NCBI GenBank assembly: GCA_049601975.1
Contig: JBMYRC010000007.1
Coordinates: 1,906-65,905 of the forward strand
Source of the DNA: Alphaproteobacteria bacterium
GTDB taxonomy: Bacteria; Pseudomonadota; Alphaproteobacteria; UBA8366
Length of the DNA stretch: 64,000 nt
Reading direction: 5' to 3'
Under the pieces are notes generated by a model. That model did no database searches and was not told the origin of the DNA. It saw only the letters and a list, made by a program, of their open reading frames with translations. The position numbers and the translations under genes were made by a program. Shown piece after piece: positions 1 through 64,000 of the stretch; the stretch's first letter is position 1; the number at the start of each line of letters is the position of its first letter.

Positions 1-5
1 GCGAA

Positions 6-1994
6 GTGCTGTGGTTGGATCCAGAGAATTGCGACGCATTGCACCTTTTGGGGCTTTGCTATCATGCCCGTAATCAGAACGAAGAAGCGTTGGTTTGGAT
101 GGAGAAGGCAATCAAGATAAAGCCGGGCGAGGCCATGTTCCTGACGAATGCCGGACTTGTCACAATGGCACTGGGAGCACTTTCCGGGGCGGCCGAGAAA
201 TTTGAGGCAGCGCTTCTCGCCAATCCAACGTATTCGGAAGCCTATAATAATTTGGCGCTGGTCCGCGAACGTCAAGGCCGATTGATGGAAGCAAGCGTGT
301 TGCTCGAAAAGGCGACCGTGCTCAATCCACAATCGGCCGTGGCTTATTCGAATCACGGGAATATCCTTCGCGGCCTCGGACAAAATAGTGAGGCAATTGC
401 AGCCTATCGCGAGGCCATTCGTCTCGCTCCGCAATTGGCTGCGGCTTATAATGGTCTCGGCAATGCATTACAGGAGCAAGGTCGTCGCAAGGAAGCGGTC
501 GCGGAATTCGACAAGGCCATAGCTCTGGATGCCAACTATGCCGAAGCATATTTCAATCGTGCGATGACTCATGCGGCGCAGGGTGAGACCGTATTGGCGG
601 ACGCCGGTCTCACGCGTGCTTTGGAGATACGCGATGATGCCAGATTTCGGATCGCTCAAGCCGGTTTAATGCCGGTCATACCGGCGTCTGCCGGCGATAT
701 CGTAATTTGGCGTGCGAGGATGGCGGAGCGCTTCGAAAATACATTACGGGATGTTGCATACGTTTCCGGAGCCCCGACTCAGGTACCGGCAATGAGTTTC
801 TATCTTGCTTATCATGGCGAGAACGACCTGAGTCTGATGGAGAGTCTCGCTCGATTTTATAGACGTCTCTATCCTGACCTGACATGGGAGGCGCCACATT
901 GCGTCTCTCCGGTACCTTGCGACGGAAGGTCGATCCGTATTGGCGTGGTATCACGGTATTTCGGTGAACACGCCGTCACTTGGATGACATATGGATTGAT
1001 GGCGGGGTTGCCCCGCGATCGGTTCAATGTCATCGCCGTGACCTTCTTGAGTGAAGAAGAGAATATCTCATCCCGTATCAAGGATGCGGCGGACGACCTG
1101 GTGGTTATCCCTAAAGACATCCAATTGGGCCGCGAGGCAATCGCCGCTCAATCGTTCGATATCTTATTGTATGCGGATATCGGAATGGAGCCACTCAGTT
1201 ATTATCTCGCGTTCGCGCGGTTGGCGCCCATCCAATGTGTCACCTGGGGGCATCCGGATACCACCGGTCTGGAAACAGTCGACTACTATATCAGCAACAA
1301 TCTGGCGGAGCCGGAGAACGGGCAGGAGAGTTATACGGAAAAACTGGTCCGCCTGGATGGTGTGCAAAGTTGGTATCCGCGAATGCCGAGGCCAAAACAG
1401 CTACCAAACCGTGAATTTCTAGGATTGCCGGAGGAGGGTGGCTTTTATCTGTGCCCCCAAAATTCAATCAAAATTCACCCCGATATGGATGCGGCCCTGG
1501 CGGAGATTTTGGAACGCGACGAGACCGGGCGATTGGTGATCTTTGACAGCGCCGATCCCAATTGGACGCAGCTCTTGCTCGCCCGGTGGTCAGCGGTGTT
1601 CGGTGATAAGTTGGAGCGGGTCCATGTCCTATCCCAACGCTCGCTCGATGAATTCCTGGGCGTGCTTGCTGTCGCCGACGTTGTGCTCGATACATGGCCT
1701 TTCGGTGCTGGAAATACGAACTACCAAACCTTTGCGATGGGCGTGCCCGTCGTGACCTTGCCGGGCCAATGGATTCGTGGGCGGGGTACGATCGCGCATT
1801 ATCAGCATATGGGTATTGAGGACTGTATCGCAGAATCGCCGGAGGAATATGTCGAAATCGCGGTGCGTTTAGGAACCGACCCGGATTTCCGAAATAAAAT
1901 CTCACAAAAAATTTACGATAACGCGTCCGCGGTTTTGGAAGATGAGGTCTGTGTGCGAAGTCTTGCCCGGTTCTTGGAAGAGGTCGCGCCGTGA
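6..1994 (+). CDS. TPR-repeat / GT41 (SPINDLY, O-GlcNAc-transferase-like) glycosyltransferase fusion; 5' end probably upstream of window
   Basis: The frame is open to the window edge. The N-terminal third is 34-aa TPR units (AYNNLALV, AYSNHGNIL, AYNGLGNAL, AYFNRAMT). The C-terminal half has a COG3914/GT41-like pattern: IRIGVVSRYFGEHAV, FDILLYADIGMEP, LAPIQCVTWGHPDTTG, YLCPQNSIKIHP, LDTWPFGAGNT. Confidence 0.8.
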   Translation: MLWLDPENCDALHLLGLCYHARNQNEEALVWMEKAIKIKPGEAMFLTNAGLVTMALGALSGAAEKFEAALLANPTYSEAYNNLALVRERQGRLMEASVLLEKATVLNPQSAVAYSNHGNILRGLGQNSEAIAAYREAIRLAPQLAAAYNGLGNALQEQGRRKEAVAEFDKAIALDANYAEAYFNRAMTHAAQGETVLADAGLTRALEIRDDARFRIAQAGLMPVIPASAGDIVIWRARMAERFENTLRDVAYVSGAPTQVPAMSFYLAYHGENDLSLMESLARFYRRLYPDLTWEAPHCVSPVPCDGRSIRIGVVSRYFGEHAVTWMTYGLMAGLPRDRFNVIAVTFLSEEENISSRIKDAADDLVVIPKDIQLGREAIAAQSFDILLYADIGMEPLSYYLAFARLAPIQCVTWGHPDTTGLETVDYYISNNLAEPENGQESYTEKLVRLDGVQSWYPRMPRPKQLPNREFLGLPEEGGFYLCPQNSIKIHPDMDAALAEILERDETGRLVIFDSADPNWTQLLLARWSAVFGDKLERVHVLSQRSLDEFLGVLAVADVVLDTWPFGAGNTNYQTFAMGVPVVTLPGQWIRGRGTIAHYQHMGIEDCIAESPEEYVEIAVRLGTDPDFRNKISQKIYDNASAVLEDEVCVRSLARFLEEVAP

Positions 1995-4171
1995 CCGATA
2001 TCGGTAAAGCTTTGGGTGAGGCTCGGCGGCTGATTGATGGAGGAGACTACAGCGATGCAGCTACCGTATTGGAGCCATTGGCGGGGATAAGCTTTGAGGC
2101 CGCGATGCTTGCCGGCGTTGCGGCTAGTAGTGCTGGAACGCTGGATAAGGCAGTCGACCACTTTACCCGTGCGATACGGATGTCTCCCGAACATCTGGAG
2201 GCGCGCCTGAATTTGGCACTGACGTTGCGGGCGTTGGGTCGAAATGAGAAAGCTGAGGAAGCGTTACGCTCCGCGCTCGACATCGATGCGAAATCGCTTC
2301 CGGTCAATTTGTCTCTTGGCAATTTGACCATTCAAAAAGGTTTGTTTGGGGAAGCACAGGGTTATTTTTCCGCTGTATTGGCAATTGATCCGACTCACAT
2401 AGGTGCGCTGAATAATCTTGGTATTAGCTTGTCCCGATTGGGGCGATTGGGCGAAGCGGGTACGCGTTTTGAGACGGTAATTAATATTCAGCCAGACAAT
2501 GTGAGTGCGCTTGCCAATCTTGGTGCCATTCGCTCTGAGCAAGGGCGAACGCAAGAAGCGATCAACCTTTTAAGGCGTGTTCTTCTGTTGGCGCCGGATC
2601 AAATCGAAGCGACGAACAATTTAGGTGTGGCCTTATTGGACAAAGGTCGCGTCGGCGAGGCGGCAGCGGTGTTGCGCCCTTTAACCGAGGACGGCCGGGG
2701 AGGGGCCGAGGTGTTTTCCAATCTTGGCAATGCATTAGCCAAATTGGGAGATATCGGTGGAGCGGACGCAGCATACGAACAGGCGTTGGCGCTAAGCCCC
2801 AATCCGGGAATTCGGACCAAGCGAGCCTTGTTGCTCCCGGTGATTTGCCCCTCGGTCGATGCGATGGAGGTCTCGCGCCTCGATTTCGAGCAGCGCGTCG
2901 ATGCCCTGATCAAGGAACCGCCGCAACTCGTTGATCCTTTTGGCGAAGTTGGGGTGCCAATTTTCAATCTGTCGTATCAGGATCACAACAATCGCGACTT
3001 GTTGGCAAAACTATCTGATATGTATCTTGCTGCCTGTCCAAGTCTGGAATTCATCGCGCCGCATTGCAGCAATCCTTCCCCACGTGACGCATCAACACCT
3101 GTACGTATTGGTTTTGTGTCTCGGTTTTTCCAAAGCAATTCCGTCGGGCGGTGTTTCCAAGGGGTTTTGCGATATCCAAACCGTAAAGATGTGGAAGTGG
3201 CGGCGTTTACGTTTACCACCGGTCAGGATCCACTTTGGAAGGCAATCGAAGGTGATGTCGCCAACACAGTAATACTGCCAGCGCATTTGGAAGCGGCTCG
3301 CCAGCGGCTCGCCGAAGAAGCCATGGATGTTCTTGTGTTCACCGATATTGGGATGGATCCGCTCACCTATTATTTGGCGTATAGCCGTTTGGCGCCGTTG
3401 CAATGTGTGTTGGGCGGGCATCCCGATGCGACCGGTCTGCGCAATATAGATGCCTATATCAGCTGCGACATTCAGGAGCCGGCGGATGCGGCGGCTCATT
3501 ATCGGGCTCGCTTGGTAAGGTTACCGGGCGCTCCCACTTACTACGAACGTCCGGAGTTGCCAGCTCCGTTGAAAGGGCGATCCTACTTCGGATTACCAGA
3601 CGGGCGGGCTGTTTATTTTTGCGGTCAGACCCTGATCAAAATTCATCCGAATATGGATGAGCTCTTTATGGGTATTCTGGAACGTGATCCTGGCGGAGTT
3701 ATCGTCTTGCCGGAAGGTTATACGCCGGAGCTCGCTGAATTGCTTCGCCAACGGTTTCGCCGAACAATATCCCAATCGGATGAGCGAATTCGGTTTCTGC
3801 CCGCCATGAGTCATGTCGACTATATGAATGTGATGGCGCTGGCGGACGTCTCCTTGGATACTCGGCCTTTTGGTGGCGGGAACACCAGCTGGCAGGCGAT
3901 TTCCGTGGGTACACCGATGGTCACTTGGCCGGGTGATTATTTGCGCGGTCGTTATACACAAGCACTCTATCGGTTGATGGGCGTTGAGGATGCGATTGCG
4001 AATTCCGCGGCGGATTTCATTGAAAAAGCTGTCCGCTTTGGAACGGATGCGGATTTTTCAACAACCTTTACGGCGCGCATCGAGGCAGCCGCGGGCTCGA
4101 TCTTCGAGGACCGCGTTCATGTCGATGCACTATATAGTTATTTGGTGGATCGGGTCAGGACTGAGCTCTGA
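1991..4171 (+). CDS. TPR-repeat / GT41-like glycosyltransferase fusion (paralogue of preceding gene)
   Basis: The GTG start overlaps the upstream stop (GTGA at 1991-1994). Multiple TPR units are present (ALNNLGISL, ALANLGAI, ATNNLGVAL, VFSNLGNAL). The C-terminal half is collinear with ORF 6-1994: VRIGFVSRFFQSNSV, MDVLVFTDIGMDP, LAPLQCVLGGHPDATG, YFCGQTLIKIHP, LDTRPFGGGNT. Confidence 0.8.
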   Translation: MTDIGKALGEARRLIDGGDYSDAATVLEPLAGISFEAAMLAGVAASSAGTLDKAVDHFTRAIRMSPEHLEARLNLALTLRALGRNEKAEEALRSALDIDAKSLPVNLSLGNLTIQKGLFGEAQGYFSAVLAIDPTHIGALNNLGISLSRLGRLGEAGTRFETVINIQPDNVSALANLGAIRSEQGRTQEAINLLRRVLLLAPDQIEATNNLGVALLDKGRVGEAAAVLRPLTEDGRGGAEVFSNLGNALAKLGDIGGADAAYEQALALSPNPGIRTKRALLLPVICPSVDAMEVSRLDFEQRVDALIKEPPQLVDPFGEVGVPIFNLSYQDHNNRDLLAKLSDMYLAACPSLEFIAPHCSNPSPRDASTPVRIGFVSRFFQSNSVGRCFQGVLRYPNRKDVEVAAFTFTTGQDPLWKAIEGDVANTVILPAHLEAARQRLAEEAMDVLVFTDIGMDPLTYYLAYSRLAPLQCVLGGHPDATGLRNIDAYISCDIQEPADAAAHYRARLVRLPGAPTYYERPELPAPLKGRSYFGLPDGRAVYFCGQTLIKIHPNMDELFMGILERDPGGVIVLPEGYTPELAELLRQRFRRTISQSDERIRFLPAMSHVDYMNVMALADVSLDTRPFGGGNTSWQAISVGTPMVTWPGDYLRGRYTQALYRLMGVEDAIANSAADFIEKAVRFGTDADFSTTFTARIEAAAGSIFEDRVHVDALYSYLVDRVRTEL

Positions 4172-4805
4172 TTCCGGCGGCAACTTGGGCGGCTGGTTCC
4201 GTAATCAGGCGATAGAGAATACTCCAATTCGGCCCTGTCCAAGGATCGAATAGCTTCAGCTCGATACCTTCGCGGGCAAAACTCTCGTGATCGTAGAGAC
4301 GATGTCCGCCCGACAAATTGACGTATTTGTCTGCATTGAACTTGCGGCAGATTTCCATAACACGGTCTTGGCCCGTGAATCCGTTTGGGATTTGCAACGT
4401 GCTGGTCCGCACGGTGTTGAAGGGAAGCCCCATTTCTCGACATGAAACCGACAACAACTGCATGAGATATTCGACGAAGTCACCGGAAGGCGTCAGCATG
4501 GCGTCCTGCAACGGGTGGCGGATGCCGCGCAGGATCGGGAAAACGCCGCAGCGGGTTGCCATGGCCTGCGTTGCATTGTCGGCGAATGCTAGGTCGGCGA
4601 TGCGAACGTTCATCGGACCTTTCGCGAGTGGGAGTGTCAGCCATCGAGCCTGGTTCGCCACACCCGGTAATTGATTCCGGTGAACCCAACCCCGGCGGGG
4701 AAATTGCACACAATCGTATATGCAAACGACGTCTGCCTCCGCGAACAGTCGGAAATATCCGGCGTAAGGAATGAAATACGGCTGCATGACCGCGATAGTG
4801 GTCAT
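4155..4805 (-). CDS. WbqC-family protein (sugar/O-antigen modification-associated, function unknown)
   Basis: The N-terminus MTTIAVMQPYFIPYAGYFRLF...IYDCVQFPRRGWVHRNQL matches the characteristic WbqC family start. The 3' end overlaps the convergent GT41 gene by 17 nt. Confidence 0.7.
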   Translation of the reverse strand: MTTIAVMQPYFIPYAGYFRLFAEADVVCIYDCVQFPRRGWVHRNQLPGVANQARWLTLPLAKGPMNVRIADLAFADNATQAMATRCGVFPILRGIRHPLQDAMLTPSGDFVEYLMQLLSVSCREMGLPFNTVRTSTLQIPNGFTGQDRVMEICRKFNADKYVNLSGGHRLYDHESFAREGIELKLFDPWTGPNWSILYRLITEPAAQVAAGIRAQS

Positions 4806-5097
4806 CGGAACCTTTCAAAGCGGCTGTGTCCTGGATTCAGTTTAGTAGGGAAAACCCAAACATCCCAGCGATCACATTCCGTGGTTGACGTGCCTAGTCG
4901 TGCGGTAAAATCTCATTCTCGATGTTGAATGCGGATAATGATTGGCTGAAAAGAGTGTCGGAGTTTCACCTGAAAGACGACGCTGAAAGGGCGACGGAGA
5001 TATATGGTGCAATACCTGTGGCTCGTCGTGGCAAAGGGCGCGGTGACAAAGACCGGAAAAAAGGCTTAGGCTGTATGCGTGAAGAAATGAAAGCCCT

Positions 5098-6204
5098 ATG
5101 ACCGATCCGCAGATGAAAATTCCACTGATGAGGCCCCGGTTACCGGACCGGCAGGCTCTGGCTTCTTATTTAGCGGAGATCGACAAAAATCGTTGGTATA
5201 GCAATTTCGGACCATTGGAACGCCGGTTCGAGGCTAATTTGGCGGAACATTTTAGGCTCGGCGAACGACAAGTGATTTGTGTTGCGAATGGGACACAAGC
5301 GCTCAGCATCTCGCTAAAGTCCGTAGCTCGATTTCCCGTCGGATATTGCCTCATGCCGTCCTTCACATTTGCCGCGACACCGCACGCGGCGGTATCTGCC
5401 GGTCTTGAGCCTTATTTTCTCGACGTTGATCCCGGGACATGGGCGTTGGATCCGCGCAAACTGTTAAGCTTACTTCCAGAGCTTGATGCGCCCATCGCCG
5501 CCGTCGTGCCCGTCGCGCCGTTCGGAGCTGCGGTAGATGTCGAAGCCTGGGAAGAATTTCAGGATGCGACCGGTATCCCCGTTGTGATTGATGCGGCAGC
5601 GGGATTCGACAATGCTCGATGTGGTGCTTCGCCCGTGATGATCAGCCTGCATGCCACGAAAGTGATGGGAATCGGTGAAGGTGGATTGATCTTGTGTCAG
5701 GACTTACAAATTGCTGAACGCGTCCGAGCTAGTCGAAATTTTGGTTTCATGGGCGAACGAGTCGCGGAGATTCCTGGCATGAACGCGAAATTGAGCGAAT
5801 ACGGAGCGGCGGTGGGGTTAGCGGCGCTTGCGGAATGGCCAGAGACCAGATTAATTTTTCTAGACGTCGCACGGCAGTACCGAGAGGTATTCTCAAATGT
5901 GGCGGGTGTTGATTTTGCGCCTGGGTTTTTAGCCGATAGTGCGAGTTCCACGTGCAACATCGTGTTGGAGAGGCCAATCGCCTCTCATGTGATTGAAGCA
6001 TTGGCCCAAGACGGCATCGAGACGCGTCGCTGGTGGAATTTGGGTTGCCATAACGAACCAGTATTCGCCGGATGTCGGCGAGAAGGGCTCGAGGTAACTG
6101 CGGAACTAGGACAGAGGGTAGTAGGTTTGCCGTTCTATAGAGATCTTAACATCGATCAAATTGAGCGGGTCCGAAATAGCCTTGATCGAGCACTCGACCG
6201 GTAA
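5098..6204 (+). CDS. DegT/DnrJ/EryC1/StrS-family PLP-dependent sugar aminotransferase
   Basis: Length is 368 aa. The N-terminal segment IPLMRPRLP...FGPLERRFEANLAEHF is typical of the family, and SLHATKVMGIGEGG contains the Schiff-base lysine context. It is divergent from the WbqC gene. Confidence 0.75.
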   Translation: MTDPQMKIPLMRPRLPDRQALASYLAEIDKNRWYSNFGPLERRFEANLAEHFRLGERQVICVANGTQALSISLKSVARFPVGYCLMPSFTFAATPHAAVSAGLEPYFLDVDPGTWALDPRKLLSLLPELDAPIAAVVPVAPFGAAVDVEAWEEFQDATGIPVVIDAAAGFDNARCGASPVMISLHATKVMGIGEGGLILCQDLQIAERVRASRNFGFMGERVAEIPGMNAKLSEYGAAVGLAALAEWPETRLIFLDVARQYREVFSNVAGVDFAPGFLADSASSTCNIVLERPIASHVIEALAQDGIETRRWWNLGCHNEPVFAGCRREGLEVTAELGQRVVGLPFYRDLNIDQIERVRNSLDRALDR

Positions 6205-6218
6205 GACTTGCCCGATTT

Positions 6219-6231
6219 GGCAAGAGTTACC
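6219..6231. promoter_or_regulatory. candidate enhancer (UAS) half-palindrome GGCA-N5-TACC(GGG), about 100 bp upstream of the flagellin-1 sigma-54 promoter
   Basis: The sequence reads GGCAAGAGTTACCGGG, one mismatch from the GGCA-N5-TGCC motif seen at 7359, 18450 and 18471. It also overlaps the inverted repeat CTTGCC-N6-GGCAAG (6207-6224). Confidence 0.3.
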
Positions 6232-6290
6232 GGGTAATTCGTGTTCTTACAAATTTCCACAACAAGCCACCCATAAATTTTATCATTTAA

Positions 6291-6303
6291 AATCAAATAG
6301 TTG
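6291..6303 (+). promoter_or_regulatory. IHF-like site (WATCAANNNNTTR)
   Basis: AATCAAATAGTTG matches the consensus exactly and is centred about 50 nt upstream of the predicted start of the flagellin-1 sigma-54 promoter. Confidence 0.3.
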
Positions 6304-6319
6304 TGTAATTTAGCGCGAT

Positions 6320-6334
6320 TGGCACCTGTGTTGC
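6320..6334 (+). promoter_or_regulatory. sigma-54 (-24/-12) promoter of flagellin gene 1
   Basis: TGGCACCTGTGTTGC has GG and GC separated by exactly 10 nt, a near-perfect match to TGGCAC-N5-TTGC. It lies about 108 nt upstream of the ATG. Confidence 0.75.
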
Positions 6335-6441
6335 CATTAACCTTTCTAATGATTCGCGTTGGCTTAGGAAACCGATAAACAAGGTTTGCATTAAACAGCG
6401 CGAAGCCAAGGTGCCAAACAAGCCAGAAAGGAGTTGGCAAA

Positions 6442-7272
6442 ATGGCGGCGGATAAAGTTAACTTGTCACAAGCTGTTCGCGGTAATCTTTTAACGTTGCA
6501 ACAAACAGCAACAACGATCGGTCAAACACAGACGCGTTTGTCGACGGGACTCAAAGTCAATACGGCCCTAGATGATGCTGCGGCGTTCTTTACGGCGCGT
6601 GCACTAGATAACAGGGCCTCGGATCTTAATAGTCTTAAGAGCAATATCGATCTCGCGGTCAGTACCATTCAGGCCGCAATCGACGGTATTGATGCGATTA
6701 CTGACTTGGTACAGCAGGCAAAGGGTCTTGCGAGTAACGCCAAGGCAACCGGTGATACGAACGAACGGTCGACATTGGCGGTTCAGTTTAACGAGCTCTT
6801 GAGCCAGATTGACTCCATTGCGAACGATTCGACATTTAACGGGATCAACCTGTTGCAGGCGTCACCCGATAATCTCGATGTCGTTTTCAATGAGGACAAT
6901 ACCTCGAACCTGACGATTACCGGTCTCGACTCGACGACAGCATCTACGGGTATCAACCTTAGTGTCGCCGGGAATAACTTTGGTGCAAACGCGAATATCG
7001 ATACCGCACTCACGGCGATTTCGGCCGCGCTGGTCACCTTGCGCGGCAATGCGTCAACAATGGGTTCGAGTAATACGATCTTGAAAACCCGCCTCGATTT
7101 CACCCAAAACTTGGTGAATACCCTGGAAGGTGGATCGGGCAAACTGACGCTTGCCGATTTGAACGAGGAAAGTGCGAACTTGTTGGCGCTGCAGACACGC
7201 CAGCAACTGGGCCTCAACTCCCTGTCATTGGCTGCCCAGAGCGAACGCGCAATTCTCAGCCTCTTCGGCTAG
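6442..7272 (+). CDS. fla: flagellin (short alphaproteobacterial type, 276 aa)
   Basis: Conserved flagellin N-terminus (LLTLQQT...QTRLSTGLKVNTALDDAAAFF) and C-terminus (ANLLALQTRQQLGLNSLSLAAQSERAILSLFG). A GGAG RBS lies upstream. Confidence 0.95.
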   Translation: MAADKVNLSQAVRGNLLTLQQTATTIGQTQTRLSTGLKVNTALDDAAAFFTARALDNRASDLNSLKSNIDLAVSTIQAAIDGIDAITDLVQQAKGLASNAKATGDTNERSTLAVQFNELLSQIDSIANDSTFNGINLLQASPDNLDVVFNEDNTSNLTITGLDSTTASTGINLSVAGNNFGANANIDTALTAISAALVTLRGNASTMGSSNTILKTRLDFTQNLVNTLEGGSGKLTLADLNEESANLLALQTRQQLGLNSLSLAAQSERAILSLFG

Positions 7273-7358
7273 CATGAACGAACTGCAAGCTAACCAGAAC
7301 TTATTTGCCGCCGCCCGGGTAATTTTTGCCCAGCGCGGTAGGCAAAAATTTCTGATTT

Positions 7359-7371
7359 GGCAAGATTTGCC
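7359..7371. promoter_or_regulatory. candidate enhancer palindrome GGCA-N5-TGCC upstream of the flagellin-2 promoter
   Basis: GGCAAGATTTGCC. The flanking 12-mer GATTTGGCAAGA is identical to 6214-6225 upstream of flagellin 1. Confidence 0.35.
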
Positions 7372-7428
7372 CAAGCTTCGCCCAGTAATTCAAGGCTAAG
7401 TCTCTTGAATTTATAGATTTTTATTGTT

Positions 7429-7443
7429 TGGCATAGCTGTTGC
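7429..7443 (+). promoter_or_regulatory. sigma-54 (-24/-12) promoter of flagellin gene 2
   Basis: TGGCATAGCTGTTGC with exact GG-N10-GC spacing, about 114 nt upstream of the ATG. Confidence 0.75.
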
Positions 7444-7556
7444 TTTTATGAGAACCGGTTTCGATCACATCGATAGAATGTCGATAATGTCTTAACCGTT
7501 CCATAGCGACCGCAGAAGGCGGTTGTATCCATGTATCCTAGAAAGGGAGCTTTAAC

Positions 7557-8384
7557 ATGGCTGAGTCTGTCAATTTATCACAGTCGGTTCGCACGAACCT
7601 GCTGACACTCCAGCGAACTTCAGGTCTAATTGGTGATACTCAAACCCGTTTGTCGACGGGCTTGAAAGTCAATTCGGCTATTGATGACGCACCGGCGTTC
7701 TTCACTGCGAAAGCGTTGAGCAACGCTGCAAACGATCTCGACTCCTTGAAGTCAAATATTGACTTGGCGGTCAGTACCATTCAATCGGCGATCGACGGTA
7801 TCGACGCGATCACCGAACTGGTCAACCAAGCTAAGGGTCTTGCTAGTAACGCCAAAGCGACTGGTGATACGAACGAGCGCTCGACCTTGGCGGTGCAGTT
7901 CAACGAGCTGCTCAGCCAGATTGATACCATCGCAAATGACTCCAGTTTCAACGGCACGAACCTGCTTCAGGCGACGCCGGACAACCTGGCAGTTGAGTTC
8001 AATACTGCGAACACGAGTAACCTGACGATTACAGGCTTGGACTCGACGACTGCTTCGACCGGTATTAATATTGCCAATGCGGCGAATAACTTCGGCGCCA
8101 ACGGCAATATTGATACAGCGTTGACGGCAATTTCCACCGCGCTTTCGTCCTTGCGGTCGAACGCTTCCACGTTGGGTTCAAATAATACGATCCTTTCGAC
8201 CCGTCTGGACTTCACTGCAAACCTGGTTAATACGCTCGAAGGTGGTGAAGGGAAGCTCACTCTGGCCGATCTCAATGAGGAAAGTGCAAATTTGCTGGCT
8301 CTTCAGACCAGACAGCAGCTGGGTATTAACTCTTTGGCCCTCGCCGCGCAGAGCGAACGGTCAATTCTGGCGCTTTTCGGTTAA
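7557..8384 (+). CDS. fla: flagellin (paralogue, 275 aa)
   Basis: Collinear with the flagellin at 6442-7272, with roughly four fifths of residues identical by eye. Same conserved termini. A GGGAG RBS lies upstream. Confidence 0.95.
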   Translation: MAESVNLSQSVRTNLLTLQRTSGLIGDTQTRLSTGLKVNSAIDDAPAFFTAKALSNAANDLDSLKSNIDLAVSTIQSAIDGIDAITELVNQAKGLASNAKATGDTNERSTLAVQFNELLSQIDTIANDSSFNGTNLLQATPDNLAVEFNTANTSNLTITGLDSTTASTGINIANAANNFGANGNIDTALTAISTALSSLRSNASTLGSNNTILSTRLDFTANLVNTLEGGEGKLTLADLNEESANLLALQTRQQLGINSLALAAQSERSILALFG

Positions 8385-8409
8385 TAGCCCTTGGGTTCGC
8401 TGTAACCCT

Positions 8410-8442
8410 GGCGGGGGCCTTTGGCCCCCGCCTTTCTTTTTT
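8410..8442 (+). terminator. rho-independent terminator after flagellin 2
   Basis: Perfect 10-bp GC stem GGCGGGGGCC-TTT-GGCCCCCGCC followed by TTTCTTTTTT. Confidence 0.85.
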
Positions 8443-8609
8443 CGACGCCCATTTGTCCGTTCTCGCCAGCGTTCTCCGCCTTCACGAGGGCAGATATGTA
8501 AAGTTATCGCGGAACAGGCAGCGGCGTGATATAAATCGACAATATGTTAATTCCTGCGCCGCGGTTTTCCTGCCGGGCGCTCCGTTCCAACTCTGTGCAA
8601 CGGTGCGAA

Positions 8610-9002
8610 ATGCCTCTAAAATTGATCTTGAAACCCGGCGAAAAAGTAATCATAAATCAAGCCGTCGTCCTAAACGGCGGCGAGAAGACTGAACTCGTTC
8701 TGCAGAACAAGGCAAGTGTGCTTCGCGAACGGGATATAATGACGGAAGAGAAAGCGGACAGTCCTGCAAAAAGAATTTATTTTGCAGTACAAATGATGTA
8801 TATTTTTCCTGATAAGGAAAGACACTATCAGGGAAAGTTTAACGAACTAGTCGCCTCTTTCGTTGAAGCTGTACCTAGTTCAAGGCCAATTTTACTTGAT
8901 ATTGGTAGAAAAGTTATTGAAGGTAATCTTTATAGCGCGATGAAAGACTGTAATAAGTTGATGCGCTACGAAGAAGAGGTGCTAACGCATGTCACCCAGT
9001 AG
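8610..9002 (+). CDS. flbT: flagellin translational repressor FlbT
   Basis: MPLKLILKPGEKVIINQAVVLNGGEKTELVLQNKASVLRERDIM...RIYFAVQMMY matches the FlbT family pattern. The ORF track starts at 8544, but the conserved N-terminus begins at the ATG at 8610. Confidence 0.85.
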   Translation: MPLKLILKPGEKVIINQAVVLNGGEKTELVLQNKASVLRERDIMTEEKADSPAKRIYFAVQMMYIFPDKERHYQGKFNELVASFVEAVPSSRPILLDIGRKVIEGNLYSAMKDCNKLMRYEEEVLTHVTQ

Positions 9003-9423
9003 TGATCCCTACCGCTCGTCCCAAAAGCTCGGCGCGGGTGCTCGTCAAACTGAGGCGCGCGCGTTGATGGAAACGGCAAGGGCGCTGGCCATTGCGCAAG
9101 AGAATCTCGAGGATATTACGGCCTATCGTGCAGCGTTGCGGCTGAACTGGCGATTGTGGACGATATTTCAGTCGGATGTCTCGGGGGCTGAGAACCCGCT
9201 ACCGGACGATATTAAGCAAAATATCCTGAATTTGAGCGTCTTTATTGACAAACATACTGTGGATGCCTTGGCCAGCCCGGAAGGCCGAAAACTTAAGGTT
9301 TTGATCGATATTAACCGCAATATCGCTAGCGGTCTTATGACCAATTTGGTCGGTGCCACCGAAACACCGCCGGCACCGACACAACCGCCAAGTGGTGGTG
9401 GTGATGGTGGGATCGTCGCGTAG
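8989..9423 (+). CDS. flaF: flagellar biosynthesis regulator FlaF
   Basis: Shows the FlaF pattern (ARQTEARALMETARAL, ALRLNWRLWTIFQSDV, NPLPDDIKQNILNLSVFI). It overlaps flbT by 14 nt, the usual flbT-flaF pairing. Confidence 0.85.
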   Translation: MSPSSDPYRSSQKLGAGARQTEARALMETARALAIAQENLEDITAYRAALRLNWRLWTIFQSDVSGAENPLPDDIKQNILNLSVFIDKHTVDALASPEGRKLKVLIDINRNIASGLMTNLVGATETPPAPTQPPSGGGDGGIVA

Positions 9424-9443
9424 TTTAAGAACCTCGAATTATA

Positions 9444-11285
9444 TTAGGTCGGCAAATCTGCAACGCAGATCACTTCGGGAGTTTGGCTCGCGACGAAGCG
9501 CCGCCACATTTCACGATAGCCACGCTCTAAATCCGACGTAAATTGAATTGTATCGAAAAGCGCCGCAGACACTCGGCTCTCAGCGATCTTATGCCGAATT
9601 CTCGTTAATTCCCCAGCGTGTGTCGCCAAGTGTTGAGCGCGCGCCGCATATTCGTCGGGCGACACCGTGATCAATTCAGGAAGATTCATCGCCAAAAGTA
9701 AACTTGAGGACACTCTGGACGCAAAATGGCGGCCTTGCATTGTGAGGACCGGTAGCCCGGCCCAGAGAGCGTCACTCGTCGTAGTATGGCCGTTGTAAAA
9801 TTGCGTGTCCAACGCGAGATCGGCGTAAGACATTCGTTCCAAATGCCGCGCTCTCGGTAACATCTCGGCGAAGACAATACGATCCGGTGCGACGCCGGCA
9901 CGAGCGGCCGCGCGGGAGAGGTTCTCTTTTGCACGTAAGTTGTTTTGGAGTATCCAAAGGGCGCTATTTGGAACTGATTTTAGTAAACTCATCCAAATTT
10001 GGAAAAAATCAAAATCTATTTTTATAGGGTTATTAAATGAACAAAATATAAATGAATATTTATTTCGAATATATAAGTAATTTTTAGGTATATCTGTGAT
10101 TTTTTCTTGAGTGTTATCGTTGCATTGATACGTATTTGGTAAAAAAACGGCATTCTCACTAAGACACTCAAGTGTCTCCGGCGGTGTTACAATTTTGTCG
10201 GTTAAAATATAATCGAAGAATTCGGCGCCGCTCGTTCCTGGAAATCCCAAATAGGTCGCTTGAATCGAGGCCGGACGTCGCGCGCAAATCCCTAGGCGGT
10301 TGTGTCTTGTATGCCCTTTGAGGTCCACAAGAATATCTATAGAGTCTCGATGGATAAGGTTTGCGGCCTCCTCGTCATTGAATGCTGAAATGTCGACAAA
10401 CTGATCGCAGGATGCGCGAATGGAATCGCGATAGTCACTGCCGTCGTTTGGTCCATGAGAGTACGCGTGGATCGAAAAACTCTCCCGGTCATGCGCCTGA
10501 AATACGCCGCGCATCAAATGGGCCGTCGCATGGTCGTGAAAATCGGCACTGAGATATCCGACGCGAATTTTGGCGTTCGGATTACGTGACGGCCTGAACT
10601 GATACTCTTCGCCATCATTTGCTGCTTCGGAAAGTTGCCGGCTCCATGATCGTGCGACATCCAAGTTTTGAACTCGCTCGTCGACACGGTGGATATTGTC
10701 GAATGGGGGTTCCGGGGTAGGGCGACCCTCTTTCAGCGCCGCGCAATTTAGGCGATCGATTTGTTCTGATAAAATTTCAAGCTCTTCGCCCCATTCACAT
10801 GTGACGCGCAGGAGAGGGTAGAGGCCGGCGCTAGCGATATTATTATCCGATTGTAATGCCAGTGACCTGCGGAACTGAACGATAGCTTCGCCAATTCGGT
10901 TGCGATCCGCGTAGACGGCGGCCAACCGATTTAGAGATTCCGGCATTGGTGACAGCACGACCCATCGCTCAAGATATGGAATGGCCGCATCAATGCGTCC
11001 GGCTTCCAATAACAGGGACGCAAGTATTGATAGTTTGTTCGTATCCGCTTCCGAATCGCGTACCGATGCGCTTAGATACTCGATTGCACTTTCGGGGTCT
11101 TTCACTTGAACACTCGCGATGCCGGCGAGGTAGAGAGCATAGACGTTTTCTTTATCCCGTGTTAGCACCTGGCGACAAAGCTCGAGCGTCTCTTGCCATT
11201 CACACAAATCCGCGTGTCGGGAGGCACTCTCAAGCATGACAAGCAGCTCTTCCGTCGCCGGATCACGATTTTCAGTCGGGCTCAT
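9444..11285 (-). CDS. TPR / GT41 (SPINDLY-like) glycosyltransferase
   Basis: Shows GT41/COG3914 signatures (IRVGYLSADFHDHATAHL, IDILVDLKGHTRHNRLGICARRPASIQATYLGFPGTSG, FCSFNNPIKI, LDTQFYNGHTTTSDALWAGLPVLT). The start is set at the ATG forming an ATGA overlap with the upstream stop (11282-11285); the ORF track extends to 11357. Confidence 0.85.
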   Translation of the reverse strand: MSPTENRDPATEELLVMLESASRHADLCEWQETLELCRQVLTRDKENVYALYLAGIASVQVKDPESAIEYLSASVRDSEADTNKLSILASLLLEAGRIDAAIPYLERWVVLSPMPESLNRLAAVYADRNRIGEAIVQFRRSLALQSDNNIASAGLYPLLRVTCEWGEELEILSEQIDRLNCAALKEGRPTPEPPFDNIHRVDERVQNLDVARSWSRQLSEAANDGEEYQFRPSRNPNAKIRVGYLSADFHDHATAHLMRGVFQAHDRESFSIHAYSHGPNDGSDYRDSIRASCDQFVDISAFNDEEAANLIHRDSIDILVDLKGHTRHNRLGICARRPASIQATYLGFPGTSGAEFFDYILTDKIVTPPETLECLSENAVFLPNTYQCNDNTQEKITDIPKNYLYIRNKYSFIFCSFNNPIKIDFDFFQIWMSLLKSVPNSALWILQNNLRAKENLSRAAARAGVAPDRIVFAEMLPRARHLERMSYADLALDTQFYNGHTTTSDALWAGLPVLTMQGRHFASRVSSSLLLAMNLPELITVSPDEYAARAQHLATHAGELTRIRHKIAESRVSAALFDTIQFTSDLERGYREMWRRFVASQTPEVICVADLPT

Positions 11286-13195
11286 GTAGTAGGTGCATTC
11301 GAATGACGAGCATATTGAGCTAGCTCGCGGGCTACTGTGGCGGCAAGGCCTTCCCAATCACCGTGGCTGCTTTGGCGGAACAAGCGCATGGTCGGATACC
11401 AAGGAGAATCTTCACGATCCATGAGATATCGCCAATCCGCATGATGACCAAGCATGACCCAAACCGGCTTGCCAAGAGCACCCGCAAGATGCGCGGTAGC
11501 GGTATCGACCGTGATCACCAAGTCGAGGGCCTCGACTGCGGCTGCCGTATCATCGAAACTGGCACATTGGGTGCCGAAATCCAGCAGATCGCCAAGAGAA
11601 TTCGGAGATATCTGTCCGACTTGAAGACTCACAAATTGGACCTGATTGACGGCCCGAATTTGTGCTAGCGCGGTTTCTGGACAGCTGCGCATACCGTCAT
11701 CTTGCCGATCTGGATTGCCGAGCCAAACCAGACCGACCTTTAGATCCGTATCGCCTAATTGGGCTCGGAATGAGTCCACTTTAGGAGATGATGGAGACAA
11801 ATAGGGTACATTGGCGGGCACGGACTCCAGAGTGGTATTGAAAATTTGGGGTATACTCATCAGGGGAATGCAGTAGTCAGCTTCCGGAAGAGTGTCCTTA
11901 CGGGCAATGACGTTTTTGATTCCCCGGAGGCTGCGACACAATTCCACCATTGGGCGCTGGCATTCGAAATGTACGTCGGCTCCTTGATCCGAAAGTAGCG
12001 TTAAATATCTGCAAAACTGTAGTGTGTCGCCAAAACCCTGTTCCGCATATACCAATAGTTTGCGACCTTGAAGCGGCTCTCCTTTCCATCGATCGATGGC
12101 AAATCGCCTGTGTTTCGCGGTGAACTGTTCCGCGTGCCAACGAGCTTCGTAATTCTGCCAGCCTTCCGCATAATTGCCCTGCATTAATTGCGCGATTCCA
12201 AGGCTCGTACGGATATCACCATTGTTTGGTGAGATGCTCAGCACTTTCGTGTATACCGCTGCGGCTTCTACTGGGTTATTTAGGTTCAACAGTGCCAGTC
12301 CGAGGTTGCCGAGCGCATTTGTGCTGTCGGGATCAGCCGAATGGGCCGTGCGATAAAGCGCTGCTGCTGCTTCGAAATTACCTTGTGAGCGCAATACATT
12401 ACCGAGATTGACCAAGGCTTCCGGCCAATCGGGACGTATCGCGATTACACGACGAAAGATGTGAGCGGCTTCTGCTAAGTCGCCGTTGGCATGAATGGCG
12501 ACACCGAGATTGTTTACAATCTCCGAATTGTCAGGTGAGATTTCTATGGCGGCGCGAAAATTCTCGATGGCTTCAGGATATTGCCGTGCATCGCAAAGGG
12601 CGAGCCCGAGATTGTTAAGTGCGTCGGTGAAATCCGGAAATAGCGCCAATGACTTTCGGGCAGCCGCTATTGCACTTGGTACCTGACTGTCGCGACGCAA
12701 GGCGAACGAGAGATTGTTAAAGGCCTCATGGGACTCTGGCTGCTTTGAGATACAATGTCGGTAATTTTCGATGGCTCCAGTAAAATCGCCTATGTGCGCT
12801 TGCGCGTTTGCCATCTGGAATTGCGTTGCAGGATCCGTTTGGTCCAGCTCAGCCGCCATTCGCAAATGGCGCAAGGCTTCGTTGGCGCTTCCGTTTGCGA
12901 GCAACACGGCACCTAAATCACGATTGAAGATTGGGTTTGCTGGCGCCTGCCTTTGAGCTTCGCCTAGATACCTGGACGCGTTATCTAAATCTCCTCGTTT
13001 TTGTGCTGTCAGGCCACGCAAATGCCAGGCGATATCCGCATTTGGCACGGCCTCAAGCACTTGGCGGAGGATCTCTTCCACGCGAGGAAGATCATTCTGG
13101 TCGTACGCTCGAAGAGCGTCCGCAAGAACAGCAGAGAGGCTGCCGACTAAAGGTTTGGTATTTTGCTCTTCAGACGCAGTCATGCTGCATTTCAC
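11282..13195 (-). CDS. TPR-repeat / GT9 (heptosyltransferase-fold) glycosyltransferase fusion
   Basis: About 9 TPR units (AFNNLSFAL, ALNNLGLAL, IVNNLGVAI, ALVNLGNVL, ALGNLGLAL) are followed by a GT9-like C-terminal domain: LLVYAEQGFGDTLQFCRYL, VGLVWLGNP, LVITVDTATAHLAGALGKPVWVML. Confidence 0.8.
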   Translation of the reverse strand: MKCSMTASEEQNTKPLVGSLSAVLADALRAYDQNDLPRVEEILRQVLEAVPNADIAWHLRGLTAQKRGDLDNASRYLGEAQRQAPANPIFNRDLGAVLLANGSANEALRHLRMAAELDQTDPATQFQMANAQAHIGDFTGAIENYRHCISKQPESHEAFNNLSFALRRDSQVPSAIAAARKSLALFPDFTDALNNLGLALCDARQYPEAIENFRAAIEISPDNSEIVNNLGVAIHANGDLAEAAHIFRRVIAIRPDWPEALVNLGNVLRSQGNFEAAAALYRTAHSADPDSTNALGNLGLALLNLNNPVEAAAVYTKVLSISPNNGDIRTSLGIAQLMQGNYAEGWQNYEARWHAEQFTAKHRRFAIDRWKGEPLQGRKLLVYAEQGFGDTLQFCRYLTLLSDQGADVHFECQRPMVELCRSLRGIKNVIARKDTLPEADYCIPLMSIPQIFNTTLESVPANVPYLSPSSPKVDSFRAQLGDTDLKVGLVWLGNPDRQDDGMRSCPETALAQIRAVNQVQFVSLQVGQISPNSLGDLLDFGTQCASFDDTAAAVEALDLVITVDTATAHLAGALGKPVWVMLGHHADWRYLMDREDSPWYPTMRLFRQSSHGDWEGLAATVARELAQYARHSNAPTT

Positions 13196-13263
13196 GGTAT
13201 TTGGTGGATCTTAACCGGACTTTATCCAGGAAACGTCGTTCTGATGTCAATCGATGCGATGCC

Positions 13264-14232
13264 CTAACGTAGGAAATTCGAGAGCGATAGGGTCTGAATT
13301 CGTGCGATTGTCGTAAATGATGCCTCCAACTGAATTTGTTCAAAGTTGAGGGAGGTAATGACTTCGCCCGGGTCGATGTTCTCGATTTCCGCGATGGAAT
13401 CCTGCGAAAACTGGAGGAAATCGTTGTGCTTGTCCCGGATGTTGTCCAAGACAACCCGGTCCAAACCGATATCTGCGCGTAGGTCGGATAGAGTCTTATC
13501 GACGCCGTTGTTGTCGATGAGTTCGGTTAACTCCACCATGGCTTCGGACAGAAATGTTTTTTCTTGGGCCGTGATTGGATCGGTAAAGGTAACGTTGGAG
13601 ACGTTATCCAGCGTCCGAATGAGTTTTTCGAACGCGCTTTCGTCCGCATTCATGCCGTATGCAACGTTGAAACCATCGTCAGCACGAGTAGACTGCAAGA
13701 CCGCGTCGCCTTGATAATATCCAGTTTCAACTGTTTGCACGAAAGTCGGCGGAGAGCCAGGAGCGGGTGCCGTATAATTGGCGTTTGAGAGGTTGACGGG
13801 CTTCGTCTCGACCGCTCCACCGGCAAACAAGAAGCGGCTGTCGTCCTTGGTGTTCAAAACCTCGACGACCTGGTCGAGTGACGCTTGTGCCAGCAATGAC
13901 AGCTGGATGTCATCAGCGGCGCTGCCATTGAGCGCGGCGGCGAAATCGGTGCGAGCCTTGCGCGCGACATCTTCGATCTGGTCCAACGCAAAGGCCATCA
14001 GATCCAGCCGTTTCTCGGTAATGGTGATGTTCTGGATAAACTGCTCAGCCTGGGACAACTCGCTTTTCAAATTGACGAGTCTGCCGGCGTCGTCGGCGAT
14101 ACCGGAGAAGGATTGCGTTTTCTTGCCTGAGGCGATCTGCATCTGGAGATCGTTCACATTGCGCTGAGTGCGCAGAGCATTGCTGGTGATCAGTTGTTGC
14201 TGAGCGAGAGTGGAGACACGTGTCGCGACCAT
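13264..14232 (-). CDS. flgL: flagellar hook-associated protein 3 FlgL
   Basis: Flagellin-like N-terminus RVSTLAQQQL...LRTQRNVNDLQMQIASGKK, 322 aa, immediately downstream of flgK. Confidence 0.85.
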   Translation of the reverse strand: MVATRVSTLAQQQLITSNALRTQRNVNDLQMQIASGKKTQSFSGIADDAGRLVNLKSELSQAEQFIQNITITEKRLDLMAFALDQIEDVARKARTDFAAALNGSAADDIQLSLLAQASLDQVVEVLNTKDDSRFLFAGGAVETKPVNLSNANYTAPAPGSPPTFVQTVETGYYQGDAVLQSTRADDGFNVAYGMNADESAFEKLIRTLDNVSNVTFTDPITAQEKTFLSEAMVELTELIDNNGVDKTLSDLRADIGLDRVVLDNIRDKHNDFLQFSQDSIAEIENIDPGEVITSLNFEQIQLEASFTTIARIQTLSLSNFLR

Positions 14233-14243
14233 CTTCTAATCTC

Positions 14244-16355
14244 CTATCGGACCGAATCAATCAGCTCTTGCAGCATATCGGATGCCACTGAGATAATACG
14301 TGCTGCGGCGTTGAACGATTGTTCAAGCACCACTAGATTCGCGAGCTCTTCGTCGAGGTTGACGCCGGAAATTGAAGAGGCTCTGAATTCCATTGTTTGA
14401 GTGAACTGAGTGGTGAATTCGAGTTCGGTGCGGGCATCATTAGTTTGCGCGGCCTGAAGGCCGAGCATCTGCGCCGAAAAACTGGCGAGTGTTGTTGAGA
14501 CGCTCGAAATAGCGCCGGTAGTGCCGAACGTAATTTCTTTACCGAATACTCCCGCGAGCGCTGAGGCGGCAGTTGCATCACCGGCGGAGACGCCGGTCGT
14601 CTTACTCACGGTGCCATGTGCTAAGCGGGCCGGATCGTTAACAATGTCGGTATTGACTTGGAAGCGGCCGGAAAGGGATCGGTTGTCCGAGGTCAAACCG
14701 ATTTGAGAAACCAATGTGCCACTATCGGTAATCGTGAAATTATTGCCATCGGAATCGGCGATAACCAAACGCCGCCCACCGCCGTCGTTGACAACAGATG
14801 CTGAAATGTTAGCCGACGTAAGGTCAACATCGGCGGTGATATTCGTTGCAATCGTGTCGAGCGATTGACCGGTAGTATAAGCGATCGTGACCGGTGAGTT
14901 GGTAAAATTACCGGTAACTGTCAAGTTACCCGCAATGCCAAGAGCGGCGGTGCTGCTTGAGACTTGTGAAGAAGCGAAAGAGTTATAGTCGCTCGAAGTG
15001 GTTTCTTGGACCAAGAGATCGTTCAGTCCGAAGAAATGCGAGAAGCCGCGAGTCTCGCCTTGGATGACGGTATAGGAGCTGGTGCTGTTTGCGATAGCAA
15101 TTCCGTTGGCAGCGCTATCAGCGGAGATCACGAGCTTTCCGTTGCTATTGATCGAGGCACTGGCATTCGTCATGCCGTCGATTGTCGTCGCGACTTCGCC
15201 CGAGGTATCGACACCGGCAGCACTCAAGTCGGCGATGTTAAGAGTTTCGACGACGGCACCGGTCGAGCGATCGATGATGACGATATCTACTGCGCCCGTA
15301 CCCGAAATCAGATCTTCCGACGCGAAGGTTTGTGAACCCGTCAGGGTATGCGGCGGTGGTGAAGCGGAGCCCGCGTTATGAGCTGCATTCAGTTGGATTG
15401 TCAGCTTTTGAATCAGGGTGTCGAGCTCGGACTGCAAGTTCGGCAAAACTTCATCCCGAAGATCTATTAGGCCTTTTAGTTTTCCGGTTGTAATCTCGGC
15501 CGTGATATCATTTGTGCCGTTCGCGGTGTCGGGTGTGCCGAGAAAAATTCCTGTAATTCCGCCGGGATAGCCTGAATCCGTGGGTGCTAAATAATCAAGA
15601 GACGCGCTCATCTGAACTGCGGAGACATGGGTTGCGGTTTCAACAACCGATCCGCTTATTAAATTGCGACCGGTATTTGTTAGGATTGTCAGCAGGCTGT
15701 TCGAATCCTCAATGATTCGAAGATCCATTTGCTCGGCAAGCAATTTTAAGGCGCGGTCTCGCTCATCTCGCTCCTCACCGCTCGGTTGGTTTAATCCTTC
15801 GGCGCGCGCGACCCGTGTGTTCAGGTCATTAACGATATTTAATTGATTATTGATATTCGTCGCGGAGCGGCTGATTTCCTGGTCAGCTTTGAGACGCAGA
15901 TCCTGTACGTTGTTAGTCAAATCCTGAATCCGCAATACTGCTTTGCGCAATTCATTGACTGCGTTGAACCCGGCGGCGCTGGATTCTGGCGTAGTGGCGA
16001 AAGCTTCTAGCGAATCGCGGATGGAGGAGAGTGAATTCGTCACCGAGCGATCGTTGTCAGGTGAACTGAACAGCGCTTCGAGCTCGCTGAGGAACTCCTC
16101 GCGCACACCCAGATTTCCCAGGATGGCCTGTTGATTGCGAATTTCCCTAATCAGGAACTCGTCGACCACACGGTCGACCGGCTCGACATTGACGCCCGCG
16201 CCAGTGCCGCTGACCGTTCGGGTCGAAAAGGTGACGTCCTTGCGCGAGTAGCCCTCGGTATTGACGTTTGTGATATTGCTCGACGTGACCTGCAAAGCGG
16301 ATTGTGTCGCGGAGAGGCCGCTTAATGCGGTACGAAGGGCGAGAGTCAGTGTCAT
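14244..16355 (-). CDS. flgK: flagellar hook-associated protein 1 FlgK
   Basis: The N-terminus ALRTALSGLSATQSALQVTSSNITNVNTEGYSRK and the C-terminus EELANLVVLEQSFNAAARIISVASDMLQELI are canonical FlgK. Confidence 0.9.
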   Translation of the reverse strand: MTLTLALRTALSGLSATQSALQVTSSNITNVNTEGYSRKDVTFSTRTVSGTGAGVNVEPVDRVVDEFLIREIRNQQAILGNLGVREEFLSELEALFSSPDNDRSVTNSLSSIRDSLEAFATTPESSAAGFNAVNELRKAVLRIQDLTNNVQDLRLKADQEISRSATNINNQLNIVNDLNTRVARAEGLNQPSGEERDERDRALKLLAEQMDLRIIEDSNSLLTILTNTGRNLISGSVVETATHVSAVQMSASLDYLAPTDSGYPGGITGIFLGTPDTANGTNDITAEITTGKLKGLIDLRDEVLPNLQSELDTLIQKLTIQLNAAHNAGSASPPPHTLTGSQTFASEDLISGTGAVDIVIIDRSTGAVVETLNIADLSAAGVDTSGEVATTIDGMTNASASINSNGKLVISADSAANGIAIANSTSSYTVIQGETRGFSHFFGLNDLLVQETTSSDYNSFASSQVSSSTAALGIAGNLTVTGNFTNSPVTIAYTTGQSLDTIATNITADVDLTSANISASVVNDGGGRRLVIADSDGNNFTITDSGTLVSQIGLTSDNRSLSGRFQVNTDIVNDPARLAHGTVSKTTGVSAGDATAASALAGVFGKEITFGTTGAISSVSTTLASFSAQMLGLQAAQTNDARTELEFTTQFTQTMEFRASSISGVNLDEELANLVVLEQSFNAAARIISVASDMLQELIDSVR

Positions 16356-16365
16356 CCGTCTACCC

Positions 16366-16809
16366 TCACAATTGCTCGTTTAAGGTCATCGGAATTACCG
16401 ACATTTTGCCGCGCCTCGCCGCATATGGTGTGGTGCCATTGGCGCCGTATCCGTTCGGGCGGGTTTCTTGTTTGGTCGCGAGTTGGGCGATTTTGTGGAC
16501 CATTCTCGTATTCATCTCGAGCGCGGCGCGAAGAGCCCTGGCGTTTTGCTGTGCGGACTGGTCGAAGGCCTCGCTAGCGAGGCGCAACCGGTCGCGAACT
16601 TCTGGTGCCACCGCATTGAAGGCGCCCGCGTCCTGGACTGCTTCACGTATGCGCAATTCGTAGAGGCCCGAAAGCGAGGTTTTCTCCTGCTGAAGCGCGC
16701 CAATCTCCTTCACGCGCAGCTCTGTTAGCAGGGTATTCTCCTGATCGAGGATCGCGGTCAGCGCTACCGTCACATCAATCAATTCATGTGCTCGTGCGGT
16801 TGTATCCAT
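16366..16809 (-). CDS. FlgN-like flagellar export chaperone (putative)
   Basis: A 147-aa helical protein located directly upstream of flgK. The segment LIDVTVALTAILDQENTLLTELRVKEIGALQQEKTSL resembles the FlgN pattern. The call rests on position and pattern only. Confidence 0.5.
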   Translation of the reverse strand: MDTTARAHELIDVTVALTAILDQENTLLTELRVKEIGALQQEKTSLSGLYELRIREAVQDAGAFNAVAPEVRDRLRLASEAFDQSAQQNARALRAALEMNTRMVHKIAQLATKQETRPNGYGANGTTPYAARRGKMSVIPMTLNEQL

Positions 16810-16812
16810 CGT

Positions 16813-17154
16813 CTACTTTTCCTGCATTTCCTGCATCTTGAGGAGCTGTTGACGGACCGCATCGGCGATGCCGAAATTACCCTGCGATGCCGCTTCTTTG
16901 CCGTATTCCTGAACCAGTATCGAGCGGAAAACCTTTTCACCTTGGCCACCGCTAAAAGGACCATCGGTCTTGATGCCCGACATCATCGATTCGGTCATCA
17001 TGGATACGAAAAACGCTTCAAAGTCCTCTGCGACCTTGTCGATTTTCGCATTTGACATCGGTGCAGATTTTTTGCCGCCTGCCGAGACGCTCGGTGCCAG
17101 GTTCGCTTGATAGCTTTGCTGAACCTGATCGACAAAGGTGCTACTATCTAACAT
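16813..17154 (-). CDS. rod-binding protein (FlgJ N-terminal domain-like, no muramidase domain)
   Basis: KVAEDFEAFFVSMMTESMM...GGQGEKVFRSILVQEYGKEAA...GIADAV matches the Rod_binding domain pattern. Located downstream of flgI. Confidence 0.8.
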   Translation of the reverse strand: MLDSSTFVDQVQQSYQANLAPSVSAGGKKSAPMSNAKIDKVAEDFEAFFVSMMTESMMSGIKTDGPFSGGQGEKVFRSILVQEYGKEAASQGNFGIADAVRQQLLKMQEMQEK

Positions 17155-17155
17155 C

Positions 17156-18316
17156 TTACAATACCTCTATGTCGGCTTGCATGGAGCCGGATGCTTTCAC
17201 TGCCTGCAGAATGGTAATCATGTCACGCGGCCCGATCCCGAGGGCGTTCAAGCCGTTTACGAGTTCTTGCAAGGTCACGCCGTTCGGCAAGACCGCGAAC
17301 TTGCGATCCTCGCCTTCGTCGACTTCGACGGCGGTCCGGTTTACGGTTTCCGTCGTCCCTGTGTTGGAGAAGGGCGCCGGTTGCGAGACTTGCTGCGTCT
17401 CGGTGATGCGGATCGTCAGATTGCCCTGAGCGATGGCGACCGTACTGATGCGAACGTTTTCGCCCATTACAATGATGCCGGATTGTTCGTCGATAATAAC
17501 CTTGGCAATTTGGTCGGGCTGCACCTGAAGTTGCTCGATATCGGTCAGAAGTTCGACCAGCTCACCTTTATAAGTACTGGGAATGTCTAAAACGATCGTG
17601 GCGTTGTCGGAAGCCTTAGCTGTCTTCAAGCCTACGAAAGCGTTGATGGCCCGCGCAACGCGGCGGGCTGTTGTGAAATCTGGATTGCGCAGCGAAAGAC
17701 GGACACGCTTGAGGTCAGATAGTTGGAACGGCAATTCGCGCTCAACGATGGCACCGTTTGGAATACGACCGCTAGTCGGTACGCCTTTTACGACGGTTTC
17801 CGCGGCTCCAGCCGCAGCAAAACCGCCGACAGCAAGAGTGCCTTGTGCGACGGCGTAGACTTCGCCATCGGCGCCAAGCATTGGCGTGACCAATAAGGTT
17901 CCGCCCAACAGGCTGCTGGAGTTACCGAGGGCGGAGACTGAGACGTCGATCTTTGCACCTTGGCGGGCAAAAGCGGGTAATTGTCCGGTGACCATAACTG
18001 CGGCGACATTTTTTGCATCGAGAGACGTATCGTTGGCGTTGACGCCCAGACGCTCGAGCATGCCGATCAAGCTTTGCTTCGTGAAAACGTTGCTTGATAG
18101 CGAATCACCGCTTCCGTTCAGGCCAACAACCAAACCGTAACCGATCAAAATATTATCGCGTATACCTTCAATTTCGACGATATCCTTGATACGTGATTGT
18201 GCGATTGCGCTGTTTGTCCAGGCAATGCAGGTCGCAAGTACGGTTAAGGCCATCACGGCCCTTCGGACCGGATTTCTTGTCTTGGGATGGGTCGTTGATT
18301 TCTTCATCTCCGCCAT
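17156..18316 (-). CDS. flgI: flagellar P-ring protein FlgI
   Basis: Signal peptide followed by RIKDIVEIEGIRDNILIGYGLVVGLNGSGD and a C-terminal LQELVNGLNALGIGPRDMITILQAVKASG. Confidence 0.95.
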   Translation of the reverse strand: MAEMKKSTTHPKTRNPVRRAVMALTVLATCIAWTNSAIAQSRIKDIVEIEGIRDNILIGYGLVVGLNGSGDSLSSNVFTKQSLIGMLERLGVNANDTSLDAKNVAAVMVTGQLPAFARQGAKIDVSVSALGNSSSLLGGTLLVTPMLGADGEVYAVAQGTLAVGGFAAAGAAETVVKGVPTSGRIPNGAIVERELPFQLSDLKRVRLSLRNPDFTTARRVARAINAFVGLKTAKASDNATIVLDIPSTYKGELVELLTDIEQLQVQPDQIAKVIIDEQSGIIVMGENVRISTVAIAQGNLTIRITETQQVSQPAPFSNTGTTETVNRTAVEVDEGEDRKFAVLPNGVTLQELVNGLNALGIGPRDMITILQAVKASGSMQADIEVL

Positions 18317-18350
18317 AACTCCCGATTCGAGATTTCCTCGAACTCATTAT

Positions 18351-18366
18351 TGCGAATTGTATGCCA
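18351..18366 (-). promoter_or_regulatory. sigma-54 (-24/-12) promoter of the flgI operon
   Basis: The minus strand reads TGGCATACAATTCGCA with exact GG-N10-GC spacing, about 35 nt upstream of the flgI ATG. Confidence 0.7.
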
Positions 18367-18381
18367 TCTAATGATGTTACT

Positions 18382-18394
18382 TAATTTATTGATA
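18382..18394 (-). promoter_or_regulatory. IHF-like site between the UAS and the flgI sigma-54 promoter
   Basis: The minus strand reads TATCAATAAATTA, matching WATCAANNNNTTR. It sits inside the AT-rich inverted repeat AATTTATT-N10-AATAAATT. Confidence 0.3.
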
Positions 18395-18449
18395 TATAAT
18401 AATAAATTATGAAATTAGGTGAGGAGGGAATTGATCCTGTCGAGCGTCA

Positions 18450-18483
18450 GGCAACCAATGCCGGGTCATTGGCAAAGATTGCC
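18450..18483. promoter_or_regulatory. two tandem GGCA-N5-TGCCGGG palindromes (candidate enhancer-binding-protein sites) in the flgI/fliX divergent region
   Basis: GGCAACCAATGCCGGG (18450-18465) and GGCAAAGATTGCCGGG (18471-18486) have centres 21 bp apart, about 85-110 bp upstream of the flgI -24 element. Confidence 0.4.
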
Positions 18484-18546
18484 GGGCATCGCAGTTTTAT
18501 CCTCCGCGCTTAATTAGTTTCGCCTTTTTAGAAAAGGGATTAAGGT

Positions 18547-18978
18547 TTGGATATGAAAATCGAACGTACGACATCTGTTGGATCATCGCCGGTCAAGCGG
18601 AGCGACCGCTCACAAAAACCGCCTTCGGGGAAATTCGCCAAGGAAGTCGCGAGCCAGGACTCATCCACCGAACCCGTAAGTGGAGCCGCACCTGCGTATG
18701 CGGTCGACGCTTTATTAGCGATTCAGGAAGTCGAGGATGCGACGACAGGCGGCGGTAATTCGCGTGCGCGTCAATGGGGTGGCGACGTATTGGATAGGCT
18801 TGATGCCATCCGGCTGGGGTTACTGGCCGGGGGAATTCCCGTCAGCGAATTGCGTTCCATCACTGATTTGGTGACACGACAGCGCCAAAATGTCTCTGAT
18901 CCGGCTCTACAGGAAATATTGGACGAGATTGAATTGCGAGCCTGCGTGGAGTTAGCCAAACACGAGCGAGATTCCTGA
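18547..18978 (+). CDS. fliX: flagellar assembly regulator FliX
   Basis: About 143 aa and divergent from flgI, as in Caulobacter. The C-terminal part LDRLDAIRLGLLAGGIPVSELRSITDLV...DPALQEILDEIELRACVELAK matches the FliX pattern. The start could be 18547 or 18553. Confidence 0.75.
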   Translation: MDMKIERTTSVGSSPVKRSDRSQKPPSGKFAKEVASQDSSTEPVSGAAPAYAVDALLAIQEVEDATTGGGNSRARQWGGDVLDRLDAIRLGLLAGGIPVSELRSITDLVTRQRQNVSDPALQEILDEIELRACVELAKHERDS

Positions 18979-19108
18979 ACCGGATCCAATTTAAAACTAC
19001 TTTCTAGACGTATATTCTAACGGCGAATTCAAAGGCTTGCGAGAGCGCTAGCCACTCCATATACTCCGCGCGCCCAGAATTAGGTTAATGGTTTGGCGAG
19101 GAATAAGA

Positions 19109-19537
19109 ATGGCGTCGAAGAAGCGAACTTCGCTTCCCAAGAATTACAAACCCTCCGAAAAAGAAAAGTTTATGAGTGCTCGCCAACGCGAGTATTTTCG
19201 GCGGAAATTGCTGGAATGGCGGGCGGAATTGCTGGGCGAATCCAGCGAGACGCTCAAGAACATGCAGGAAGAGAGCCTGGCCGAACCGGATATGGCCGAC
19301 CGCGCGTCACTTGAAGCGGACCGCTCACTGGAACTTCGGACTCGGGATAGGCAACGCAAGTTGATATCGAAAATCGACGAGGCGTTAGAGCGAATCGATG
19401 ACGGCAATTACGGGTATTGCGAAGAGACGGGCGAACCGATTGCCTTGCGGCGGCTGGAGGCACGGCCGATCGCGACGCTGAGTATTGAAGCGCAAGAGCG
19501 CCATGAGCGTATGGAACGCACGCGCCGCGACGATTAA
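19109..19537 (+). CDS. dksA: RNA polymerase-binding transcription factor DksA
   Basis: Contains the coiled-coil tip DxxDxA motif (DMADRA) and a C-terminal GYCEETGEPIALRRLEARPIATLSIEAQ. A GAGGA RBS lies 8 nt upstream of the ATG at 19109. Confidence 0.9.
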   Translation: MASKKRTSLPKNYKPSEKEKFMSARQREYFRRKLLEWRAELLGESSETLKNMQEESLAEPDMADRASLEADRSLELRTRDRQRKLISKIDEALERIDDGNYGYCEETGEPIALRRLEARPIATLSIEAQERHERMERTRRDD

Positions 19538-19564
19538 GGTTTCAATTTCGTAGAAAAAATAAAG

Positions 19565-19599
19565 GGGGCCGATGTCCGTCGACATCGGCCCCTTCTTTT
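19565..19599. terminator. rho-independent (bidirectional) terminator between dksA and flgH
   Basis: GGGGCCGATGTC-CGTC-GACATCGGCCCC followed by TTCTTTT, with an A-rich tract on the other side. Confidence 0.8.
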
Positions 19600-19670
19600 G
19601 CAGCGACCATCTCGGAGGAGGAGGATGGAGGCGATAGCCGCTACAAATTCTCGTTTTCTTGCCTGTCCTT

Positions 19671-20432
19671 CTAGAACGGGAACAGGATGTCGTAGATTTG
19701 TTGCCCGTACCGTGGTGACTGCACGTCGGTAAGGGTTCCGCGTCCGCCGTAGGCCAGGCGCGCTTCTGCCACTTGTTCGTAATTGATTGTATTGCTGTTG
19801 GTAATATCTTGTGGTCGAATTATGCCAGTGATGGCAAGTTCGCGCACCTCGGCGTTTACCCGGGTTTCCTGGCGTCCTTCGATGACCAGGTTACCGTTCG
19901 GTAGTACTTGGACAACCATAGCTGCCACCTTCGTGGTGATCTTTTCCTCGCGGTCGATAGCGCCGACGCCGGCGACACCGGACGTACTGGCCCCATTCAC
20001 TAAGGTCGTGGGGACGACAGTCTGCGGGAAGATGGCATCCAACGCTTGCTCGTATCCGAGGAAGTTCGTCAGGTTCGCAGTCTCGCTGTTGTTGCGTGTC
20101 CGCGAAATTGAATTGTCGAGCTCAACCTTGTCCGCCACAGCGACGGTGACAGTGACAATGTCGCCGATTTGATTGGCTCGCAAATCCTTGAAGAAGGCAC
20201 GAGAACCAGCCCGCCAAAGTGAGTTCGCTGCGCGTTCGGCTCGGACTGGCGCCGGCATCGGCATTGTTATGGGGCGATAACCTGTTCGGTGCGTCGGGTT
20301 TTGGACCCGCGTCAGTTTCGGCTCCTCACCGACTTGTGATAGCCGTTCCAGAGTGTTGCATCCGCCGAGAACCGCAACCGACAGCGCATAGGCGGCGATT
20401 TTAATCAAGGATTTCATGTGGCGCGTTTTCAT
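19671..20432 (-). CDS. flgH: flagellar L-ring lipoprotein FlgH
   Basis: Lipobox LGGC after the signal peptide, plus the FlgH motifs GDIVTVTV and NGNLVIEGRQETRVNAEVRELAITGIIRPQDI. Confidence 0.95.
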   Translation of the reverse strand: MKTRHMKSLIKIAAYALSVAVLGGCNTLERLSQVGEEPKLTRVQNPTHRTGYRPITMPMPAPVRAERAANSLWRAGSRAFFKDLRANQIGDIVTVTVAVADKVELDNSISRTRNNSETANLTNFLGYEQALDAIFPQTVVPTTLVNGASTSGVAGVGAIDREEKITTKVAAMVVQVLPNGNLVIEGRQETRVNAEVRELAITGIIRPQDITNSNTINYEQVAEARLAYGGRGTLTDVQSPRYGQQIYDILFPF

Positions 20433-20441
20433 TGGCTGCTC

Positions 20442-21419
20442 CTACCTCAAAGCCACACGGCCAGCTGTATTTACGGTGACCGTTCCCGAGTTAACGACGG
20501 TGCCGTCAATCGTCTTGTGTGTCTTTGCGTTCAAGATCCGAATGGTGTCACCCTTGGAGCCGTCCTGCAGAGCTTTGCCTTGAGCAGTTAGAGTCATTCT
20601 GTTGGTTTGGAACACCATGGTCACGATCGAACCCTTGGGAACCAATATCGGCATTCGGATTTCGTTTCGCTTGATTGCCCGGTCGGCGGAAATAGTCCGA
20701 AGTGGGCTCATGCCGATCAAGTCTTCCGCGTCGTGTAAAGAGTTCATATCTATTTTGTCAGCCCGCACGGTTACTTGCCGAATATCACGCTGTCCGATGG
20801 TCTCACCGCTGCGCATGCGCCGCACTAGAACCGGAATGTCGATGAGTCTATGGTATCGACCGGTCGCGGTGATATGCCGTTTCATCTGAGCTCCGCCTTC
20901 GCCACCCATGAGCATGGCGGAGAACCGTCGTGTTTGCGGATCGAGTTGCAGCTGCCTGATTTTGACCGAAGGCATTGCCTCGCCAGGCAAATGCATCTGA
21001 AGCAGTCGGTTGTCGAGGTCGATTTCAAATTTGTCTGATTTGCCTAATTCACTGCGAATTTCCGCATCGATAGCTTCGCGGATTTGTTCAGTCGAGATCA
21101 GTATAGCAGAACGTTCGAGTATAGCTTGGTCTAGGGTGCTCAATGGTTTCCATTTTACACCATATGAACGTGATGCGTGATAGAGCCATTGAACGTTCAA
21201 GGTGATCCGCTTGCCCGGTTCCGGCGCTTGCAAGACGACGCGGTTGGCGTGCCGCCCGGCGTCTTGGAAGATGTCGCCGAGGCGTACAACGTCGTCGCGG
21301 ATAACCGTGTGGTGGCGCAGCGTGGCGGCGAGACTATCGCTTACGGATAAGAGGCCCGCGGCCAAGAATACTGTCGCACCCAGAAGACGCCCGCTTTTGA
21401 ATATTTGAGCGTGTTTCAT
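20442..21419 (-). CDS. flgA: flagellar P-ring assembly chaperone FlgA
   Basis: Signal peptide and a C-terminal SAF-like segment (ISADRAIKRNEIRMPILVPKGSIVTMVFQTNRMTLTAQGKALQDGSKGDTIRILN). Located between flgG and flgH. Confidence 0.8.
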   Translation of the reverse strand: MKHAQIFKSGRLLGATVFLAAGLLSVSDSLAATLRHHTVIRDDVVRLGDIFQDAGRHANRVVLQAPEPGKRITLNVQWLYHASRSYGVKWKPLSTLDQAILERSAILISTEQIREAIDAEIRSELGKSDKFEIDLDNRLLQMHLPGEAMPSVKIRQLQLDPQTRRFSAMLMGGEGGAQMKRHITATGRYHRLIDIPVLVRRMRSGETIGQRDIRQVTVRADKIDMNSLHDAEDLIGMSPLRTISADRAIKRNEIRMPILVPKGSIVTMVFQTNRMTLTAQGKALQDGSKGDTIRILNAKTHKTIDGTVVNSGTVTVNTAGRVALR

Positions 21420-21425
21420 GGTCTG

Positions 21426-22211
21426 TTACCGTACGTTCGTCATGGTGGCCATCATCTGATCTGATGTTTCGATCACCTTGGAATTCATCTCGTAGGCCCG
21501 CTGAGCGGTAATGAGATTGGTGATCTCTTCAACTACGTTGACGTTAGACGTCTCGAGGAAGCCTTGTTGGAGGCGGCCGAAACCGGCGGCATCAGGGTTG
21601 CCGGAAGTGGCCGAACCCGACGCCGGGGTCTCTAAGTAGAGATTGTCGCCGACGGCCAGCAGGCCTGCTTCGTTCGAGAAATTCGCAAGTTCAAATTGGC
21701 CGACGTTCTGTGGCGTAATTTGCCCGTCCAATTGAACGAGAACTTCGCCGCTGGAATTGACCGTGACGTCGATCGCCCCATCGGGGACGGTCAGACCCGG
21801 GAGCACCCGGAAGCCATCGACTGTTACAACTTCACCATCTTGACTGAGCTGAAAAGCGCCGGAACGGGTATATGCTGTCTCGCCGTCCGGCAGTTCGACC
21901 TGGAAATACCCTTCACCGTTAATCGCCAAATCTAGGGTGTTTTCGGTCAAGGTCAGGTTGCCTTGTTCGGCAATTCGATAAACCGCGGCGGTTTTCACAC
22001 CGAGGCCGATTTGCACGCCCGCTGGCACGATAGTGCCAGAATCTGAAGAGTCGGACCCCACGCGCCGTTGGTTTTGATATAACAGATCTTGGAATTCAAC
22101 ACGTCGGCGTTGATAAGCAGTCGTGTTCATATTCGCGATATTGTGGGAGATGACCTCGACATTGAGCTGTTGAGCCAACATTCCCGTCGCGCCGATATTA
22201 AGAGATCTCAT
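21426..22211 (-). CDS. flgG: flagellar distal rod protein FlgG
   Basis: MRSLNIGATGMLAQQLNVEVISHNIANMNTTAYQRRR and the C-terminal SNVNVVEEITNLITAQRAYEMNSKVI. Confidence 0.95.
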   Translation of the reverse strand: MRSLNIGATGMLAQQLNVEVISHNIANMNTTAYQRRRVEFQDLLYQNQRRVGSDSSDSGTIVPAGVQIGLGVKTAAVYRIAEQGNLTLTENTLDLAINGEGYFQVELPDGETAYTRSGAFQLSQDGEVVTVDGFRVLPGLTVPDGAIDVTVNSSGEVLVQLDGQITPQNVGQFELANFSNEAGLLAVGDNLYLETPASGSATSGNPDAAGFGRLQQGFLETSNVNVVEEITNLITAQRAYEMNSKVIETSDQMMATMTNVR

Positions 22212-22223
22212 TGGTTGTCTCCT

Positions 22224-22958
22224 TTACCCGCCTGCTGCACGTCGGGAAATTCGGCTAATCGCCTTCATTTGCCGTTCGTGTTCCTGTTGAATGGCCCGAC
22301 CGAGACTTTGGTGCGAGCGATGGACTTTGATCATTTCACCGAGCTCTAAAATCGCTTGAACATTGGATTCCTCCAACATGCCTTGCGCGATCTTAGGATT
22401 CTCAACTTCCTCAGGTTCCTGATCTTCAGGCGCGATATAAAGGTTGTTCGCGGATCGTCGCAATTGCTGCTCGTCTTCGAACTTCACGAGACCGAGCTTG
22501 GCAATGCGACCGGCATCCGTCGAGAGCGTGCCGTCGCCGCTGATCTCGACCCGACCGGCATTGGCAGGGATATTGATTGCACTCCCACTGTTGTCGAGAA
22601 CGGGATTACCTTGTCCTGTGACTAGCCTGTTTTCTGCGTCCAGCTGAAACCGGCCATGTCGGGTGTAGCGATCGCCTAGCGGTGTCTCAATGGTAAAGTA
22701 ACCATCGCCAGAGACCGCCAAGTCGAACGGATTGTCCGTCTTGACGAGCGGGCCCTCGCTGGTATCGCGCATCGTACCGATGTCCTGCGCGAAAGATTGC
22801 TTATCGTCGTTGGTGGGTTTTTGCAGATGCTCGATAAATATCAAGCGTTCCGCCTTGTAGGCGGGGGTGTTCATATTTGCCATGTTGTTTGCGATGATAT
22901 CCATGTTTCTTCGCAAACCCAATTGGCGCGATAACGCTATATAAGTTGGTGTCTCCAT
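22224..22958 (-). CDS. flgF: flagellar proximal rod protein FlgF
   Basis: IANNMANMNTPAYKAERLIF and the C-terminal LEESNVQAILELGEMIKVHRSHQS. Located upstream of flgG. Confidence 0.9.
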   Translation of the reverse strand: METPTYIALSRQLGLRRNMDIIANNMANMNTPAYKAERLIFIEHLQKPTNDDKQSFAQDIGTMRDTSEGPLVKTDNPFDLAVSGDGYFTIETPLGDRYTRHGRFQLDAENRLVTGQGNPVLDNSGSAINIPANAGRVEISGDGTLSTDAGRIAKLGLVKFEDEQQLRRSANNLYIAPEDQEPEEVENPKIAQGMLEESNVQAILELGEMIKVHRSHQSLGRAIQQEHERQMKAISRISRRAAGG

Positions 22959-23006
22959 AACCTGGCCTTATCCTTCCTCATTGAAAAGCCTCCGCTTACC
23001 AAGGTA

Positions 23007-23022
23007 AGCAGGATGTGTGCCA
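23007..23022 (-). promoter_or_regulatory. sigma-54 (-24/-12) promoter of the flgFGAH operon
   Basis: The minus strand reads TGGCACACATCCTGCT with exact GG-N10-GC spacing, about 50 nt upstream of the flgF ATG. Confidence 0.65.
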
Positions 23023-23271
23023 AATTATTTAACGTATTGATAACAGATATTTAAGTGAAATTAATGGGAAATTGAAGGCACTTATGGAAGCGCTTGCCGA
23101 GCAGTTGTTACCTTGCGCTGGAAATTTTGTACTCTGTATTGGAAAATACCGCCTGTAGTTTGTTTTTGCTTTTTCTGTGCTTATTAATTATTATTTCTCA
23201 AGTATTCCTTATGTGATGATATAAAAGAAACGTAATTTCGGTGTGGTTTTAGTAATATAGAGACATAGTAA

Positions 23272-23787
23272 ATGGCCGATGAGTTCGATGATGACGATGA
23301 ATTAGGCGAAGGCGATGTGTCCGGATCAGGCGGCGGTCTAAAGAAATTACTGCTATTTGTTGGTGCTCCGGTTCTATTGTTGATCATCGGTGGTGCGGTC
23401 GCTTATTTTTTGGGTGCGTTCGACTCGTTTTTCGGTCCGTCGCCGGAAGAACTTGAAGCTGAGCAACAACAATTGGACTCATTGGGTTATTTTTTTGAGC
23501 TTGAAGAGATGCTTGTCAGCATGGGGCGCGCCGGTCGTAAATCTAGCTTTCTGAAACTTCGCATCAGTTTGGAGTTAGAGAAGAAAGAGGACGAGCAGAG
23601 GATCAAGGCGGTGATGCCTCGGATCGTCGACAATTTCCAAGTGTTTCTGCGTGGCTTGCGGATTGAGGAATTACAGGGTTCGCACGGTCTTTACCGCATA
23701 AAGGAAGAGCTATTGGTGCGGGTAAACGCGGCAGCCAAACCGGTAAAGGTGAAAGATGTTCTCTTTAAGGAAATGTTGGTACAATAA
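23272..23787 (+). CDS. fliL: flagellar basal-body-associated protein FliL
   Basis: Single TM segment followed by the FliL pattern FLKLRISLELEKKEDEQRIKAVMPRIVDNFQVFLRGLRIEEL. Confidence 0.9.
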   Translation: MADEFDDDDELGEGDVSGSGGGLKKLLLFVGAPVLLLIIGGAVAYFLGAFDSFFGPSPEELEAEQQQLDSLGYFFELEEMLVSMGRAGRKSSFLKLRISLELEKKEDEQRIKAVMPRIVDNFQVFLRGLRIEELQGSHGLYRIKEELLVRVNAAAKPVKVKDVLFKEMLVQ

Positions 23788-23830
23788 CTGATAAGCTTAA
23801 TGCTGGTGAAATAGCCCGCTGGGTATCGCC

Positions 23831-24943
23831 ATGATGATGGATGACGAAAACGAAAATATAGCCGATGACTGGGCGGCGTCGCTGGAAGAAAGTGGCGACG
23901 GCGGTGAGGACGGCGACGCTCTTGCTGACGAATGGGCTGCCATGGCCGATGGCGGCGGCGATGATGGCTATGCCGAAAGCTCCCGCGTCCTCGATCAGTC
24001 CGAAATCGATAGTCTGCTCGGCTTCCAAGGAGGAGATGGGACCGAAAGCGAGCGTTCGGGCATTGAGGCCATTATCGACAGCGGTATGGTGTCGTATGAA
24101 CGTCTACCGATGTTGGAGGTCGTATTCGACCGTCTCGTTCGGATGATGTCGACATCGTTGCGTAATTTCACATCCGATAACGTCGATGTCAGCCTAGACA
24201 ATATAACGTCAATTCGTTTTGGGGACTATTTAAACTCCATTCCGTTACCCGCGATGCTGACGGTGTTTAAGGTGGAGGAATGGGATAACTTCGGGCTGAT
24301 TACGGTCGACAGTTCGCTCATTTACTCAATTGTTGATGTGTTGCTCGGTGGGCGGCGCGGTACGGCGGCAATGCGTATTGAAGGGCGGCCTTATACGACC
24401 ATCGAACGAAATCTCGTCGAACGCCTGATCAATGTTGTCCTCACCGATCTGGGTGGTGCATTTGATCCGTTGGCGTCTGTCATCTTTAGGTTTGACCGTC
24501 TTGAAACCAACCCGCGGTTTGCGACGATTGCGAGACCTGCTAATGCCGCGATCGTAGCCCGGTTGCGAATTGATATGGAAGACCGTGGTGGCAGATTAGA
24601 ATTGCTGCTGCCCTACGCGACGCTGGAACCGGTGCGCGAACTCTTGCTGCAAATGTTCATGGGTGAGAAGTTTGGTCGCGACTCAATTTGGGAAAACCAC
24701 TTAGCTACGGAATTGTGGTTTACGGACGTGGAATTGGACGCCGTATTGGACGAGGTTACAGTCTCTCTCAAGGATGTATTGAATTGGGAAGTTGGATCGC
24801 GTCTCGACCTTCAGGTCACGCCGGACACGACGGTTGATCTGAGGTGCGGAGAAAATTCGATGTTTCGTGGCCGGATGGGACGTAAAGGTGGTAGTATCGC
24901 AGTGCGGATCGATCAAAAACTAGACCAACCCCAAGTTCAGTAG
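23831..24943 (+). CDS. fliM: flagellar motor switch protein FliM
   Basis: Contains the N-terminal CheY-P binding motif LDQSEIDSLLGF and a middle domain with LPAMLTVFKVEEWDNFGLITVDSSLIYSIVDVLLGG. Confidence 0.9.
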   Translation: MMMDDENENIADDWAASLEESGDGGEDGDALADEWAAMADGGGDDGYAESSRVLDQSEIDSLLGFQGGDGTESERSGIEAIIDSGMVSYERLPMLEVVFDRLVRMMSTSLRNFTSDNVDVSLDNITSIRFGDYLNSIPLPAMLTVFKVEEWDNFGLITVDSSLIYSIVDVLLGGRRGTAAMRIEGRPYTTIERNLVERLINVVLTDLGGAFDPLASVIFRFDRLETNPRFATIARPANAAIVARLRIDMEDRGGRLELLLPYATLEPVRELLLQMFMGEKFGRDSIWENHLATELWFTDVELDAVLDEVTVSLKDVLNWEVGSRLDLQVTPDTTVDLRCGENSMFRGRMGRKGGSIAVRIDQKLDQPQVQ

Positions 24944-24957
24944 GAAAGGTAACAGGA

Positions 24958-25443
24958 ATGTTATTTCCTCAACTTTCTTTGTTTTTGGAAGTCATAGGCG
25001 CGACATTACTCGGCGTTATGATCGTTTATGCGATCCGGTTGAATCGCCGTCTATCCACTCTGCAGGAAGATAAGGCGGAATTTGAACGGCTATTGTTGAG
25101 TTTTACGGATTCAACCAGTCGCGCCGAAACAAGCGTCGCACGATTGAAGGCGAGCGCCATCGATACGGCCCAATCCTTGCAGGAGAGTGTGACGCGCGCG
25201 CAGGCCTTGCGTGATGATCTTGCGTTTATGGTGGACAGGGCTGATGATTCAGCCAATCGGCTTGAAAACGGAATTCGCGATGCTCGCCCGGAACAAGCAA
25301 TGCGCGGTAGTGCCGCGCAAAATGTGACAAGCGGAGAGAAAGTAAGCGCCGAACCGAGCGAACCCGAGCTGGATAGCAATAAAGATTCTGGCCAGCGAAA
25401 GACCAAATCGGATTTGCTTAAGGCGCTTGAAGGGATGCGATAG
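24958..25443 (+). CDS. hypothetical membrane-anchored coiled-coil protein, flagellar-cluster associated
   Basis: One N-terminal TM helix followed by a helical or charged region. It is tightly packed between fliM and the MotE-like gene. No family was recognised with certainty. Confidence 0.5.
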   Translation: MLFPQLSLFLEVIGATLLGVMIVYAIRLNRRLSTLQEDKAEFERLLLSFTDSTSRAETSVARLKASAIDTAQSLQESVTRAQALRDDLAFMVDRADDSANRLENGIRDARPEQAMRGSAAQNVTSGEKVSAEPSEPELDSNKDSGQRKTKSDLLKALEGMR

Positions 25444-25446
25444 GCC

Positions 25447-26124
25447 ATGACAGGTCGCGTCAGAATACTGCCTTTGATGATTATTGTGTTGGCTTTGCTG
25501 TTCTCGGTAAAACTCGGGAACATTTGGCATGGCGCATCGACGGTCGATTTCGGCGATGGAATCAACGTGCAGCCGGCGATGGCGCAGCAATCCAATGAAG
25601 GGCAAGCCAATTCCGATGCTGACTCGTCGGAGGGTGGCGCACCGCCGGGCTCGAAACCGCTGCAGAAAACGGATGTAGAAACGCCAGTGCTTGGTGATCC
25701 CAATCGGTTTAGTGAGCGAGAAGTGCAGCTCCTTCAGGAATTAGCGGAACGGCGCACGGTGCTTGATGCCAGAGAGAAACAGCTCGAAGAACGGGAAGTT
25801 TTGTTGAAAGCGGCCGAGCAACGTCTGGTTGAGAAACAGACTGAGTTGACAAGCACGAAGGAAGAAATTGTTGCCCTTCTGAAGCAACAAGATAAGCAGG
25901 AGAAGGCCAAAATAAACCAACTCGTCGCAATTTATGAAAATATGAAGCCGAAAGATGCAGCGAATATTTTTGATGAATTGGAGATGCCGGTCCTCCTGCA
26001 GGTGATAAAAAACATGAAGGAGCGGAAAGTAGCTCCTGTGATCGCGTCAATGAGCGCTGATAAAGCACGTTCCCTGACGAAAGAGCTCGCGGATCAGCGT
26101 AAGCTTCCTGCTTTACCAAACTGA
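25447..26124 (+). CDS. MotE-like protein (MgtE_N-type flagellar motility protein)
   Basis: N-terminal anchor, a coiled coil (REKQLEEREVLLKAAEQRLVEKQ), then LVAIYENMKPKDAANIFDELEMPVLLQVIKNMKERKVAPVIASMSADKARSLT, typical of MotE/FlbB-type proteins. Confidence 0.65.
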   Translation: MTGRVRILPLMIIVLALLFSVKLGNIWHGASTVDFGDGINVQPAMAQQSNEGQANSDADSSEGGAPPGSKPLQKTDVETPVLGDPNRFSEREVQLLQELAERRTVLDAREKQLEEREVLLKAAEQRLVEKQTELTSTKEEIVALLKQQDKQEKAKINQLVAIYENMKPKDAANIFDELEMPVLLQVIKNMKERKVAPVIASMSADKARSLTKELADQRKLPALPN

Positions 26125-26260
26125 CATTATTAGTTTAGATGTTAACCACGATAACTAACAATTAATGCTAGTAGATTAAGCGCCCAATCATGGTGGTCTA
26201 TGGCCCAAGATTGTGGAATTAGTGCTCGCCCAAAGAGACCTAAGGATTAGTTTTAAGAAT

Positions 26261-26647
26261 ATGGCTGTAGATATGCAAATGCCGATCCTCATCGTAGATG
26301 ATTATAAAACGATGTTGCGGATCGTTAGGAATCTCCTGAAGCGAGTTGGATTCGAGAATGTTGACGAAGCTGCCGACGGCGGCGAAGCATTCAATAAAAT
26401 GAAAGAGAAGCAATACGGCTTGGTAATTTCTGATTGGAATATGGAACCGGTGACTGGAATTCAATTGCTTCAGCAAGTGCGGGCTGATGCTAATATGAAA
26501 GACACACCGTTTATCATGATTACTGCTGAAAGTAAGACTGAGAACGTAATTGCATCCAAGGGAGCGGGCTTTAGCAACTATATCGTTAAACCGTTCAATG
26601 CGGAAACCTTGAAGCAAAAACTGACGGCAGTCCTTGGTGCCTTTTAA
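26261..26647 (+). CDS. cheY: CheY-like single-domain response regulator
   Basis: ILIVDDYKTM (acidic pocket), LVISDWNMEPVTG (phospho-acceptor Asp), ITAE, and KPF with the conserved Lys. The start is set at the ATG at 26261. Confidence 0.9.
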   Translation: MAVDMQMPILIVDDYKTMLRIVRNLLKRVGFENVDEAADGGEAFNKMKEKQYGLVISDWNMEPVTGIQLLQQVRADANMKDTPFIMITAESKTENVIASKGAGFSNYIVKPFNAETLKQKLTAVLGAF

Positions 26648-26673
26648 GGCAGCAGAGCTAGAGGTAGTGACGA

Positions 26674-27207
26674 TTGGATTCTTCCCTTCATAAGCATATG
26701 ACTGAACTACGAGCGGCAGGCGACAGGAATGTGTTGCTTTCCGAAACCAATGATATCGTCAAAAGCGTCATGAAAGGCCTGGAAGGAAAAGTCTTTGGTA
26801 TGGATATTCGCGTATTTGGCGAATTTGAATCGCTCAGCGAAGCGATTAAATCAGCACGCAGCGAATTATCTACACTAAGTCTCGAAGGTATTCGAAATGA
26901 GCATATACCGGCGTCGAAGGATGAATTAGATGCCGTCGTTCGAATTTTTGAAGCCTGTAGCTTTCAGAATATTAAAGGTCAGCGCATTACGAAGGTCGTG
27001 CGGACACTTAAGTTCATTGAACCAAAGGTTGACGAAGTGTTATTGGCTTTTGGTGATGATGTCGCGCGAGAGCGTAAAAACGATCTTGATGCGGAATTAG
27101 ATACGGCGTCCGACCGGGCGGATGAGCAAATCCTACATGGTCCTCAATCGGAAGGCGAAGCGTCTCCACAGGACGATATAGATAAGCTTCTCGCCAGCTT
27201 TGATTAA
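26674..27207 (+). CDS. cheZ: CheZ-like CheY-P phosphatase (divergent)
   Basis: ACSFQNIKGQRITKVV corresponds to the CheZ active-site helix (E. coli FQDLTGQ). The acidic C-terminal DDIDKLLASFD resembles the CheY-binding peptide. It lies directly downstream of cheY. A TTG start is proposed; an alternative ATG lies at 26698. Confidence 0.6.
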   Translation: MDSSLHKHMTELRAAGDRNVLLSETNDIVKSVMKGLEGKVFGMDIRVFGEFESLSEAIKSARSELSTLSLEGIRNEHIPASKDELDAVVRIFEACSFQNIKGQRITKVVRTLKFIEPKVDEVLLAFGDDVARERKNDLDAELDTASDRADEQILHGPQSEGEASPQDDIDKLLASFD

Positions 27208-27898
27208 TATAGACGATCAAAACAGCCGCGAAGATAGTATTGAATCTGTCAAACCTGCGGGTTCTTATTTAGTAATAAGCTTATTTATTTTATTACTTGC
27301 CTTCTTTATAATACTGAATGTTATTTCTACCAGAACTGAGGTAAAGTCTCGGGCGGTCATGGATTCCTTGATTTCTACGTTCCGGACGGTCGAGAACCCC
27401 ACTCATTCCGCGCAGATATTTTTGTCGAATTTAGGGGCGACACCAGAGCCCGAACAATTGGTCGACGAAATGCGTCGACTTTGGGTGGCGGCGGTTCCCA
27501 TCGCCGAGGTCGAAGTCTTAACCGATGGTCGTACGATGCAGTTGAGACTTCCGGCAAATATGATTTTTCCCGGTGGCAAGGCGTTGCTCAGGAAAGATAG
27601 ACGGCGTTTACTTGGCAACGTGGCGAGTGTGTTGGCGGCGGTGGCGCCGGGTTATTCGAATGAGCTCGAATTGTTGATAGGGACAAATTGGCGGGCAGGT
27701 GAAAAATTGGACTTTGATGTTAACAATTTAGAGATCTCCCGAGCAGTCGAATTCGCGAAAGAATTAATTGCGAGCGGTGCTCCGCGCGACACTGTTTCGA
27801 TTGGTATAAGGGAAGGCGATGGGCGGGAATTGGAGTTTCGATTCTTTGTCCGTAGCAAGGCGATGGCGCGCGTCGAATTTCAACAGTTTTCAGAGTAA
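27200..27898 (+). CDS. MotB-like paralogue lacking the conserved TM aspartate; degenerate OmpA-like C-terminal domain
   Basis: The TM segment YLVISLFILLLAFFIILNVIS aligns with the MotB segment WLVSFADVMALMLAFFVMLFSMS but has no Asp. The C-terminal part RLPANMIFPGGKALLRKDRRRLLGNVASVL...LLIGTN...LEISRAVEFAKELIASG resembles the OmpA_C fold, with GHTD replaced. The start (TTG) is uncertain. Confidence 0.45.
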   Translation: MINIDDQNSREDSIESVKPAGSYLVISLFILLLAFFIILNVISTRTEVKSRAVMDSLISTFRTVENPTHSAQIFLSNLGATPEPEQLVDEMRRLWVAAVPIAEVEVLTDGRTMQLRLPANMIFPGGKALLRKDRRRLLGNVASVLAAVAPGYSNELELLIGTNWRAGEKLDFDVNNLEISRAVEFAKELIASGAPRDTVSIGIREGDGRELEFRFFVRSKAMARVEFQQFSE

Positions 27899-27901
27899 CC
27901 G

Positions 27902-28609
27902 ATGTTTGCAGAGGAGCATCGACCGGAACAAAAAACGCAGGTCCCAACCTGGTTAGTCAGCTTCGCCGATGTCATGGCGCTGATGCTCGCATTTTTTGTG
28001 ATGCTGTTTTCCATGAGCAATATTCAGACGGAGACATGGGACGCTATAATTTCGCAGATATCACCTTCCGAGACGCTTAAAAAGGAAGAGACGCCAAGGC
28101 CGCAGGCGACAAAGAATATAGCGACGGTTAAACTTAGCGAAGCTTTGTCGCTCGACTATTTGGCAAATGTCTTGGAGGAGCATCTTTCGGTGGACGCGTT
28201 GTTGAACGATGCGTCGGTACATCGTCTCGACGGATTGGTTGTCGTATCGTTGCCGTCGGATACGATGTTTCCTGCGGGTGAAGTTGGATTAACCGAAGCG
28301 GCGCGCGAGGCTTTGTTTCGTATGGGGGGAATTATTACAAGTATCGGCAACAGGATCGACGTGAGAGGCCATACGGACCCGGTATCGACGACGGATGGCA
28401 CATACGCATCGAAATGGACGATTTCGTTGGCACGTGCGGCCGCCGTAGCGAATGAATTGCGACGTACTGGTTATGGTAGGCAAATTCCGATCTATGGTCT
28501 TGCGGATACCCGGTTTATTCATCTGGACGAACAAATTCCCGAATCAGCCCGTTTCGTGTTGGCGCGCCGGGTAGATGTCGTCGTGCATCCGCATTCAGGT
28601 GATATCTGA
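27902..28609 (+). CDS. motB: flagellar stator protein MotB
   Basis: VPTWLVSFADVMALMLAFFVMLF carries the proton-channel Asp. The OmpA-like domain reads VVVSLPSDTMFPAGEVGLTEAAREAL...IDVRGHTDPV...WTISLARAAAVANELRRTGY. Confidence 0.85.
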   Translation: MFAEEHRPEQKTQVPTWLVSFADVMALMLAFFVMLFSMSNIQTETWDAIISQISPSETLKKEETPRPQATKNIATVKLSEALSLDYLANVLEEHLSVDALLNDASVHRLDGLVVVSLPSDTMFPAGEVGLTEAAREALFRMGGIITSIGNRIDVRGHTDPVSTTDGTYASKWTISLARAAAVANELRRTGYGRQIPIYGLADTRFIHLDEQIPESARFVLARRVDVVVHPHSGDI

Positions 28610-31600
28610 TGGCGATCATACACTTGTTCATTGTTGCCCTCGGATTGCTGTTCGTTGCAACTCCAGCATATTCGAAAGAAAACGTGCGAGTTCGTGGAGG
28701 AGGGCATGCGGAATTTGGTCGTTTGGTTTTCGATTGGCCGGCGAGCGTCGGTTATAAAGCGGAAATTACTGGACGCAATCTGATCGTAAGATTTAATCGT
28801 CCGATGTCGGCGAATTTCGAAGCTGCGGTCTCCACTCTGGACGATTTTGTAAGTGGTGCCGGTTTGTCCGGAGATAATAAAACCGCGACGATCCGCCTTT
28901 TAGGGGATTATTCCCTGCGGACTTTCGAGAACGGTAACTCGATTGTGGTGGATGTGGTCCGCAAACCGGGTGATGCTTCGGCTGGAGGGGCGTCCGCCCC
29001 CACGCTTAAGGTGCGCAAAGGGCAGCATCCAAATTACGATCGTCTCGTCTTCGATTGGACCCGTCCGGTAGAGTATAATGTTTCGCGCGATGGCGGCCGC
29101 CTCAGTGTTGGATTTAATCGATCGGCCAAGATTGATATTGCAGCGTTACGTTCGGGATTGGGGCGTGTTTTCACCAAGCCGACGGCAAAGACCGAGCCAA
29201 CGAAACTGACATTTGCCGTCGACGTCGACGCGTCGGCTCGAATTCGGCATTTCCGTGCGGGCTACAAAGTAGTTTTGGATGTCTTTCGGAGGACAGACGA
29301 TAAAACCGCGCAAGTAAGTCCGAAACCCACAGCGGCACCGCCTCAAGTCTCAGCGGCACCTGTTGTTCCCGTGAAACGGGATGCTCCTGTCGAGAAGGAT
29401 AAAACGAGCGAACCAAAATCGACAGGGCCGGTCCCACTTGTCTCCAAAGACAAGAAAGCCGATACGGCGAAAGAGGAACAATCTACGGCTAGCGGAAAGG
29501 CGGAACTTGAAAAAGCGAAAGCCAAGTCTGAGCTGAGCAAGAAAGTTGAAGAAACGGTTGCAGTTCAGCAAGGAGCTGAAAAAGAACCGAGCGAGAAACC
29601 TGCTCCAGAGACGAAAGCTGATACAGTTGAGATGCCAAAAGTTGTGGAGGGGAAAGAAGTAGCCGCCGCCAAAGAAGATGAGCCTCAGAATGAACCGCTT
29701 GGAGCGGCGCCGGATCCTGTCACTCTCGTGTTCGAATGGCCGCAAGTAGTCAGCATGGCGGCGTTTCGTCGAAACCAATATGTGTGGATTGTATTTGGTT
29801 TGAGAACGCCAATACAGACAACGCCGCTATTGCAACAAAGCAGAACCTTGATTGATCGGTTTGACCAAATTCCGTCGGGTCAAGCGACGATTTTGAGGAT
29901 TCAGACGAAGAATGAGCAAATTAATGTATCGAAAGTTCAGTTGAATGGGACCAACTGGCTCATCGAATTCTCTCAATCGCCGATGCAACCAAGCGCACAA
30001 ATTAGCTTCGGGGTGAGCGATGCCGGTGCGCAAGGCGCACAATTACTGATGCCGGTGGACGGTTTGGGCCAATTGTTTACGTTCCAAGACCCCGACGTCG
30101 GCGATAGTATCCAGGTGGTTTCCGTTGTTGCGCCGGGCCTCGGTATGGATGGCGAGCGGGCCTATCCGGAATTTCAAATTCTCGCCTCGGCCCAAGGCGT
30201 TGCAATCGAGAGCTTTAACGCGGATTTGGTTCTCAACAAACTTGAGAAAGCAATCGTATTCGGGGGGCCACAAGGTCTATACGTCTCTAAAGTGGCCAAA
30301 GTGCCGTCTAAATTGGACTCAAGTGCACGCAGTCAGGCAGTGACCTTAGGGGCGATTGGGTCGCAAATACTGCGCCCTGATAAATGGCAACGGCGAGAAG
30401 AAGAACTCATCGAAGTACGACAGGAGCTGATGAACGGCATCATCAAGCAAAGCCCTAAACGGCGTGCGAAAGGTCGAACTGAACTCGCGCGTTACAATTT
30501 CTCGCATGGATATGCACAGGAAGCCCTTGGCATTCTCAATGTGGTAGAAGCCACCGATCTTGAAGCTGGGTCGACCGCAGAATTCGTCGCCTTAAAGGGC
30601 GCGGTGTTGGTTTTGGCGGAACGTGGGAAAGCTGCGCAGAAGTCACTTAATGATCCACGCTTGGACGCTTATCAAGACGTCGCTATATGGCGAGGGGCAG
30701 CGGATTATCTTGCTAACGATATTGAATCCGCCGCTAAGAATTTCGACACCGGTGATCCGTCGCTTCAAACCTATCCAAACCCATTGAAGGCAAAGCTGCT
30801 TGTAAAGCGTTTGACGGTAGCGCTTGAGACAGAACAGTTAGAACTCGCCAAAAAATGGCGGGATAAAGTCGGAGAGGAACTCAATTCATTCGGCCCGATT
30901 TACAAAGCGCGTCTCAGTTATCTTTTTGGTCAACTCTATCGGCTTGAACTCGACCTTGATAATGCTGTCGGCGCTTATCAGGTGGCGGCCGACAGTCAGG
31001 ACCATTGGAGCGCTGTCCGAGCGGAGTACGACCTTATTGATCTCAATCTACAACAGGAGACTATTGAAGTAACCAACGCGATTCAGCGATTGGAGCGGCT
31101 TCGTTTCGCATGGCGCGGCGACGCATTTGAACGCAAGGTATTGAATCGATTGGGTGACCTTTACATTGCGGTTGGAGATTACCGTAACGGCCTCAATACG
31201 CTCAAAGTGATTGTGAGTTATTTTGCGAAACATCCGGATGCGGCGGAAACGGCCAAGAAAATGGGTGACGTATTCCGAAACCTTTATCTTGAAGGTGAAG
31301 CGGACAATATTTCACCGCTAAAAGCGTTGGCACTTTACGATGAGTTCCGTGAACTAACGCCGGCGGGCCCTGAAGGTAATTTGATGATTCAAATGCTGGC
31401 CGAGCGGCTCGTTGATGTCGACCTTTTGGATAAAGCCGCGGCTGTTTTGGGACATCAGGTTAAGTTTCGTTTACGTGGCGAGGAGAAAGCGGCTGTCGGA
31501 ACCAAGCTCGCACTGGTTCGATTGATTGCACGTGATCCTCAGGGTGCGCTCAATGCGCTGCGCGACAGTTTTTATCCAAACGTTTCTCTGGAAATCGAAA

Positions 31601-32124
31601 ATGATCGTCGCCGAATTAGAGCAAAAGCGGAATTTGAACTCGGCAAGGCCAACGATGCCATTGCTCTTCTTGCGGGGGATGTGAGCCGTGAGGCAGATTT
31701 GTTGCGGAGTGCTATTTATTTCCGCGAGGCGAATTGGGGAGAAGCAGGGAAGATCTATCAAAGGTTGGTCGGCAATCCGCCAGCAGATGGCGAGGTAATG
31801 GACCAAGAGTTGGGGCGGACTATACTTCTCTGGGCCGTAGCGTTGAAGTTGAATCGCGATGAAGACGGACTACGACAGCTCTTCGACCTTTATGGACCGA
31901 GCATGCGCTCGAGCCCAATGGCTGCGACATTCGATTATATCGCAAAACCCTCCGAAGGGAGTGGGTTTGATCTGGGCTCAATTCAGAAGCAAATTGCCGA
32001 TGTCGATCAATTTCAGGCTTTTATGAAAAATTATCGCGAGCGGTTATTGAAATCCCGCGACGGAGCTAAGTCTTCCACTGGCGCACAATCTTCCAGACAA
32101 TCCACGGCGACGCCAAGCGGTTAA
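28609..32124 (+). CDS. large secreted protein (1171 aa) of unknown family: three AMIN-like repeats, a Pro/Glu/Lys-rich linker and a long TPR-like helical C-terminal region; putative motor-associated periplasmic scaffold
   Basis: The ATG overlaps the motB stop (TGATG at 28607-28611). The signal peptide is MAIIHLFIVALGLLFVATPAYS. Internal repeats were read directly: VRVRGGGHAEFGRLVFDW...VVDVVRK, LKVRKGQHPNYDRLVFDW...VLDVFRR and VTLVFEWPQ. The low-complexity PEK region spans about aa 229-370. Confidence 0.6.
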   Translation: MAIIHLFIVALGLLFVATPAYSKENVRVRGGGHAEFGRLVFDWPASVGYKAEITGRNLIVRFNRPMSANFEAAVSTLDDFVSGAGLSGDNKTATIRLLGDYSLRTFENGNSIVVDVVRKPGDASAGGASAPTLKVRKGQHPNYDRLVFDWTRPVEYNVSRDGGRLSVGFNRSAKIDIAALRSGLGRVFTKPTAKTEPTKLTFAVDVDASARIRHFRAGYKVVLDVFRRTDDKTAQVSPKPTAAPPQVSAAPVVPVKRDAPVEKDKTSEPKSTGPVPLVSKDKKADTAKEEQSTASGKAELEKAKAKSELSKKVEETVAVQQGAEKEPSEKPAPETKADTVEMPKVVEGKEVAAAKEDEPQNEPLGAAPDPVTLVFEWPQVVSMAAFRRNQYVWIVFGLRTPIQTTPLLQQSRTLIDRFDQIPSGQATILRIQTKNEQINVSKVQLNGTNWLIEFSQSPMQPSAQISFGVSDAGAQGAQLLMPVDGLGQLFTFQDPDVGDSIQVVSVVAPGLGMDGERAYPEFQILASAQGVAIESFNADLVLNKLEKAIVFGGPQGLYVSKVAKVPSKLDSSARSQAVTLGAIGSQILRPDKWQRREEELIEVRQELMNGIIKQSPKRRAKGRTELARYNFSHGYAQEALGILNVVEATDLEAGSTAEFVALKGAVLVLAERGKAAQKSLNDPRLDAYQDVAIWRGAADYLANDIESAAKNFDTGDPSLQTYPNPLKAKLLVKRLTVALETEQLELAKKWRDKVGEELNSFGPIYKARLSYLFGQLYRLELDLDNAVGAYQVAADSQDHWSAVRAEYDLIDLNLQQETIEVTNAIQRLERLRFAWRGDAFERKVLNRLGDLYIAVGDYRNGLNTLKVIVSYFAKHPDAAETAKKMGDVFRNLYLEGEADNISPLKALALYDEFRELTPAGPEGNLMIQMLAERLVDVDLLDKAAAVLGHQVKFRLRGEEKAAVGTKLALVRLIARDPQGALNALRDSFYPNVSLEIENDRRRIRAKAEFELGKANDAIALLAGDVSREADLLRSAIYFREANWGEAGKIYQRLVGNPPADGEVMDQELGRTILLWAVALKLNRDEDGLRQLFDLYGPSMRSSPMAATFDYIAKPSEGSGFDLGSIQKQIADVDQFQAFMKNYRERLLKSRDGAKSSTGAQSSRQSTATPSG

Positions 32125-32879
32125 GGCGAAATTTCTCCGAAGCTTTGTATCAAGCTTCCGACGACGAGATACCATCCATCTACCAAAACAAAAAAGATCA
32201 ATTTGAACGGTAGTGAGATCATCACCGGAGGAAGCATCATCATACCCATGGACATAAGGACTGACGCCACGACCATGTCGATGATGAGAAACGGGATGAA
32301 CAAAAGAAATCCGATTTCAAATGCCCGTTTTAATTCCGAAATCATGAAGGCCGGTACAATTACGCGTATCGGCATATCTTCGACACTGTTAATAGGACCG
32401 ACACCAGCAATTTGGCGAAACAGGTCCACGTCTTTCTCTCGGACGTGCCGCATCATGAATTCCTTGATCGGAGCTACGGTTCGCTCAAGTGCCTGTTCTT
32501 CGGTAATTTGCTCGTCGATGAGAGGCGCGACGCCGTTATCGTAAGCCTTTTCTAGCGTTGGCTGCATAATGAAGAATGTCATGAATAGCGCTAAGCTTAT
32601 GACCACTGAATTGGGTGGCGCTCCCTGAGTACCGAGAGCGGTGCGGAGTAGGGAGAGGACAATTACAATCCGCGCGAACGACGTCACCATCAACAAGATC
32701 GAAGGTGCGAGTGTAATAACTGTGAGTAGAACAACGAGTTGGACAATCCGTGCCGTCGCACTGCCACCTTGCCCAAAGTCTAGATTGAGACTTTGAGCCA
32801 GGGCGGATTCGCCAAGTATCGCGACCAAGGGCAAGGAAAGTGCAATCGGCCAGATGGCGCTACGTTGGAAGAAGGTCAT
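32121..32879 (-). CDS. fliP: flagellar type III export pore protein FliP
   Basis: LTVITLAPSILLMVTSFARIVIVLSLLRTALGTQ and FLIPFLIIDMVVASVLMSMGMMMLPP. Confidence 0.95.
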   Translation of the reverse strand: MTFFQRSAIWPIALSLPLVAILGESALAQSLNLDFGQGGSATARIVQLVVLLTVITLAPSILLMVTSFARIVIVLSLLRTALGTQGAPPNSVVISLALFMTFFIMQPTLEKAYDNGVAPLIDEQITEEQALERTVAPIKEFMMRHVREKDVDLFRQIAGVGPINSVEDMPIRVIVPAFMISELKRAFEIGFLLFIPFLIIDMVVASVLMSMGMMMLPPVMISLPFKLIFFVLVDGWYLVVGSLIQSFGEISP

Positions 32880-33250
32880 GTATTACCATCCCCTGACATG
32901 GTCATGAATGGTCTGATTTTGGATTTAATCGATTTGTCGGCGTCATTGGTTTGAGACGTTTCCTCGGGAGGCGAGTTGATGCCGCTTTCAAGCAATATGT
33001 CGTCATGAGCACCCAATAGAATAAGGTGCTCAACATCGTCCCGACGGACTAGGATCAACCTACGCCGGGCGTCTACTGGTGCGACATCGACTACTTCTAC
33101 GCGTCGTCGTCCGGCTCTTGTCTTGCGTCCGAACCGGATAGCGCCGCCAAGTCCATAATGACGCATAACAATAGCGACAAGTCCGATAAGGCCGAGAACG
33201 AAGACCAGAGCGAGGAAGAATTGGAAGTAGTTCGCATAACCTAAATCCAT
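32876..33250 (-). CDS. fliO: flagellar biosynthesis protein FliO
   Basis: Single TM helix followed by VEVVDVAPVDARRRLILVRRDDVEHLILLGAHDDILL. ATGA overlap with fliP. Confidence 0.7.
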   Translation of the reverse strand: MDLGYANYFQFFLALVFVLGLIGLVAIVMRHYGLGGAIRFGRKTRAGRRRVEVVDVAPVDARRRLILVRRDDVEHLILLGAHDDILLESGINSPPEETSQTNDADKSIKSKIRPFMTMSGDGNT

Positions 33251-33299
33251 CTCGAGAAGATCACCCTTTTCGTCGACCCGACGTCATGCGGTACGCTTG

Positions 33300-33584
33300 T
33301 TAGTCGACCGTCGTGTTGCTGTCTTCAGTAGTATTTTCCAATTTATCCTGATGTTCGCCAACGAAATTGGAATACGACTGTAAATCACCCAAAAGCGCAG
33401 ATAACGGTTCGCGTATTTCACCGGCATCCTCGGGTGAAAAATCCGCCACGACTTGACAGGCTTCATCTACTTTCGCCTGCATCAGTTCCATATCAAGATA
33501 CTGATTTTCCTTCAGTTTATCTTGTCCCATTGCCACAATTCCACGTAACACCTCTATTTCGGCAATCAGTTCGTCTTTTGTCAT
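33300..33584 (-). CDS. small acidic helical protein, unknown function (possible flagellar export chaperone/adaptor)
   Basis: 94 aa, acidic, predicted helical. Its start overlaps the stop of the FlhB-C-like gene (ATGA). No motif was recognised. Confidence 0.4.
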   Translation of the reverse strand: MTKDELIAEIEVLRGIVAMGQDKLKENQYLDMELMQAKVDEACQVVADFSPEDAGEIREPLSALLGDLQSYSNFVGEHQDKLENTTEDSNTTVD

Positions 33585-33925
33585 GATGAGTCCACCTCTG
33601 GCATTTGTGTGCCGTTTGCTGCGTAAACATACCTTAAAATCTCGGCGACGGCGATTAAGGCTTCCACTGGTATCTCCGTATCGATATCCGCCGCCGCCAA
33701 CATTTCGGCCAGATCGGCATCTTCTCTTACCCGCACACCCTCTGCAAAGGCGATATCCATAATATTGTCAGCCAGGTTTCCGCGTCCGGATGCAACAATT
33801 TTTGGCAGGGAATTTGGTCCCGTCGGGCGGTGTTCTATGGCGACGGCAATGGAACTTTTTGCCGGTTCTTTAGCGTCAGTCACTTTTACCGAGAGGGGAT
33901 TACCAGATCGCCGTATCTTTTTCAT
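33581..33925 (-). CDS. FlhB C-terminal-domain-like protein (EscU/YscU/HrcU family, stand-alone)
   Basis: AVAIEHRP...LPKIVASGRGNLADNIMDIAFAEGVRVREDADLAEMLAAADIDTEIPVEALIAVAEILRYVY is collinear with the FlhB cytoplasmic domain after the NPTH site. There is no TM region. Confidence 0.75.
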   Translation of the reverse strand: MKKIRRSGNPLSVKVTDAKEPAKSSIAVAIEHRPTGPNSLPKIVASGRGNLADNIMDIAFAEGVRVREDADLAEMLAAADIDTEIPVEALIAVAEILRYVYAANGTQMPEVDSS

Positions 33926-34298
33926 TATCCCTTACCGGTATTTGCGGAATCGTCATGAATTCTGCAACAGAAATCCGCGACATTCGCTAGAGAAATGCGT
34001 TTGCATTGCATCATAATTTTATCGTTATAAATCATGTGGTTATGCATGCTCGATTTGCACTTAAGTTAGCGAGGTTTCGGTAGCGAATGTATCACAAATA
34101 GAAACTTCAGCGTGGCAGTCAATTTTGTGGACATCAAGCCCTAAATTTCAATTCAAACAGTTTAGAAATAAAAACACCTAGTATCAATTGTTATTTATTC
34201 TTATAATATTAGAGATTTTTTTACGGTTTATTTGAAAATGCGAAAACAATGTGTACTATACATATATATTACTGATGTTTTTTCTGCGTTCCAATCAT

Positions 34299-34314
34299 TG
34301 GCATGTTCTATGCA
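34299..34314 (+). promoter_or_regulatory. sigma-54 (-24/-12) promoter of the flgBC-fliE-fliQR-flhB operon
   Basis: TGGCATGTTCTATGCA with exact GG-N10-GC spacing, about 78 nt upstream of the flgB ATG. Confidence 0.65.
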
Positions 34315-34391
34315 TATTTGTTGGGTGGATGGATGAGGCGCGGCTCGGGAGGGTCGCTAGAACGGTCTTTTAGATCGGAGGATGGAACACA

Positions 34392-34796
34392 ATGGATATG
34401 AGCAAAATCGCCGTATTTCGTATGACGACCGGCAAAATGGGCTGGTTAGCGGAGCGGCAGCGCGTTCTCTCGCAGAATGTCGCTAACTCCGACACTCCAA
34501 ATTATCAGCCAAAAGACCTGAAAACGGTTGATTTCAAACGCCTGGTCCAGAAAAGCGAGGGCGTCAATATCGTAAGAACGCATCGCGACCACGTGTCGCT
34601 TGGCTCGGAAAGCCAGAAGTATCAGGTGGAGAAATCCAGAGACCCTTATGAAACCACGCCGGATGGAAACGCTGTAATTCTAGAACAACAATTGATCAAG
34701 GCAGCGAAGACGACCGCGGATTATGAATTGATGACCAGCTTGTATCGCAAACAAGTGGGCATGTTTAAGATCGCGCTTGGCAAAGGCCAAGGGTAA
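34392..34796 (+). CDS. flgB: flagellar proximal rod protein FlgB
   Basis: RQRVLSQNVANSDTPNYQPKDL. 134 aa, first gene of the rod/export operon. Confidence 0.9.
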   Translation: MDMSKIAVFRMTTGKMGWLAERQRVLSQNVANSDTPNYQPKDLKTVDFKRLVQKSEGVNIVRTHRDHVSLGSESQKYQVEKSRDPYETTPDGNAVILEQQLIKAAKTTADYELMTSLYRKQVGMFKIALGKGQG

Positions 34797-34808
34797 TAGG
34801 AGGGCGAC

Positions 34809-35222
34809 ATGGCAAATGATCTAGAAAGCGCTCTATCGATTGCAGCCTCTGGAATGCGCGCCCAAGGCTTCCGCCTTAAGGTCGTCGCTCAGAATATTGC
34901 GAATGCGTCGTCGACGGCGGACCGGACTGGTGGTGAGCCTTATCGACGGAAGATCGTGACCTTCGCGAATGTTCTGGACCGTGAATTGGATGCGAAGCTT
35001 GTTGAAATTAAAAAAGTAAAAGAGGATTCCTCTCAGTTCAGTTTGGTGTATAATCCCAATCATCCTGCAGCTAACGGGGAAGGCTTTGTTGAGATGCCGA
35101 ATGTAAATGCCTTGGTCGAGATGATGGATATGCGGGAAGCTCAACGGAGTTATGAGGCTAATTTGAATATGATCGAGTCTTCCAAACAATTAATGTCGCG
35201 TACCATAGGCCTGCTGCGCTAA
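34809..35222 (+). CDS. flgC: flagellar proximal rod protein FlgC
   Basis: SGMRAQGFRLKVVAQNIANASST...PYRRK and the C-terminal VNALVEMMDMREAQRSYEANLNMIESSKQL. Confidence 0.95.
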   Translation: MANDLESALSIAASGMRAQGFRLKVVAQNIANASSTADRTGGEPYRRKIVTFANVLDRELDAKLVEIKKVKEDSSQFSLVYNPNHPAANGEGFVEMPNVNALVEMMDMREAQRSYEANLNMIESSKQLMSRTIGLLR

Positions 35223-35245
35223 GATCAAAGGCGGAGGTAGTATCG

Positions 35246-35554
35246 ATGGCAATTAGTCCGGTTGACGCAGCTCAGGCATTTAGTAAGGCCGCAAAGCTCG
35301 TAAGTGGTGGAATGGAGCCGCGGGCGACGCTTGGGCAAAGCAGTTTCGTCGATTTAGTTAAAGATGTGGCAACGAAATCGATCGAAGCGGGAAAGGAATC
35401 CGAGAGACTGACAGCGGCCGCAGTCGCGGGTGAGGCGGATTTGACCGATGTCGTGACTGCTGTTTCGAATGCGGAAATGACGTTGCAGACCGTCGTGACC
35501 GTTCGGGATCGTGTTATGGCGGCCTATCAGGAAATCTTGCGGATGCCGATTTAG
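35246..35554 (+). CDS. fliE: flagellar hook-basal body complex protein FliE
   Basis: 102 aa. The C-terminal LTDVVTAVSNAEMTLQTVVTVRDRVMAAYQEILRMPI is typical of FliE. Confidence 0.9.
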   Translation: MAISPVDAAQAFSKAAKLVSGGMEPRATLGQSSFVDLVKDVATKSIEAGKESERLTAAAVAGEADLTDVVTAVSNAEMTLQTVVTVRDRVMAAYQEILRMPI

Positions 35555-35562
35555 GCGTAGGT

Positions 35563-35835
35563 ATGAACGAAGCCCAAGCGCTAGATTTTATGCGCGACGC
35601 CATTTTGACGTTGCTGAAGGTGACAACCCCTATCATGCTTGTAGGCCTTGTCGTTGGCCTTATAATTTCCCTCTTTCAAGCGCTCACCTCCATCCAGGAG
35701 ATGACACTTACATTTGTCCCTAAAATCCTAATCGTCTTTTTTTCCTTAGTGATCTTCCTGCCCTTTATGCTCGATACGATGCGTGGGTTTATGGAAGGGG
35801 TTGCGAATAAGATCATCGGTCTCGGCAGCGGCTGA
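35563..35835 (+). CDS. fliQ: flagellar export apparatus protein FliQ
   Basis: 90 aa with two TM helices and LFQALTSIQEMTLTFVPKI. Confidence 0.95.
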   Translation: MNEAQALDFMRDAILTLLKVTTPIMLVGLVVGLIISLFQALTSIQEMTLTFVPKILIVFFSLVIFLPFMLDTMRGFMEGVANKIIGLGSG

Positions 35836-35845
35836 GTAGTAGCGG

Positions 35846-36610
35846 ATGTTCTATCAACCGCTTGCTGCTGAAGTTTTTACCTATTTTGTTGTATTTTCCC
35901 GATTGGGTTCGACTTTGGTCGTCTTGCCCGGTGTCGGCGAGCAGTATATTCCGACTCGCGTCAGATTGCTCTTCGCGCTTGCGTTGACGGTTATGATGGC
36001 ACCGATTGTCGCGAACCGGATACCGGAACTGCCAGAAAAAGTGAGCGAACTCTTCTTTTTGATCGGAAGCGAAGTTTTTATCGGTTTTGCGATTGGGATG
36101 ATCGCGCGGTTCCTGATTACGGCCTTATCCTGGGGCGGCACGGTAATTTCATTTCTGAGTGGCTTTTCGGCGGCTCAAGTTTTTAATCCGATGCTGGCCG
36201 ATCAGGGAACATTGCCAGCCGTATTGCTCTCATTAGGCGGCTTGCTGTTAATTTACGCGACGAACACTCACCACCTAATGTTCTTTGCGATTGCCGACAG
36301 CTATACCCTTTTCGTGCCGGGCGTTGCGCCGATATTCGGTGAATTCGCCGACACATTTGCCACTCTATTGTCCCAAAGCTTCGTTATGGCGATGCAGTTC
36401 GCGACGCCTTTTATCGTGTTTGCTATTGTTTTTTATACAGGTATGGGCCTTTTGGCCCGATTGCAGCCGCAAATGCCTGTGTTCTTTGTCGCGTTACCGC
36501 TGCAAATTCTTATCGCGCTAGTAATATTTGCACTTGTTATTCCGACAATACTGCTTTGGTTCCTCGATCGTTTCGAGGCTTCGCTATCGTTCTTTTTTGT
36601 GGCAAGTTAA
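35846..36610 (+). CDS. fliR: flagellar export apparatus protein FliR
   Basis: 254 aa, polytopic. FTYFVVFSRLGSTLVVLPGVGEQYIPTRVRLLFALAL. Located between fliQ and flhB. Confidence 0.9.
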   Translation: MFYQPLAAEVFTYFVVFSRLGSTLVVLPGVGEQYIPTRVRLLFALALTVMMAPIVANRIPELPEKVSELFFLIGSEVFIGFAIGMIARFLITALSWGGTVISFLSGFSAAQVFNPMLADQGTLPAVLLSLGGLLLIYATNTHHLMFFAIADSYTLFVPGVAPIFGEFADTFATLLSQSFVMAMQFATPFIVFAIVFYTGMGLLARLQPQMPVFFVALPLQILIALVIFALVIPTILLWFLDRFEASLSFFFVAS

Positions 36611-36616
36611 GGGATC

Positions 36617-37723
36617 ATGTCGGAAGACGCAGACAAGTCATCAAAAACAGAAGAACCGACGTCCAAGAAATTGACGGACTCACGGGAGCGCGGTTCTGTC
36701 GCGGTCAGCCGTGAGGTCAACACGTGGATGTTGTTGATGGCTGGTGCAATTGCCTTGGTTATGTTTTCCGAAAGTATTGCGAGTGACCTCAACGCGATGC
36801 TGTTAAAATTCGTCGAGAGTCCGCATGCCTTCAGTTTTGACGGTAATAATATGCATGCAGTTCTGTCGGGTGTCCTCATGGATTTCCTGCAGATTTTGTC
36901 GCTACCTTTCATATTATTCGTAATTGTCGCCTTGGCGGCGGGCGTTCTACAAAACGGTATTTCGTTTTCGCCCAAAGCACTTGCGCCGAAATTTGATAAA
37001 TTTAACCCGATTAATGGTTTCAAGAGAATTTTTTCGGGCAAACAAATCGTAGAGTTCGTTAAGGGTATCCTCAAAATTGCCATTGTCGGCAGCGTTGCCG
37101 CAATTCCGCTATTGCCGACATTTGAACGTATTGATGCCCTACCTACTTACGACATCGCTTATTTACCGGGACAGCTGCGTGAATTGGTAATTATGCTGTT
37201 TACCGGCGTTTTAGCAGTACTTGCCGTGATTGCGATTATCGATCTTATCTATCAGCGCTGGGAACATAGCCGTAGCCTTCGCATGACGAAGCAGGAAGTG
37301 AAAGACGAGCACAAACAGACGGAAGGCGACCCGACAGCGAAACAACGCTTGCGGAAAGTTCGAATGGAACGCGCGCAGAGACGTATGATGCAGGCCGTAC
37401 CGGACGCCGATGTCGTGATAACGAACCCAACGCATTTCGCCATTGCTATGAAATATGATCCGGAAACCATGAGTGCGCCGTTACTCGTGGCGAAAGGGCA
37501 GGATCTCGTGGCCTTTAAGATCAGGGAGATCGCGGAAGAGAACGATATTACCATCGTCGAGAACAAGCCTTTGGCTCAGGCGTTGTATTTCGGTGTCGAT
37601 ATCGATGAAGAAGTCCCCGAGGAGCACTATAAGGCCGTGGCGGAAATCATCAGTTATGTTTGGAATGTGAAAGGGCGCTCGATGCCGGCACCAGTTGGCG
37701 AACCCGCTGCGGCAGCGGAATAA
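36617..37723 (+). CDS. flhB: flagellar export switch protein FlhB
   Basis: KTEEPTSKKLTDSRERGSVAVSREV, MTKQEVKDEHKQTEGDPTAKQRLR, and the autocleavage site VVITNPTHFAIAMKY. Confidence 0.95.
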   Translation: MSEDADKSSKTEEPTSKKLTDSRERGSVAVSREVNTWMLLMAGAIALVMFSESIASDLNAMLLKFVESPHAFSFDGNNMHAVLSGVLMDFLQILSLPFILFVIVALAAGVLQNGISFSPKALAPKFDKFNPINGFKRIFSGKQIVEFVKGILKIAIVGSVAAIPLLPTFERIDALPTYDIAYLPGQLRELVIMLFTGVLAVLAVIAIIDLIYQRWEHSRSLRMTKQEVKDEHKQTEGDPTAKQRLRKVRMERAQRRMMQAVPDADVVITNPTHFAIAMKYDPETMSAPLLVAKGQDLVAFKIREIAEENDITIVENKPLAQALYFGVDIDEEVPEEHYKAVAEIISYVWNVKGRSMPAPVGEPAAAAE

Positions 37724-37759
37724 GTACGCCAAATGCGTTGCGAGGCGTAGGAGTTCAGT

Positions 37760-39070
37760 ATGCTGGCCAATTCGGATTTCCAACGTTATTTCGAGAAATT
37801 GCCGACTGGCGTAGTATTGCTCGGTGCTGATCTTAATGTCCTAGAGTGCAATGCGGCGTTTTGCGCCCTCGTGGGGTTCGATTCTCCGGTCGGCGAGGCT
37901 TTTGGAAGATTTTTGACGCAGGAATCGCGCGAAGCCGCGAAGGTATATTTCACCGAAGTATCCCAGTGAAGCAACATTCAAAATAGGTTGACGCCACTTT
38001 GGTCACGGAAGGTGACAGGTTGGTCTCAAGTTACGCGGCACCTGTCGCTGCGGAATCGAGTGATGAGACGGCTATCCTTCTGCATCTTGTCGAAATAACA
38101 GAACGAAAATGCTCGAAGCTCGTTTCGCGCAATCCCAGAAAATGCAGGCAGTCGGTCAGCTAGCGGGTGGGATAGGCCACAATTTAAACAATTTTCTAAC
38201 CGCGATGATTGGTTTCTGCGATCTTCTTCTGCAACGTTATCGGCCGGGAAAACAAGAGTTTGCCGATGTCATGCAAATTAAACAAAACGCTAATTGAGGG
38301 GCCCCCCTGGTGCGACAACCGTTGGCTTTATCGCGCCAGCAAACTCTGCAACCGCAGCGCCTTCAAATGGCCGATGTCTTGGCTGAGCTTCCCAATCTGC
38401 TTCGTCGCCCCCTCGGTGAGAGCATTGAGTTGAATGTCGTGCATGGGCGCGACTTCAGCTACGTTAAGGTTGACCAGGGGCAGTCGGAGCAAGTCATTAT
38501 CAATCGGGCTGTCAATGCACGAGACGCGATGCAAGACGGCGGGTCGCTTGTTATCGAGACTGAAAACCGGCAAGTCGCGCGACCGTTCGAGATAAACGGT
38601 GAGACGGTGGCGCCTGGGGAGTATTTTGTCCTCGACGTCACGGATAGCGGGATGGGAATCGATGCCGAGACACCCCCGCGTATCTTCGAGCCGTTTTTTA
38701 CGACCAAGGAAGTAGGTTCCGGGACCGGGCTCGGACTGTCGACAGTTAATGGAATCGTGACCCAAACAGGCGGCCATATTCTGGCTGAAATCAAAGGGGG
38801 GGTGCGAGCTTTGATTTGCTCATTACCGATATGGTTATGCCGAAGGTGGGTGGTGCCGAGGTGGTCAAGGTGGCCCGTATGAGAGATCCTGATTTGCCGG
38901 TTATTTGAATATCCGGATACACACAGGAATCGATCGCACGAGAAGTCGAGTCGATGGATAACGTGGATTTTCTGCTCAAACCGTTCAGTTTGAAACAATT
39001 GGCGCTGACCGTGAAGGTTTCCTTCGATAGGTCCCGTGAGGCGGCAGCGAAGATAGCGCTAACGAATTGA
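37760..39070 (+). pseudogene. decayed hybrid sensor histidine kinase (PAS-HisKA-HATPase-REC) with nonsense codons, frameshifts and an internal deletion
   Basis: The gene is split into four pieces:
- PAS fragment 37760-37969, followed by a frame change and a TAG.
- H-box fragment [24 protein letters not shown], ending at an in-frame TGA (38295-38297).
- HATPase fragment with VNARDAM, DSGMGI and GSGTGLGLS.
- After GGHILAEIKGG the reading jumps straight into the receiver-domain remnant FDLLITDMVMPKVGG...PVI-TGA-ISGY...LLKPF in another frame. Confidence 0.8.
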
Positions 39071-39089
39071 AAATAAAAAATTAAAAGAA

Positions 39090-39104
39090 GAACAAAGAAA
39101 GAAC
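39090..39104 (+). promoter_or_regulatory. alphaproteobacterial LexA (SOS) box GAAC-N7-GAAC upstream of recA
   Basis: GAACAAAGAAAGAAC. Additional GAAC repeats follow (39107, 39115), about 140 nt upstream of the recA ATG. Confidence 0.7.
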
Positions 39105-39240
39105 TTGAACCAAAGAACAAATATGGTACATTCCCAACAAGAAAATAACTTAGACCCTCAAGAGTAACGGGGCCTTGAGCAACAGGTAAGGGGAAAGCAG
39201 TATGGCCGTCAGCCCACTTCATCTCGTCGAAAAGGACTCC

Positions 39241-40326
39241 ATGGACAAGGAAAAAGCTCTCGAAGCGGCGCTCGGACAGATCGAGCGGTCCTTCGGCAAA
39301 GGCTCTATCATGAAGCTTGGCCAGCAAGGACAAGCAGTGGATGTTGAAGCGGTTTCGACCGGTTCGCTTGGGCTCGACATTGGGCTCGGTATTGGCGGCT
39401 TACCGCGCGGGCGCATCGTCGAAATCTACGGTCCGGAAAGTTCAGGCAAGACGACTCTGGCGCTGCACGTGATCGCGGAAGCGCAAAAAGTTGGAGGTAC
39501 CTGTGCGTTTGTTGATGCTGAACATGCCTTGGATCCCGGATATGCCAAGAAACTGGGAGTCAACCTTGACGAATTGTTGATTTCGCAACCAGATGCGGGC
39601 GAGCAAGCACTTGAAATCGCTGACACGCTGGTAAGATCCGGAGCAATCGATGTGTTGGTGGTCGACTCCGTGGCCGCATTGGTGCCGCGCGCCGAACTCG
39701 AAGGGGAAATGGGCGACACTCACGTTGGTCTACAAGCCCGTTTGATGAGTCAGGCGTTACGCAAATTAACCGGCTCGATCAATCGTTCGAAATGTATGGT
39801 GATCTTCATCAATCAAATTCGTATGAAGATTGGTGTTATGTTCGGCAGCCCGGAAACTACGAGCGGCGGTAATGCACTGAAATTCTACGCGAGTGTTCGC
39901 CTCGATATTCGTCGGATCGGTGCCATTAAGGACCGCGACGACGTGGTCGGCAATCAGACCCGTGTTAAGGTGGTGAAGAACAAGATGGCACCGCCCTTCA
40001 AGGTGGTCGAGTTTGACATCATGTATGGCGAAGGAATTTCGAAAACCGGCGAATTACTGGACCTCGGTGTCGCGGCCGGGATTGTAGAGAAATCCGGCTC
40101 GTGGTTCTCGTTCGACGGGCAACGTATTGGACAAGGGCGTCAAAACGCGAAGGAATTTCTAAAAGAAAATGCTGAAATGGCCGATGTGATTGAACGCAAG
40201 GTGCGAGAAAATGCCGGACTAATTTCAGAACGGATGCTCGAGGGTAGTACTGCGGATACGAGCGACGATGACGACGTTGAGGGAATTAAAGAGAATCCTA
40301 TTGAAGCCAAGGGCGACGCGGACTGA
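39241..40326 (+). CDS. recA: recombinase RecA
   Basis: [24 protein letters not shown], the Walker A motif GPESSGKTT, and [38 protein letters not shown]. The ORF track starts at 39202; the conserved N-terminus starts at 39241. Confidence 0.97.
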
Positions 40327-40342
40327 TCTCCATATAAGGTTA

Positions 40343-40381
40343 ACGTAAAGCGGCGTCTAAATGGGCGCCGTTTTACGTTTA
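40343..40381 (+). terminator. rho-independent terminator after recA
   Basis: 13-bp stem ACGTAAAGCGGCG / CGCCGTTTTACGT (one G-U pair) followed by TTT. Confidence 0.6.
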
Positions 40382-40544
40382 TACAAGACTACTCACGCAC
40401 GGCAATTAGGCGGTCTATCGCTAGACTTCGATACAACTGGACGGTAGAACGCGAGACCGGAAACAGCGATATTTATGGCATGGGCCACTCTACCGGTCTA
40501 TATGTCGATGGGTTCAATATTGTGCAGCCGCAGAGACGTTCATC

Positions 40545-43205
40545 ATGACCAGCGCCAGTGAAATTCGCAGCGGATTTCTAGATTATTTCCGTAAGAACGG
40601 GCACGAGATTGTGTCGTCGTCTCCGCTCGTGCCGAGAAACGACCCAACTCTGCTATTCACCAATGCGGGGATGGTCCAATTCAAGAATGTATTCGTCGGT
40701 GCCGCGCAGCGGCCCTATAGCCGGGCAACAACATCACAGAAATGCGTGCGTGCGGGCGGTAAACACAATGATCTCGAAAATGTCGGGTACACCGCACGCC
40801 ATCATACGTTTTTTGAAATGCTCGGAAACTTCTCTTTCGGAGATTACTTCAAGGACGTGGCCATCGAACTCGCCTGGAATCTGATCACCAAAGAGTATGG
40901 GCTCGATCCTGAAAAACTATTGGTAACGGTCTATTCTGAGGATGAAGACGCTGCTGCTTTTTGGCGGAAGATTGCGGGATTGTCTGATGAAAAGATTATC
41001 CGTATCCCGACCTCCGATAACTTTTGGGCCATGGGTGACACAGGACCCTGTGGTCCGTGCTCCGAGATATTTTACGATCATGGCCCGTCAATCCCTGGAG
41101 GACCGCCCGGAAGCCCGGACGAGGACGGTGACCGATTTATCGAAATTTGGAACCTCGTCTTCATGCAGTTCGAGCAGTTATCGGTCGACGAACGGGTAAA
41201 CTTACCGAAACCGTCGATCGATACGGGAATGGGCTTGGAACGGCTTTCCGCCTTGCTGCAGGGAAAACACGATAATTACGACACGGATTTGATTCGCGTC
41301 TTGATCGATGCCTCGGCGGAAGTTTCGAATACGCCATCTGACGGTGACCGTGCGGTCTCGCATCGGGTTATTGCCGATCATTTGCGAGCTTGCAGTTTTC
41401 TGGTCGCCGACGGCGTTTTACCGTCGAATGAGGGCCGGGGTTATGTCTTGCGTCGCATAATGCGGCGCGGCATGCGGCATGCCCATCTCTTGGGTTGCCA
41501 GGAGCCTTTGATGTGGCAATTGGTGCCGGCGTTGGTCGCGGAGATGGGGCAGGCGTTCCCGGAATTGGTGCGCGGCCAGGCTCTAATAGAGGAGACCTTC
41601 AAGCTCGAAGAGACGCGCTTTAAGGAAATGCTCGCCCGTGGCCTGCGTTTGCTTGAAGACGAGACGTCGAAGCTCGGTGATCGCGAGACGCTCTCAGGTG
41701 AAGTTGCTTTTCGACTTTACGACACCTTCGGTTTTCCCATTGATTTAACCCAAGATATTTTGCGCGGTCAGGGTCGCGTCGTTGATGAAGCGGGCTTCGA
41801 TACCGCCATGCAGCGCCAACGGGATGCGGCACGCAAGGCGTGGTCGGGATCGGGTGAAGCTGCGACGGAAAACGTTTGGTTCGATGTGCGCGACGATGCC
41901 GGAGCCAGCGAATTCTTGGGTTATGATACGGAGGCAGCGGAAGGTGTCGTCGCAGCTATCTTATTAGATGGTAAGCCGGCCGAACGATTGGATGTGGGCG
42001 AATCCGGTATGATCGTGGCCAACCAAACACCCTTTTACGCGGAATCAGGCGGACAGATGGGCGACAACGGGGTGTTGTTCACAGCGGATGGCGCGGAGTT
42101 CGTAGTCGAGGATACGTTGAAGCGTCTTGATGATCTTCACGTCCATATTGGGACATTACGCCAGGGCAGTTTGGAAAAATCCGACGCCGTTGAAATGCGT
42201 GTGGACGGGGAACGCCGAAGCCGCTTGCGGGCGAATCATTCGGTCACTCATTTAATGCATGCGGCGCTACGTGAACGTCTTGGTGATCACGTTGCGCAAA
42301 AAGGTTCGTTGGTGTCGCCGGAATATCTGCGGTTTGATTTCAGCCATCAAAAACCTGTTGATGCGGACGAACTTGCCATGATCGAGGCTGACGTGAACAA
42401 GCGCATCCGGGAAAACGCTGAAGTCCTGACGAGACAGATGACGCCGGATGAGGCACAGGATGCCGGCGCGACGGCGTTATTCGGTGAAAAATATGGCGAG
42501 GAAGTTCGCGTCGTCTCGATGGGGAGAAGAGCCGGAGAGGGACGCGAGTTACCGTATTCGATGGAATTGTGCGGTGGTACCCATGTGACCCGGACAGGCG
42601 ATATTGGGTTCTTCAAGATCACGTCAGAGACCGCAGTTGCCTCTGGTGTTAGGCGGATCGAAGCGGTTACCGGTGAAGCGGCGCTTCAGTACGTCGGAGC
42701 ACGCGACGCCATCATTTCAGAGACCGCAAAGTCATTGAATGCAGCGCCAAGTGACGTTCCAGCCCGGGTCGGAGCATTGTTGCAGGAACGTCGCGCTATG
42801 GAGCGCGAGATGTCAGATCTTCGCCGTAAACTGGCTGAAGGTGGTAGCGGCACTGCCGCGCCCGAAGTTCGGGACGTAAACGGTATGTCCATGGCGACAC
42901 GTTTGCTGGAAGACGTGCCCTCAAAGGAATTAAAACCGCTTGTGGATTCTCTGAAGGGGCAATTGGGCTCGGGGATCGTGGCGGTTATCTCGGTCAGTGA
43001 CGGTAAGGCGTCGTTGGTTGTTGGTGTCACCGATGATTTGACCGAACGAGTCAGTGCGGTTGATTTGGTTCGCGCCGGCTCCGCGGCACTTGGCGGTAAG
43101 GGTGGCGGCGGTCGGCCGGATATGGCGCAAGCAGGCGGACCCGATGGAGATGCGGCAGATGCTGCGTTGACGGCGATAGCCGATGCGGCAGCCAATGCAG
43201 GCTAG
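40545..43205 (+). CDS. alaS: alanine--tRNA ligase
   Basis: 886 aa. [48 protein letters not shown], the editing-domain motif [12 protein letters not shown], and CGGTHV. Confidence 0.97.
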
Positions 43206-43288
43206 TTCGTTTCACGGTCTTGATAGTCCGATACCCGCGCTCTAGGTTCTCTCACAAACTTCACCGCAGTACAGGAAGCAACACGACG

Positions 43289-44140
43289 ATGCGATTTGAA
43301 GGCACCGAAAACTACGTCGCGACCGACGACCTGATGGTCGCGGTCAATGCGGCGATCAATCTGGAACGGCCTCTCCTAATTAAAGGAGAACCCGGAACCG
43401 GCAAGACTGTCTTGGCTCACGAAATTGCGAAGGCGCTCGATGCACCGCTTATTCAGTGGCACATCAAGTCAACCACAAAAGCCCAGCATGGACTTTATGA
43501 ATACGATGCAGTGAAGAGATTGCGCGACAGTCAGCTTGGCGATGACCGGGTGCACGATATCAAGAATTACATCGTACGCGGTAAGTTGTGGGAATCCTTC
43601 ACCCTGAAGGATCGTCCGGTTTTGCTTATCGATGAGATTGATAAAGCGGATATCGAATTCCCCAATGATTTGTTGCTGGAACTCGATCGAATGGAATTCT
43701 ACGTCTACGAGACGCAGGAGACCGTTGTGGCAAAAGTTCGCCCCATTGTCATCATCACGTCGAACAACGAGAAGGAGCTACCGGACGCATTCCTACGCCG
43801 TTGTTTCTTCCACTATATTCAATTCCCTGATGAAGAGACCATGAAGCGTATTGTCGACGTTCACTTCCCTTCGATTCAAACTGCGCTGGTCCGCGATGCG
43901 CTGAAGCTGTTCTACGACGTCCGCGATGTGCCAGGGATGAAGAAGCGCCCGTCGACATCGGAATTGTTGGATTGGATCAAACTGCTGATGATCGAGGATA
44001 TCCCCCTTGAGGTTCTGCGCAGCAACGATCCGAATAAGTTGATCCCGCCCCTGCATGGCGCTTTGTTGAAGAACGAGCAAGATGTGCAATTGTTTGAACG
44101 GTTGGCCTTTATGGCGCGCCGGGAACAACGCGGAAACTAA
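43289..44140 (+). CDS. MoxR-family AAA+ ATPase
   Basis: Walker A motif LLIKGEPGTGKT, Walker B motif VLLIDEIDKA, and VIITSNNEKELPDAFLRRCF. The start is set at the ATG at 43289. Confidence 0.85.
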   Translation: MRFEGTENYVATDDLMVAVNAAINLERPLLIKGEPGTGKTVLAHEIAKALDAPLIQWHIKSTTKAQHGLYEYDAVKRLRDSQLGDDRVHDIKNYIVRGKLWESFTLKDRPVLLIDEIDKADIEFPNDLLLELDRMEFYVYETQETVVAKVRPIVIITSNNEKELPDAFLRRCFFHYIQFPDEETMKRIVDVHFPSIQTALVRDALKLFYDVRDVPGMKKRPSTSELLDWIKLLMIEDIPLEVLRSNDPNKLIPPLHGALLKNEQDVQLFERLAFMARREQRGN

Positions 44141-44163
44141 CGGGCGAAAGGAGCCCGACGAAG

Positions 44164-45342
44164 ATGTTCGTGAATTTCTTTTTCGAGGTAAAGAAGGCGG
44201 GAATCCCGACTTCGCTACGCGAATATCTCACCTTGCTTGAGGCGATGGAAGCGAAGGTTATCGAATTTTCGATCGATGAGTTTTATTACCTGTCGCGCTC
44301 GGCGTTGGTGAAGGACGAGCGACATATCGATAAATTCGACCGGGTCTTTGGCCATGTCTTCAAGGGGCTCGAACCTGTCGAGGGCGAGGAACCGGTTGAA
44401 TTGCCGGAGGAATGGTTGCGCAAGATGGCGGAGCTCTACCTGACCGAAGAGGAACGCCAAAATATCGAAGCGCTCGGTGGGTTCGAAAAACTCATGGAAA
44501 CCCTGGCGGAACGGCTCAAGGAACAGGAAGGCCGGCATCAGGGCGGCAGTAAATGGATCGGCACCGCCGGCACTTCACCATTCGGGGCCTATGGCTATAA
44601 CCCGGAAGGTGTGCGGATAGGTCAACACGAATCCCGTAACCGCCGCGCTGTGAAGGTTTGGGACAAACGCGAGTTCAAGAATTTCGACGATAGCGTCGAT
44701 ATCGGCATTCGAAATATCCAGGTGGCGCTCCGACGTTTGCGCAAATTCGCCCGTGAGGGGGCGCCGACGGAGTTGGATCTACCCGATACGATCAAATCGA
44801 CGGCCCATAACGGCGGTTATCTCGATATTAAGATGGTACCGGAACGCCATAACCAAGTGAAGGTACTGCTGTTCCTCGATGTTGGTGGTTCGATGGACGA
44901 TCATATTCGCGTCTGTGAGGAAATGTTTTCGGCGTGCCGGACGGAATTCAAGCATCTTGAGTATTTCTACTTCCACAACTGCTTGTACGAGGGCGTGTGG
45001 AAGGACAATCGCCGCCGTCATACCGAAAAGACGGATGTCTGGGAGGTGTTGCGCACGTATCCGCAAGATTATAAGGCGATTTTCGTCGGCGATGCGACTA
45101 TGAGCCCATATGAGATCGTCTATCCGGGCGGTAGCGTCGAACATTGGAACGAAGAATCAGGCGCCGAATGGATGAGGCGCGTGATATCGACATATCAACG
45201 CTCGATCTGGCTTAATCCGCAGCCGAAGGACGTTTGGGATTACTATGAGTCCATTCGTGTCATGAATGAACTTATGGAAGGGCGCATGTTCCCCATGACC
45301 ATTGAAGGCTTGGATGCGGGCATGCGCGAGTTAAGCCACTAG
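44164..45342 (+). CDS. VWA domain-containing protein (CoxE-like partner of the MoxR ATPase)
   Basis: 392 aa. VLLFLDVGGSMDDH (MIDAS-like DxGxS) in the C-terminal half. Located immediately downstream of the MoxR ATPase gene. Confidence 0.75.
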   Translation: MFVNFFFEVKKAGIPTSLREYLTLLEAMEAKVIEFSIDEFYYLSRSALVKDERHIDKFDRVFGHVFKGLEPVEGEEPVELPEEWLRKMAELYLTEEERQNIEALGGFEKLMETLAERLKEQEGRHQGGSKWIGTAGTSPFGAYGYNPEGVRIGQHESRNRRAVKVWDKREFKNFDDSVDIGIRNIQVALRRLRKFAREGAPTELDLPDTIKSTAHNGGYLDIKMVPERHNQVKVLLFLDVGGSMDDHIRVCEEMFSACRTEFKHLEYFYFHNCLYEGVWKDNRRRHTEKTDVWEVLRTYPQDYKAIFVGDATMSPYEIVYPGGSVEHWNEESGAEWMRRVISTYQRSIWLNPQPKDVWDYYESIRVMNELMEGRMFPMTIEGLDAGMRELSH

Positions 45343-45394
45343 ATACCATCGCACGGGCTTTGAATATGTGCATCCTGGATGCGATAAGGAACTT

Positions 45395-45703
45395 ATGAAA
45401 CGCTATCTTCAGGTCCTAATCGCTTTATTCTTTCCGCTATGGCTACTTGGCTGCGGTGTGGCGCCCTTCGTGACGGGCAATCCGGCGATCAAGTCACCGG
45501 ACAAAACCCAAGTCGTCTCCATGTGCTACCACGCGAATGCGACGACACGAGAAGAAGTGACGGCCCTTGCGGCCAAGGAATGTACGGAGGAGGGATCCAC
45601 TGTCACATTCTGGCACCACGACACCACGTTGAACGATTGCCCCATTCTGGCGAAAACGCGCGTTAGTTTTCTCTGCGTTCCCCCAACGGCCCAGACCAAA
45701 TAA
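45395..45703 (+). CDS. small lipoprotein, unknown function
   Basis: MKRYLQVLIALFFPLWLLGCGV has a lipobox LLGC. An AAGGA RBS lies upstream of the ATG at 45395. The mature part contains four Cys. Confidence 0.55.
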   Translation: MKRYLQVLIALFFPLWLLGCGVAPFVTGNPAIKSPDKTQVVSMCYHANATTREEVTALAAKECTEEGSTVTFWHHDTTLNDCPILAKTRVSFLCVPPTAQTK

Positions 45704-45705
45704 AA

Positions 45706-45725
45706 GAGGCGCCCGAAGGCGCCTC
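45706..45725. terminator. bidirectional hairpin terminator between convergent genes
   Basis: GAGGCGCC-CGAA-GGCGCCTC, flanked by an A-run (upstream) and a T-containing tract. Confidence 0.7.
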
Positions 45726-45751
45726 AGTTATATTCGCTAATATCGGCGTGA

Positions 45752-47194
45752 TTAAGCGCCCCAGGGCTTGATACCTTCCTTGAGCTTCGTATACCCCTCC
45801 AGGAATCCTGGGCGTGGATTGCTGTAGATCTCGTCGAATGTCGCCAGCGCCGCGTCCAGCCAGTCTGCCAGTTTCTGGTTGCCGGGATTGGCATCAAGAT
45901 AGGCATCGCGGATCAGCACAAAGTGAATGCGTGGATCGTAAGGTTGTTTGGTGCCACCCATAGATTCGTCGCCATCCAACAAGCGCAAAAGCATGGCATC
46001 CGCAGAGCCGAGGGTTTGTTCGTGGATCGGCGGGCCGTCCATCCGGTGCATGACCGAGGTCATATCGCGGCCGTTGCCGGTCGTGTATCCCATATCGCCC
46101 CAGAGGTTGCTCATCTTGACGTCGCTACCGACGTGATCGAGTACCCGTTGGCCGAAGGCGCGCAGCGGATCGGAGACATCCGCCAACAAATCGGTGAGCC
46201 GGTCGCCGTCGAGGTCGGTGGCCAAGATAATGCAATCTTGTTTCTCGATTAGATCCCACAACAGCAGGCCGTAGTTGGTGTCAGCAATGTGTTGCTCAAC
46301 CTGACCGCTCCAGTTCTCCATACCGTCCTTAAAATCGCTCGGCAGTAGGGCAATGATCCGGTCGACGCGCTCCTTGTGCTCGTCATATGCGTTGACCGCC
46401 CATTTACGGACCGATGTAAATTTTGTGCCTTCCAACATCCAGGTCAGAAGGCCGGCATTGATACCGTCTTCCATGGCTTGGGTCGGCTTGAAGGCGACCC
46501 GGCCGAGTTTGCCCGTATCATTGACCATCTTCAGGAACAATCGGCCCGCATAGGCCATTTGAACACCGGGAGAGTTCATCTCTGAGTGGACGATGCCGGT
46601 CTCGGCATTGACGTCGAATTTCGCTTTGTCCTGGGAGTAAGGTAGGCATGGCATGCAGCGAACAACTGTGATTGGGCCGTAAGGTCGGACGTTACAAAAG
46701 ACGCCCGCTTGCGTGCGCAGCGGCGCGTTGCCGGACTTGCCCATGACGACGACTTTGCCGCCCTTACCGTCTTTGACGTAGGCATCGCCAGCGGTTGACC
46801 ATTTAATTGATGTGACCGGTATATTGCCAAACCAGCTCAATGGCTCCAGCGCCAAGTCATGGCGAATTTGCGACCACATCGGCACCGCATAATAAGGCAG
46901 TCCAAGGACGTCGATTGCGGCGATCGTGCCGAGCAATGCGTATGCGTCAGTCAACGAGTGGGCGATTGGGTTTATCTTGCCGTCGTGATTGCCGCCTTGC
47001 CAAACGGTGGCGTCCGGATAGCCGGTCGGCCGTACGTCGGTGGCGTCGAAAAGGTCGCCAAGCAGACCCTCAAGGTCGCCGCCGTCGGCTTCCGTTCGGG
47101 CAATCTTCATGAGATCGAGCATATCGATGTATTCCTGTCTGTTATTTTCCTGCCGGCGCGACGGCGGCTGATTCGCCGATTGCGCGGTTTTCAC
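45752..47194 (-). CDS. hypothetical protein (480 aa), no recognisable family
   Basis: A long ORF with normal composition, no signal peptide and no TM helix. It has a Cys cluster FCNVRPYGPITVVRCMPC. Located downstream of the LOG-family gene on the same strand. Confidence 0.6.
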   Translation of the reverse strand: MKTAQSANQPPSRRQENNRQEYIDMLDLMKIARTEADGGDLEGLLGDLFDATDVRPTGYPDATVWQGGNHDGKINPIAHSLTDAYALLGTIAAIDVLGLPYYAVPMWSQIRHDLALEPLSWFGNIPVTSIKWSTAGDAYVKDGKGGKVVVMGKSGNAPLRTQAGVFCNVRPYGPITVVRCMPCLPYSQDKAKFDVNAETGIVHSEMNSPGVQMAYAGRLFLKMVNDTGKLGRVAFKPTQAMEDGINAGLLTWMLEGTKFTSVRKWAVNAYDEHKERVDRIIALLPSDFKDGMENWSGQVEQHIADTNYGLLLWDLIEKQDCIILATDLDGDRLTDLLADVSDPLRAFGQRVLDHVGSDVKMSNLWGDMGYTTGNGRDMTSVMHRMDGPPIHEQTLGSADAMLLRLLDGDESMGGTKQPYDPRIHFVLIRDAYLDANPGNQKLADWLDAALATFDEIYSNPRPGFLEGYTKLKEGIKPWGA

Positions 47195-47304
47195 TGTGCT
47201 CCAAGATGCAAGGGGGCTCAGTATTTCGTACGCTGCATCTTGGTTGCGCGCACAATATCATCGGATTCAAGCCATACAAGAACGGACTTCAAATCCAATC
47301 AAGT

Positions 47305-47883
47305 CTATTTGGTGCGAAGGTCGATCCGAGGAGCTGGCATCGCATGGATGGCGGGCAGAATATCTCCGATGGTCGATACGCTGCGGACGAGTTTATCGTG
47401 TCCCGAAGGTACGTATTTCTCGGTGTTCATATTTTCGAATAGCGTGTTGAGGGCATCCCAGTATCCGTCAATATTGGCGATAACAATAGGCTTGTCATGA
47501 AGACCGAGTTGTTTCCAGGTAATGATTTCGAAAGCCTCGTCCAAGGTTCCAAGGCCGCCTGGTAGGATCACAAAGGCATCCGATAGTTCGGCCATCCGTT
47601 GTTTTCGCTCATGCATTGTATTTGTTGTGTGCAGGACAGTGCATTCCGCATGCCCGACCTCTCGCTCCATCAGAAAATCTGGAATGACACCGATAACTTC
47701 ACCGCCGGCGTTCAAGGAAGCATCTGCCGCCAACCCCATCAAACCCACTCGGCCGCCGCCAAATACGAGACTGATCTCATGAGAGGCGAGAAGAGATCCG
47801 AATTCCGTTGCGGCCGCTCTATGGCTCTCGCGGGTGTTGGCGGAGGAACCGCAGTACAGACATATGGATTTCGCTTTTGGCAT
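47305..47883 (-). CDS. LOG-family (TIGR00730) nucleotide 5'-monophosphate nucleosidase
   Basis: VFGGGRVGLMG and ILPGGLGTLDEAFEIITWKQLGLHDKPIV (PGGxGTxxE motif). Confidence 0.85.
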   Translation of the reverse strand: MPKAKSICLYCGSSANTRESHRAAATEFGSLLASHEISLVFGGGRVGLMGLAADASLNAGGEVIGVIPDFLMEREVGHAECTVLHTTNTMHERKQRMAELSDAFVILPGGLGTLDEAFEIITWKQLGLHDKPIVIANIDGYWDALNTLFENMNTEKYVPSGHDKLVRSVSTIGDILPAIHAMPAPRIDLRTK

Positions 47884-48072
47884 GACCGTTTTCTTTGTGA
47901 TGTATGTGCGGACATTTTAATTAACAGTAAATTCAGTAACGGAACCGTGATCAACTAGTCGGTCAGTCAACAGGTGGTTAGAGGTTGATTGTTGATGCAA
48001 AGCACCGGAACATTCAATTAGAATTGGTTAATCCCAAAACGATCACTTTTAATTCAATCCGGTGGGGTAAAT

Positions 48073-48567
48073 ATGAAACGGATTCTAATTGGCGCAATTT
48101 CGGGACTTTCGTTGGCTTTAACCGGTGTGTTGGCGTTGGATGTCGCGCCGGCTGCCGCAGATGGCCACAGCGTGATCAAAAAGCGTATTGAATTGATGCG
48201 GAAAGACGTGCTGGGCAATTTTAAAGTCATTAAAGGGTTTGTTAAGGAAGGCAAAGGCTCGATGGCCGATGTCGGGAAAGCCGCGAAGGGCATACAGGCT
48301 GCTGCTGGAAAAATTCCGGCTCTATTTCCGCAGGGAACCGGTCGTCCGGACGTCGACGATAAGACGACACGTTCGCTCGCCAAAATCTGGGAAGATCGGG
48401 GAACCTTTGAAAAGGCAACAAACGCGATGGGTGCGCATGCGGGCCACGTCGCAATGTACGCAGCTCAAGGAAATGCGAACGAAATTAAAAAGCATTTTAG
48501 TTTAATGGGCAAAGAAGGTTGCGGTGCCTGTCACAAACCGTTCCGTGGACCGAAAGCGAAAAAATAA
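48073..48567 (+). CDS. class II c-type cytochrome (cytochrome c-556 / c-prime family)
   Basis: Signal peptide, predicted helical-bundle length, and a single CGACH heme motif close to the C-terminus. Confidence 0.75.
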   Translation: MKRILIGAISGLSLALTGVLALDVAPAAADGHSVIKKRIELMRKDVLGNFKVIKGFVKEGKGSMADVGKAAKGIQAAAGKIPALFPQGTGRPDVDDKTTRSLAKIWEDRGTFEKATNAMGAHAGHVAMYAAQGNANEIKKHFSLMGKEGCGACHKPFRGPKAKK

Positions 48568-48613
48568 TCCTCTTAAGGTTTGACGAAACGGATGACATAA
48601 GAACCATTGGACC

Positions 48614-49489
48614 ATGCGGTTCATCAAATTTGTAATTTTACTATTAGTGTCGACGGCGGCATATTTGGCACCGCCGTCTGTCGTTTGGGCGGGAGATAGC
48701 GCAAACGGCGCCTATATCTTCAAGGCAGCCGGTTGTGCTAATTGTCACACTGATCCCGGCAAGAAGGGTAAGAACGCGCGTCCAAAAGGGGAGCCGCTTG
48801 CGGGAGGCCGCCCACTCAAGACCCCGTTTGGGACTTTCTATACCCCGAATATCACTCCTTCCGAGGCGGGTATGGGCGCTTGGTCATTTGCGGACTTTCA
48901 ACGTGCGATGATCAAGGGCGTGGCGCCGAATGGTGCGCCGTATTATCCAGCTTTTCCGTATACGTCTTATACAGGGATGACGACGGCGGATCTGGAAGAT
49001 CTATGGACCTATTTAAAATCTCAGAAATCATCCGACCGCGCTAATCAGTCTCACGAATTGAATTTCCCATTTAATATTCGGGCGCTTATGCACGGTTGGC
49101 GGCTATTGTTTTTCGCGCCGGGCGACGTCGGTGATCCGGATCCCAGAAAATCTGCGGAATGGCAGCGCGGTGCATATCTAGTGCGGGTATTAGCGCATTG
49201 CGGTGAATGTCATACGCCGCGAAATGCGATGGGCGCCATGGACCGGTCTCGAGAATTGAGCGGAAACCCTGAGGGGCCAGGTGGAAAAATCCCCGATTTA
49301 TCGCCGGCTAATAAGAAAGGTGTCGTGACTTGGTCGCGCGAGGACGTGCTCGAATACCTGAGTAGCGGAATGACGCCGGAAGGCGATTTTGCCGGTGGGG
49401 AGATGGCGGAAGTGATCGATCATTCAACCGGTATTCTGACTGAGGGCGATCGGACTGCTATTGCGGAATTCGTGAAGACGCTAAAATAG
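48614..49489 (+). CDS. di-haem c-type cytochrome
   Basis: Signal peptide and two CxxCH motifs (CANCH, CGECH), each followed by a Met-containing segment. Confidence 0.8.
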   Translation: MRFIKFVILLLVSTAAYLAPPSVVWAGDSANGAYIFKAAGCANCHTDPGKKGKNARPKGEPLAGGRPLKTPFGTFYTPNITPSEAGMGAWSFADFQRAMIKGVAPNGAPYYPAFPYTSYTGMTTADLEDLWTYLKSQKSSDRANQSHELNFPFNIRALMHGWRLLFFAPGDVGDPDPRKSAEWQRGAYLVRVLAHCGECHTPRNAMGAMDRSRELSGNPEGPGGKIPDLSPANKKGVVTWSREDVLEYLSSGMTPEGDFAGGEMAEVIDHSTGILTEGDRTAIAEFVKTLK

Positions 49490-49577
49490 AAATTCTTCCT
49501 GAGCTTAGCTAAAATATCCATGAGGTTCGTTGTCACGCTTCCTTTGGCGTATTAACGTGAAGCGGTAATTTTTTAGG

Positions 49578-50636
49578 ATGAAACCCGTGAACCGCTCTGT
49601 CGTTATCGGCCTTATCGGTCTCGGCGCGATTGTGCTGGCGGTCGCCCTTACATTCTGGCGCGATGCGCCGGAAGAGAAATCCCTAAAAGAAGCGATGCAA
49701 GCGCCAGCAACGGTCACTGAAATGCGACGTGCTGCGGAAAATATAAGCCCACCCGAAGACGTGACAAAGAGCTCGCCGACCGCGGAGAGCACAACAGAGA
49801 AAAGTGAAGTGCCAAAGCCCGTGCGTATCGTGCCGAGCTTCGATGTCGTTCGCGTCAATCCGGAAGGTGACGCCGTCATCGCGGGGCGGGCGGCACCGGG
49901 CGCGAAAATTACGGTTATGGATGGCGACACGATTGTCGGCGTTGTGACCAGCGACCGGAACGGCGAATGGGTATTGGTGCCGGAGAAACCTTTGCCGCCT
50001 GGGAACCGCGCCTTGAGCATTATTGCACAATTAGGTGACGGTGAGCCGGTAAGCTCCGGAGATGTCGTTGTTTTGGCGGTGCCTGAGCAAAAAGGACAAA
50101 AGGAACGTCCACTCGCGGTTCTAGTGCCGCGCAAGGGTAAAGATACAAAAAAGGTATTGCAGCGCCCTAGGAAGCCGGAAGCGGGGCGGAATATCGCGTT
50201 AACGCTCGAGATTGTGGATTATGACGAAGCAGGACGGCTACGGCTCTTTGGGCAGGCGAATTCGGGAAATGAAGCCGTTGTCTATTTGAATAATACCGCA
50301 ATTGGGCGCGTGGGTGTCTCCGACGATGGGAGTTGGGAGTTGCGACCCGACGAGGCGGTTGTACCCGGGCTCTATACGCTGCGGATCGATGAATTGGCGA
50401 AAACGAAAGTGGTTGCACGAATTGAATTGCCATTTTCCCGCGCCGCTCCGTTGGTGAATTTAAAGCACGAGGATTATATAATCGTACAACCGGGGAACAG
50501 TCTTTGGAGAATTTCTCGGCGAATATTAGGTGAGGGGACGATGTTTTCGGTCATTTATGAGGCCAACAAAGACCAAATTCGGAACGCTGATCTAATTTAC
50601 CCGGGACAAGTCTTTGCCGTTCCCAAGAACAATTGA
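49578..50636 (+). CDS. LysM peptidoglycan-binding domain protein, membrane-anchored
   Basis: N-terminal TM anchor. Two similar beta-rich segments (FDVVRVNPEGDAVIAGRAAPGAKITV..., and ...GNEAVVYLNNTAIGRVGVSDDGSWEL). C-terminal LysM domain YIIVQPGNSLWRISRRILGEGTMFSVIYEANKDQIRNADLIYPGQVFAVP. Confidence 0.8.
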   Translation: MKPVNRSVVIGLIGLGAIVLAVALTFWRDAPEEKSLKEAMQAPATVTEMRRAAENISPPEDVTKSSPTAESTTEKSEVPKPVRIVPSFDVVRVNPEGDAVIAGRAAPGAKITVMDGDTIVGVVTSDRNGEWVLVPEKPLPPGNRALSIIAQLGDGEPVSSGDVVVLAVPEQKGQKERPLAVLVPRKGKDTKKVLQRPRKPEAGRNIALTLEIVDYDEAGRLRLFGQANSGNEAVVYLNNTAIGRVGVSDDGSWELRPDEAVVPGLYTLRIDELAKTKVVARIELPFSRAAPLVNLKHEDYIIVQPGNSLWRISRRILGEGTMFSVIYEANKDQIRNADLIYPGQVFAVPKNN

Positions 50637-51279
50637 AGCCAATTCAAGGTTGAGAACGCCGTTCCGATTTGATAACTAATGAAAATATATCCAGATATGG
50701 TTTGAGACTCGCCAAGAGAATAGTGACTGCGGTGATTAATGAATGCGGCGTGATCGGAGCCGCGACCCGAATATCGCCGGCCAGGGCCACTTTCCCATTT
50801 TTCGTCACTGCAAATCGTTATGGGTGTCGTCTCGCAGCAGACCTTAGCAGCATCTTAGCGCCGAGGCGGCGATTTTGTCCTTCCATCGAATAAGGCAGGC
50901 GGCCAACTTTCCCCATCTACTGTATATGTAGGCTGCCGGACAAATGGGGCACGACGCGGGCAATTAATGGCCAGCCTAGATAGTCGAAACGCATTTCGAA
51001 CTTGTCATCTTTCGGCGTCGTTAAATCACCGGCATCACCCGTTGCCAGTGTTTCAATGACATTTTGGGTTTGTGATTCCGGAAGGTCACTCATCCCGTTC
51101 TTCTAACTCAACAATCTACTTGGACGCTAGTACACTAAAGTTTTTTCAAAACAAAGCGATAACGTCAACGTCCGGACAAAGTTTTACTATATTACAGCTG
51201 ACTTAACACTGACGGACCGCTATTCATTAACAGAACCACTCGGTAATATCCCGCGAACATATTAGAGGCCATTATTCCA

Positions 51280-51975
51280 ATGCCTGACTTTATGAAGCCC
51301 GTGCTTGTCCCGATTCATTCGGCTGGCTGGCCGTTTATTGCGATTTTCGCCAGTTTGACCCTTTTCGGAGGCTTCTTGTGGACACCGGTTTACGTGATCG
51401 GCGGGATCCTGACCGCTTGGTGTACTTACTTCTTCCGAGATCCCGTGCGAACGACACCAACGCGTATGGGATTGGTCGTTAGCCCAGCGGATGGCGTGGT
51501 CCAGATGATTACCGAAGCGGTTCCACCCTCCGAACTCGACATGCCGATTGAGCCGCTGACGCGCGTCAGTATTTTCATGAATGTTTTTGACGTGCATGTG
51601 AACAGATCGCCCGTGGACGGCCATATCTCGGGTCTCGGATATCGCCCCGGTAAGTTTTTTGACGCCTCGCTGGATAAAGCGAGCGAAGAGAACGAACGCC
51701 AGGCCGTTAAAGTTAGAATGGAAAACGGTACTGAGATTGCTATGGTTCAAATTGCAGGTCTCGTCGCCCGGCGAATATTGTGTTGGGTACAGCGCGATCA
51801 ATCGATTCGTGTCGGTGAGCGGTTTGGTATGATAAGATTTGGCAGCCGGGTCGATGTCTTTCTGCCGGATGGAGTTTCGCCGTTAGTGGTTGTCGGTCAG
51901 AAATCCATCGCTGGAGAGACAGTCCTGGCGGATTTAACATCTGCCGAGGCCCAGCGGAAAGGAACCGCAAGGTAA
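51280..51975 (+). CDS. psd: phosphatidylserine decarboxylase proenzyme
   Basis: [16 protein letters not shown] and the self-cleavage region [13 protein letters not shown]. Confidence 0.9.
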
Positions 51976-52817
51976 TGCTAAAGCGCCGTCCCAAATTTCG
52001 TCGCAAGCATAGGGCGCGCAGTCAGACATTCAGTCGGTTGCTGCCCAATATTATTACGGTCGGCGCGCTCTGCGCCGGACTGACGGGCGTGCGGTTTGCC
52101 ATTGCGGGGCAATGGGAGTTCGCGATGGTCGCGATCCTAGTGGCAGCGGTGCTTGACGCGTTGGACGGGACAATCGCGCGGTTGTTGAAGGCCGCGAGCG
52201 ATTTTGGTGCGGAACTTGATTCTCTTTCGGACGTTGTGGCTTTTGGCGTCGCACCCGCATTGATCATTTATTTTTGGAGTCTGTCCGAGATCGGTGGTTT
52301 CGGCTGGGCAGCTGCACTCTTTTTTGCAGTTTGTTGTGCGCTGCGTTTGGCGCGTTTCAACAGTACGCTGGAGACGCGGCCACCCTATGCCTACAACTTC
52401 TTCACAGGCGTTCCGGCTCCGGGTGGGGCCCTATTGGCCTTGTTGCCGTTGCTTGTGAGTCAGGATTTCGGCGATGAATTCTTTCGGCATCCGGCGGTGA
52501 CCGGTCCGTGGATTGTCGCCATGGCGCTGTTGATGGTCAGCCAGGTGCCGACCTATTCGTTAAAGCAACTCCGCGTGCCGCAGCGTATGGTTTTACCGAT
52601 GTTGGTGCTTATTGGGCTATTGGCCGCAGGTTTGGCAGGCGCGCCCTGGCTTACTTTGTTGGTTATCAGTCTTATCTATCTCAGTAGTTTCCCGTTTTCC
52701 GTTCTCGCATTCCGCAAAATTAAACGCGAAGCGGAAGCCGCTGAGGTGTCGGAATTGACAGATGATGGAGAAGAGCCGACAGAAGAGACGGATCCGCCTC
52801 ATCTGCGCGAAGTGTAG
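51975..52817 (+). CDS. pssA: CDP-diacylglycerol--serine O-phosphatidyltransferase
   Basis: CDP-alcohol phosphatidyltransferase motif DALDGTIARLLKAASDFGAELDSLSDVV. The ATG overlaps the psd stop (TAATG). Confidence 0.9.
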   Translation: MLKRRPKFRRKHRARSQTFSRLLPNIITVGALCAGLTGVRFAIAGQWEFAMVAILVAAVLDALDGTIARLLKAASDFGAELDSLSDVVAFGVAPALIIYFWSLSEIGGFGWAAALFFAVCCALRLARFNSTLETRPPYAYNFFTGVPAPGGALLALLPLLVSQDFGDEFFRHPAVTGPWIVAMALLMVSQVPTYSLKQLRVPQRMVLPMLVLIGLLAAGLAGAPWLTLLVISLIYLSSFPFSVLAFRKIKREAEAAEVSELTDDGEEPTEETDPPHLREV

Positions 52818-52829
52818 CGGGCCGCAGGG

Positions 52830-54047
52830 CTACTCCAGTTTATAGCCTGTTGCTTTTAACTCTTCTTCCGTAAACCCGAGCTTCTCCATTAGCACTTCAC
52901 GATTATGCGCACCGAGCGGGGGGCCCGCATGGCGAATATTGCCTGGGTTACGGGAGAGCTTTCCAACCACGTTTTGCATCCGAATAGGGCCGCCCAATTC
53001 ATCGTCTTCGACCGGGACGATATTCTCGCGCGCCTTATAATGTTCGTCCTCGAATATCTCCGCGACGTTATAACAGGGAGCCGCCGTAGCGCCGATTTCT
53101 TCGAATCGGCTCATTAGCTCTTTGTAGTCGAATGTCTCAATAGCGGCTTGTAGCTCGTTATCCAACTCCACCGCATTTTGAATCCGTAGACGGTTGTCGA
53201 GAAATTGCGGGCGATTCGGTACATCGGGAATATCCAGCGCGGTACACATGCGCTCGAAGGTCGACTGCGCCGAACCCGAAATGGAAAGCCATTTGTCGTC
53301 CTTGGTGCGATAGGTATTACGTGGAGCCGTAAAGGATAAGCGGCTGCCGTTTCTTTCCTGCACGATGCCTAACTGGTCGTAATCGACGACCTGTGGGCCC
53401 AACAATGTGAACAAAGGTTCGTAGATACCGAAATCAACGATCTGCCCTTTGCCACCGTTCCGTTCCCGCGCCTGTAACGCAACTAATGTTAGATAAGCCC
53501 CCATTAGCCCGGCCGTGTCGTCGGCCATTCCGAAACCAGGAAGAAGAGGCGGTCGGTCCTTGAAGCCATTGATATAGGCGAATCCGGAATATCCTTCTGC
53601 CAAGGTTCCAAAGCCGGGCCTATGCGAATTCGGGCCGGTTTGGCCGAAGCCCGTAATCCGGACCATAACGAGTCCCGGATTGATCTCACTCAACACGTCG
53701 TAGCCAAGACCCCATTTTTCCAAGGTGCCTTTTCGATAGTTCTCGACGATTACGTCCGCATCCTTCACGAGACGTTTCACGATTTCCGCTCCGATCGGCG
53801 ATTTCAAATCTGCGGTAACCGACCGTTTGTTACGGTTGATAAGCTTGTACATCAAGCCGACCCCGTCCTTGTTGTTGCCCCAGAAGCGGACCTCGTCACC
53901 GGTTTCTGGGCGTTCCACTTTAATGACGTCGGCGCCAAAATCCGCGAGGAACATGGAGGTAATCGGGCCGGCCAGGAAATTTGCGATATCGACGACTTTT
54001 ATGCCCGCAAGCGGCTGTTCCGGATCGGTCGGTTTCTCGTAAGGCAT
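52830..54047 (-). CDS. family III CoA-transferase (CaiB/BaiF)
   Basis: LAGIKVVDIANFLAGPITSMFLADFGADVIKVERP and the catalytic-Asp region GFGMADDTAG. Confidence 0.85.
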   Translation of the reverse strand: MPYEKPTDPEQPLAGIKVVDIANFLAGPITSMFLADFGADVIKVERPETGDEVRFWGNNKDGVGLMYKLINRNKRSVTADLKSPIGAEIVKRLVKDADVIVENYRKGTLEKWGLGYDVLSEINPGLVMVRITGFGQTGPNSHRPGFGTLAEGYSGFAYINGFKDRPPLLPGFGMADDTAGLMGAYLTLVALQARERNGGKGQIVDFGIYEPLFTLLGPQVVDYDQLGIVQERNGSRLSFTAPRNTYRTKDDKWLSISGSAQSTFERMCTALDIPDVPNRPQFLDNRLRIQNAVELDNELQAAIETFDYKELMSRFEEIGATAAPCYNVAEIFEDEHYKARENIVPVEDDELGGPIRMQNVVGKLSRNPGNIRHAGPPLGAHNREVLMEKLGFTEEELKATGYKLE

Positions 54048-54238
54048 CTATGTTCCCGTCCTTTTGAATAAGCGTTGGTATAAGACATTGATTTGGGACG
54101 AGCACGGATAAGTCAAATCTATCTTGCCTGTTTGATGCCGGAACGTACGAATTGCTCTTCGGAAAAATCATCTTTCTTGAAAATTGTCGATAATTGCGCC
54201 TTTCTCGTCAGCGTCGTTCCGCGCAAACTTGGTGTTCA

Positions 54239-55360
54239 ATGAACTGGCGCTTCCCAATCTATATTGTCTGCATGCTGACCATTGGTCTCGCGACTGCGGT
54301 CGCGCAGCAAGCTAATTGCACAGGACCATCCGCGGCATGTGGTTTTGCACCATTCGTATTGAAGGTCGAACTTGGGCGCACAACGGCGAGTGCGGTTTAT
54401 CTCGGGCCTGGGAAAGCAGTGACGAATCGCCACGTTGTCCCAGATGCGACGGAAGTAACCATAGTCGCTGCCGACGAACGAAAATTTCCAGCAGTGGTTG
54501 AGCCGTCGGCATTCGACGGAGATTTGGTTTTACTGAAAGTGGCAAATCTCAATCTCGGCGACGGGCCGGCGTTCGTCGAAGATGTGCCGCGAGGGACCAA
54601 TGTTTTCGTTTTTGGATATGATGCCGTGCGCGGGCGTGTGCATTTATTCCCGCAGGGCGAGTTGGTATTGTCTGCGGCTTTTGATTCATCCGGCTCCCGC
54701 ATTCAACATCAAGCGCCCGGCAGTGTTGGCAGCGATGGAGGGGCGCTGATTTCGGCAAACGGCGCATTGATCGGTATCGCGACGACCGGTAGCGACAGGA
54801 TTAGTGAGGCGATACCGGTTCGCGAACTAGATCGATTGAGGGCGAGCGCAGGCGCAGAGCATATGCAAACTCACCAGGCAATTGGGCGGTCCTATAGGCA
54901 TTGTATCGAGACGCAGGCCAAAATGCCGAAACGGCGTGCTCGTTTGGCCCGGCGCGCAGTCGCATATCTCAGCAAAGTCTGTAGGGCGACTGGAAATGCG
55001 GCGCTTATCGAAAGAGCTGCGCAAATTCTTGGGCGTGCGGGAAATTTAAAGGAAGCACGTGATTTATTCTCCGTCGCGTTGACGGAAGACCCGCACGCCT
55101 TGAACGCACGTATCGGCTTGGTGGTGACGTTGCTGCTTGGTGGCGGGCATTCGGAAGCGGTGACGCATTTGAAATGGTTGCGCGGCGTAATGCCCAAGAA
55201 TACCGAAGTCATGCGGCTTTCGATACAAGCGGGTAAACACAGTGGGGATATGGAATTTGCGCGCGACGCCTTGAACAGTTTGGAGCGCCTCAATCCGACC
55301 TTGGCGCTCCCCATGCAACGGTTTTTCGATTCGACCGGGCCAGCGAGATCGAGACGCTAG
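54239..55360 (+). CDS. secreted S1 (trypsin-fold)-like domain protein with a C-terminal TPR-like region
   Basis: Signal peptide from the ATG at 54239. His context TNRHVV, Asp context DLVLLKV, and an atypical Ser box GSVGSDGGALIS. The C-terminal part is helical repeats (ALNARIGL..., EVMRLSIQAG...). Confidence 0.55.
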   Translation: MNWRFPIYIVCMLTIGLATAVAQQANCTGPSAACGFAPFVLKVELGRTTASAVYLGPGKAVTNRHVVPDATEVTIVAADERKFPAVVEPSAFDGDLVLLKVANLNLGDGPAFVEDVPRGTNVFVFGYDAVRGRVHLFPQGELVLSAAFDSSGSRIQHQAPGSVGSDGGALISANGALIGIATTGSDRISEAIPVRELDRLRASAGAEHMQTHQAIGRSYRHCIETQAKMPKRRARLARRAVAYLSKVCRATGNAALIERAAQILGRAGNLKEARDLFSVALTEDPHALNARIGLVVTLLLGGGHSEAVTHLKWLRGVMPKNTEVMRLSIQAGKHSGDMEFARDALNSLERLNPTLALPMQRFFDSTGPARSRR

Positions 55361-55449
55361 GTTCGATGGATTGCGGTGCTTCGCAAGTCGTCTTATTTTG
55401 GTTACGCTGAACGACGGTAGGATTCCACAATTTAGGTAGATATTACGCC

Positions 55450-56175
55450 ATGAAGTTTCCCGAACCCTTAGTCGAGGGGCGGCTCATACATCGATACAAG
55501 CGATTCCTATCCGATATCGACCTCAACGGTGAGACTGTCGTGGCGCATTGCGCCAATCCAGGCGCCATGACTGGGTTAAACGCTCCAGGCTCGGAAGTAT
55601 GGCTGTCAGCCAACCGCAACCCGAAAGCAAAACTCGATTGGCGCTGGGAGTTGATTCGTGTCGGTGAACATTTTGTCGGCATCAATACTGCCCATCCCAA
55701 CGGTATCGTGGCGGAAGCGATAGAAGCCGGACAGATCGAGGAATTGAGCGGTTACGCAACCCTGCGCCGGGAAGTGAAGTATGGCGAGAATAGCCGGATC
55801 GACATTCTTTTGGAGGATGACGCGCGACCGCCGTGTTACGTCGAAATAAAGAACGTGCACTTGAAACGCGATCTGCCGGGGCGCGGGGATGCGGCCGAGT
55901 TCCCGGATTCCGTGACCAAACGAGGCACCAAGCATCTGGTCGAGATGTCGAATATGGTGCGCGAAGGCGCCAGAGCGGTTATGGTATATCTTGTACAACG
56001 GGGCGATTGCGACCATTTCAGGGTTGCGGAAGATATCGACCCGGCCTACGCATCGGCGCTGACGGAAGCGCGGGTTTGCGGGGTAGAGGTGATTTGTTAT
56101 GAGTGCGCGTTAAGCGTTGAGGAAATCACGGTGGCCGGCAGATTGCCGCTGCGATTGGATGAGGTGACGGTGTGA
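55450..56175 (+). CDS. sfsA: sugar fermentation stimulation protein SfsA
   Basis: MKFPEPLVEGRLIHRYKRFLSDIDLNGETVVAHCANPGAM and YVEIKNV...AEFPDSVTKRGTKHL. Confidence 0.9.
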   Translation: MKFPEPLVEGRLIHRYKRFLSDIDLNGETVVAHCANPGAMTGLNAPGSEVWLSANRNPKAKLDWRWELIRVGEHFVGINTAHPNGIVAEAIEAGQIEELSGYATLRREVKYGENSRIDILLEDDARPPCYVEIKNVHLKRDLPGRGDAAEFPDSVTKRGTKHLVEMSNMVREGARAVMVYLVQRGDCDHFRVAEDIDPAYASALTEARVCGVEVICYECALSVEEITVAGRLPLRLDEVTV

Positions 56176-57020
56176 GAGATAGTGGTATGAACGATCCGCG
56201 ATCCCAGGTGATTGCAATGATGGACCCGGAGCTCGCCGGCGTACAATTGCACGGTCCCGAGGAATTCGAAGGCATGCGTAAGGCGGGGAAGCTCGCCGCG
56301 GAAGTGTTGGACTTTATCACACCGCATGTAGTGCCGGGTGTCAGCACGCTCGAACTCGATACCCTCTGCCATAATTATATCCTCGAGCATGAAGCCATTC
56401 CTGCGCCTCTGAATTATCGCGGTTTTCCGAAATCGATCTGTACATCGGTCAACCATGTCGTCTGTCACGGAATTCCGGAGGAACGAAAACGCCTCGGCAA
56501 CGGCGACATCATTAATATCGATATCACGGTAATCCTGGACGGCTGGCACGGTGATACGAGCCGCATGTTCCTGGTTGGCGATAAGGTTGGTGTACGGGCT
56601 AAGAATCTCGTGCAAACGACATACGAATGCATGATGCGCGCGATCGAAATTGTGCGCCCTGGTGTGACCCTTGGGGATATCGGTCACGCCATTCAATCCT
56701 ATGCGGAAGAGCGGCGGTTTTCAGTCGTGCGAGATTTCTGTGGCCACGGATTGGGGCGCATATTTCACTCACCGCCGAGCGTGATGCATTTTGGAGAACC
56801 CGGCACAGGGCCGCGTTTGGTCGAAGGTATGTTCTTCACCATCGAACCGATGATTAATGCGGGCAAGTATCACACGAAAATCTTGCAGGATGGTTGGACA
56901 GCGGTCACAAAAGACCGCTCGCTTTCGGCCCAGTTCGAGCACAGTCTCGGCGTGACATCGGACGGGTTCGAGATTTTCACGCTGTCATCCAAAGGTTGGA
57001 GCTGCCCGCCCTACGATTAG
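56172..57020 (+). CDS. map: type I methionine aminopeptidase
   Basis: VCHGIP, DITVILDGWHGDTSRMF, GHGLGRIFH, FTIEPM and QFEHSL (metal ligands). The start may be the GTG at 56172 or the ATG at 56187. Confidence 0.93.
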   Translation: MRDSGMNDPRSQVIAMMDPELAGVQLHGPEEFEGMRKAGKLAAEVLDFITPHVVPGVSTLELDTLCHNYILEHEAIPAPLNYRGFPKSICTSVNHVVCHGIPEERKRLGNGDIINIDITVILDGWHGDTSRMFLVGDKVGVRAKNLVQTTYECMMRAIEIVRPGVTLGDIGHAIQSYAEERRFSVVRDFCGHGLGRIFHSPPSVMHFGEPGTGPRLVEGMFFTIEPMINAGKYHTKILQDGWTAVTKDRSLSAQFEHSLGVTSDGFEIFTLSSKGWSCPPYD

Positions 57021-57227
57021 GAGGGATTGCCGGAAACGTATTTGTGTTGTCCGGGGAAAGCTGCAGATGATTCGGCGTGATATCGTTCACTCTGACTTTC
57101 GTATTAATTTGGACACTGTTTTCTCATTACTCTTCCATGGGTAGGTGAGGCGGGAGCGTGGGCAGAGAGCTTCTCTACTGTGCATGCCGTTATCTCTAGG
57201 CCTTGACGGGTACTGGTAAAAATAGTA

Positions 57228-57242
57228 GAACAAAATAAGAAC
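57228..57242 (+). promoter_or_regulatory. alphaproteobacterial LexA (SOS) box GAAC-N7-GAAC upstream of imuA
   Basis: GAACAAAATAAGAAC, 31 nt upstream of the imuA ATG. Confidence 0.75.
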
Positions 57243-57272
57243 AAAATATAACAGCTAAGGTAGGAGTCACAA

Positions 57273-58016
57273 ATGCCCGTCGCCGCACTTGCCCTGCCGG
57301 ATCAAACCGGTACTCGCCCTGTCAATCGCGATCTGCTTGCTGATTTACGCCGACAGGTCGCGGGTTTGGAGCGCGCCGGACAGGTGACGGAAGGCACGGT
57401 GGCGCTTGGCGTGCCGGAGATCGATCGCCATTTGCCCGATGGCGGCCTGGCGGACGGGGCTGTACATGAGGTGATCGGTGGTGCCGTTACTGGATTTGCC
57501 GCATCGATTGCGGCCCGGATCGACGGGCCGGTACTTTGGTGCCTCGATGCGTCCCGGCGCGAAGATCCCTACGGGCCCGGTTTGAAGGCGTTGGGATTAG
57601 ATCCAAAGCGTCTCATTTTGGCGCGTTGCCGTGGGTTGAAGGAAATGCTCTGGACGATGGAGGAGGGGCTCCGCTCGACAGCGCCGTCTCTCGTGATCGC
57701 GGAGCCGGAAGCGAATATCGGACTGATTGAGAGTCGGCGTCTGCAGTTGGCGGCAGAGGCGGGCGGCACATTGGGTCTCATCCTACGTGACGGTGGAGAA
57801 GCCGGACGATTGGCGCCTAGCGCCGTTGCCAGCCGATGGCAAGTCGATCCCGCATCCGGCGGCGGTTGGCATCTGACGTTGCGGCGCTGCCGCGGTGCGA
57901 CGATATCCCGGGACGAATGGAAGGTAAGGTACAATGACGCGACGGGTCATCTCGCTCTGGCTGCCGAGGCTGGGGACCGACCGAGTGCGACGGCGGACCG
58001 GCTCTGTCCCGTCTAA
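57273..58016 (+). CDS. imuA: ImuA (SOS mutagenesis cassette protein, RecA/SulA-like)
   Basis: First gene of the imuA-imuB-dnaE2 cassette, preceded by an SOS box. GGLADGAVHEV and the C-terminal W..DPASGGGWHLTLRRCRG pattern. Confidence 0.75.
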   Translation: MPVAALALPDQTGTRPVNRDLLADLRRQVAGLERAGQVTEGTVALGVPEIDRHLPDGGLADGAVHEVIGGAVTGFAASIAARIDGPVLWCLDASRREDPYGPGLKALGLDPKRLILARCRGLKEMLWTMEEGLRSTAPSLVIAEPEANIGLIESRRLQLAAEAGGTLGLILRDGGEAGRLAPSAVASRWQVDPASGGGWHLTLRRCRGATISRDEWKVRYNDATGHLALAAEAGDRPSATADRLCPV

Positions 58017-59466
58017 TCATCCCTTTGTTCTCACAGCGGACAGTCATAGACGACGCTTACTGACGAGGGTCGATGGAGCGGCGGCGGCGGTGGGTCTGTC
58101 CGCCGGCATCTCACTCGCCGATGCGCGGACGCTGGTACCGGACGTTATCGTACAACCCGATGACCCGGCAAAAACGGCGACATTACTTGCCCGCTTAGCA
58201 GATTGGTGTGGCCGCTACACACCTTGGACATCGATCGATGGAGGGGACGGCATCTGGCTCGATACTGCCGGATGCGCTCATCTCTTTGGTGGCGAAGAAG
58301 CGCTGCTCAAAGATTTGCTCACTCGTCTCTCGCATCTTGGTTTCAGCGGGCAAGCGGCCTTGGCGCCGACGCCGGGAGCAGCCTGGGCATTGGCCCGGTT
58401 CGCGGATGAGCCGATCATTGTAGGGGAGGACGAGACACGGCGCCGGATCGCGTCACTGCCGGTCGCGGGCCTACGCTTGATGCCCGAAGTAGCGTCATCC
58501 TTGAGTCGGCTTGGTCTTCGCCGGATTGGCGATCTCTATTCACTACCCCGCGCACCCTTTGCCGCCCGGTTCGGCGAGGAGACCGCGCGCCGCCTCGATC
58601 AGGCGTTGGGACGCGTCTCGGAGCCTATCTCTCCTCGCCGCTATGTGGCACCTTTCCGCAGTCGTCTTGCCTTCGCTGAGCCGATCGGACATGCGGATGA
58701 CATTACCCGGGGGCTCGATCATTTATTGGGGGATTTGTGCGATCAACTGAGCCATGCCGCGCGGGGGGGAAGACGCCTTGAGCTGACTCTTTTTCGGATC
58801 GACGGATCGGTGCAGGAAGTGGCAGTCGGCACAGCCCGTGCGACCCGCGTAGTCCGGCATCTGGCCCGCCTCTTTCAGGAACGTTTGACGACGCTTGATC
58901 CCGGTTTCGGTGTCGAGACCATGATCCTCTCGGCATCAGTGACAGATAGGTTGGAGGCTGATCAAACGATCCTGAAAGGAGGAACGGGAGACGCCACCGA
59001 ATCCATGGGGGCTTTGTTGGATAGGCTCGGCAACCGGCTCGGCTTTGGCCGCTTGCATTCTCTGCAACCGGGGGAAAGCCACCTGCCGGAGAGCGCACAG
59101 CGTTTAATGCCGGTCTCATTAGAGAGGGAGGGGCCCGCCGCGTCGCGGTGGGAGGGTGAGGGCTCATGCGCCAAAAGACCCGTTCGGCTGCTAAGCGACC
59201 CGGAACCGATGACGCCGATGACACTGGAGGAGGGAGACGGCGCTCCACCACCGGTTTTCCGTTGGCGGCGGCAACTCTATCAACTCCGCCGCATCGATGG
59301 GCCGGAAAGAATTACCCCTGAATGGTGGCGTCAGGACCAGGCCTGGACCGGAGGTACACGCGATTATTGGCGCATCGAGGATGTCGAAGGACGGCGTCTC
59401 TGGCTCTATCGCGAAGGTGGCGGCGTTGAGGAGAGCCGCTGGTTCGTGCATGGCTTGTTTGCCTGA
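57934..59466 (+). CDS. imuB: ImuB (Y-family polymerase-like, catalytically inactive adaptor)
   Basis: The N-terminus RRVISLWLPRLGTDRVRR is typical of ImuB. 510 aa, located between imuA and dnaE2. Confidence 0.85.
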   Translation: MTRRVISLWLPRLGTDRVRRRTGSVPSNHPFVLTADSHRRRLLTRVDGAAAAVGLSAGISLADARTLVPDVIVQPDDPAKTATLLARLADWCGRYTPWTSIDGGDGIWLDTAGCAHLFGGEEALLKDLLTRLSHLGFSGQAALAPTPGAAWALARFADEPIIVGEDETRRRIASLPVAGLRLMPEVASSLSRLGLRRIGDLYSLPRAPFAARFGEETARRLDQALGRVSEPISPRRYVAPFRSRLAFAEPIGHADDITRGLDHLLGDLCDQLSHAARGGRRLELTLFRIDGSVQEVAVGTARATRVVRHLARLFQERLTTLDPGFGVETMILSASVTDRLEADQTILKGGTGDATESMGALLDRLGNRLGFGRLHSLQPGESHLPESAQRLMPVSLEREGPAASRWEGEGSCAKRPVRLLSDPEPMTPMTLEEGDGAPPPVFRWRRQLYQLRRIDGPERITPEWWRQDQAWTGGTRDYWRIEDVEGRRLWLYREGGGVEESRWFVHGLFA

Positions 59467-62400
59467 TGCCATCCTACGCCGAACTCCAGGTCACCACGAA
59501 TTTCAGTTTTCTACGCGGCGCGTCGCATCCCGAGGAAATGGCGTTGCAGGCCGCCGCGTTCGGTTATAGCGCAATCGGCATTGCCGACCGCAACAGTCTA
59601 GCCGGTGTCGTGCGTGCTCATATCGCGGCCAAGGAAGCGAGTATTCAACTTTGCGTCGGAGCGCGGCTCGATCTCGTCGATGGTATCAGCTTGTTGGCTT
59701 ATCCGACTGACCGTGCCGCCTATGGCCGTCTTTCTCGATTGATCACCACCGGCCGTCGCCGCGCGCCGAAAGGCGGGTGCGAGACCGAACGTCAAGACGT
59801 GCTGGAATGGGGTGAGGGGGTTATCTTTCTGGTGGTGTCGCCGACAGACCTCGCCATTCCTGTGCTTGGGGTGCAACTCAACGAACTGAGCACCGCTTTC
59901 CCGGAGAATTGCTATATCGTCGCCAATCATCTGTTACGTGGAGATGATACGGCGCGGCTGGCTTGTCTGGCTGACCTCGCGGCGGCGCATGGCATGCCGT
60001 TGGTCGCGGCGAACGACGCACATATGCATAGCGCCGCGCGCCGCCCTCTCGCCGATGTCGTCACTTGTATCCGCGAGAAATGCACCTTGGACGAGGCCGG
60101 ACATCGTTTGGTGGCGAATGCGGAGCGTCGTTTGAAACCGCCGGAGGAAATGGCGTTGCTGTTTCGGGACTATCCCGATGCCATTGCCCGAACCGTGGAG
60201 ATCGCCGAGAGATGCCGGTTTAGCCTTGATGAATTACGCTATGAATATCCCGATGAAGTGTCGCCGGACGGGACGCCGCCACAAGAAGCGCTCGAAGCGA
60301 TGACTTTGGATGGGGCGAAGCAACGCTATCCAGGTGGTATTCCGCGCGGTGTCCGCGAGCAAATCGAGCATGAGCTAAAATTGATTGGTGAGCTCTCCTA
60401 CGCGCCGTATTTTTTGACGGTCCATGACGCGGTTCGCTTCGCGCGGGCCAACGATATTCTTTGTCAGGGGAGAGGGTCGGCGGCGAACTCCGCCGTTTGT
60501 TATTGCCTCGGCATCACCGCTGTCGACCCTTCGAAGGTCGATCTCCTGTTCGAGCGCTTTGTCTCGGCAGAACGAAACGAGCCGCCGGATATCGACGTTG
60601 ATTTCGAGCACGAGCGCCGCGAGGAGGTCATCCAATATATCTACGAGAAATATGGCCGCGAGCGAGCTGGGATGACAGCGACGGTGATCCACTACCGCAC
60701 CCGCCGTGCCATTCGCGAGGTCGGTAAGGCGCTCGGCCTATCCGAAGATACGGTCGCCGCGTTGGCCTCGCAGACATGGGGGCGCTGGGGGGATGGGGTG
60801 GAGGATGAAAGGGCGCAGGAGCTCGGGTTCGATCTATCCGACCGGCGGCTTCGTCTCGCACTTCGGTTGACCAAGGAGCTGATCGGGTTTCCCCGCCATC
60901 TCTCGCAGCATGTGGGCGGTTTCGTCATCACTCGGGGACGCCTCGACGAGGTGGTGCCGGTCGAGAACGCGGCAATGGAGGACCGCACCGTGATCGAGTG
61001 GGACAAGGACGATCTCGATGCGCTCGGTATCCTCAAGATTGACGTGCTGGCGCTTGGTATGTTGAGCTGTATTCATCGGGGCTTCGATCTGTTGCGCCGC
61101 CATCATGGACGCAACTACGACCTGGCGACTATCCCGCCCGAAGACAGCGCGGTCTACGACATGCTATGCCGAGCGGACTCGCTAGGCGTGTTCCAGGTCG
61201 AGAGTCGGGCCCAGATGTCTTTCCTGCCGCGCATGAAGCCGCGCAATTTCTACGATCTGGTGATTGAGGTGGCGATCGTTCGGCCGGGCCCGATCCAGGG
61301 CGATATGGTGCACCCATATCTCCGTCGCCGGAACGGAGAGGAGAAGGTGACCTATCCCTCGGAAGCACTACGGCAGGTGTTGGAGAAAACCCTCGGCGTA
61401 CCGCTGTTTCAGGAACAAGCAATGAAGATCGCAATTGTTGGCGCCGGGTTCGAGCCTTCGGAGGCGGATCAACTACGCCGGGCGATGGCGACCTTCCGCA
61501 AGACCGGCACCATTCATACCTTCCGTGAGAAGTTCATCGATGGGATGGCGGAGAACGGCTACGAGCGTGAGTTCGCGGACCGCTGCTTCCAGCAGATCGA
61601 AGGTTTCGGCGAGTATGGATTTCCGGAGAGCCATGCGGCGAGTTTCGCGCTCCTGGTCTATGTCTCCGCTTGGCTGAAATGCCGTTATCCGGCGGTTTTC
61701 GCGGCGGCCCTGTTGAATAGTCAGCCGATGGGTTTCTATGCGCCGGCGCAGATCATCCGAGATGTCCGCGAACACGGCATCGAGGTGCGGCCCGTCGACG
61801 TCAATTATTCCGAATGGGACTATACCCTGGAGACTGGTGGGGGTGCACCTGATGGAGCAGGTGGTGGCTACGCGCTGCGGCTTGGCTTTCGACAAGTGAA
61901 AGGGGTGGCCGAGGAAGACGCGAAATGGTTGGTCGCGGCGCGGGGCAACGGCTATCGCGATCCGCTCTCGATCTGGCGGCGGGCCAGCGTCGCGGCCCCG
62001 GCGTTGGAGAAACTGGCACAGGCGGATGCCTTCGCCTCGATGGGGATGTCGCGGCGAGATGCCTTGTGGGCAATCAAACCGTTGCGACGCACCATGTCAC
62101 CCTTACCGCTCTTCGCGGCCGCGGGCGCGGCCGAACTTGGCGAGGAACCGGACGTGTCGTTGCCGTGTATGACCGTCGGCGAGGAGGTCGTGGAAGATTA
62201 CGCCAATCTGCGCCTGACTCTGCGCTCGCATCCGTTGCGTCTGTTGCGCCATCGTTTGCGCCAGACCACGCAATCAAGCCGTCTGGTCGATACGAAGGAC
62301 GGCACGAAGCTTTCGGTCGCGGGGCTTGTGCTCGTGCGCCAACGGCCGGGAACGGCAAAGGGAGTCATCTTTTTGACACTCGAGGACGAGACCGGCGTGG

Positions 62401-62726
62401 CTAATATCATTGTCTGGCCGAAAGTATTGGAGGAGCACCGCCGTGTCGTCCTAACGGCGCGCTTGATGCAGATCACCGGCACATTACAGCGGGAGGGGAT
62501 CGTCACACATCTCATCGCGGATAAGATCGAGGATATGTCAAATTTGCTTGACGGTCTTGGAGGAGAGGAGGGGTTTCAGCTCACCTTCGGTCCGGGTGAC
62601 GGTGTCTCCAACCCCGGTCGCGACGAGAACCCTCCACCGCCAACGCGTTTCGCCGCTATCGCGTCACCGCGTCATCCGAGAGAGCAGGCAAAGGTGATTT
62701 TCCCAGGCAGCCGGGATTTTCATTAA
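59466..62726 (+). CDS. dnaE2: error-prone DNA polymerase DnaE2 (ImuC)
   Basis: PHP domain YAELQVTTNFSFLRGASHPEEM, the Pol III alpha core GRGSAANSAVCYCLGIT and PDIDVDFEH, and an OB fold at the C-terminus. The ATG overlaps the imuB stop (TGATG). Confidence 0.95.
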   Translation: MPSYAELQVTTNFSFLRGASHPEEMALQAAAFGYSAIGIADRNSLAGVVRAHIAAKEASIQLCVGARLDLVDGISLLAYPTDRAAYGRLSRLITTGRRRAPKGGCETERQDVLEWGEGVIFLVVSPTDLAIPVLGVQLNELSTAFPENCYIVANHLLRGDDTARLACLADLAAAHGMPLVAANDAHMHSAARRPLADVVTCIREKCTLDEAGHRLVANAERRLKPPEEMALLFRDYPDAIARTVEIAERCRFSLDELRYEYPDEVSPDGTPPQEALEAMTLDGAKQRYPGGIPRGVREQIEHELKLIGELSYAPYFLTVHDAVRFARANDILCQGRGSAANSAVCYCLGITAVDPSKVDLLFERFVSAERNEPPDIDVDFEHERREEVIQYIYEKYGRERAGMTATVIHYRTRRAIREVGKALGLSEDTVAALASQTWGRWGDGVEDERAQELGFDLSDRRLRLALRLTKELIGFPRHLSQHVGGFVITRGRLDEVVPVENAAMEDRTVIEWDKDDLDALGILKIDVLALGMLSCIHRGFDLLRRHHGRNYDLATIPPEDSAVYDMLCRADSLGVFQVESRAQMSFLPRMKPRNFYDLVIEVAIVRPGPIQGDMVHPYLRRRNGEEKVTYPSEALRQVLEKTLGVPLFQEQAMKIAIVGAGFEPSEADQLRRAMATFRKTGTIHTFREKFIDGMAENGYEREFADRCFQQIEGFGEYGFPESHAASFALLVYVSAWLKCRYPAVFAAALLNSQPMGFYAPAQIIRDVREHGIEVRPVDVNYSEWDYTLETGGGAPDGAGGGYALRLGFRQVKGVAEEDAKWLVAARGNGYRDPLSIWRRASVAAPALEKLAQADAFASMGMSRRDALWAIKPLRRTMSPLPLFAAAGAAELGEEPDVSLPCMTVGEEVVEDYANLRLTLRSHPLRLLRHRLRQTTQSSRLVDTKDGTKLSVAGLVLVRQRPGTAKGVIFLTLEDETGVANIIVWPKVLEEHRRVVLTARLMQITGTLQREGIVTHLIADKIEDMSNLLDGLGGEEGFQLTFGPGDGVSNPGRDENPPPPTRFAAIASPRHPREQAKVIFPGSRDFH

Positions 62727-63055
62727 CAAAAACGGGCCCAAGCCGGTAAAAATATGTCCGAATCGCTCCCAGAAATAGCCCAAATGACGCAGGATTGACG
62801 AACAAAAAATACTAAAGACCAGACCGAATCGGGAATCTAACTGTAGCTGGTACCCATACACCCAAAAAGATCAAAAATCCGACCTGCGCTCTTTCCGTGT
62901 GTCACTCCATTTTGAGAAAATCAAAAGCAGAGAATCAGGTTGAATAGATAAGATCACATAGCCGTCGTCGTCGCGGAAAAGGAATGCCGAGGGCATTCAC
63001 GACGGTTGATTAATACGCCGCTGCGTTTCGCAGCTAGCTGGGAGGGAATATTAGG

Positions 63056-63420
63056 GTGGAATTAAAGCTTCGTATTTTATTGACGTCACTTGTAGTTCCA
63101 GTCGTCGCCAGTTGCACGGACCTGTTACAGGTAAAGGACCATTTCATCGTAGATGCTGCGGCAATAACGTCGACAGTGCAGCGAAGGACATTGTCGGCAT
63201 CGAGCCAGCCCCTCCCATTAATCTCGATACCTACGTCTTCAAAGAGCATCTCTATGATCGCGCGGTCTTCGTAAACGGGGAACTACAGTCAGTACCTCCT
63301 GGTGAGAACCTGACATTCACGACGTCCTATGCGGAAGCCAACGGTAAACCGCAAAAATTAGAGAAAATAAATGATAGAAGTAGAGGGGTAAAAAATGAAA
63401 ATATTACAATAATAAAATAG
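63056..63420 (+). pseudogene. possible frameshifted small lipoprotein gene in the low-GC tail
   Basis: The frame starting at GTG 63056 encodes a lipoprotein-type signal (LLTSLVVPVVASC) and then becomes implausible. A second frame (63112-63420) encodes a more protein-like sequence (IVGIEPAPPINLDTYVFKEHLYDRAVFVNGELQSVPPGENLTF). This is consistent with one frameshift near 63115-63190. Confidence 0.25.
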
Positions 63421-63476
63421 AAACAAATAATATTTCAATAAAATTAATAATAAAGGAATTGTATAATAAAGTATAG

Positions 63477-64000
63477 GCAGGAAAAGACAAAACTATTATT
63501 AATGCCGCTGAGCAACAATTATTCCAAGCCCAACACGAGGAAGTAAGGCTTGCCGCTTATCAAAATCTACTCACGACCGCGATTATTAAGTCGATCGAAA
63601 ATTCCCGTGAGGAATTTAAGGCAAACACTATCAATCCGAAACGGAACGAGTCAGCGGCAAACTATAGCGTTGATCAGGCGATTATTGATGCCAACGATTA
63701 TCACCGCTTATGTTCGTTCTATCGCGGTATCGTTGCGCTTGCGGACGATGATAGGCCGAAGCCGCTCACCCGCGAGGAAATTCTTGCCGAAATCAAACTG
63801 CTTGAGGGGCTCATGGCCGAGCAACAGGCAATTTTTCGAAGGCCCGAGAACGCAGCCAGTACACGGGAGTTTCAAGACGCGAGGTTCCAATGGGACGCCT
63901 ATTCGACGTGCAAGAAACAGCTTACCGCGTTGCTGCTTAATCCTAATACGCCGGGGCGATTTGGGGCGAAGAAGAGACCAACGTCCAAGATCGAGGACGA
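63477..64000 (+). CDS. open reading frame running off the window, no obvious start codon, unknown function
   Basis: The frame is open from the TAG at 63474 to the window end (AEQQLFQAQHEEVRLAAYQNLL...RFGAKKRPTSKIED). The first in-frame ATG is near 63812. Composition is back to about 50% GC. Confidence 0.3.

Follow-up and report, generated by a model that had tools for sequence, protein, structure and literature searches.

A likely flagellin glycosylation island with four TPR-glycosyltransferase genes in a marine alphaproteobacterium

Genes and features of the locus

The DNA analyzed is a 64-kb stretch, hereafter the window, from an uncultured MAG of a marine alphaproteobacterium. Pfam searches across it identified four genes, designated GT_A to GT_D, that combine TPRs with a glycosyltransferase domain and lie around two flagellin genes, flbT, and flaF. 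An earlier note on this DNA had claimed four genes of this architecture, and all four are present. Its domain calls (three GT41, one GT9-like) were also right, but coordinates or strands needed correction for GT_A, GT_C, and GT_D. When the catalytic domains were used as tblastn queries, no further copy was found in the 64-kb window. The features are as follows.

1..1994, forward: GT_A, TPR plus divergent GT41 (Pfam TPR families; PF13844 [Glyco_transf_41], 78.2 bits); previously given as 6-1994
1991..4171, forward: GT_B, TPR plus divergent GT41, 726 aa (PF13844, 77.9 bits)
4155..4805, reverse: WbqC-like protein, sugar-pathway accessory (PF08889, 123 bits)
4922..5101, forward: 59-codon open reading frame (ORF), putative relic of the N terminus of a fifth gene, GT_E (register alignment; position and strand as in intact GT_E)
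5098..6204, forward: DegT/DesI-like PLP-dependent sugar aminotransferase (PF01041, 196 bits)
6320..6334, forward: candidate sigma-54-type promoter of flagellin 1 (pattern scan; TGGCAC-N5-TTGC, perfect consensus match)
6442..7272, forward: flagellin 1, 276 aa, presumed acceptor (Flagellin_N, Flagellin_C)
7429..7443, forward: candidate sigma-54-type promoter of flagellin 2 (pattern scan; one mismatch)
7557..8384, forward: flagellin 2, 275 aa (Pfam; pairwise alignment)
8544..9002, forward: FlbT, flagellin translation regulator (PF07378, 138 bits)
8989..9423, forward: FlaF, flagellin secretion/regulation partner (PF07309, 102 bits)
9444..11285, reverse: GT_C, short TPR region plus OGT-type GT41, 613 aa (PF13844, 310.7 bits)
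11282..13183, reverse: GT_D, long TPR region plus GT9-like GT-B domain, 633 aa (FlmG homology; AF2/Foldseek; subthreshold PF01075)
13264..14232, reverse: FlgL, hook-filament junction protein, directly upstream of GT_D (NCBIfam, Pfam)
14244..16355, reverse: FlgK, hook-associated protein 1 (FlgK_D1, Flg_bb_rod, Flg_bbr_C)

The reading frame of GT_A is already open at base 3, so the gene extends beyond the start of the window. L001, a contig with only 2 mismatches to the window over 14,171 nt, carries the full gene, which encodes 691 aa (L001:7929-10004) and starts 82 nt upstream of the window; thus, the first 28 codons are outside it. The start of GT_D, previously placed at 13195, is most likely the ATG at 13183 used in the gene calls on L001 and on a related locus, L007. 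The FlbT gene call on L001 begins at window position 8610.

The two flagellins are 83% identical and contain 21 to 22% Ser plus Thr with a central cluster; in flagellin 1 (21%) the peak is 10 of 25 residues, at residues 151 to 175. A strong terminator-like hairpin lies 3' of flagellin 2 (8410 to 8432). Both GT_A and GT_B, and both GT_C and GT_D, overlap by 4 nt. GT_D follows flgL after a gap of 80 nt in which our terminator scan predicted no terminator, and both GT_D and GT_C are cooriented with flgKL.

The best NCBIfam match of the aminotransferase is DesI, although below the cutoff, and its PDB matches are 3ju7 and DesI itself (2po3), at 2e-39. No PDB relative was found for the WbqC-like protein. 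Just upstream of the window are genes for a PglD/PerB/VioB-like N-acyltransferase, a HAD hydrolase, and a PhyH dioxygenase. The island contains no sugar nucleotidyltransferase or 4,6-dehydratase, and consequently the donor pathway is locally incomplete.

Three types of catalytic domain

The catalytic domains fall into three types: FlmG/GT9-like (GT_D), OGT-type GT41 (GT_C), and a divergent GT41 pair (GT_A and GT_B). All three GT41 proteins pass the Pfam Glyco_transf_41 cutoff of 25 bits. The alignment of GT_C with human OGT (hOGT; 328 bits, E = 8e-97) takes in the last TPRs and both catalytic lobes, and GT_C lacks the intervening domain of the human enzyme. The equivalents of hOGT H498, K842, H920/T921/T922, and D925, which in OGT serve UDP binding and catalysis, are all present.

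GT_A and GT_B are 35% identical to each other over their whole length, and the PDB matches of GT_B are human OGT (1e-22) and XcOGT (4e-21). The activity of these two enzymes appears less certain, because the GHTT motif is replaced in both (by GGGNT in GT_B) and GT_B has an Asn at the H498 position. Some of the paralogs could therefore be regulators or chaperones instead of transferases; a catalytically degenerate TPR-GT, for which GT_B is the candidate, might keep hold of flagellin or link glycosylation to control by FlbT/FlaF. We consider this quite unlikely. OGT H498 is not known to be required in every GT41 enzyme, and both proteins have retained the Lys that corresponds to K842. Furthermore, in the GT_A and GT_B orthologs of one related locus, L008, the catalytic halves (63 to 65% identical) are more conserved than the TPR halves (49%), which argues for a selected enzymatic function. 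In addition to the altered motifs, the regulatory alternative would account for the position of GT genes next to flbT and flaF, and it has a precedent in Listeria GmaR, reported to be both a glycosyltransferase and an antirepressor (PMC9638930, PMC3150276).

The GT9-like assignment of GT_D was borne out by predicted structure despite a Glyco_transf_9 (PF01075) score below threshold (20.2 versus 22 bits, over only 33 residues). Foldseek searches with an AlphaFold2 model (pLDDT 93.9) gave a Veillonella GT9 enzyme, WaaF, WaaC, and TibC as the best PDB neighbors, with TM scores of about 0.5 to 0.6 and a probability of 1.00. TibC is a protein O-heptosyltransferase and thus an example of cytoplasmic glycosylation of protein serines by this fold.

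The earlier note had also matched the TPR-plus-GT layout to FlmG, and as architecture this holds for all four enzymes; as homology it holds only for GT_D. Both domains of GT_D align with an FlmG ortholog fetched with a published flmG primer (25% identity over about 600 residues, E = 6e-35). The catalytic domain alone gave an E value of 1e-23, and comparison of catalytic-domain profiles gave 99.8% probability. Of the GT41 enzymes, GT_A and GT_B align with the FlmG ortholog in the TPR region only and GT_C not at all, so that, judged by alignment, the three share merely the layout. However, GT_D is far closer (42 to 62% identity) to a huge, uncharacterized TPR-GT9-like family than it is to FlmG. 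No NeuB/PseI-type synthase or CMP-sugar synthetase gene was found in the 64-kb window, in 8 kb upstream on L001, or in about 10 kb around the islands of relatives. Genes for the CMP-nonulosonic acids used by FlmG enzymes are thus lacking nearby.

Conservation and divergence in related loci

Seven distinct related loci, all from alphaproteobacteria that are uncultured and mostly marine, share all or part of one gene order: flgK-flgL-GT_D-GT_C-flaF-flbT-fla-fla-degT-(GT_E)-wbqC-GT_B-GT_A. Such conservation is beyond what we would attribute to chance. Identity falls to 52% for GT_C and 48% for GT_B. The aminotransferase gene is in every related locus, and the wbqC-like gene is at the same position in six of the seven. 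The number of TPR-GTs varies from two to five, whereas there are always two flagellins; flgL is in place, as is flgK in loci long enough to include it.

The basic number of enzymes is not four. In four of the relatives (L007, L004, L010, and L011) a fifth TPR-GT, the FlmG-like paralog GT_E, lies intact between wbqC and degT. The 59-codon ORF of the window occupies this position, and its residues 7 to 31 align in register with residues 7 to 31 of the L007 GT_E (40% identity), although this evidence is weak. The ORF is thus probably a relic of a lost GT_E, and the TPR-GT set was probably five ancestrally.

The island genes diverge at different rates. Between the window and L007, the flagellins are 92 to 94% identical, FlbT and FlaF 95 to 96%, and FlgK and FlgL 89%, versus 52 to 77% for the TPR-GTs, 75% for WbqC, and 79% for DegT. 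In one relative, the ranges are 52 to 79% for sugar genes and 86 to 96% for flagellar genes. Fast divergence of sugar genes relative to flagellar genes is the usual pattern of surface glycan loci.

The synteny also bears on whether the GT41 enzymes, GT_C above all, carry out general cytoplasmic glycosylation, i.e., O-GlcNAc-type signaling on many proteins, their flagellar position being incidental or purely regulatory. The strong similarity of GT_C to metazoan OGT and its retained catalytic residues are in keeping with this idea, as is a 48%-identical GT_C homolog among CO-dehydrogenase-type genes, far from flagellar genes; a Yersinia GT41 is reported to O-GlcNAcylate many proteins (PMC11329713). 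We nevertheless consider general glycosylation very unlikely. In all inspected loci, GT_C orthologs (52 to 96% identity, about 610 aa) have flaF on one side and GT_D/flgL on the other, and the GT_C/GT_D overlap implies that GT_C is cotranslated with an FlmG-like enzyme. GT_B orthologs (about 726 aa) are likewise always in the flagellar island. The claimed tie to the flagellar locus is real, the island being syntenic even where GT_C is only 52% identical. Independence of the GT genes from flagellar loci, which the earlier note had named as evidence against its proposal, was found for distant homologs only; the four enzymes' orthologs are all located in the island.

Probable function and comparison with known systems

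We consider it likely that the locus is a flagellin glycosylation island whose enzymes add several sugars or build an oligosaccharide. The domain architecture, GT_D homology to FlmG, GT_C active site, conserved linkage, operon structure, sugar genes, Ser/Thr-rich flagellins, pattern of divergence, and precedents in other bacteria all support this reading. Several observations count against it. The TPR halves have changed faster than their supposed partners, the flagellins; the wider homologs of GT_D, like the 48%-identical homolog of GT_C, do not adjoin flagellin genes; the altered motifs make the activity of GT_A and GT_B less certain; and nearby genes provide neither for a CMP-nonulosonic acid nor for a complete donor pathway.

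The earlier note had proposed either a multistep or multiglycan system, which we favor, or separate enzymes for each flagellin and for FlgK/FlgL. The latter reading, which can be extended to the hook as a further axial protein, is unlikely. With one enzyme per protein, enzyme number would mirror acceptor number, not sugar number. Four different TPR domains could indeed encode four acceptor specificities, and GT_D and GT_C come right after flgK-flgL in the same orientation. However, the two flagellins are too similar for this to be expected, relatives have two, four, or five TPR-GTs beside an unchanged set of flagellins, flgL, and (where reached) flgK, and three catalytic types would not be expected if only the acceptor differed.

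In the favored multiglycan reading, the four enzymes would be soluble cytoplasmic protein O-glycosyltransferases. By analogy with FlmG, the N-terminal TPRs would bind flagellin before its export, while it is unfolded or free of chaperones, and the C-terminal GT-B domain would attach a sugar, donated by a nucleotide sugar, to Ser/Thr or to a previously added sugar. Because there are three distinct catalytic types, the enzymes most likely add different sugars or serve different steps, so that both flagellins would carry either an oligosaccharide or several different glycans. The DesI-like 4-aminotransferase, the WbqC-like protein, and the upstream N-acyltransferase, HAD hydrolase, and PhyH dioxygenase suggest that at least one donor is an N-acylated 4-amino-4,6-dideoxyhexose of the viosamine/bacillosamine type. 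We infer flagellin as the acceptor, and likewise the donor sugars and the division of labor.

No characterized counterpart of the combination was found, as the earlier note had supposed. FlmG of Caulobacter crescentus and Brevundimonas subvibrioides is a flagellin O-glycosyltransferase whose TPR half binds flagellin and whose GT-B half sets donor specificity (PMC7591256; bioRxiv 10.1101/2022.03.25.485807). FlmG is reported to occur in Caulobacterales only, and its donors are CMP-pseudaminic or CMP-legionaminic acid. GT_D has the same build, is homologous over both domains, and lies among the flagellar genes of an alphaproteobacterium with FlbT, FlaF, and sigma-54-type flagellin promoters. In contrast, its identity to FlmG is low, pseudaminic or legionaminic acid genes are lacking nearby, and it is one of four or five TPR-GTs, whereas in Caulobacter one FlmG does all. 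The GT41 domains of the other three enzymes are unrelated. The GT_D catalytic domain, as modeled, most resembles WaaC, WaaF, and TibC, with about 12% sequence identity. GT9 enzymes have no TPR domain, and FlmG-type relatives use CMP-nonulosonic acids, not ADP-heptose.

Multiple glycosyltransferases per flagellin island, GT41 among them, have already been described from genomes. The islands of Enterobacteriaceae have one to three, with content that varies by strain, and GT41 (SPINDLY/OGT-type) genes lie beside flagellin genes and genes for sugar aminotransferases and acyl- or methyltransferases (PMC4875605). None of the enterobacterial enzymes is known to be biochemically characterized. However, most of those GT41 proteins carry methyltransferase domains (PMC4875605), and GT families are reported to be mutually exclusive per island, whereas here GT41 and GT9-like domains coexist, each with its own TPR.

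Among O-GlcNAc transferases, which include human OGT, XcOGT, and Thermobaculum OGT, GT_C shares catalytic lobes and key residues with the human enzyme, but it has no intervening domain and a short TPR region and is in a flagellar operon; GT_A and GT_B have diverged much further. In Synechococcus, the gene for Ogt, also a TPR-GT41, adjoins that of the pilin which Ogt glycosylates (PMC9306852). Several glycosyltransferases also act on the same flagellins in other bacteria. Shewanella oneidensis Maf-1 and Maf-2 differ in serine preference, and the Maf-1 TPR domain binds flagellin, but Mafs have a GT-A MAF_flag10 domain, none of which was found here. A similar case is Pseudomonas syringae, in which Fgt1, Fgt2, and vio genes are reported to produce a viosamine-containing trisaccharide (PMC3927599). 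The island is very probably an elaborate version of such known systems, which sugar-coat the flagellar filament.

Arrangement of the island

Bases 1-38 kb of the window form a large alphaproteobacterial flagellar gene cluster, whose products are flagellins, FlbT, FlaF, FlgL, FlgK, an FlgN-like protein, FlgJ, FlgI, FliX, DksA, FlgH, FlgA, FlgG, FlgF, FliL, FliM, MotB-like proteins, FliP, FliR, and FlhB. An earlier note had described four long genes in bases 1-13195, each encoding N-terminal TPRs and a C-terminal glycosyltransferase domain, and Pfam searches found all four. These genes, here called GT_A to GT_D, and the promoters of the two flagellin genes are listed below.

TPR-glycosyltransferase genes and flagellin promoters
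6-1994 in the earlier note, + strand: GT_A, TPR + GT41
1991-4171, + strand: GT_B, TPR + GT41
6320-6334, + strand: sigma-54-type promoter of flagellin 1, TGGCAC-N5-TTGC consensus, ~110 nt upstream of the gene
7429-7443, + strand: sigma-54-type promoter of flagellin 2, TGGCAC-N5-TTGC type, ~110 nt upstream of the gene
9444-11285, - strand: GT_C, TPR + GT41
11282-13183, - strand: GT_D, TPR + GT9-like

Two of the gene starts had to be moved. The frame of GT_A is open from base 3 and the gene exceeds the window edge, so that base 6 is not its start; on L001, a near-identical contig that reaches upstream of the window (2 mismatches in 14,171 nt), GT_A starts 82 nt upstream of the window and encodes 691 aa. 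For GT_D, a GTG start at 13195 had been proposed, and the gene calls of two contigs place the start at the ATG at 13183.

GT_A and GT_B overlap by 4 nt, as do GT_D and GT_C, which suggests two two-gene translational units. In a pattern scan, the short spacers ahead of these operons contained no sigma-54 or sigma-28 consensus, and a scan for sigma-70 promoters gave fewer matches than were found in shuffled sequence. A terminator scan predicted no terminator between flgKL and the downstream GT_D-GT_C pair; from this arrangement we infer that these two enzymes would be ready before flagellin is made. Serine and threonine make up 21 to 22% of the flagellins and are clustered centrally.

Upstream of the sigma-54-type promoters, both flagellin genes share the 12-mer GATTTGGCAAGA, at ~6214 and ~7352, which may be a candidate enhancer site for an FlbD-like activator. 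A perfect sigma-54 consensus also lies within the coding region of GT_B (2214-2228, + strand), 223 nt past its start; it may be a chance occurrence or an internal promoter.

Several other features of the window were recorded. Within the flagellar cluster, a 1,171-aa ORF with only a marginal AMIN-like match (28609-32124, + strand) directly follows two MotB-like genes, and a separate 114-aa protein (33581-33925, - strand) matches the FlhB C-terminal domain alone (profile positions 261-335), in addition to a full-length FlhB (36617-37723). At 57273-62726 (+ strand), three successive genes encode a 247-aa ORF without a Pfam match, a protein of 510 aa that has impB/mucB/samB (IMS) and DUF6504 domains, and a 1,086-aa DNA polymerase III alpha-type protein. 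This stretch looks like an imuA-imuB-dnaE2 mutagenesis cassette; its G+C content is 0.57 to 0.61 versus ~0.52 elsewhere.

Catalytic domains of the four enzymes

The earlier domain calls, three GT41-type and one GT9-like, proved correct by Pfam and, for GT_D, by a structure model and Foldseek. GT41 comprises the OGT/SPINDLY/HMW1C enzymes, which glycosylate proteins with GlcNAc in the case of OGT, fucose in that of SPY, and glucose in that of NGT. Burkholderia FlmQ, a TPR-GT41 enzyme, reportedly transfers a viosamine derivative. GT_C, GT_A, and GT_B all passed the gathering cutoff of Pfam PF13844 (25 bits), with 310.7, 78.2, and 77.9 bits, respectively. NCBIfam gave no specific name to any of GT_A to GT_D; its matches were limited to TPR models and an NGT model, all below threshold.

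GT_C aligned with human OGT (328 bits, E = 8e-97) over a stretch that begins in the last TPRs and takes in both catalytic lobes but not the intervening domain, and it scored higher against OGT than against SPY (196 bits). Judged by these alignments, it is a close relative of the metazoan O-GlcNAc transferase. It retains the equivalents of hOGT H498, K842, H920/T921/T922, and D925 (OGT numbering); since the residues that bind UDP are intact, the donor may be a UDP-sugar. GT_A and GT_B share 35% identity across their full length and only 21 to 24% with GT_C. Both retain the Lys equivalent to hOGT K842; in place of GHTT they have GAGNT or GGGNT, and in GT_B an Asn takes the place of H498.

GT_D resembles the other three enzymes only in its TPRs, which Pfam TPR families place over residues ~1-350. 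It missed the gathering score of Pfam PF01075 (GT9), with 20.2 bits versus 22, over 33 residues, and its catalytic domain had no sequence relative in the PDB. An AlphaFold2 model of the C-terminal 322 residues, built on 47 homologs, gave a two-lobed Rossmann GT-B fold (pLDDT, 93.9). Its top Foldseek matches in the PDB were 3tov (a Veillonella GT9 enzyme), 1psw (WaaF), 2h1h and 2gt1 (WaaC), and 4rap (TibC, a protein O-heptosyltransferase), with probability 1.00 and TM of 0.48 to 0.61. In this model, the fold of GT_D is nearest to GT9 structures. A G-x-G-D motif (G72, G74, D75, counted within the catalytic domain) is invariant in the 47 family members.

[quoted passage not shown] Our reference for FlmG was not the C. 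crescentus protein itself but a 598-aa Caulobacter-type ortholog on a metagenome contig (L002), found by the exact, single match of the published flmG forward primer NK-74 in metagenome contigs. The gene starts at the primer, encodes a TPR protein, and is followed by cytidylyltransferase and GNAT acetyltransferase genes; four further gene-internal flmG primers are collinear on it, with 4 to 6 mismatches each. On this primer and neighborhood evidence we concluded that the 598-aa protein is the FlmG ortholog of a related species.

Residues 3-592 of the FlmG ortholog aligned with residues 62-623 of GT_D, through both domains, at 25% identity (blastp, E = 6e-35); the catalytic halves alone gave E = 1e-23, and a GT_D family profile matched the FlmG catalytic half over 266 columns (hhalign, 99.8% probability, E = 7e-28). 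Because both domains align, GT_D is the one of the four that belongs to the FlmG family. The resemblance to FlmG that had been noticed in all four enzymes thus holds for the layout of each, and for catalytic ancestry only in GT_D. We rejected the view that all four are FlmG paralogs, since in blastp the FlmG ortholog aligned with GT_A and GT_B in the TPR region only and had no significant match to GT_C (E = 6.9).

The GT_D family is very large, with 41,906 clusters at 50% identity at E values up to 0.001 and 19,778 at E values up to 1e-30. Among family members P0395 to P0544, 3 to 7 tandem copies of the GT_D-type catalytic domain occur in giant proteins, which reach 3,140 aa. A Geobacteraceae member (Oryzomonas rubra, GCA_008369015.1) has no flagellin gene within 8 kb. 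It is part of a run of three or more TPR proteins accompanied by GT1/GT2 enzymes and methyltransferases; a sigma-54 two-component pair is encoded upstream.

Related loci and the rate of divergence

The window comes from an uncultured metagenome-assembled genome (MAG) labeled "Alphaproteobacteria bacterium"; its close relatives include Tara Oceans sequences and MAGs labeled "Rickettsiales bacterium". When 185,579 species genomes were scanned with GT_C, by the exact peptide words that single-protein queries use, only one close relative came up; wider relatives were reached through homolog searches followed by look-ups of their contigs. Seven distinct related loci (L006 duplicates L005) were obtained by way of homologs of GT_D, GT_C, and GT_B. 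All seven have, whole or in part, the backbone flgK-flgL-GT_D-GT_C-flaF-flbT-flagellin-flagellin-degT-wbqC-GT_B-GT_A, where degT encodes a DesI-like aminotransferase and wbqC a WbqC-like protein. Exactly two flagellin genes are present in 7/7 loci, although the pair in L004 looks fragmented by assembly frameshifts, and GT_D is linked to flagellar genes in every locus inspected. The TPR-glycosyltransferase genes were assigned to orthologous groups by tblastn with the catalytic domains.

TPR-glycosyltransferase genes in the related loci
L003 and L008: A, B, C, and D
L007 and L011: A, B, C, and D, plus GT_E between degT and wbqC
L004: B, C, D, and E; the locus stops inside B
L010: A, B, D, and E, without C
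L005: D and one A/B-type gene

GT_E, the fifth gene of the set, matched GT_D with E = 8e-86, FlmG with E = 3e-36, and GT9 weakly, and by these scores it is a second FlmG-like paralog. An intact copy lies between wbqC and degT in L007, L004, L010, and L011. At the same position in the window, the 292-nt spacer between wbqC (4155-4805, - strand) and degT (5098-6204, + strand) holds a 59-codon ORF (4922-5101, + strand), residues 7-31 of which are in register with the GT_E N terminus. With modest confidence, we interpret this ORF as a deletion relic, according to which the window lineage lost GT_E.

Beyond GT_A, where the locus reaches that far, are genes for a hexapeptide acyltransferase, a conserved protein of ~303 aa, PhyH, and FlaG; L001 and L011 also have a HAD hydrolase there, and L010 has a methyltransferase instead. 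The ~303-aa protein belongs to no Pfam family, is always beside the hexapeptide acyltransferase at the island edge, and is a candidate sugar-modifying enzyme.

Genes for the ~303-aa conserved protein
L001, 3408-4316, - strand, upstream of the window
L010, 6296-7207
L011, 6241-7155

In L011, from a relative with a 2.08-Mb contig, an IS630-type transposase gene (HTH + DDE_3; 21070-22015) lies between GT_C and GT_D.

These genes bear on the sugars that might be transferred. The DegT aminotransferase is nearest to DesI, yet falls under the NCBIfam cutoffs; the product of DesI is dTDP-4-amino-4,6-dideoxyglucose. The hexapeptide transferase encoded upstream of the window resembles PglD, PerB, and VioB, enzymes that N-acetylate 4-amino-dideoxy sugars. 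Together they make an N-acylated 4-amino-4,6-dideoxyhexose a reasonable guess for one donor. No genes for making pseudaminic or legionaminic acid, such as those for NeuB, a CMP-sugar synthetase, or PseB-type enzymes, were found in the window plus L001 (72 kb) or in ~10 kb around the islands of the relatives. A literature search on WbqC brought up nothing informative.

As in flagellin glycosylation islands, glycosyltransferase and sugar genes lie beside the flagellin genes, and their content varies among relatives. The earlier note had named occurrence independent of flagellar loci as a sign against such a role; the orthologs are syntenic, and independence was seen only in more distant homologs. 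The same evidence bears on a rival reading in which GT_C is a general O-GlcNAc-type enzyme. Its closeness to OGT would fit that reading, as would the non-flagellar settings of more distant homologs, among them a 48% identical relative located among CO-dehydrogenase-type genes, but the orthologs of GT_C are strictly syntenic.

Between the window and L007, the flagellar proteins are 86 to 96% identical (flagellins, 92 to 94%; FlbT and FlaF, 95 to 96%; FlgK and FlgL, 89%), whereas the TPR-glycosyltransferases are 52 to 77%, WbqC 75%, and DegT 79% identical. Thus, the sugar genes turn over faster than the flagellum, as is typical of surface-glycan loci, and the difference suggests diversifying selection or exchange of islands. 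In 6/6 comparable loci (L003, L007, L004, L008, L010, and L011; L005 was too partial), the catalytic half is conserved at least as strongly as the TPR half, which argues for selection on the catalytic halves. It is possible that GT_B or GT_A is non-catalytic and regulatory, as their motif changes might indicate, but their catalytic halves are the more strongly conserved ones, which speaks against this.

Proposed function and known systems

The TPR-glycosyltransferase island and its flagellar link are solid. Homology and gene neighborhood make flagellin glycosylation the best-supported function for it in this uncultured lineage. In the mechanism best supported by the FlmG analogy, the conserved linkage, and the three catalytic types, the TPR domains would dock the enzymes on flagellin in the cytoplasm, and the docked enzymes would, ahead of export, attach sugars that differ or that follow one another in a single glycan. 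The alternative that each enzyme serves one acceptor (flagellin 1, flagellin 2, FlgK, or FlgL) fits poorly, since the flagellins are 83% identical and 2 to 5 enzymes occur with a constant set of axial proteins.

We put forward a broader reading only tentatively, and consider it rather unlikely. The island would be a combinatorial reader-writer system in which, ancestrally, five TPR-docked glycosyltransferases with three types of catalytic domain among them act on one and the same pair of flagellins; gain, loss, and diversification would have altered this set much faster than the flagellum itself has changed, which suggests that phages or grazers drive variation of the filament surface. As a corollary, FlmG-type enzymes would be confined neither to Caulobacterales nor to nonulosonic-acid donors. 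If this is true, FlmG is a specialized twig of the TPR-linked GT9-like protein glycosyltransferases, a family numbering more than 40,000 sequence clusters.

How cytoplasmic O-glycosyltransferases choose substrates and sites is poorly understood, and the main model, FlmG, is one enzyme with one sugar. The island is a natural setting where four to five enzymes with a common docking principle and three kinds of catalytic domain would meet the same two flagellins, and it is suited to separating acceptor recognition, donor choice, and order of action. It also corrects the assumed narrow range of FlmG-type enzymes, FlmG having been described as confined to Caulobacterales. The fast divergence of sugar genes relative to flagellar genes suggests diversifying pressure on filament glycans in marine plankton.

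The island extends a known theme and does not overturn current understanding. Flagellin islands of Enterobacteriaceae with one to three glycosyltransferases, GT41 included, have already been catalogued (PMC4875605). In Shewanella, two Maf enzymes with differing serine preferences modify the same flagellins, one of them acting via a TPR domain; the Maf GT-A domain (MAF_flag10/DUF115) had no Pfam match in the scanned ORFs of the window or in the gene tables of the related loci. In Synechococcus, a TPR-GT41 enzyme encoded beside pilA glycosylates pilin (PMC9306852). New relative to these systems are a single island that combines FlmG-like and GT41 enzymes, every one with a TPR domain of its own; a TPR-glycosyltransferase set that was probably five genes ancestrally; an FlmG homolog in a lineage labeled Alphaproteobacteria or Rickettsiales by the submitters, not Caulobacterales; and the tie, through GT_D, of FlmG to a very large uncharacterized family.

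Follow-up and report, generated by a model that had tools for sequence, protein, structure and literature searches.

The 1171-aa open reading frame that follows motB in the window (the whole 64,000-nt stretch of DNA that was analysed) encodes a protein with AMIN-like and TPR-like domains, referred to here as the AMIN-TPR protein, which belongs to the described class of stator-holding motor accessory proteins that includes FssB, MotK and PflA. It is probably a Sec-exported periplasmic accessory of the polar flagellar motor, namely the Rhodospirillales-type FssB, in the class of MotK and PflA. Its domain architecture, its homology to a protein of a Caulobacter FssB locus, the match of its fold to PflA and its conserved gene neighbourhood were all observed, and the data support a secreted, multi-domain protein whose gene lies within a flagellar operon, in translational coupling with motB. 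The initial annotation had put forward a candidate novel periplasmic motor scaffold; the scaffold part is favoured by the secreted AMIN and TPR architecture, the flagellar context and the PflA-like fold, while the novelty is not supported.

Gene context and coupling to motB

Both ends of the AMIN-TPR gene (Table 1) and the overlap of its ATG with the motB stop codon were confirmed as first annotated. In the TGATG junction, the motB stop TGA (28607-28609) shares bases with the ATG (28609-28611), and an AGGTGA sequence is found 8 nt upstream of this ATG. The position after motB is that of motC in Sinorhizobium, and at 1171 aa against 434 aa the product is indeed nearly three times the length of MotC, as had been pointed out. 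Upstream, the predicted MotE-like protein matched Pfam MgtE_N with 31.3 bits (cut-off 25.9) and NCBIfam collar_FlbB at E=2e-9, which is under the cut-off of that model. Neither a motA gene nor a gene for a PflB-like rim protein was found within the window.

Table 1. Features of the AMIN-TPR gene and its neighbours (positions in the window).
Feature	Coordinates	Strand	Remarks
fliL and fliM, first genes of the same-strand gene string	23272..24943	+	
DUF6468 protein, at the PflI position of Caulobacter/Cereibacter operons	24958..25443	+	equivalence to PflI by position only
MotE/FlgY/FlbB-like protein, predicted E-ring subunit and partner	25447..26124	+	N-terminal hydrophobic segment, coiled coil, MgtE_N
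MotB-like paralogue without the conserved channel Asp	27200..27898	+	
motB	27902..28609	+	MotB_plug and OmpA; stop overlaps AMIN-TPR gene start
AMIN-TPR gene, whole ORF	28609..32124	+	1171 aa; FssB/PflA-class periplasmic protein; homologue search
Signal-peptide-like N-terminus, aa 1-22, cleavage after AYS	28609..28674	+	translation read directly; helix 3-17, low pLDDT
AMIN-like domain 1 (AMIN1), aa 24-119	28678..28965	+	8-strand beta domain, pLDDT ~90; 99.9% profile match to domain 2
AMIN-like domain 2 (AMIN2), aa 130-229	28996..29295	+	Pfam PF24837 AMIN-like; weak PilQ AMIN-region profile match
Disordered K/A/E/P-rich tether, aa 230-365	29296..29703	+	pLDDT <50; composition
Third, divergent AMIN-like domain (B3), aa 366-458	29704..29982	+	profile match to AMIN1/AMIN2; pLDDT >90
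Beta domain B4, aa 462-558, packed against B3	29992..30282	+	separate from AMIN repeats; invariant D494 and G530
TPR-like superhelix, aa 590-1112, ~28 helices	30376..31944	+	pLDDT ~90; PDB TPR matches; best fold match PflA
Most conserved solenoid core, aa 821-960, candidate partner-binding site	31069..31488	+	highest conservation
C-terminal long helix, aa 1122-1151, then disordered tail	31972..32061	+	structure model

Domain architecture

The layout read initially from the translation was recovered throughout, and the AF2 model of the AMIN-TPR protein has a mean pLDDT of 79. On direct reading, the N-terminus (MAIIHLFIVALGLLFVATPAYS, followed by KE) displays the hydrophobic core and A-x-S site of the putative signal peptide that had been described as ending in AYS. 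The two internal repeats of about 95 aa (aa 26-119 and 133-228) share 32% identity (BLASTP, E=3e-12) and were matched in a profile-profile comparison with a probability of 99.9% (E=7e-31). Their noted resemblance to AMIN domains is consistent with a match to PF24837 (AMIN-like) that is just above the cut-off (28.1 bits against 27) and confined to the short stretch aa 133-158, and with a weak match of the family profile to the PilQ AMIN region (E=0.002). PF24837 is also precomputed on many homologues, and the invariant residues R145, F148 and F169 are located in AMIN-like domain 2.

The Pro/Glu/Lys-rich linker, estimated previously at about 140 aa, corresponds to a tether of 138 residues (aa 229-366) that includes 22 K, 20 A, 19 E and 16 P; it is the least conserved region of the protein, and its length varies among homologues. 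The third repeat, starting at VTLVFEWPQ (aa 371, nt 29719), gives only a weak signal in pairwise BLASTP (E=0.03) but matches repeats 1 and 2 clearly when profiles are compared (97-98%, E=1e-11 to 1e-13). The beta-rich region after it forms a separate domain, B4, for which no similarity to the AMIN repeats was found by profile comparison and no PDB fold match at E<=0.001. A model of B3 and B4 together gave a pTM of 0.82, with a PilQ chain as the best fold match (E=0.027).

The helical TPR-like region, initially put at about 500 aa, covers ~520 residues, and designed as well as natural TPR proteins are among the PDB matches of the family profile. The most conserved part of this region carries the motifs FAWRGD (833-838) and YDEFRELTPxG (910-920), and a binding role is inferred for it. 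FAWRGD is kept in an Azospirillum lateral-cluster paralogue, WRGD in a Salipiger TPR-only relative and WRG in an Erythrobacter one.

Conservation of the locus

The synteny set comprised 80 related genome loci, with denominators of 74, 73 or 65 for the individual counts. motB is directly upstream of the AMIN-TPR gene in 71 of 74 loci, and the motB stop and AMIN-TPR start overlap, or are separated by at most 2 nt, in 59 of 73. An MgtE_N (MotE/FlgY, E-ring) gene and a DUF6468 gene were found upstream in 62 and 60 of 65 loci, respectively, and the MotB-like paralogue in 47 of 65. Homologues spread widely outside flagellar loci, a possibility raised in the initial annotation, were not seen: all those with visible context, in the 80 genome loci and six more, lie in flagellar clusters.

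The lateral-flagellum cluster of Azospirillum encodes an 831-aa AMIN-linker-TPR paralogue directly before motA-motB, which was matched by the family profiles for the TPR domain (E ~1e-52) and AMIN (E ~1e-8). Erythrobacter and Salipiger plasmid flagellar clusters encode TPR-only relatives of 548-618 aa.

Relationship to FssB, MotK, PflA and MotC

FssB (CC_2058 / CCNA_02137) of Caulobacter crescentus, described in 2021, is a Sec-secreted TPR protein, deletion of which leads to flagellated but paralysed cells (Hershey, Fiebig & Crosson, PMC7885107). The link to FssB is via a Caulobacter sp. MAG protein of 982 aa (P0354; 'Caulobacter sp.' is the name of one member in the same 90% cluster), the FssB of CB15 being 958 aa. 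In BLASTP, the AMIN-TPR protein and P0354 align over 795 residues that span B3-B4-TPR (28% identity, E=2e-74), with a further AMIN match at E=5e-6. The Caulobacter sp. locus has flgH-flgA-flgG-flgF, then fliL-fliM-DUF6468-263 aa-X, then fliP, which is the arrangement reported for CC_2059/CC_2058. Its protein has the layout AMIN-B3-B4-TPR and shares with the window protein a Sec-type N-terminus, an AMIN-like domain, B3-B4, a TPR solenoid of ~560 residues and the same conserved motifs; the gene position after fliL-fliM-DUF6468(PflI)-MotE, convergent with fliP, is also shared. The window protein differs in having a second N-terminal AMIN-like domain, a tether of ~135 rather than ~50 residues and a length of 1171 aa against 958-982 aa. 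Furthermore, its gene is separated from motE by REC, CheZ-like, MotB-like and motB genes and is coupled to motB, whereas the Caulobacter sp. cluster is without motB.

MotK of the Cereibacter sphaeroides Fla2 system consists of AMIN, linker and TPR regions; it interacts with MotE and MotB2, and rotation depends on it (Velez-Gonzalez et al. 2024, PMC10954123). Compared by description, it is likewise periplasmic: an AMIN-like beta domain at the N-terminus is joined by a disordered, proline-rich linker to a C-terminal TPR region, and its gene sits in a fliL-pflI-motE-stator operon. However, MotK has a length of 652 aa and a single AMIN-like domain, B3-B4 is not described for it, and its gene follows motA2, not motB. 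The Azospirillum paralogue combines a MotK-like layout with its matches to the AMIN-TPR family profiles.

In Campylobacter jejuni and Helicobacter pylori, PflA builds radial spokes that serve as a scaffold for the stators and touch the FlgY E-ring (Drobnic et al. 2025, PMC12222027; Tachiyama et al. 2025, PMC12054838; Feng et al., PMC11870540). The resemblance to the Campylobacter PflA scaffold suggested initially is supported by the AlphaFold model, for which the top PDB match in Foldseek was 9hmf_K (E=3.2e-11, 810 aligned columns); this can only be PflA, as the 773-residue chain corresponds to 788 aa minus the signal peptide. TM-scores of this match are low (0.14-0.19), and its E-value is better than those of generic eukaryotic TPR solenoids by no more than roughly three orders of magnitude. 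No similarity of the family profile to PflA was found at the sequence level. Both proteins combine a long TPR superhelix with a linker and a beta-sandwich (AMIN-like) domain, and both co-occur with a FlgY/MotE-type E-ring protein. PflA differs in its length of 788 aa and single beta domain, and it partners PflB; the equivalent beta domain in PflA binds PflB, not peptidoglycan. Given that the 810 aligned columns approximate the length from B3 to the C-terminus (806 aa), the search giving no alignment coordinates, AMIN1-AMIN2 and the tether would represent an extension relative to PflA.

A 2025 catalogue of PflA/PflB homologue candidates (Feng et al., PMC11870540) includes WP_248707145.1, which is a member of the family (P0133; BLASTP E=5e-24 with the AMIN-TPR protein), and has further entries of 1100-1170 aa from Thalassospira, Magnetospirillum and Rhodospirillum centenum. 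Given this listing, the homologue at the FssB locus and the MotK architecture, the initial view that the protein could not be assigned to a described family is not upheld. According to a published proposal, FssB, MotK, MotC and PflA make up a single class of spokes associated with the E-ring (PMC11870540, PMC13023049, PMC12054838). MotC of Sinorhizobium meliloti (Eggenhofer et al. 2004 as cited in PMC13023049) is a periplasmic TPR protein needed for rotation; compared by description, its gene is also directly after motB and its function is tied to MotE, but it is TPR-only.

Proposed function and alternative explanations

The protein would most likely act as a periplasmic spoke that connects the MotE/FlgY ring with MotB and, via the tethered AMIN domains, with the peptidoglycan. 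The C-terminal TPR superhelix would form the radial spoke, and its conserved core (aa 821-960) may contact the MotE/FlgY-like protein ring and/or the periplasmic part of MotB. The B3-B4 module adjoining the solenoid would be the counterpart of the PflA beta-sandwich, and the two N-terminal AMIN-like domains on their flexible tether would reach the peptidoglycan, to which binding is assumed, or another envelope partner. As the overlap between the motB stop and the AMIN-TPR start is conserved, the two proteins may be made in a fixed ratio. The whole assembly would keep the stator units positioned and active; hence, loss of the AMIN-TPR protein should give flagellated but paralysed cells.

A soluble MotC-type periplasmic activator, which would bind the periplasmic region of MotB transiently and open the plug or activate the channel, with the MotE-like protein acting as a chaperone only, is compatible with a structural spoke, though as an explanation in place of a fixed spoke it is rather unlikely. 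The chaperone-only role was first proposed for Sinorhizobium MotE/MotC. Such an activator would agree with the placement and translational coupling of the gene directly after motB, which resembles the situation of motC in S. meliloti, with its requirement for balanced motB/motC expression, with the stabilisation of MotC by MotE, and with the suppression of fssA loss by motB plug mutations, fssA being the other Caulobacter factor from the fssB screen (PMC7885107). The size of almost three times that of MotC argues against it, as do the three AMIN-like domains and long tether, which are features of an anchored scaffold, and the best fold match, which is a structural spoke; moreover, MotE-sfGFP localises to the motor without MotK or stators, which speaks against a chaperone-only role.

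Much less probable than the activator is a PflB-like rim or other disk component without contact to the MotE/FlgY ring, such as a clade-specific peptidoglycan-associated ring around the stators. The large TPR content, AMIN domains that could place the protein near the peptidoglycan, and a cluster in which a second TPR scaffold gene was not found are in its favour, but the protein is without the transmembrane segment and central antiparallel beta pair that are reported to define PflB, PflA was ranked first by the fold search, and co-occurrence with the MgtE_N gene is conserved. It is least plausible of all that a general envelope TPR/AMIN protein (type IV pilus PilF/PilQ-like, LapB/YbgF-like or cell-division related) is present in the flagellar cluster by chance. 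Weak profile matches to YbgF, PorW/SprE and PilQ, and the naming of a homologue as 'LapB' by one database source and 'cellulose synthase operon protein C' by another, point in that direction, but these matches are far under the family cut-offs. None of the homologue contexts revealed a family member in a non-flagellated genome or outside flagellar loci, gene order is conserved, and a motility phenotype is known for the Caulobacter family member.

Domain architecture of the protein encoded downstream of motB

The ORF directly downstream of motB encodes a protein of 1171 aa. Its domains, listed in the table below, were drawn from an AlphaFold2 model for which 35 homologues were used (mean pLDDT 79). 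The N-terminus (MAIIHLFIVALGLLFVATPAYS, followed by KE), with a hydrophobic core and an AYS/KE site, reads as a Sec signal peptide when the translation is inspected by eye. The two internal repeats of ~95 residues that follow, here AMIN1 and AMIN2, share 32% identity and were recovered both by BLASTP (E = 3e-12) and by comparison of family profiles (99.9% probability, E = 7e-31). The third, divergent repeat (B3), which starts from VTLVFEWPQ at aa 371, was marginal in pairwise BLASTP and was supported by profile comparison at 97-98% (E = 1e-11 to 1e-13). Repeats 2 and 3 are separated by a K/A/E/P-rich stretch of 138 residues that is disordered in the model (pLDDT <50). The initial annotation, which had proposed two repeats, a Pro/Glu/Lys-rich linker of ~140 aa, a divergent third repeat, a beta-rich region and ~500 aa of TPR-like helices, was thus correct on each of these points, the last two corresponding to a further beta domain (B4) and the solenoid.

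Positions of the features described (nt in the window unless a domain or another locus is named)
Feature	Position	Strand	Remarks
1171-aa protein, ORF	28609-32124	+	directly after motB
Signal peptide	aa 1-22		model layout
AMIN-like 1 (AMIN1)	aa 24-119
AMIN-like 2 (AMIN2)	aa 130-229
Tether	aa 230-365
AMIN-like 3 (B3)	aa 366-458
Further beta domain (B4)	aa 462-558
Short linker	aa 559-589
TPR-like solenoid	aa 590-1112		about 28 helices
Long terminal helix	aa 1122-1151
MotE/FlgY-like MgtE_N protein	25447-26124		MgtE_N above cut-off; weak, sub-threshold FlbB match
CheY-like receiver	26213-26647	+	inside the fliL-to-motB string, between MotE-like and MotB-like genes
CheZ-like protein	26674-27207	+	as for the CheY-like receiver
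MotB-like paralogue	27200-27898	+	232 aa; directly upstream of true motB; weak matches to MotB_plug and MotD/MotB models
MotB	27902-28609		MotB_plug and OmpA domains
Short FlhB-type ORF	33581-33925	-	114 aa; matches only C-terminal FlhB (Bac_export_2 positions 261-335)
Full-length flhB	36617-37723	+
TPR-carrying ORFs (637-726 aa, n = 4)	6-1994, 1991-4171	+	flank two flagellin genes
	9444-11357, 11282-13195	-
Flagellins	6442-7272, 7557-8384	+
Azospirillum AMIN-tether-TPR paralogue	6849-9344 of the Azospirillum lipoferum 4B plasmid AZO_p5 locus (L084)		831 aa; directly before motA-motB
Split FssB-type gene	6367-9404 of a Caulobacter-like metagenome contig locus (L085)		called as two genes

The resemblance to AMIN domains, also noted initially, is reflected in a marginal, short match of the Pfam 'AMIN-like' model PF24837 to repeat 2 (aa 133-158; 28.1 bits against a cut-off of 27). 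Precomputed annotation assigns PF24837 to many homologues and PF11741 (AMIN) to one, and the family profile, when compared with PDB sequences, matched the AMIN region of PilQ weakly and many TPR proteins. A scan against NCBIfam brought up no informative family for the protein or four relatives, giving only sub-threshold TPR matches to YbgF, PorW and SctY. Modelled alone, B3 and B4 pack as a single unit (pTM 0.82), for which a fold search of solved structures returned nothing at E ≤0.001, the best being a PilQ chain at E = 0.027. The best-conserved stretch of the protein, aa 821-960, carries FAWRGD and YDEFRELTPxG motifs that are retained at least in part by shorter relatives, and this region is a candidate for a conserved interaction site.

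Gene neighbourhood and coupling to motB

The A of the motB stop codon (TGA, 28607-28609) is shared with the ATG of the ORF, forming the TGATG overlap reported initially, and AGGTGA is found 8 nt upstream. The ORF preceding it encodes a genuine MotB. Together they close a same-strand string of genes whose products are, in order, FliL, FliM, the DUF6468 and MgtE_N proteins, the CheY-like receiver, the CheZ-like and MotB-like proteins, MotB and the 1171-aa protein; the gene for the last of these ends the string and is convergent with fliP-fliO. A hydrophobic segment at the N-terminus and a coiled coil are present in the MgtE_N protein, which also matches FlbB, the collar protein of spirochaetes, below threshold; these are the features of MotE/FlgY. 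In the window, motE and the ORF are set apart by four additional genes (REC, CheZ-like, MotB-like and motB). The flagellar cluster covers about 6.4-37.7 kb.

Distribution of the family

Full-length homologues of about 930-1440 aa are found in Rhodospirillales and other Alphaproteobacteria, including Azospirillum, Thalassobaculum, Pelagibius, Eilatimonas, Roseibium and many Acetobacteraceae. When a collection with one genome per species was scanned by motif, at least 580 tblastn-confirmed matches were obtained, in Rhodospirillales and relatives. Homologues are annotated as 'TPR repeat protein' or 'hypothetical', and some bear the database names LapB or cellulose synthase operon protein C. A generic TPR envelope protein, as the latter names would imply, was rejected because the context, in the loci retrieved, is invariably flagellar.

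The neighbourhood is nearly invariant across the 80 loci retrieved. Phylogenetic distribution and synteny with motB and motE had been put forward as a check. The motB gene is directly upstream in 71 of 74 loci, and an MgtE_N gene lies no more than 4.5 kb upstream in 62 of 65. The DUF6468 gene is present in 60/65 loci, and fliP is convergent downstream in 50/74. An in-frame start that overlaps the motB stop or lies at most 2 nt from it (mostly ATGA or TGATG) was found in 59 of 73 loci, and hence the coupling of translation to motB is a conserved feature.

Domain HMMs indicate that the modular plan (AMIN1)-AMIN2-tether-B3-B4-TPR is kept, and the family is a well-defined, sequence-coherent subfamily with one or two AMIN domains, a tether, AMIN-like B3, B4 and a TPR region. 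Single-AMIN variants of about 950 aa occur within flagellar clusters of Acetobacteraceae and Caulobacterales, and TPR-only variants of 548-618 aa in plasmid flagellar clusters of Erythrobacter and Salipiger. The 831-aa paralogue of Azospirillum, encoded by a plasmid-borne second flagellar cluster, is without the B3-B4 module and so has a MotK-like layout; the homologues retrieved with it were almost all from Azospirillum.

Relationship to FssB of Caulobacter

CC_2058 of Caulobacter, or FssB, is a Sec-secreted TPR protein required for stator activity, the deletion of which leaves the filament in place and paralyses the motor (PMC7885107). A literature search for later work on FssB gave nothing relevant. 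As a stand-in for CC_2058 of CB15 (958 aa), a 982-aa protein from a metagenome-assembled genome (P0354) was used. It was reached from the weakest matches to the Azospirillum paralogue by way of cluster membership and gene context, and a mate in its 90% cluster is named 'Caulobacter sp.'. BLASTP aligned the 1171-aa protein with P0354 at 28% identity over 795 aa (E = 2e-74), a stretch that takes in the terminal helix as well as B3, B4 and the TPR domain; an AMIN domain was matched separately (E = 5e-6). The domain HMMs likewise matched P0354 (TPR, E = 2e-156; B3, 1e-21; B4, 2e-22; AMIN, 3e-16).

In a Caulobacter sp. locus (L086), the order is fliL-fliM-DUF6468-263 aa-X, where gene X is convergent with fliP and holds the position of CC_2058 beside CC_2059 in C. 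crescentus. The gene for the 1171-aa protein shares with fssB a place after fliL-fliM-pflI-motE and a convergent orientation to fliP (window, L086 and 80 related loci). The present analysis thus provides a direct sequence bridge from the subfamily to a Caulobacter protein at the FssB locus. A Caulobacter-like metagenome contig has its FssB-type gene called as two, of 508 and 467 aa, and a protein in the same 90% cluster has 988 aa; the split is probably a frameshift or assembly error.

Assignment to the FssB/MotK/PflA class

When the full model was compared with 350,542 PDB chains using Foldseek, the best match was 9hmf_K (E = 3.2e-11, probability 1.00, 810 columns), and generic TPR solenoids followed at E ≥4e-8. 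9HMF models the periplasmic scaffold of C. jejuni in situ (PMC12222027), and chain K is PflA, as its 773 residues fit only this protein (788 aa minus the signal peptide). The match, from a type of search that had been suggested as a check, corroborates the relationship and falls short of proof given the low TM-scores (0.14/0.19). PflA consists of a beta-sandwich, a linker and a spoke of 16 TPRs, and positions PflB, FliL and the stators (PMC12222027); the 1171-aa protein similarly combines beta-sandwich/AMIN domains, a linker and a long TPR superhelix, and co-occurs with an E-ring protein of the FlgY/MotE (MgtE_N) type. The 40 matches (E ≤1) of a family profile to the sequences of all PDB chains included none from a flagellar scaffold, and published work likewise reports PflA without sequence conservation (PMC11870540, PMC13023049, PMC12054838). 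No gene for PflB, the membrane-anchored TPR rim, was found among the ORFs scanned in these 64 kb of the genome; the remaining TPR ORFs of the window are GT41 glycosyltransferase fusions, though for one (11282-13195) the 25 of 27 family matches displayed are of TPR type only.

MotK of Cereibacter sphaeroides includes AMIN-like and TPR regions and is encoded in the operon fliL2-pflI-motE-motA2-motK; it binds MotE and MotB2, is needed for rotation, and its localisation is stator-dependent (PMC10954123). Compared with MotK as described, the 1171-aa protein has the same N-terminal AMIN-like beta domain, disordered linker and TPR region (AlphaFold2 model, Pfam and repeat profiles), and its gene also shares one operon with motE and a stator gene.

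Three independent lines, namely sequence, fold, and architecture with operon, place the protein in the FssB/MotK/PflA class. The initial annotation had proposed a PflA-like, AMIN-containing motor scaffold at the motC position, which was a good guess. Its claim of novelty fails because the class was described in 2021-2026. FlgY/MotE/FlbB have been proposed to form the E-ring, with PflA, MotK, MotC and CC_2058 as TPR spoke partners across phyla, and the module of E-ring plus spoke (FlgY/MotE with PflA/MotK/FssB) to be ancient and widespread (PMC11870540, PMC13023049, PMC12054838). The catalogue of candidate PflA/PflB homologues of Feng et al. already pairs similarly sized proteins from Rhodospirillales with the FlgY genes of the same organisms, for example one of 1169 aa in Thalassospira xiamenensis, five accession numbers after its FlgY homologue (PMC11870540). 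Its entries include WP_007092345.1 of Thalassospira xiamenensis, WP_148207475.1 of Magnetospirillum and WP_012566105.1 of Rhodospirillum centenum. One relative retrieved here, WP_248707145.1, is in this catalogue by accession and matches the 1171-aa protein at E = 5e-24 (TPR) and 4e-13 (AMIN). A Sediminicoccus rosea relative (WP_318646915.1) was rejected as a catalogue entry, the accession being different. Relative to characterised members, the protein has an extra AMIN domain, a longer tether and coupling to motB, differences that are quantitative, and the result sharpens the existing picture rather than starting a new one.

Possible role in the motor

The number of stator units per flagellar motor is set by accessory periplasmic scaffolds, which therefore set motor torque. 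In the 1171-aa protein, the TPR solenoid would be a periplasmic spoke, whose conserved core would have the MotE/FlgY ring, the periplasmic portion of MotB or both as binding partners. B3-B4 beside the solenoid may be the counterpart of the PflA beta-sandwich, as the length aligned by Foldseek approximates that from B3 to the C-terminus. Through the two extra AMIN-like domains, carried on a tether that is long and flexible, the assembly would be anchored to peptidoglycan or to a different partner in the envelope. Peptidoglycan binding is assumed here by analogy with AmiC/PilQ, as discussed for MotK; the equivalent of the AMIN domain in PflA binds PflB (PMC12222027). Coupled translation with motB could set the scaffold:stator ratio, and deletion is predicted to leave cells flagellated yet paralysed.

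The principal alternative is a transient activator of MotB in the style of MotC of Sinorhizobium meliloti. The gene, like motC, is immediately downstream of motB, with the TGATG overlap conserved in related loci, but MotC has 434 aa and is TPR-only, whereas the protein here is 1171 aa long and carries, in addition, three AMIN-like domains and a beta domain. Word-indexed searches for MotK, MotC and the FssB of CB15 were saturated by closer relatives (Rhodospirillales, Acetobacteraceae and lateral paralogues of Azospirillum), with neither MotK nor MotC among the matches listed. Activation of MotB may coexist with the scaffold role. A more elaborate version of the scaffold, which we consider unlikely, is that Rhodospirillales-type motors have a clade-specific outer layer absent from Caulobacter- and Campylobacter-type motors, in which the extra tandem AMIN domains on the ~135-residue tether join with the Asp-less MotB paralogue, whose gene is the second upstream of this ORF, in a non-conducting 'pseudo-stator' cage that is anchored to peptidoglycan and fixes stator number or position, with stoichiometry given by motB-coupled translation.

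The candidate interaction site (FAWRGD, YDEFRELTPxG) and the conserved coupling to motB are further results of this analysis and offer handles for genetics and cryo-ET. Tractable relatives are Magnetospirillum, Azospirillum, Thalassospira and Rhodospirillum centenum; literature searches turned up no in situ motor structure for these genera and no relevant cryo-ET work on Rhodospirillales motors.

Other genes in the flagellar cluster

A scan of all window ORFs of 230 aa or more, and of most smaller ones in the cluster, did not reveal motA; in other respects the cluster, with motB and the MotB-like gene, is close to complete. The MotB-like paralogue combines a transmembrane segment with a plug-like stretch, and the conserved channel Asp (F-A-D in true MotB) is replaced (FLSLFLLLLAFF), as it is in 22/22 orthologues displayed of ~50 collected. 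Its gene is found in 47/65 related loci, and the product may be a non-conducting 'pseudo-stator' subunit. The CheY-like receiver is kept in 53 and the CheZ-like protein in 41 of the 65 loci. The short FlhB-type ORF near fliO/fliP, additional to full-length flhB, is kept in most related loci.

Three of the four TPR ORFs around the flagellin genes also match Glyco_transf_41 (GT41, O-GlcNAc-transferase-like), the other being the ORF with TPR-type families only among the matches displayed. With a WbqC-like gene and a DegT-type aminotransferase gene nearby, they are candidate flagellin glycosylation genes.
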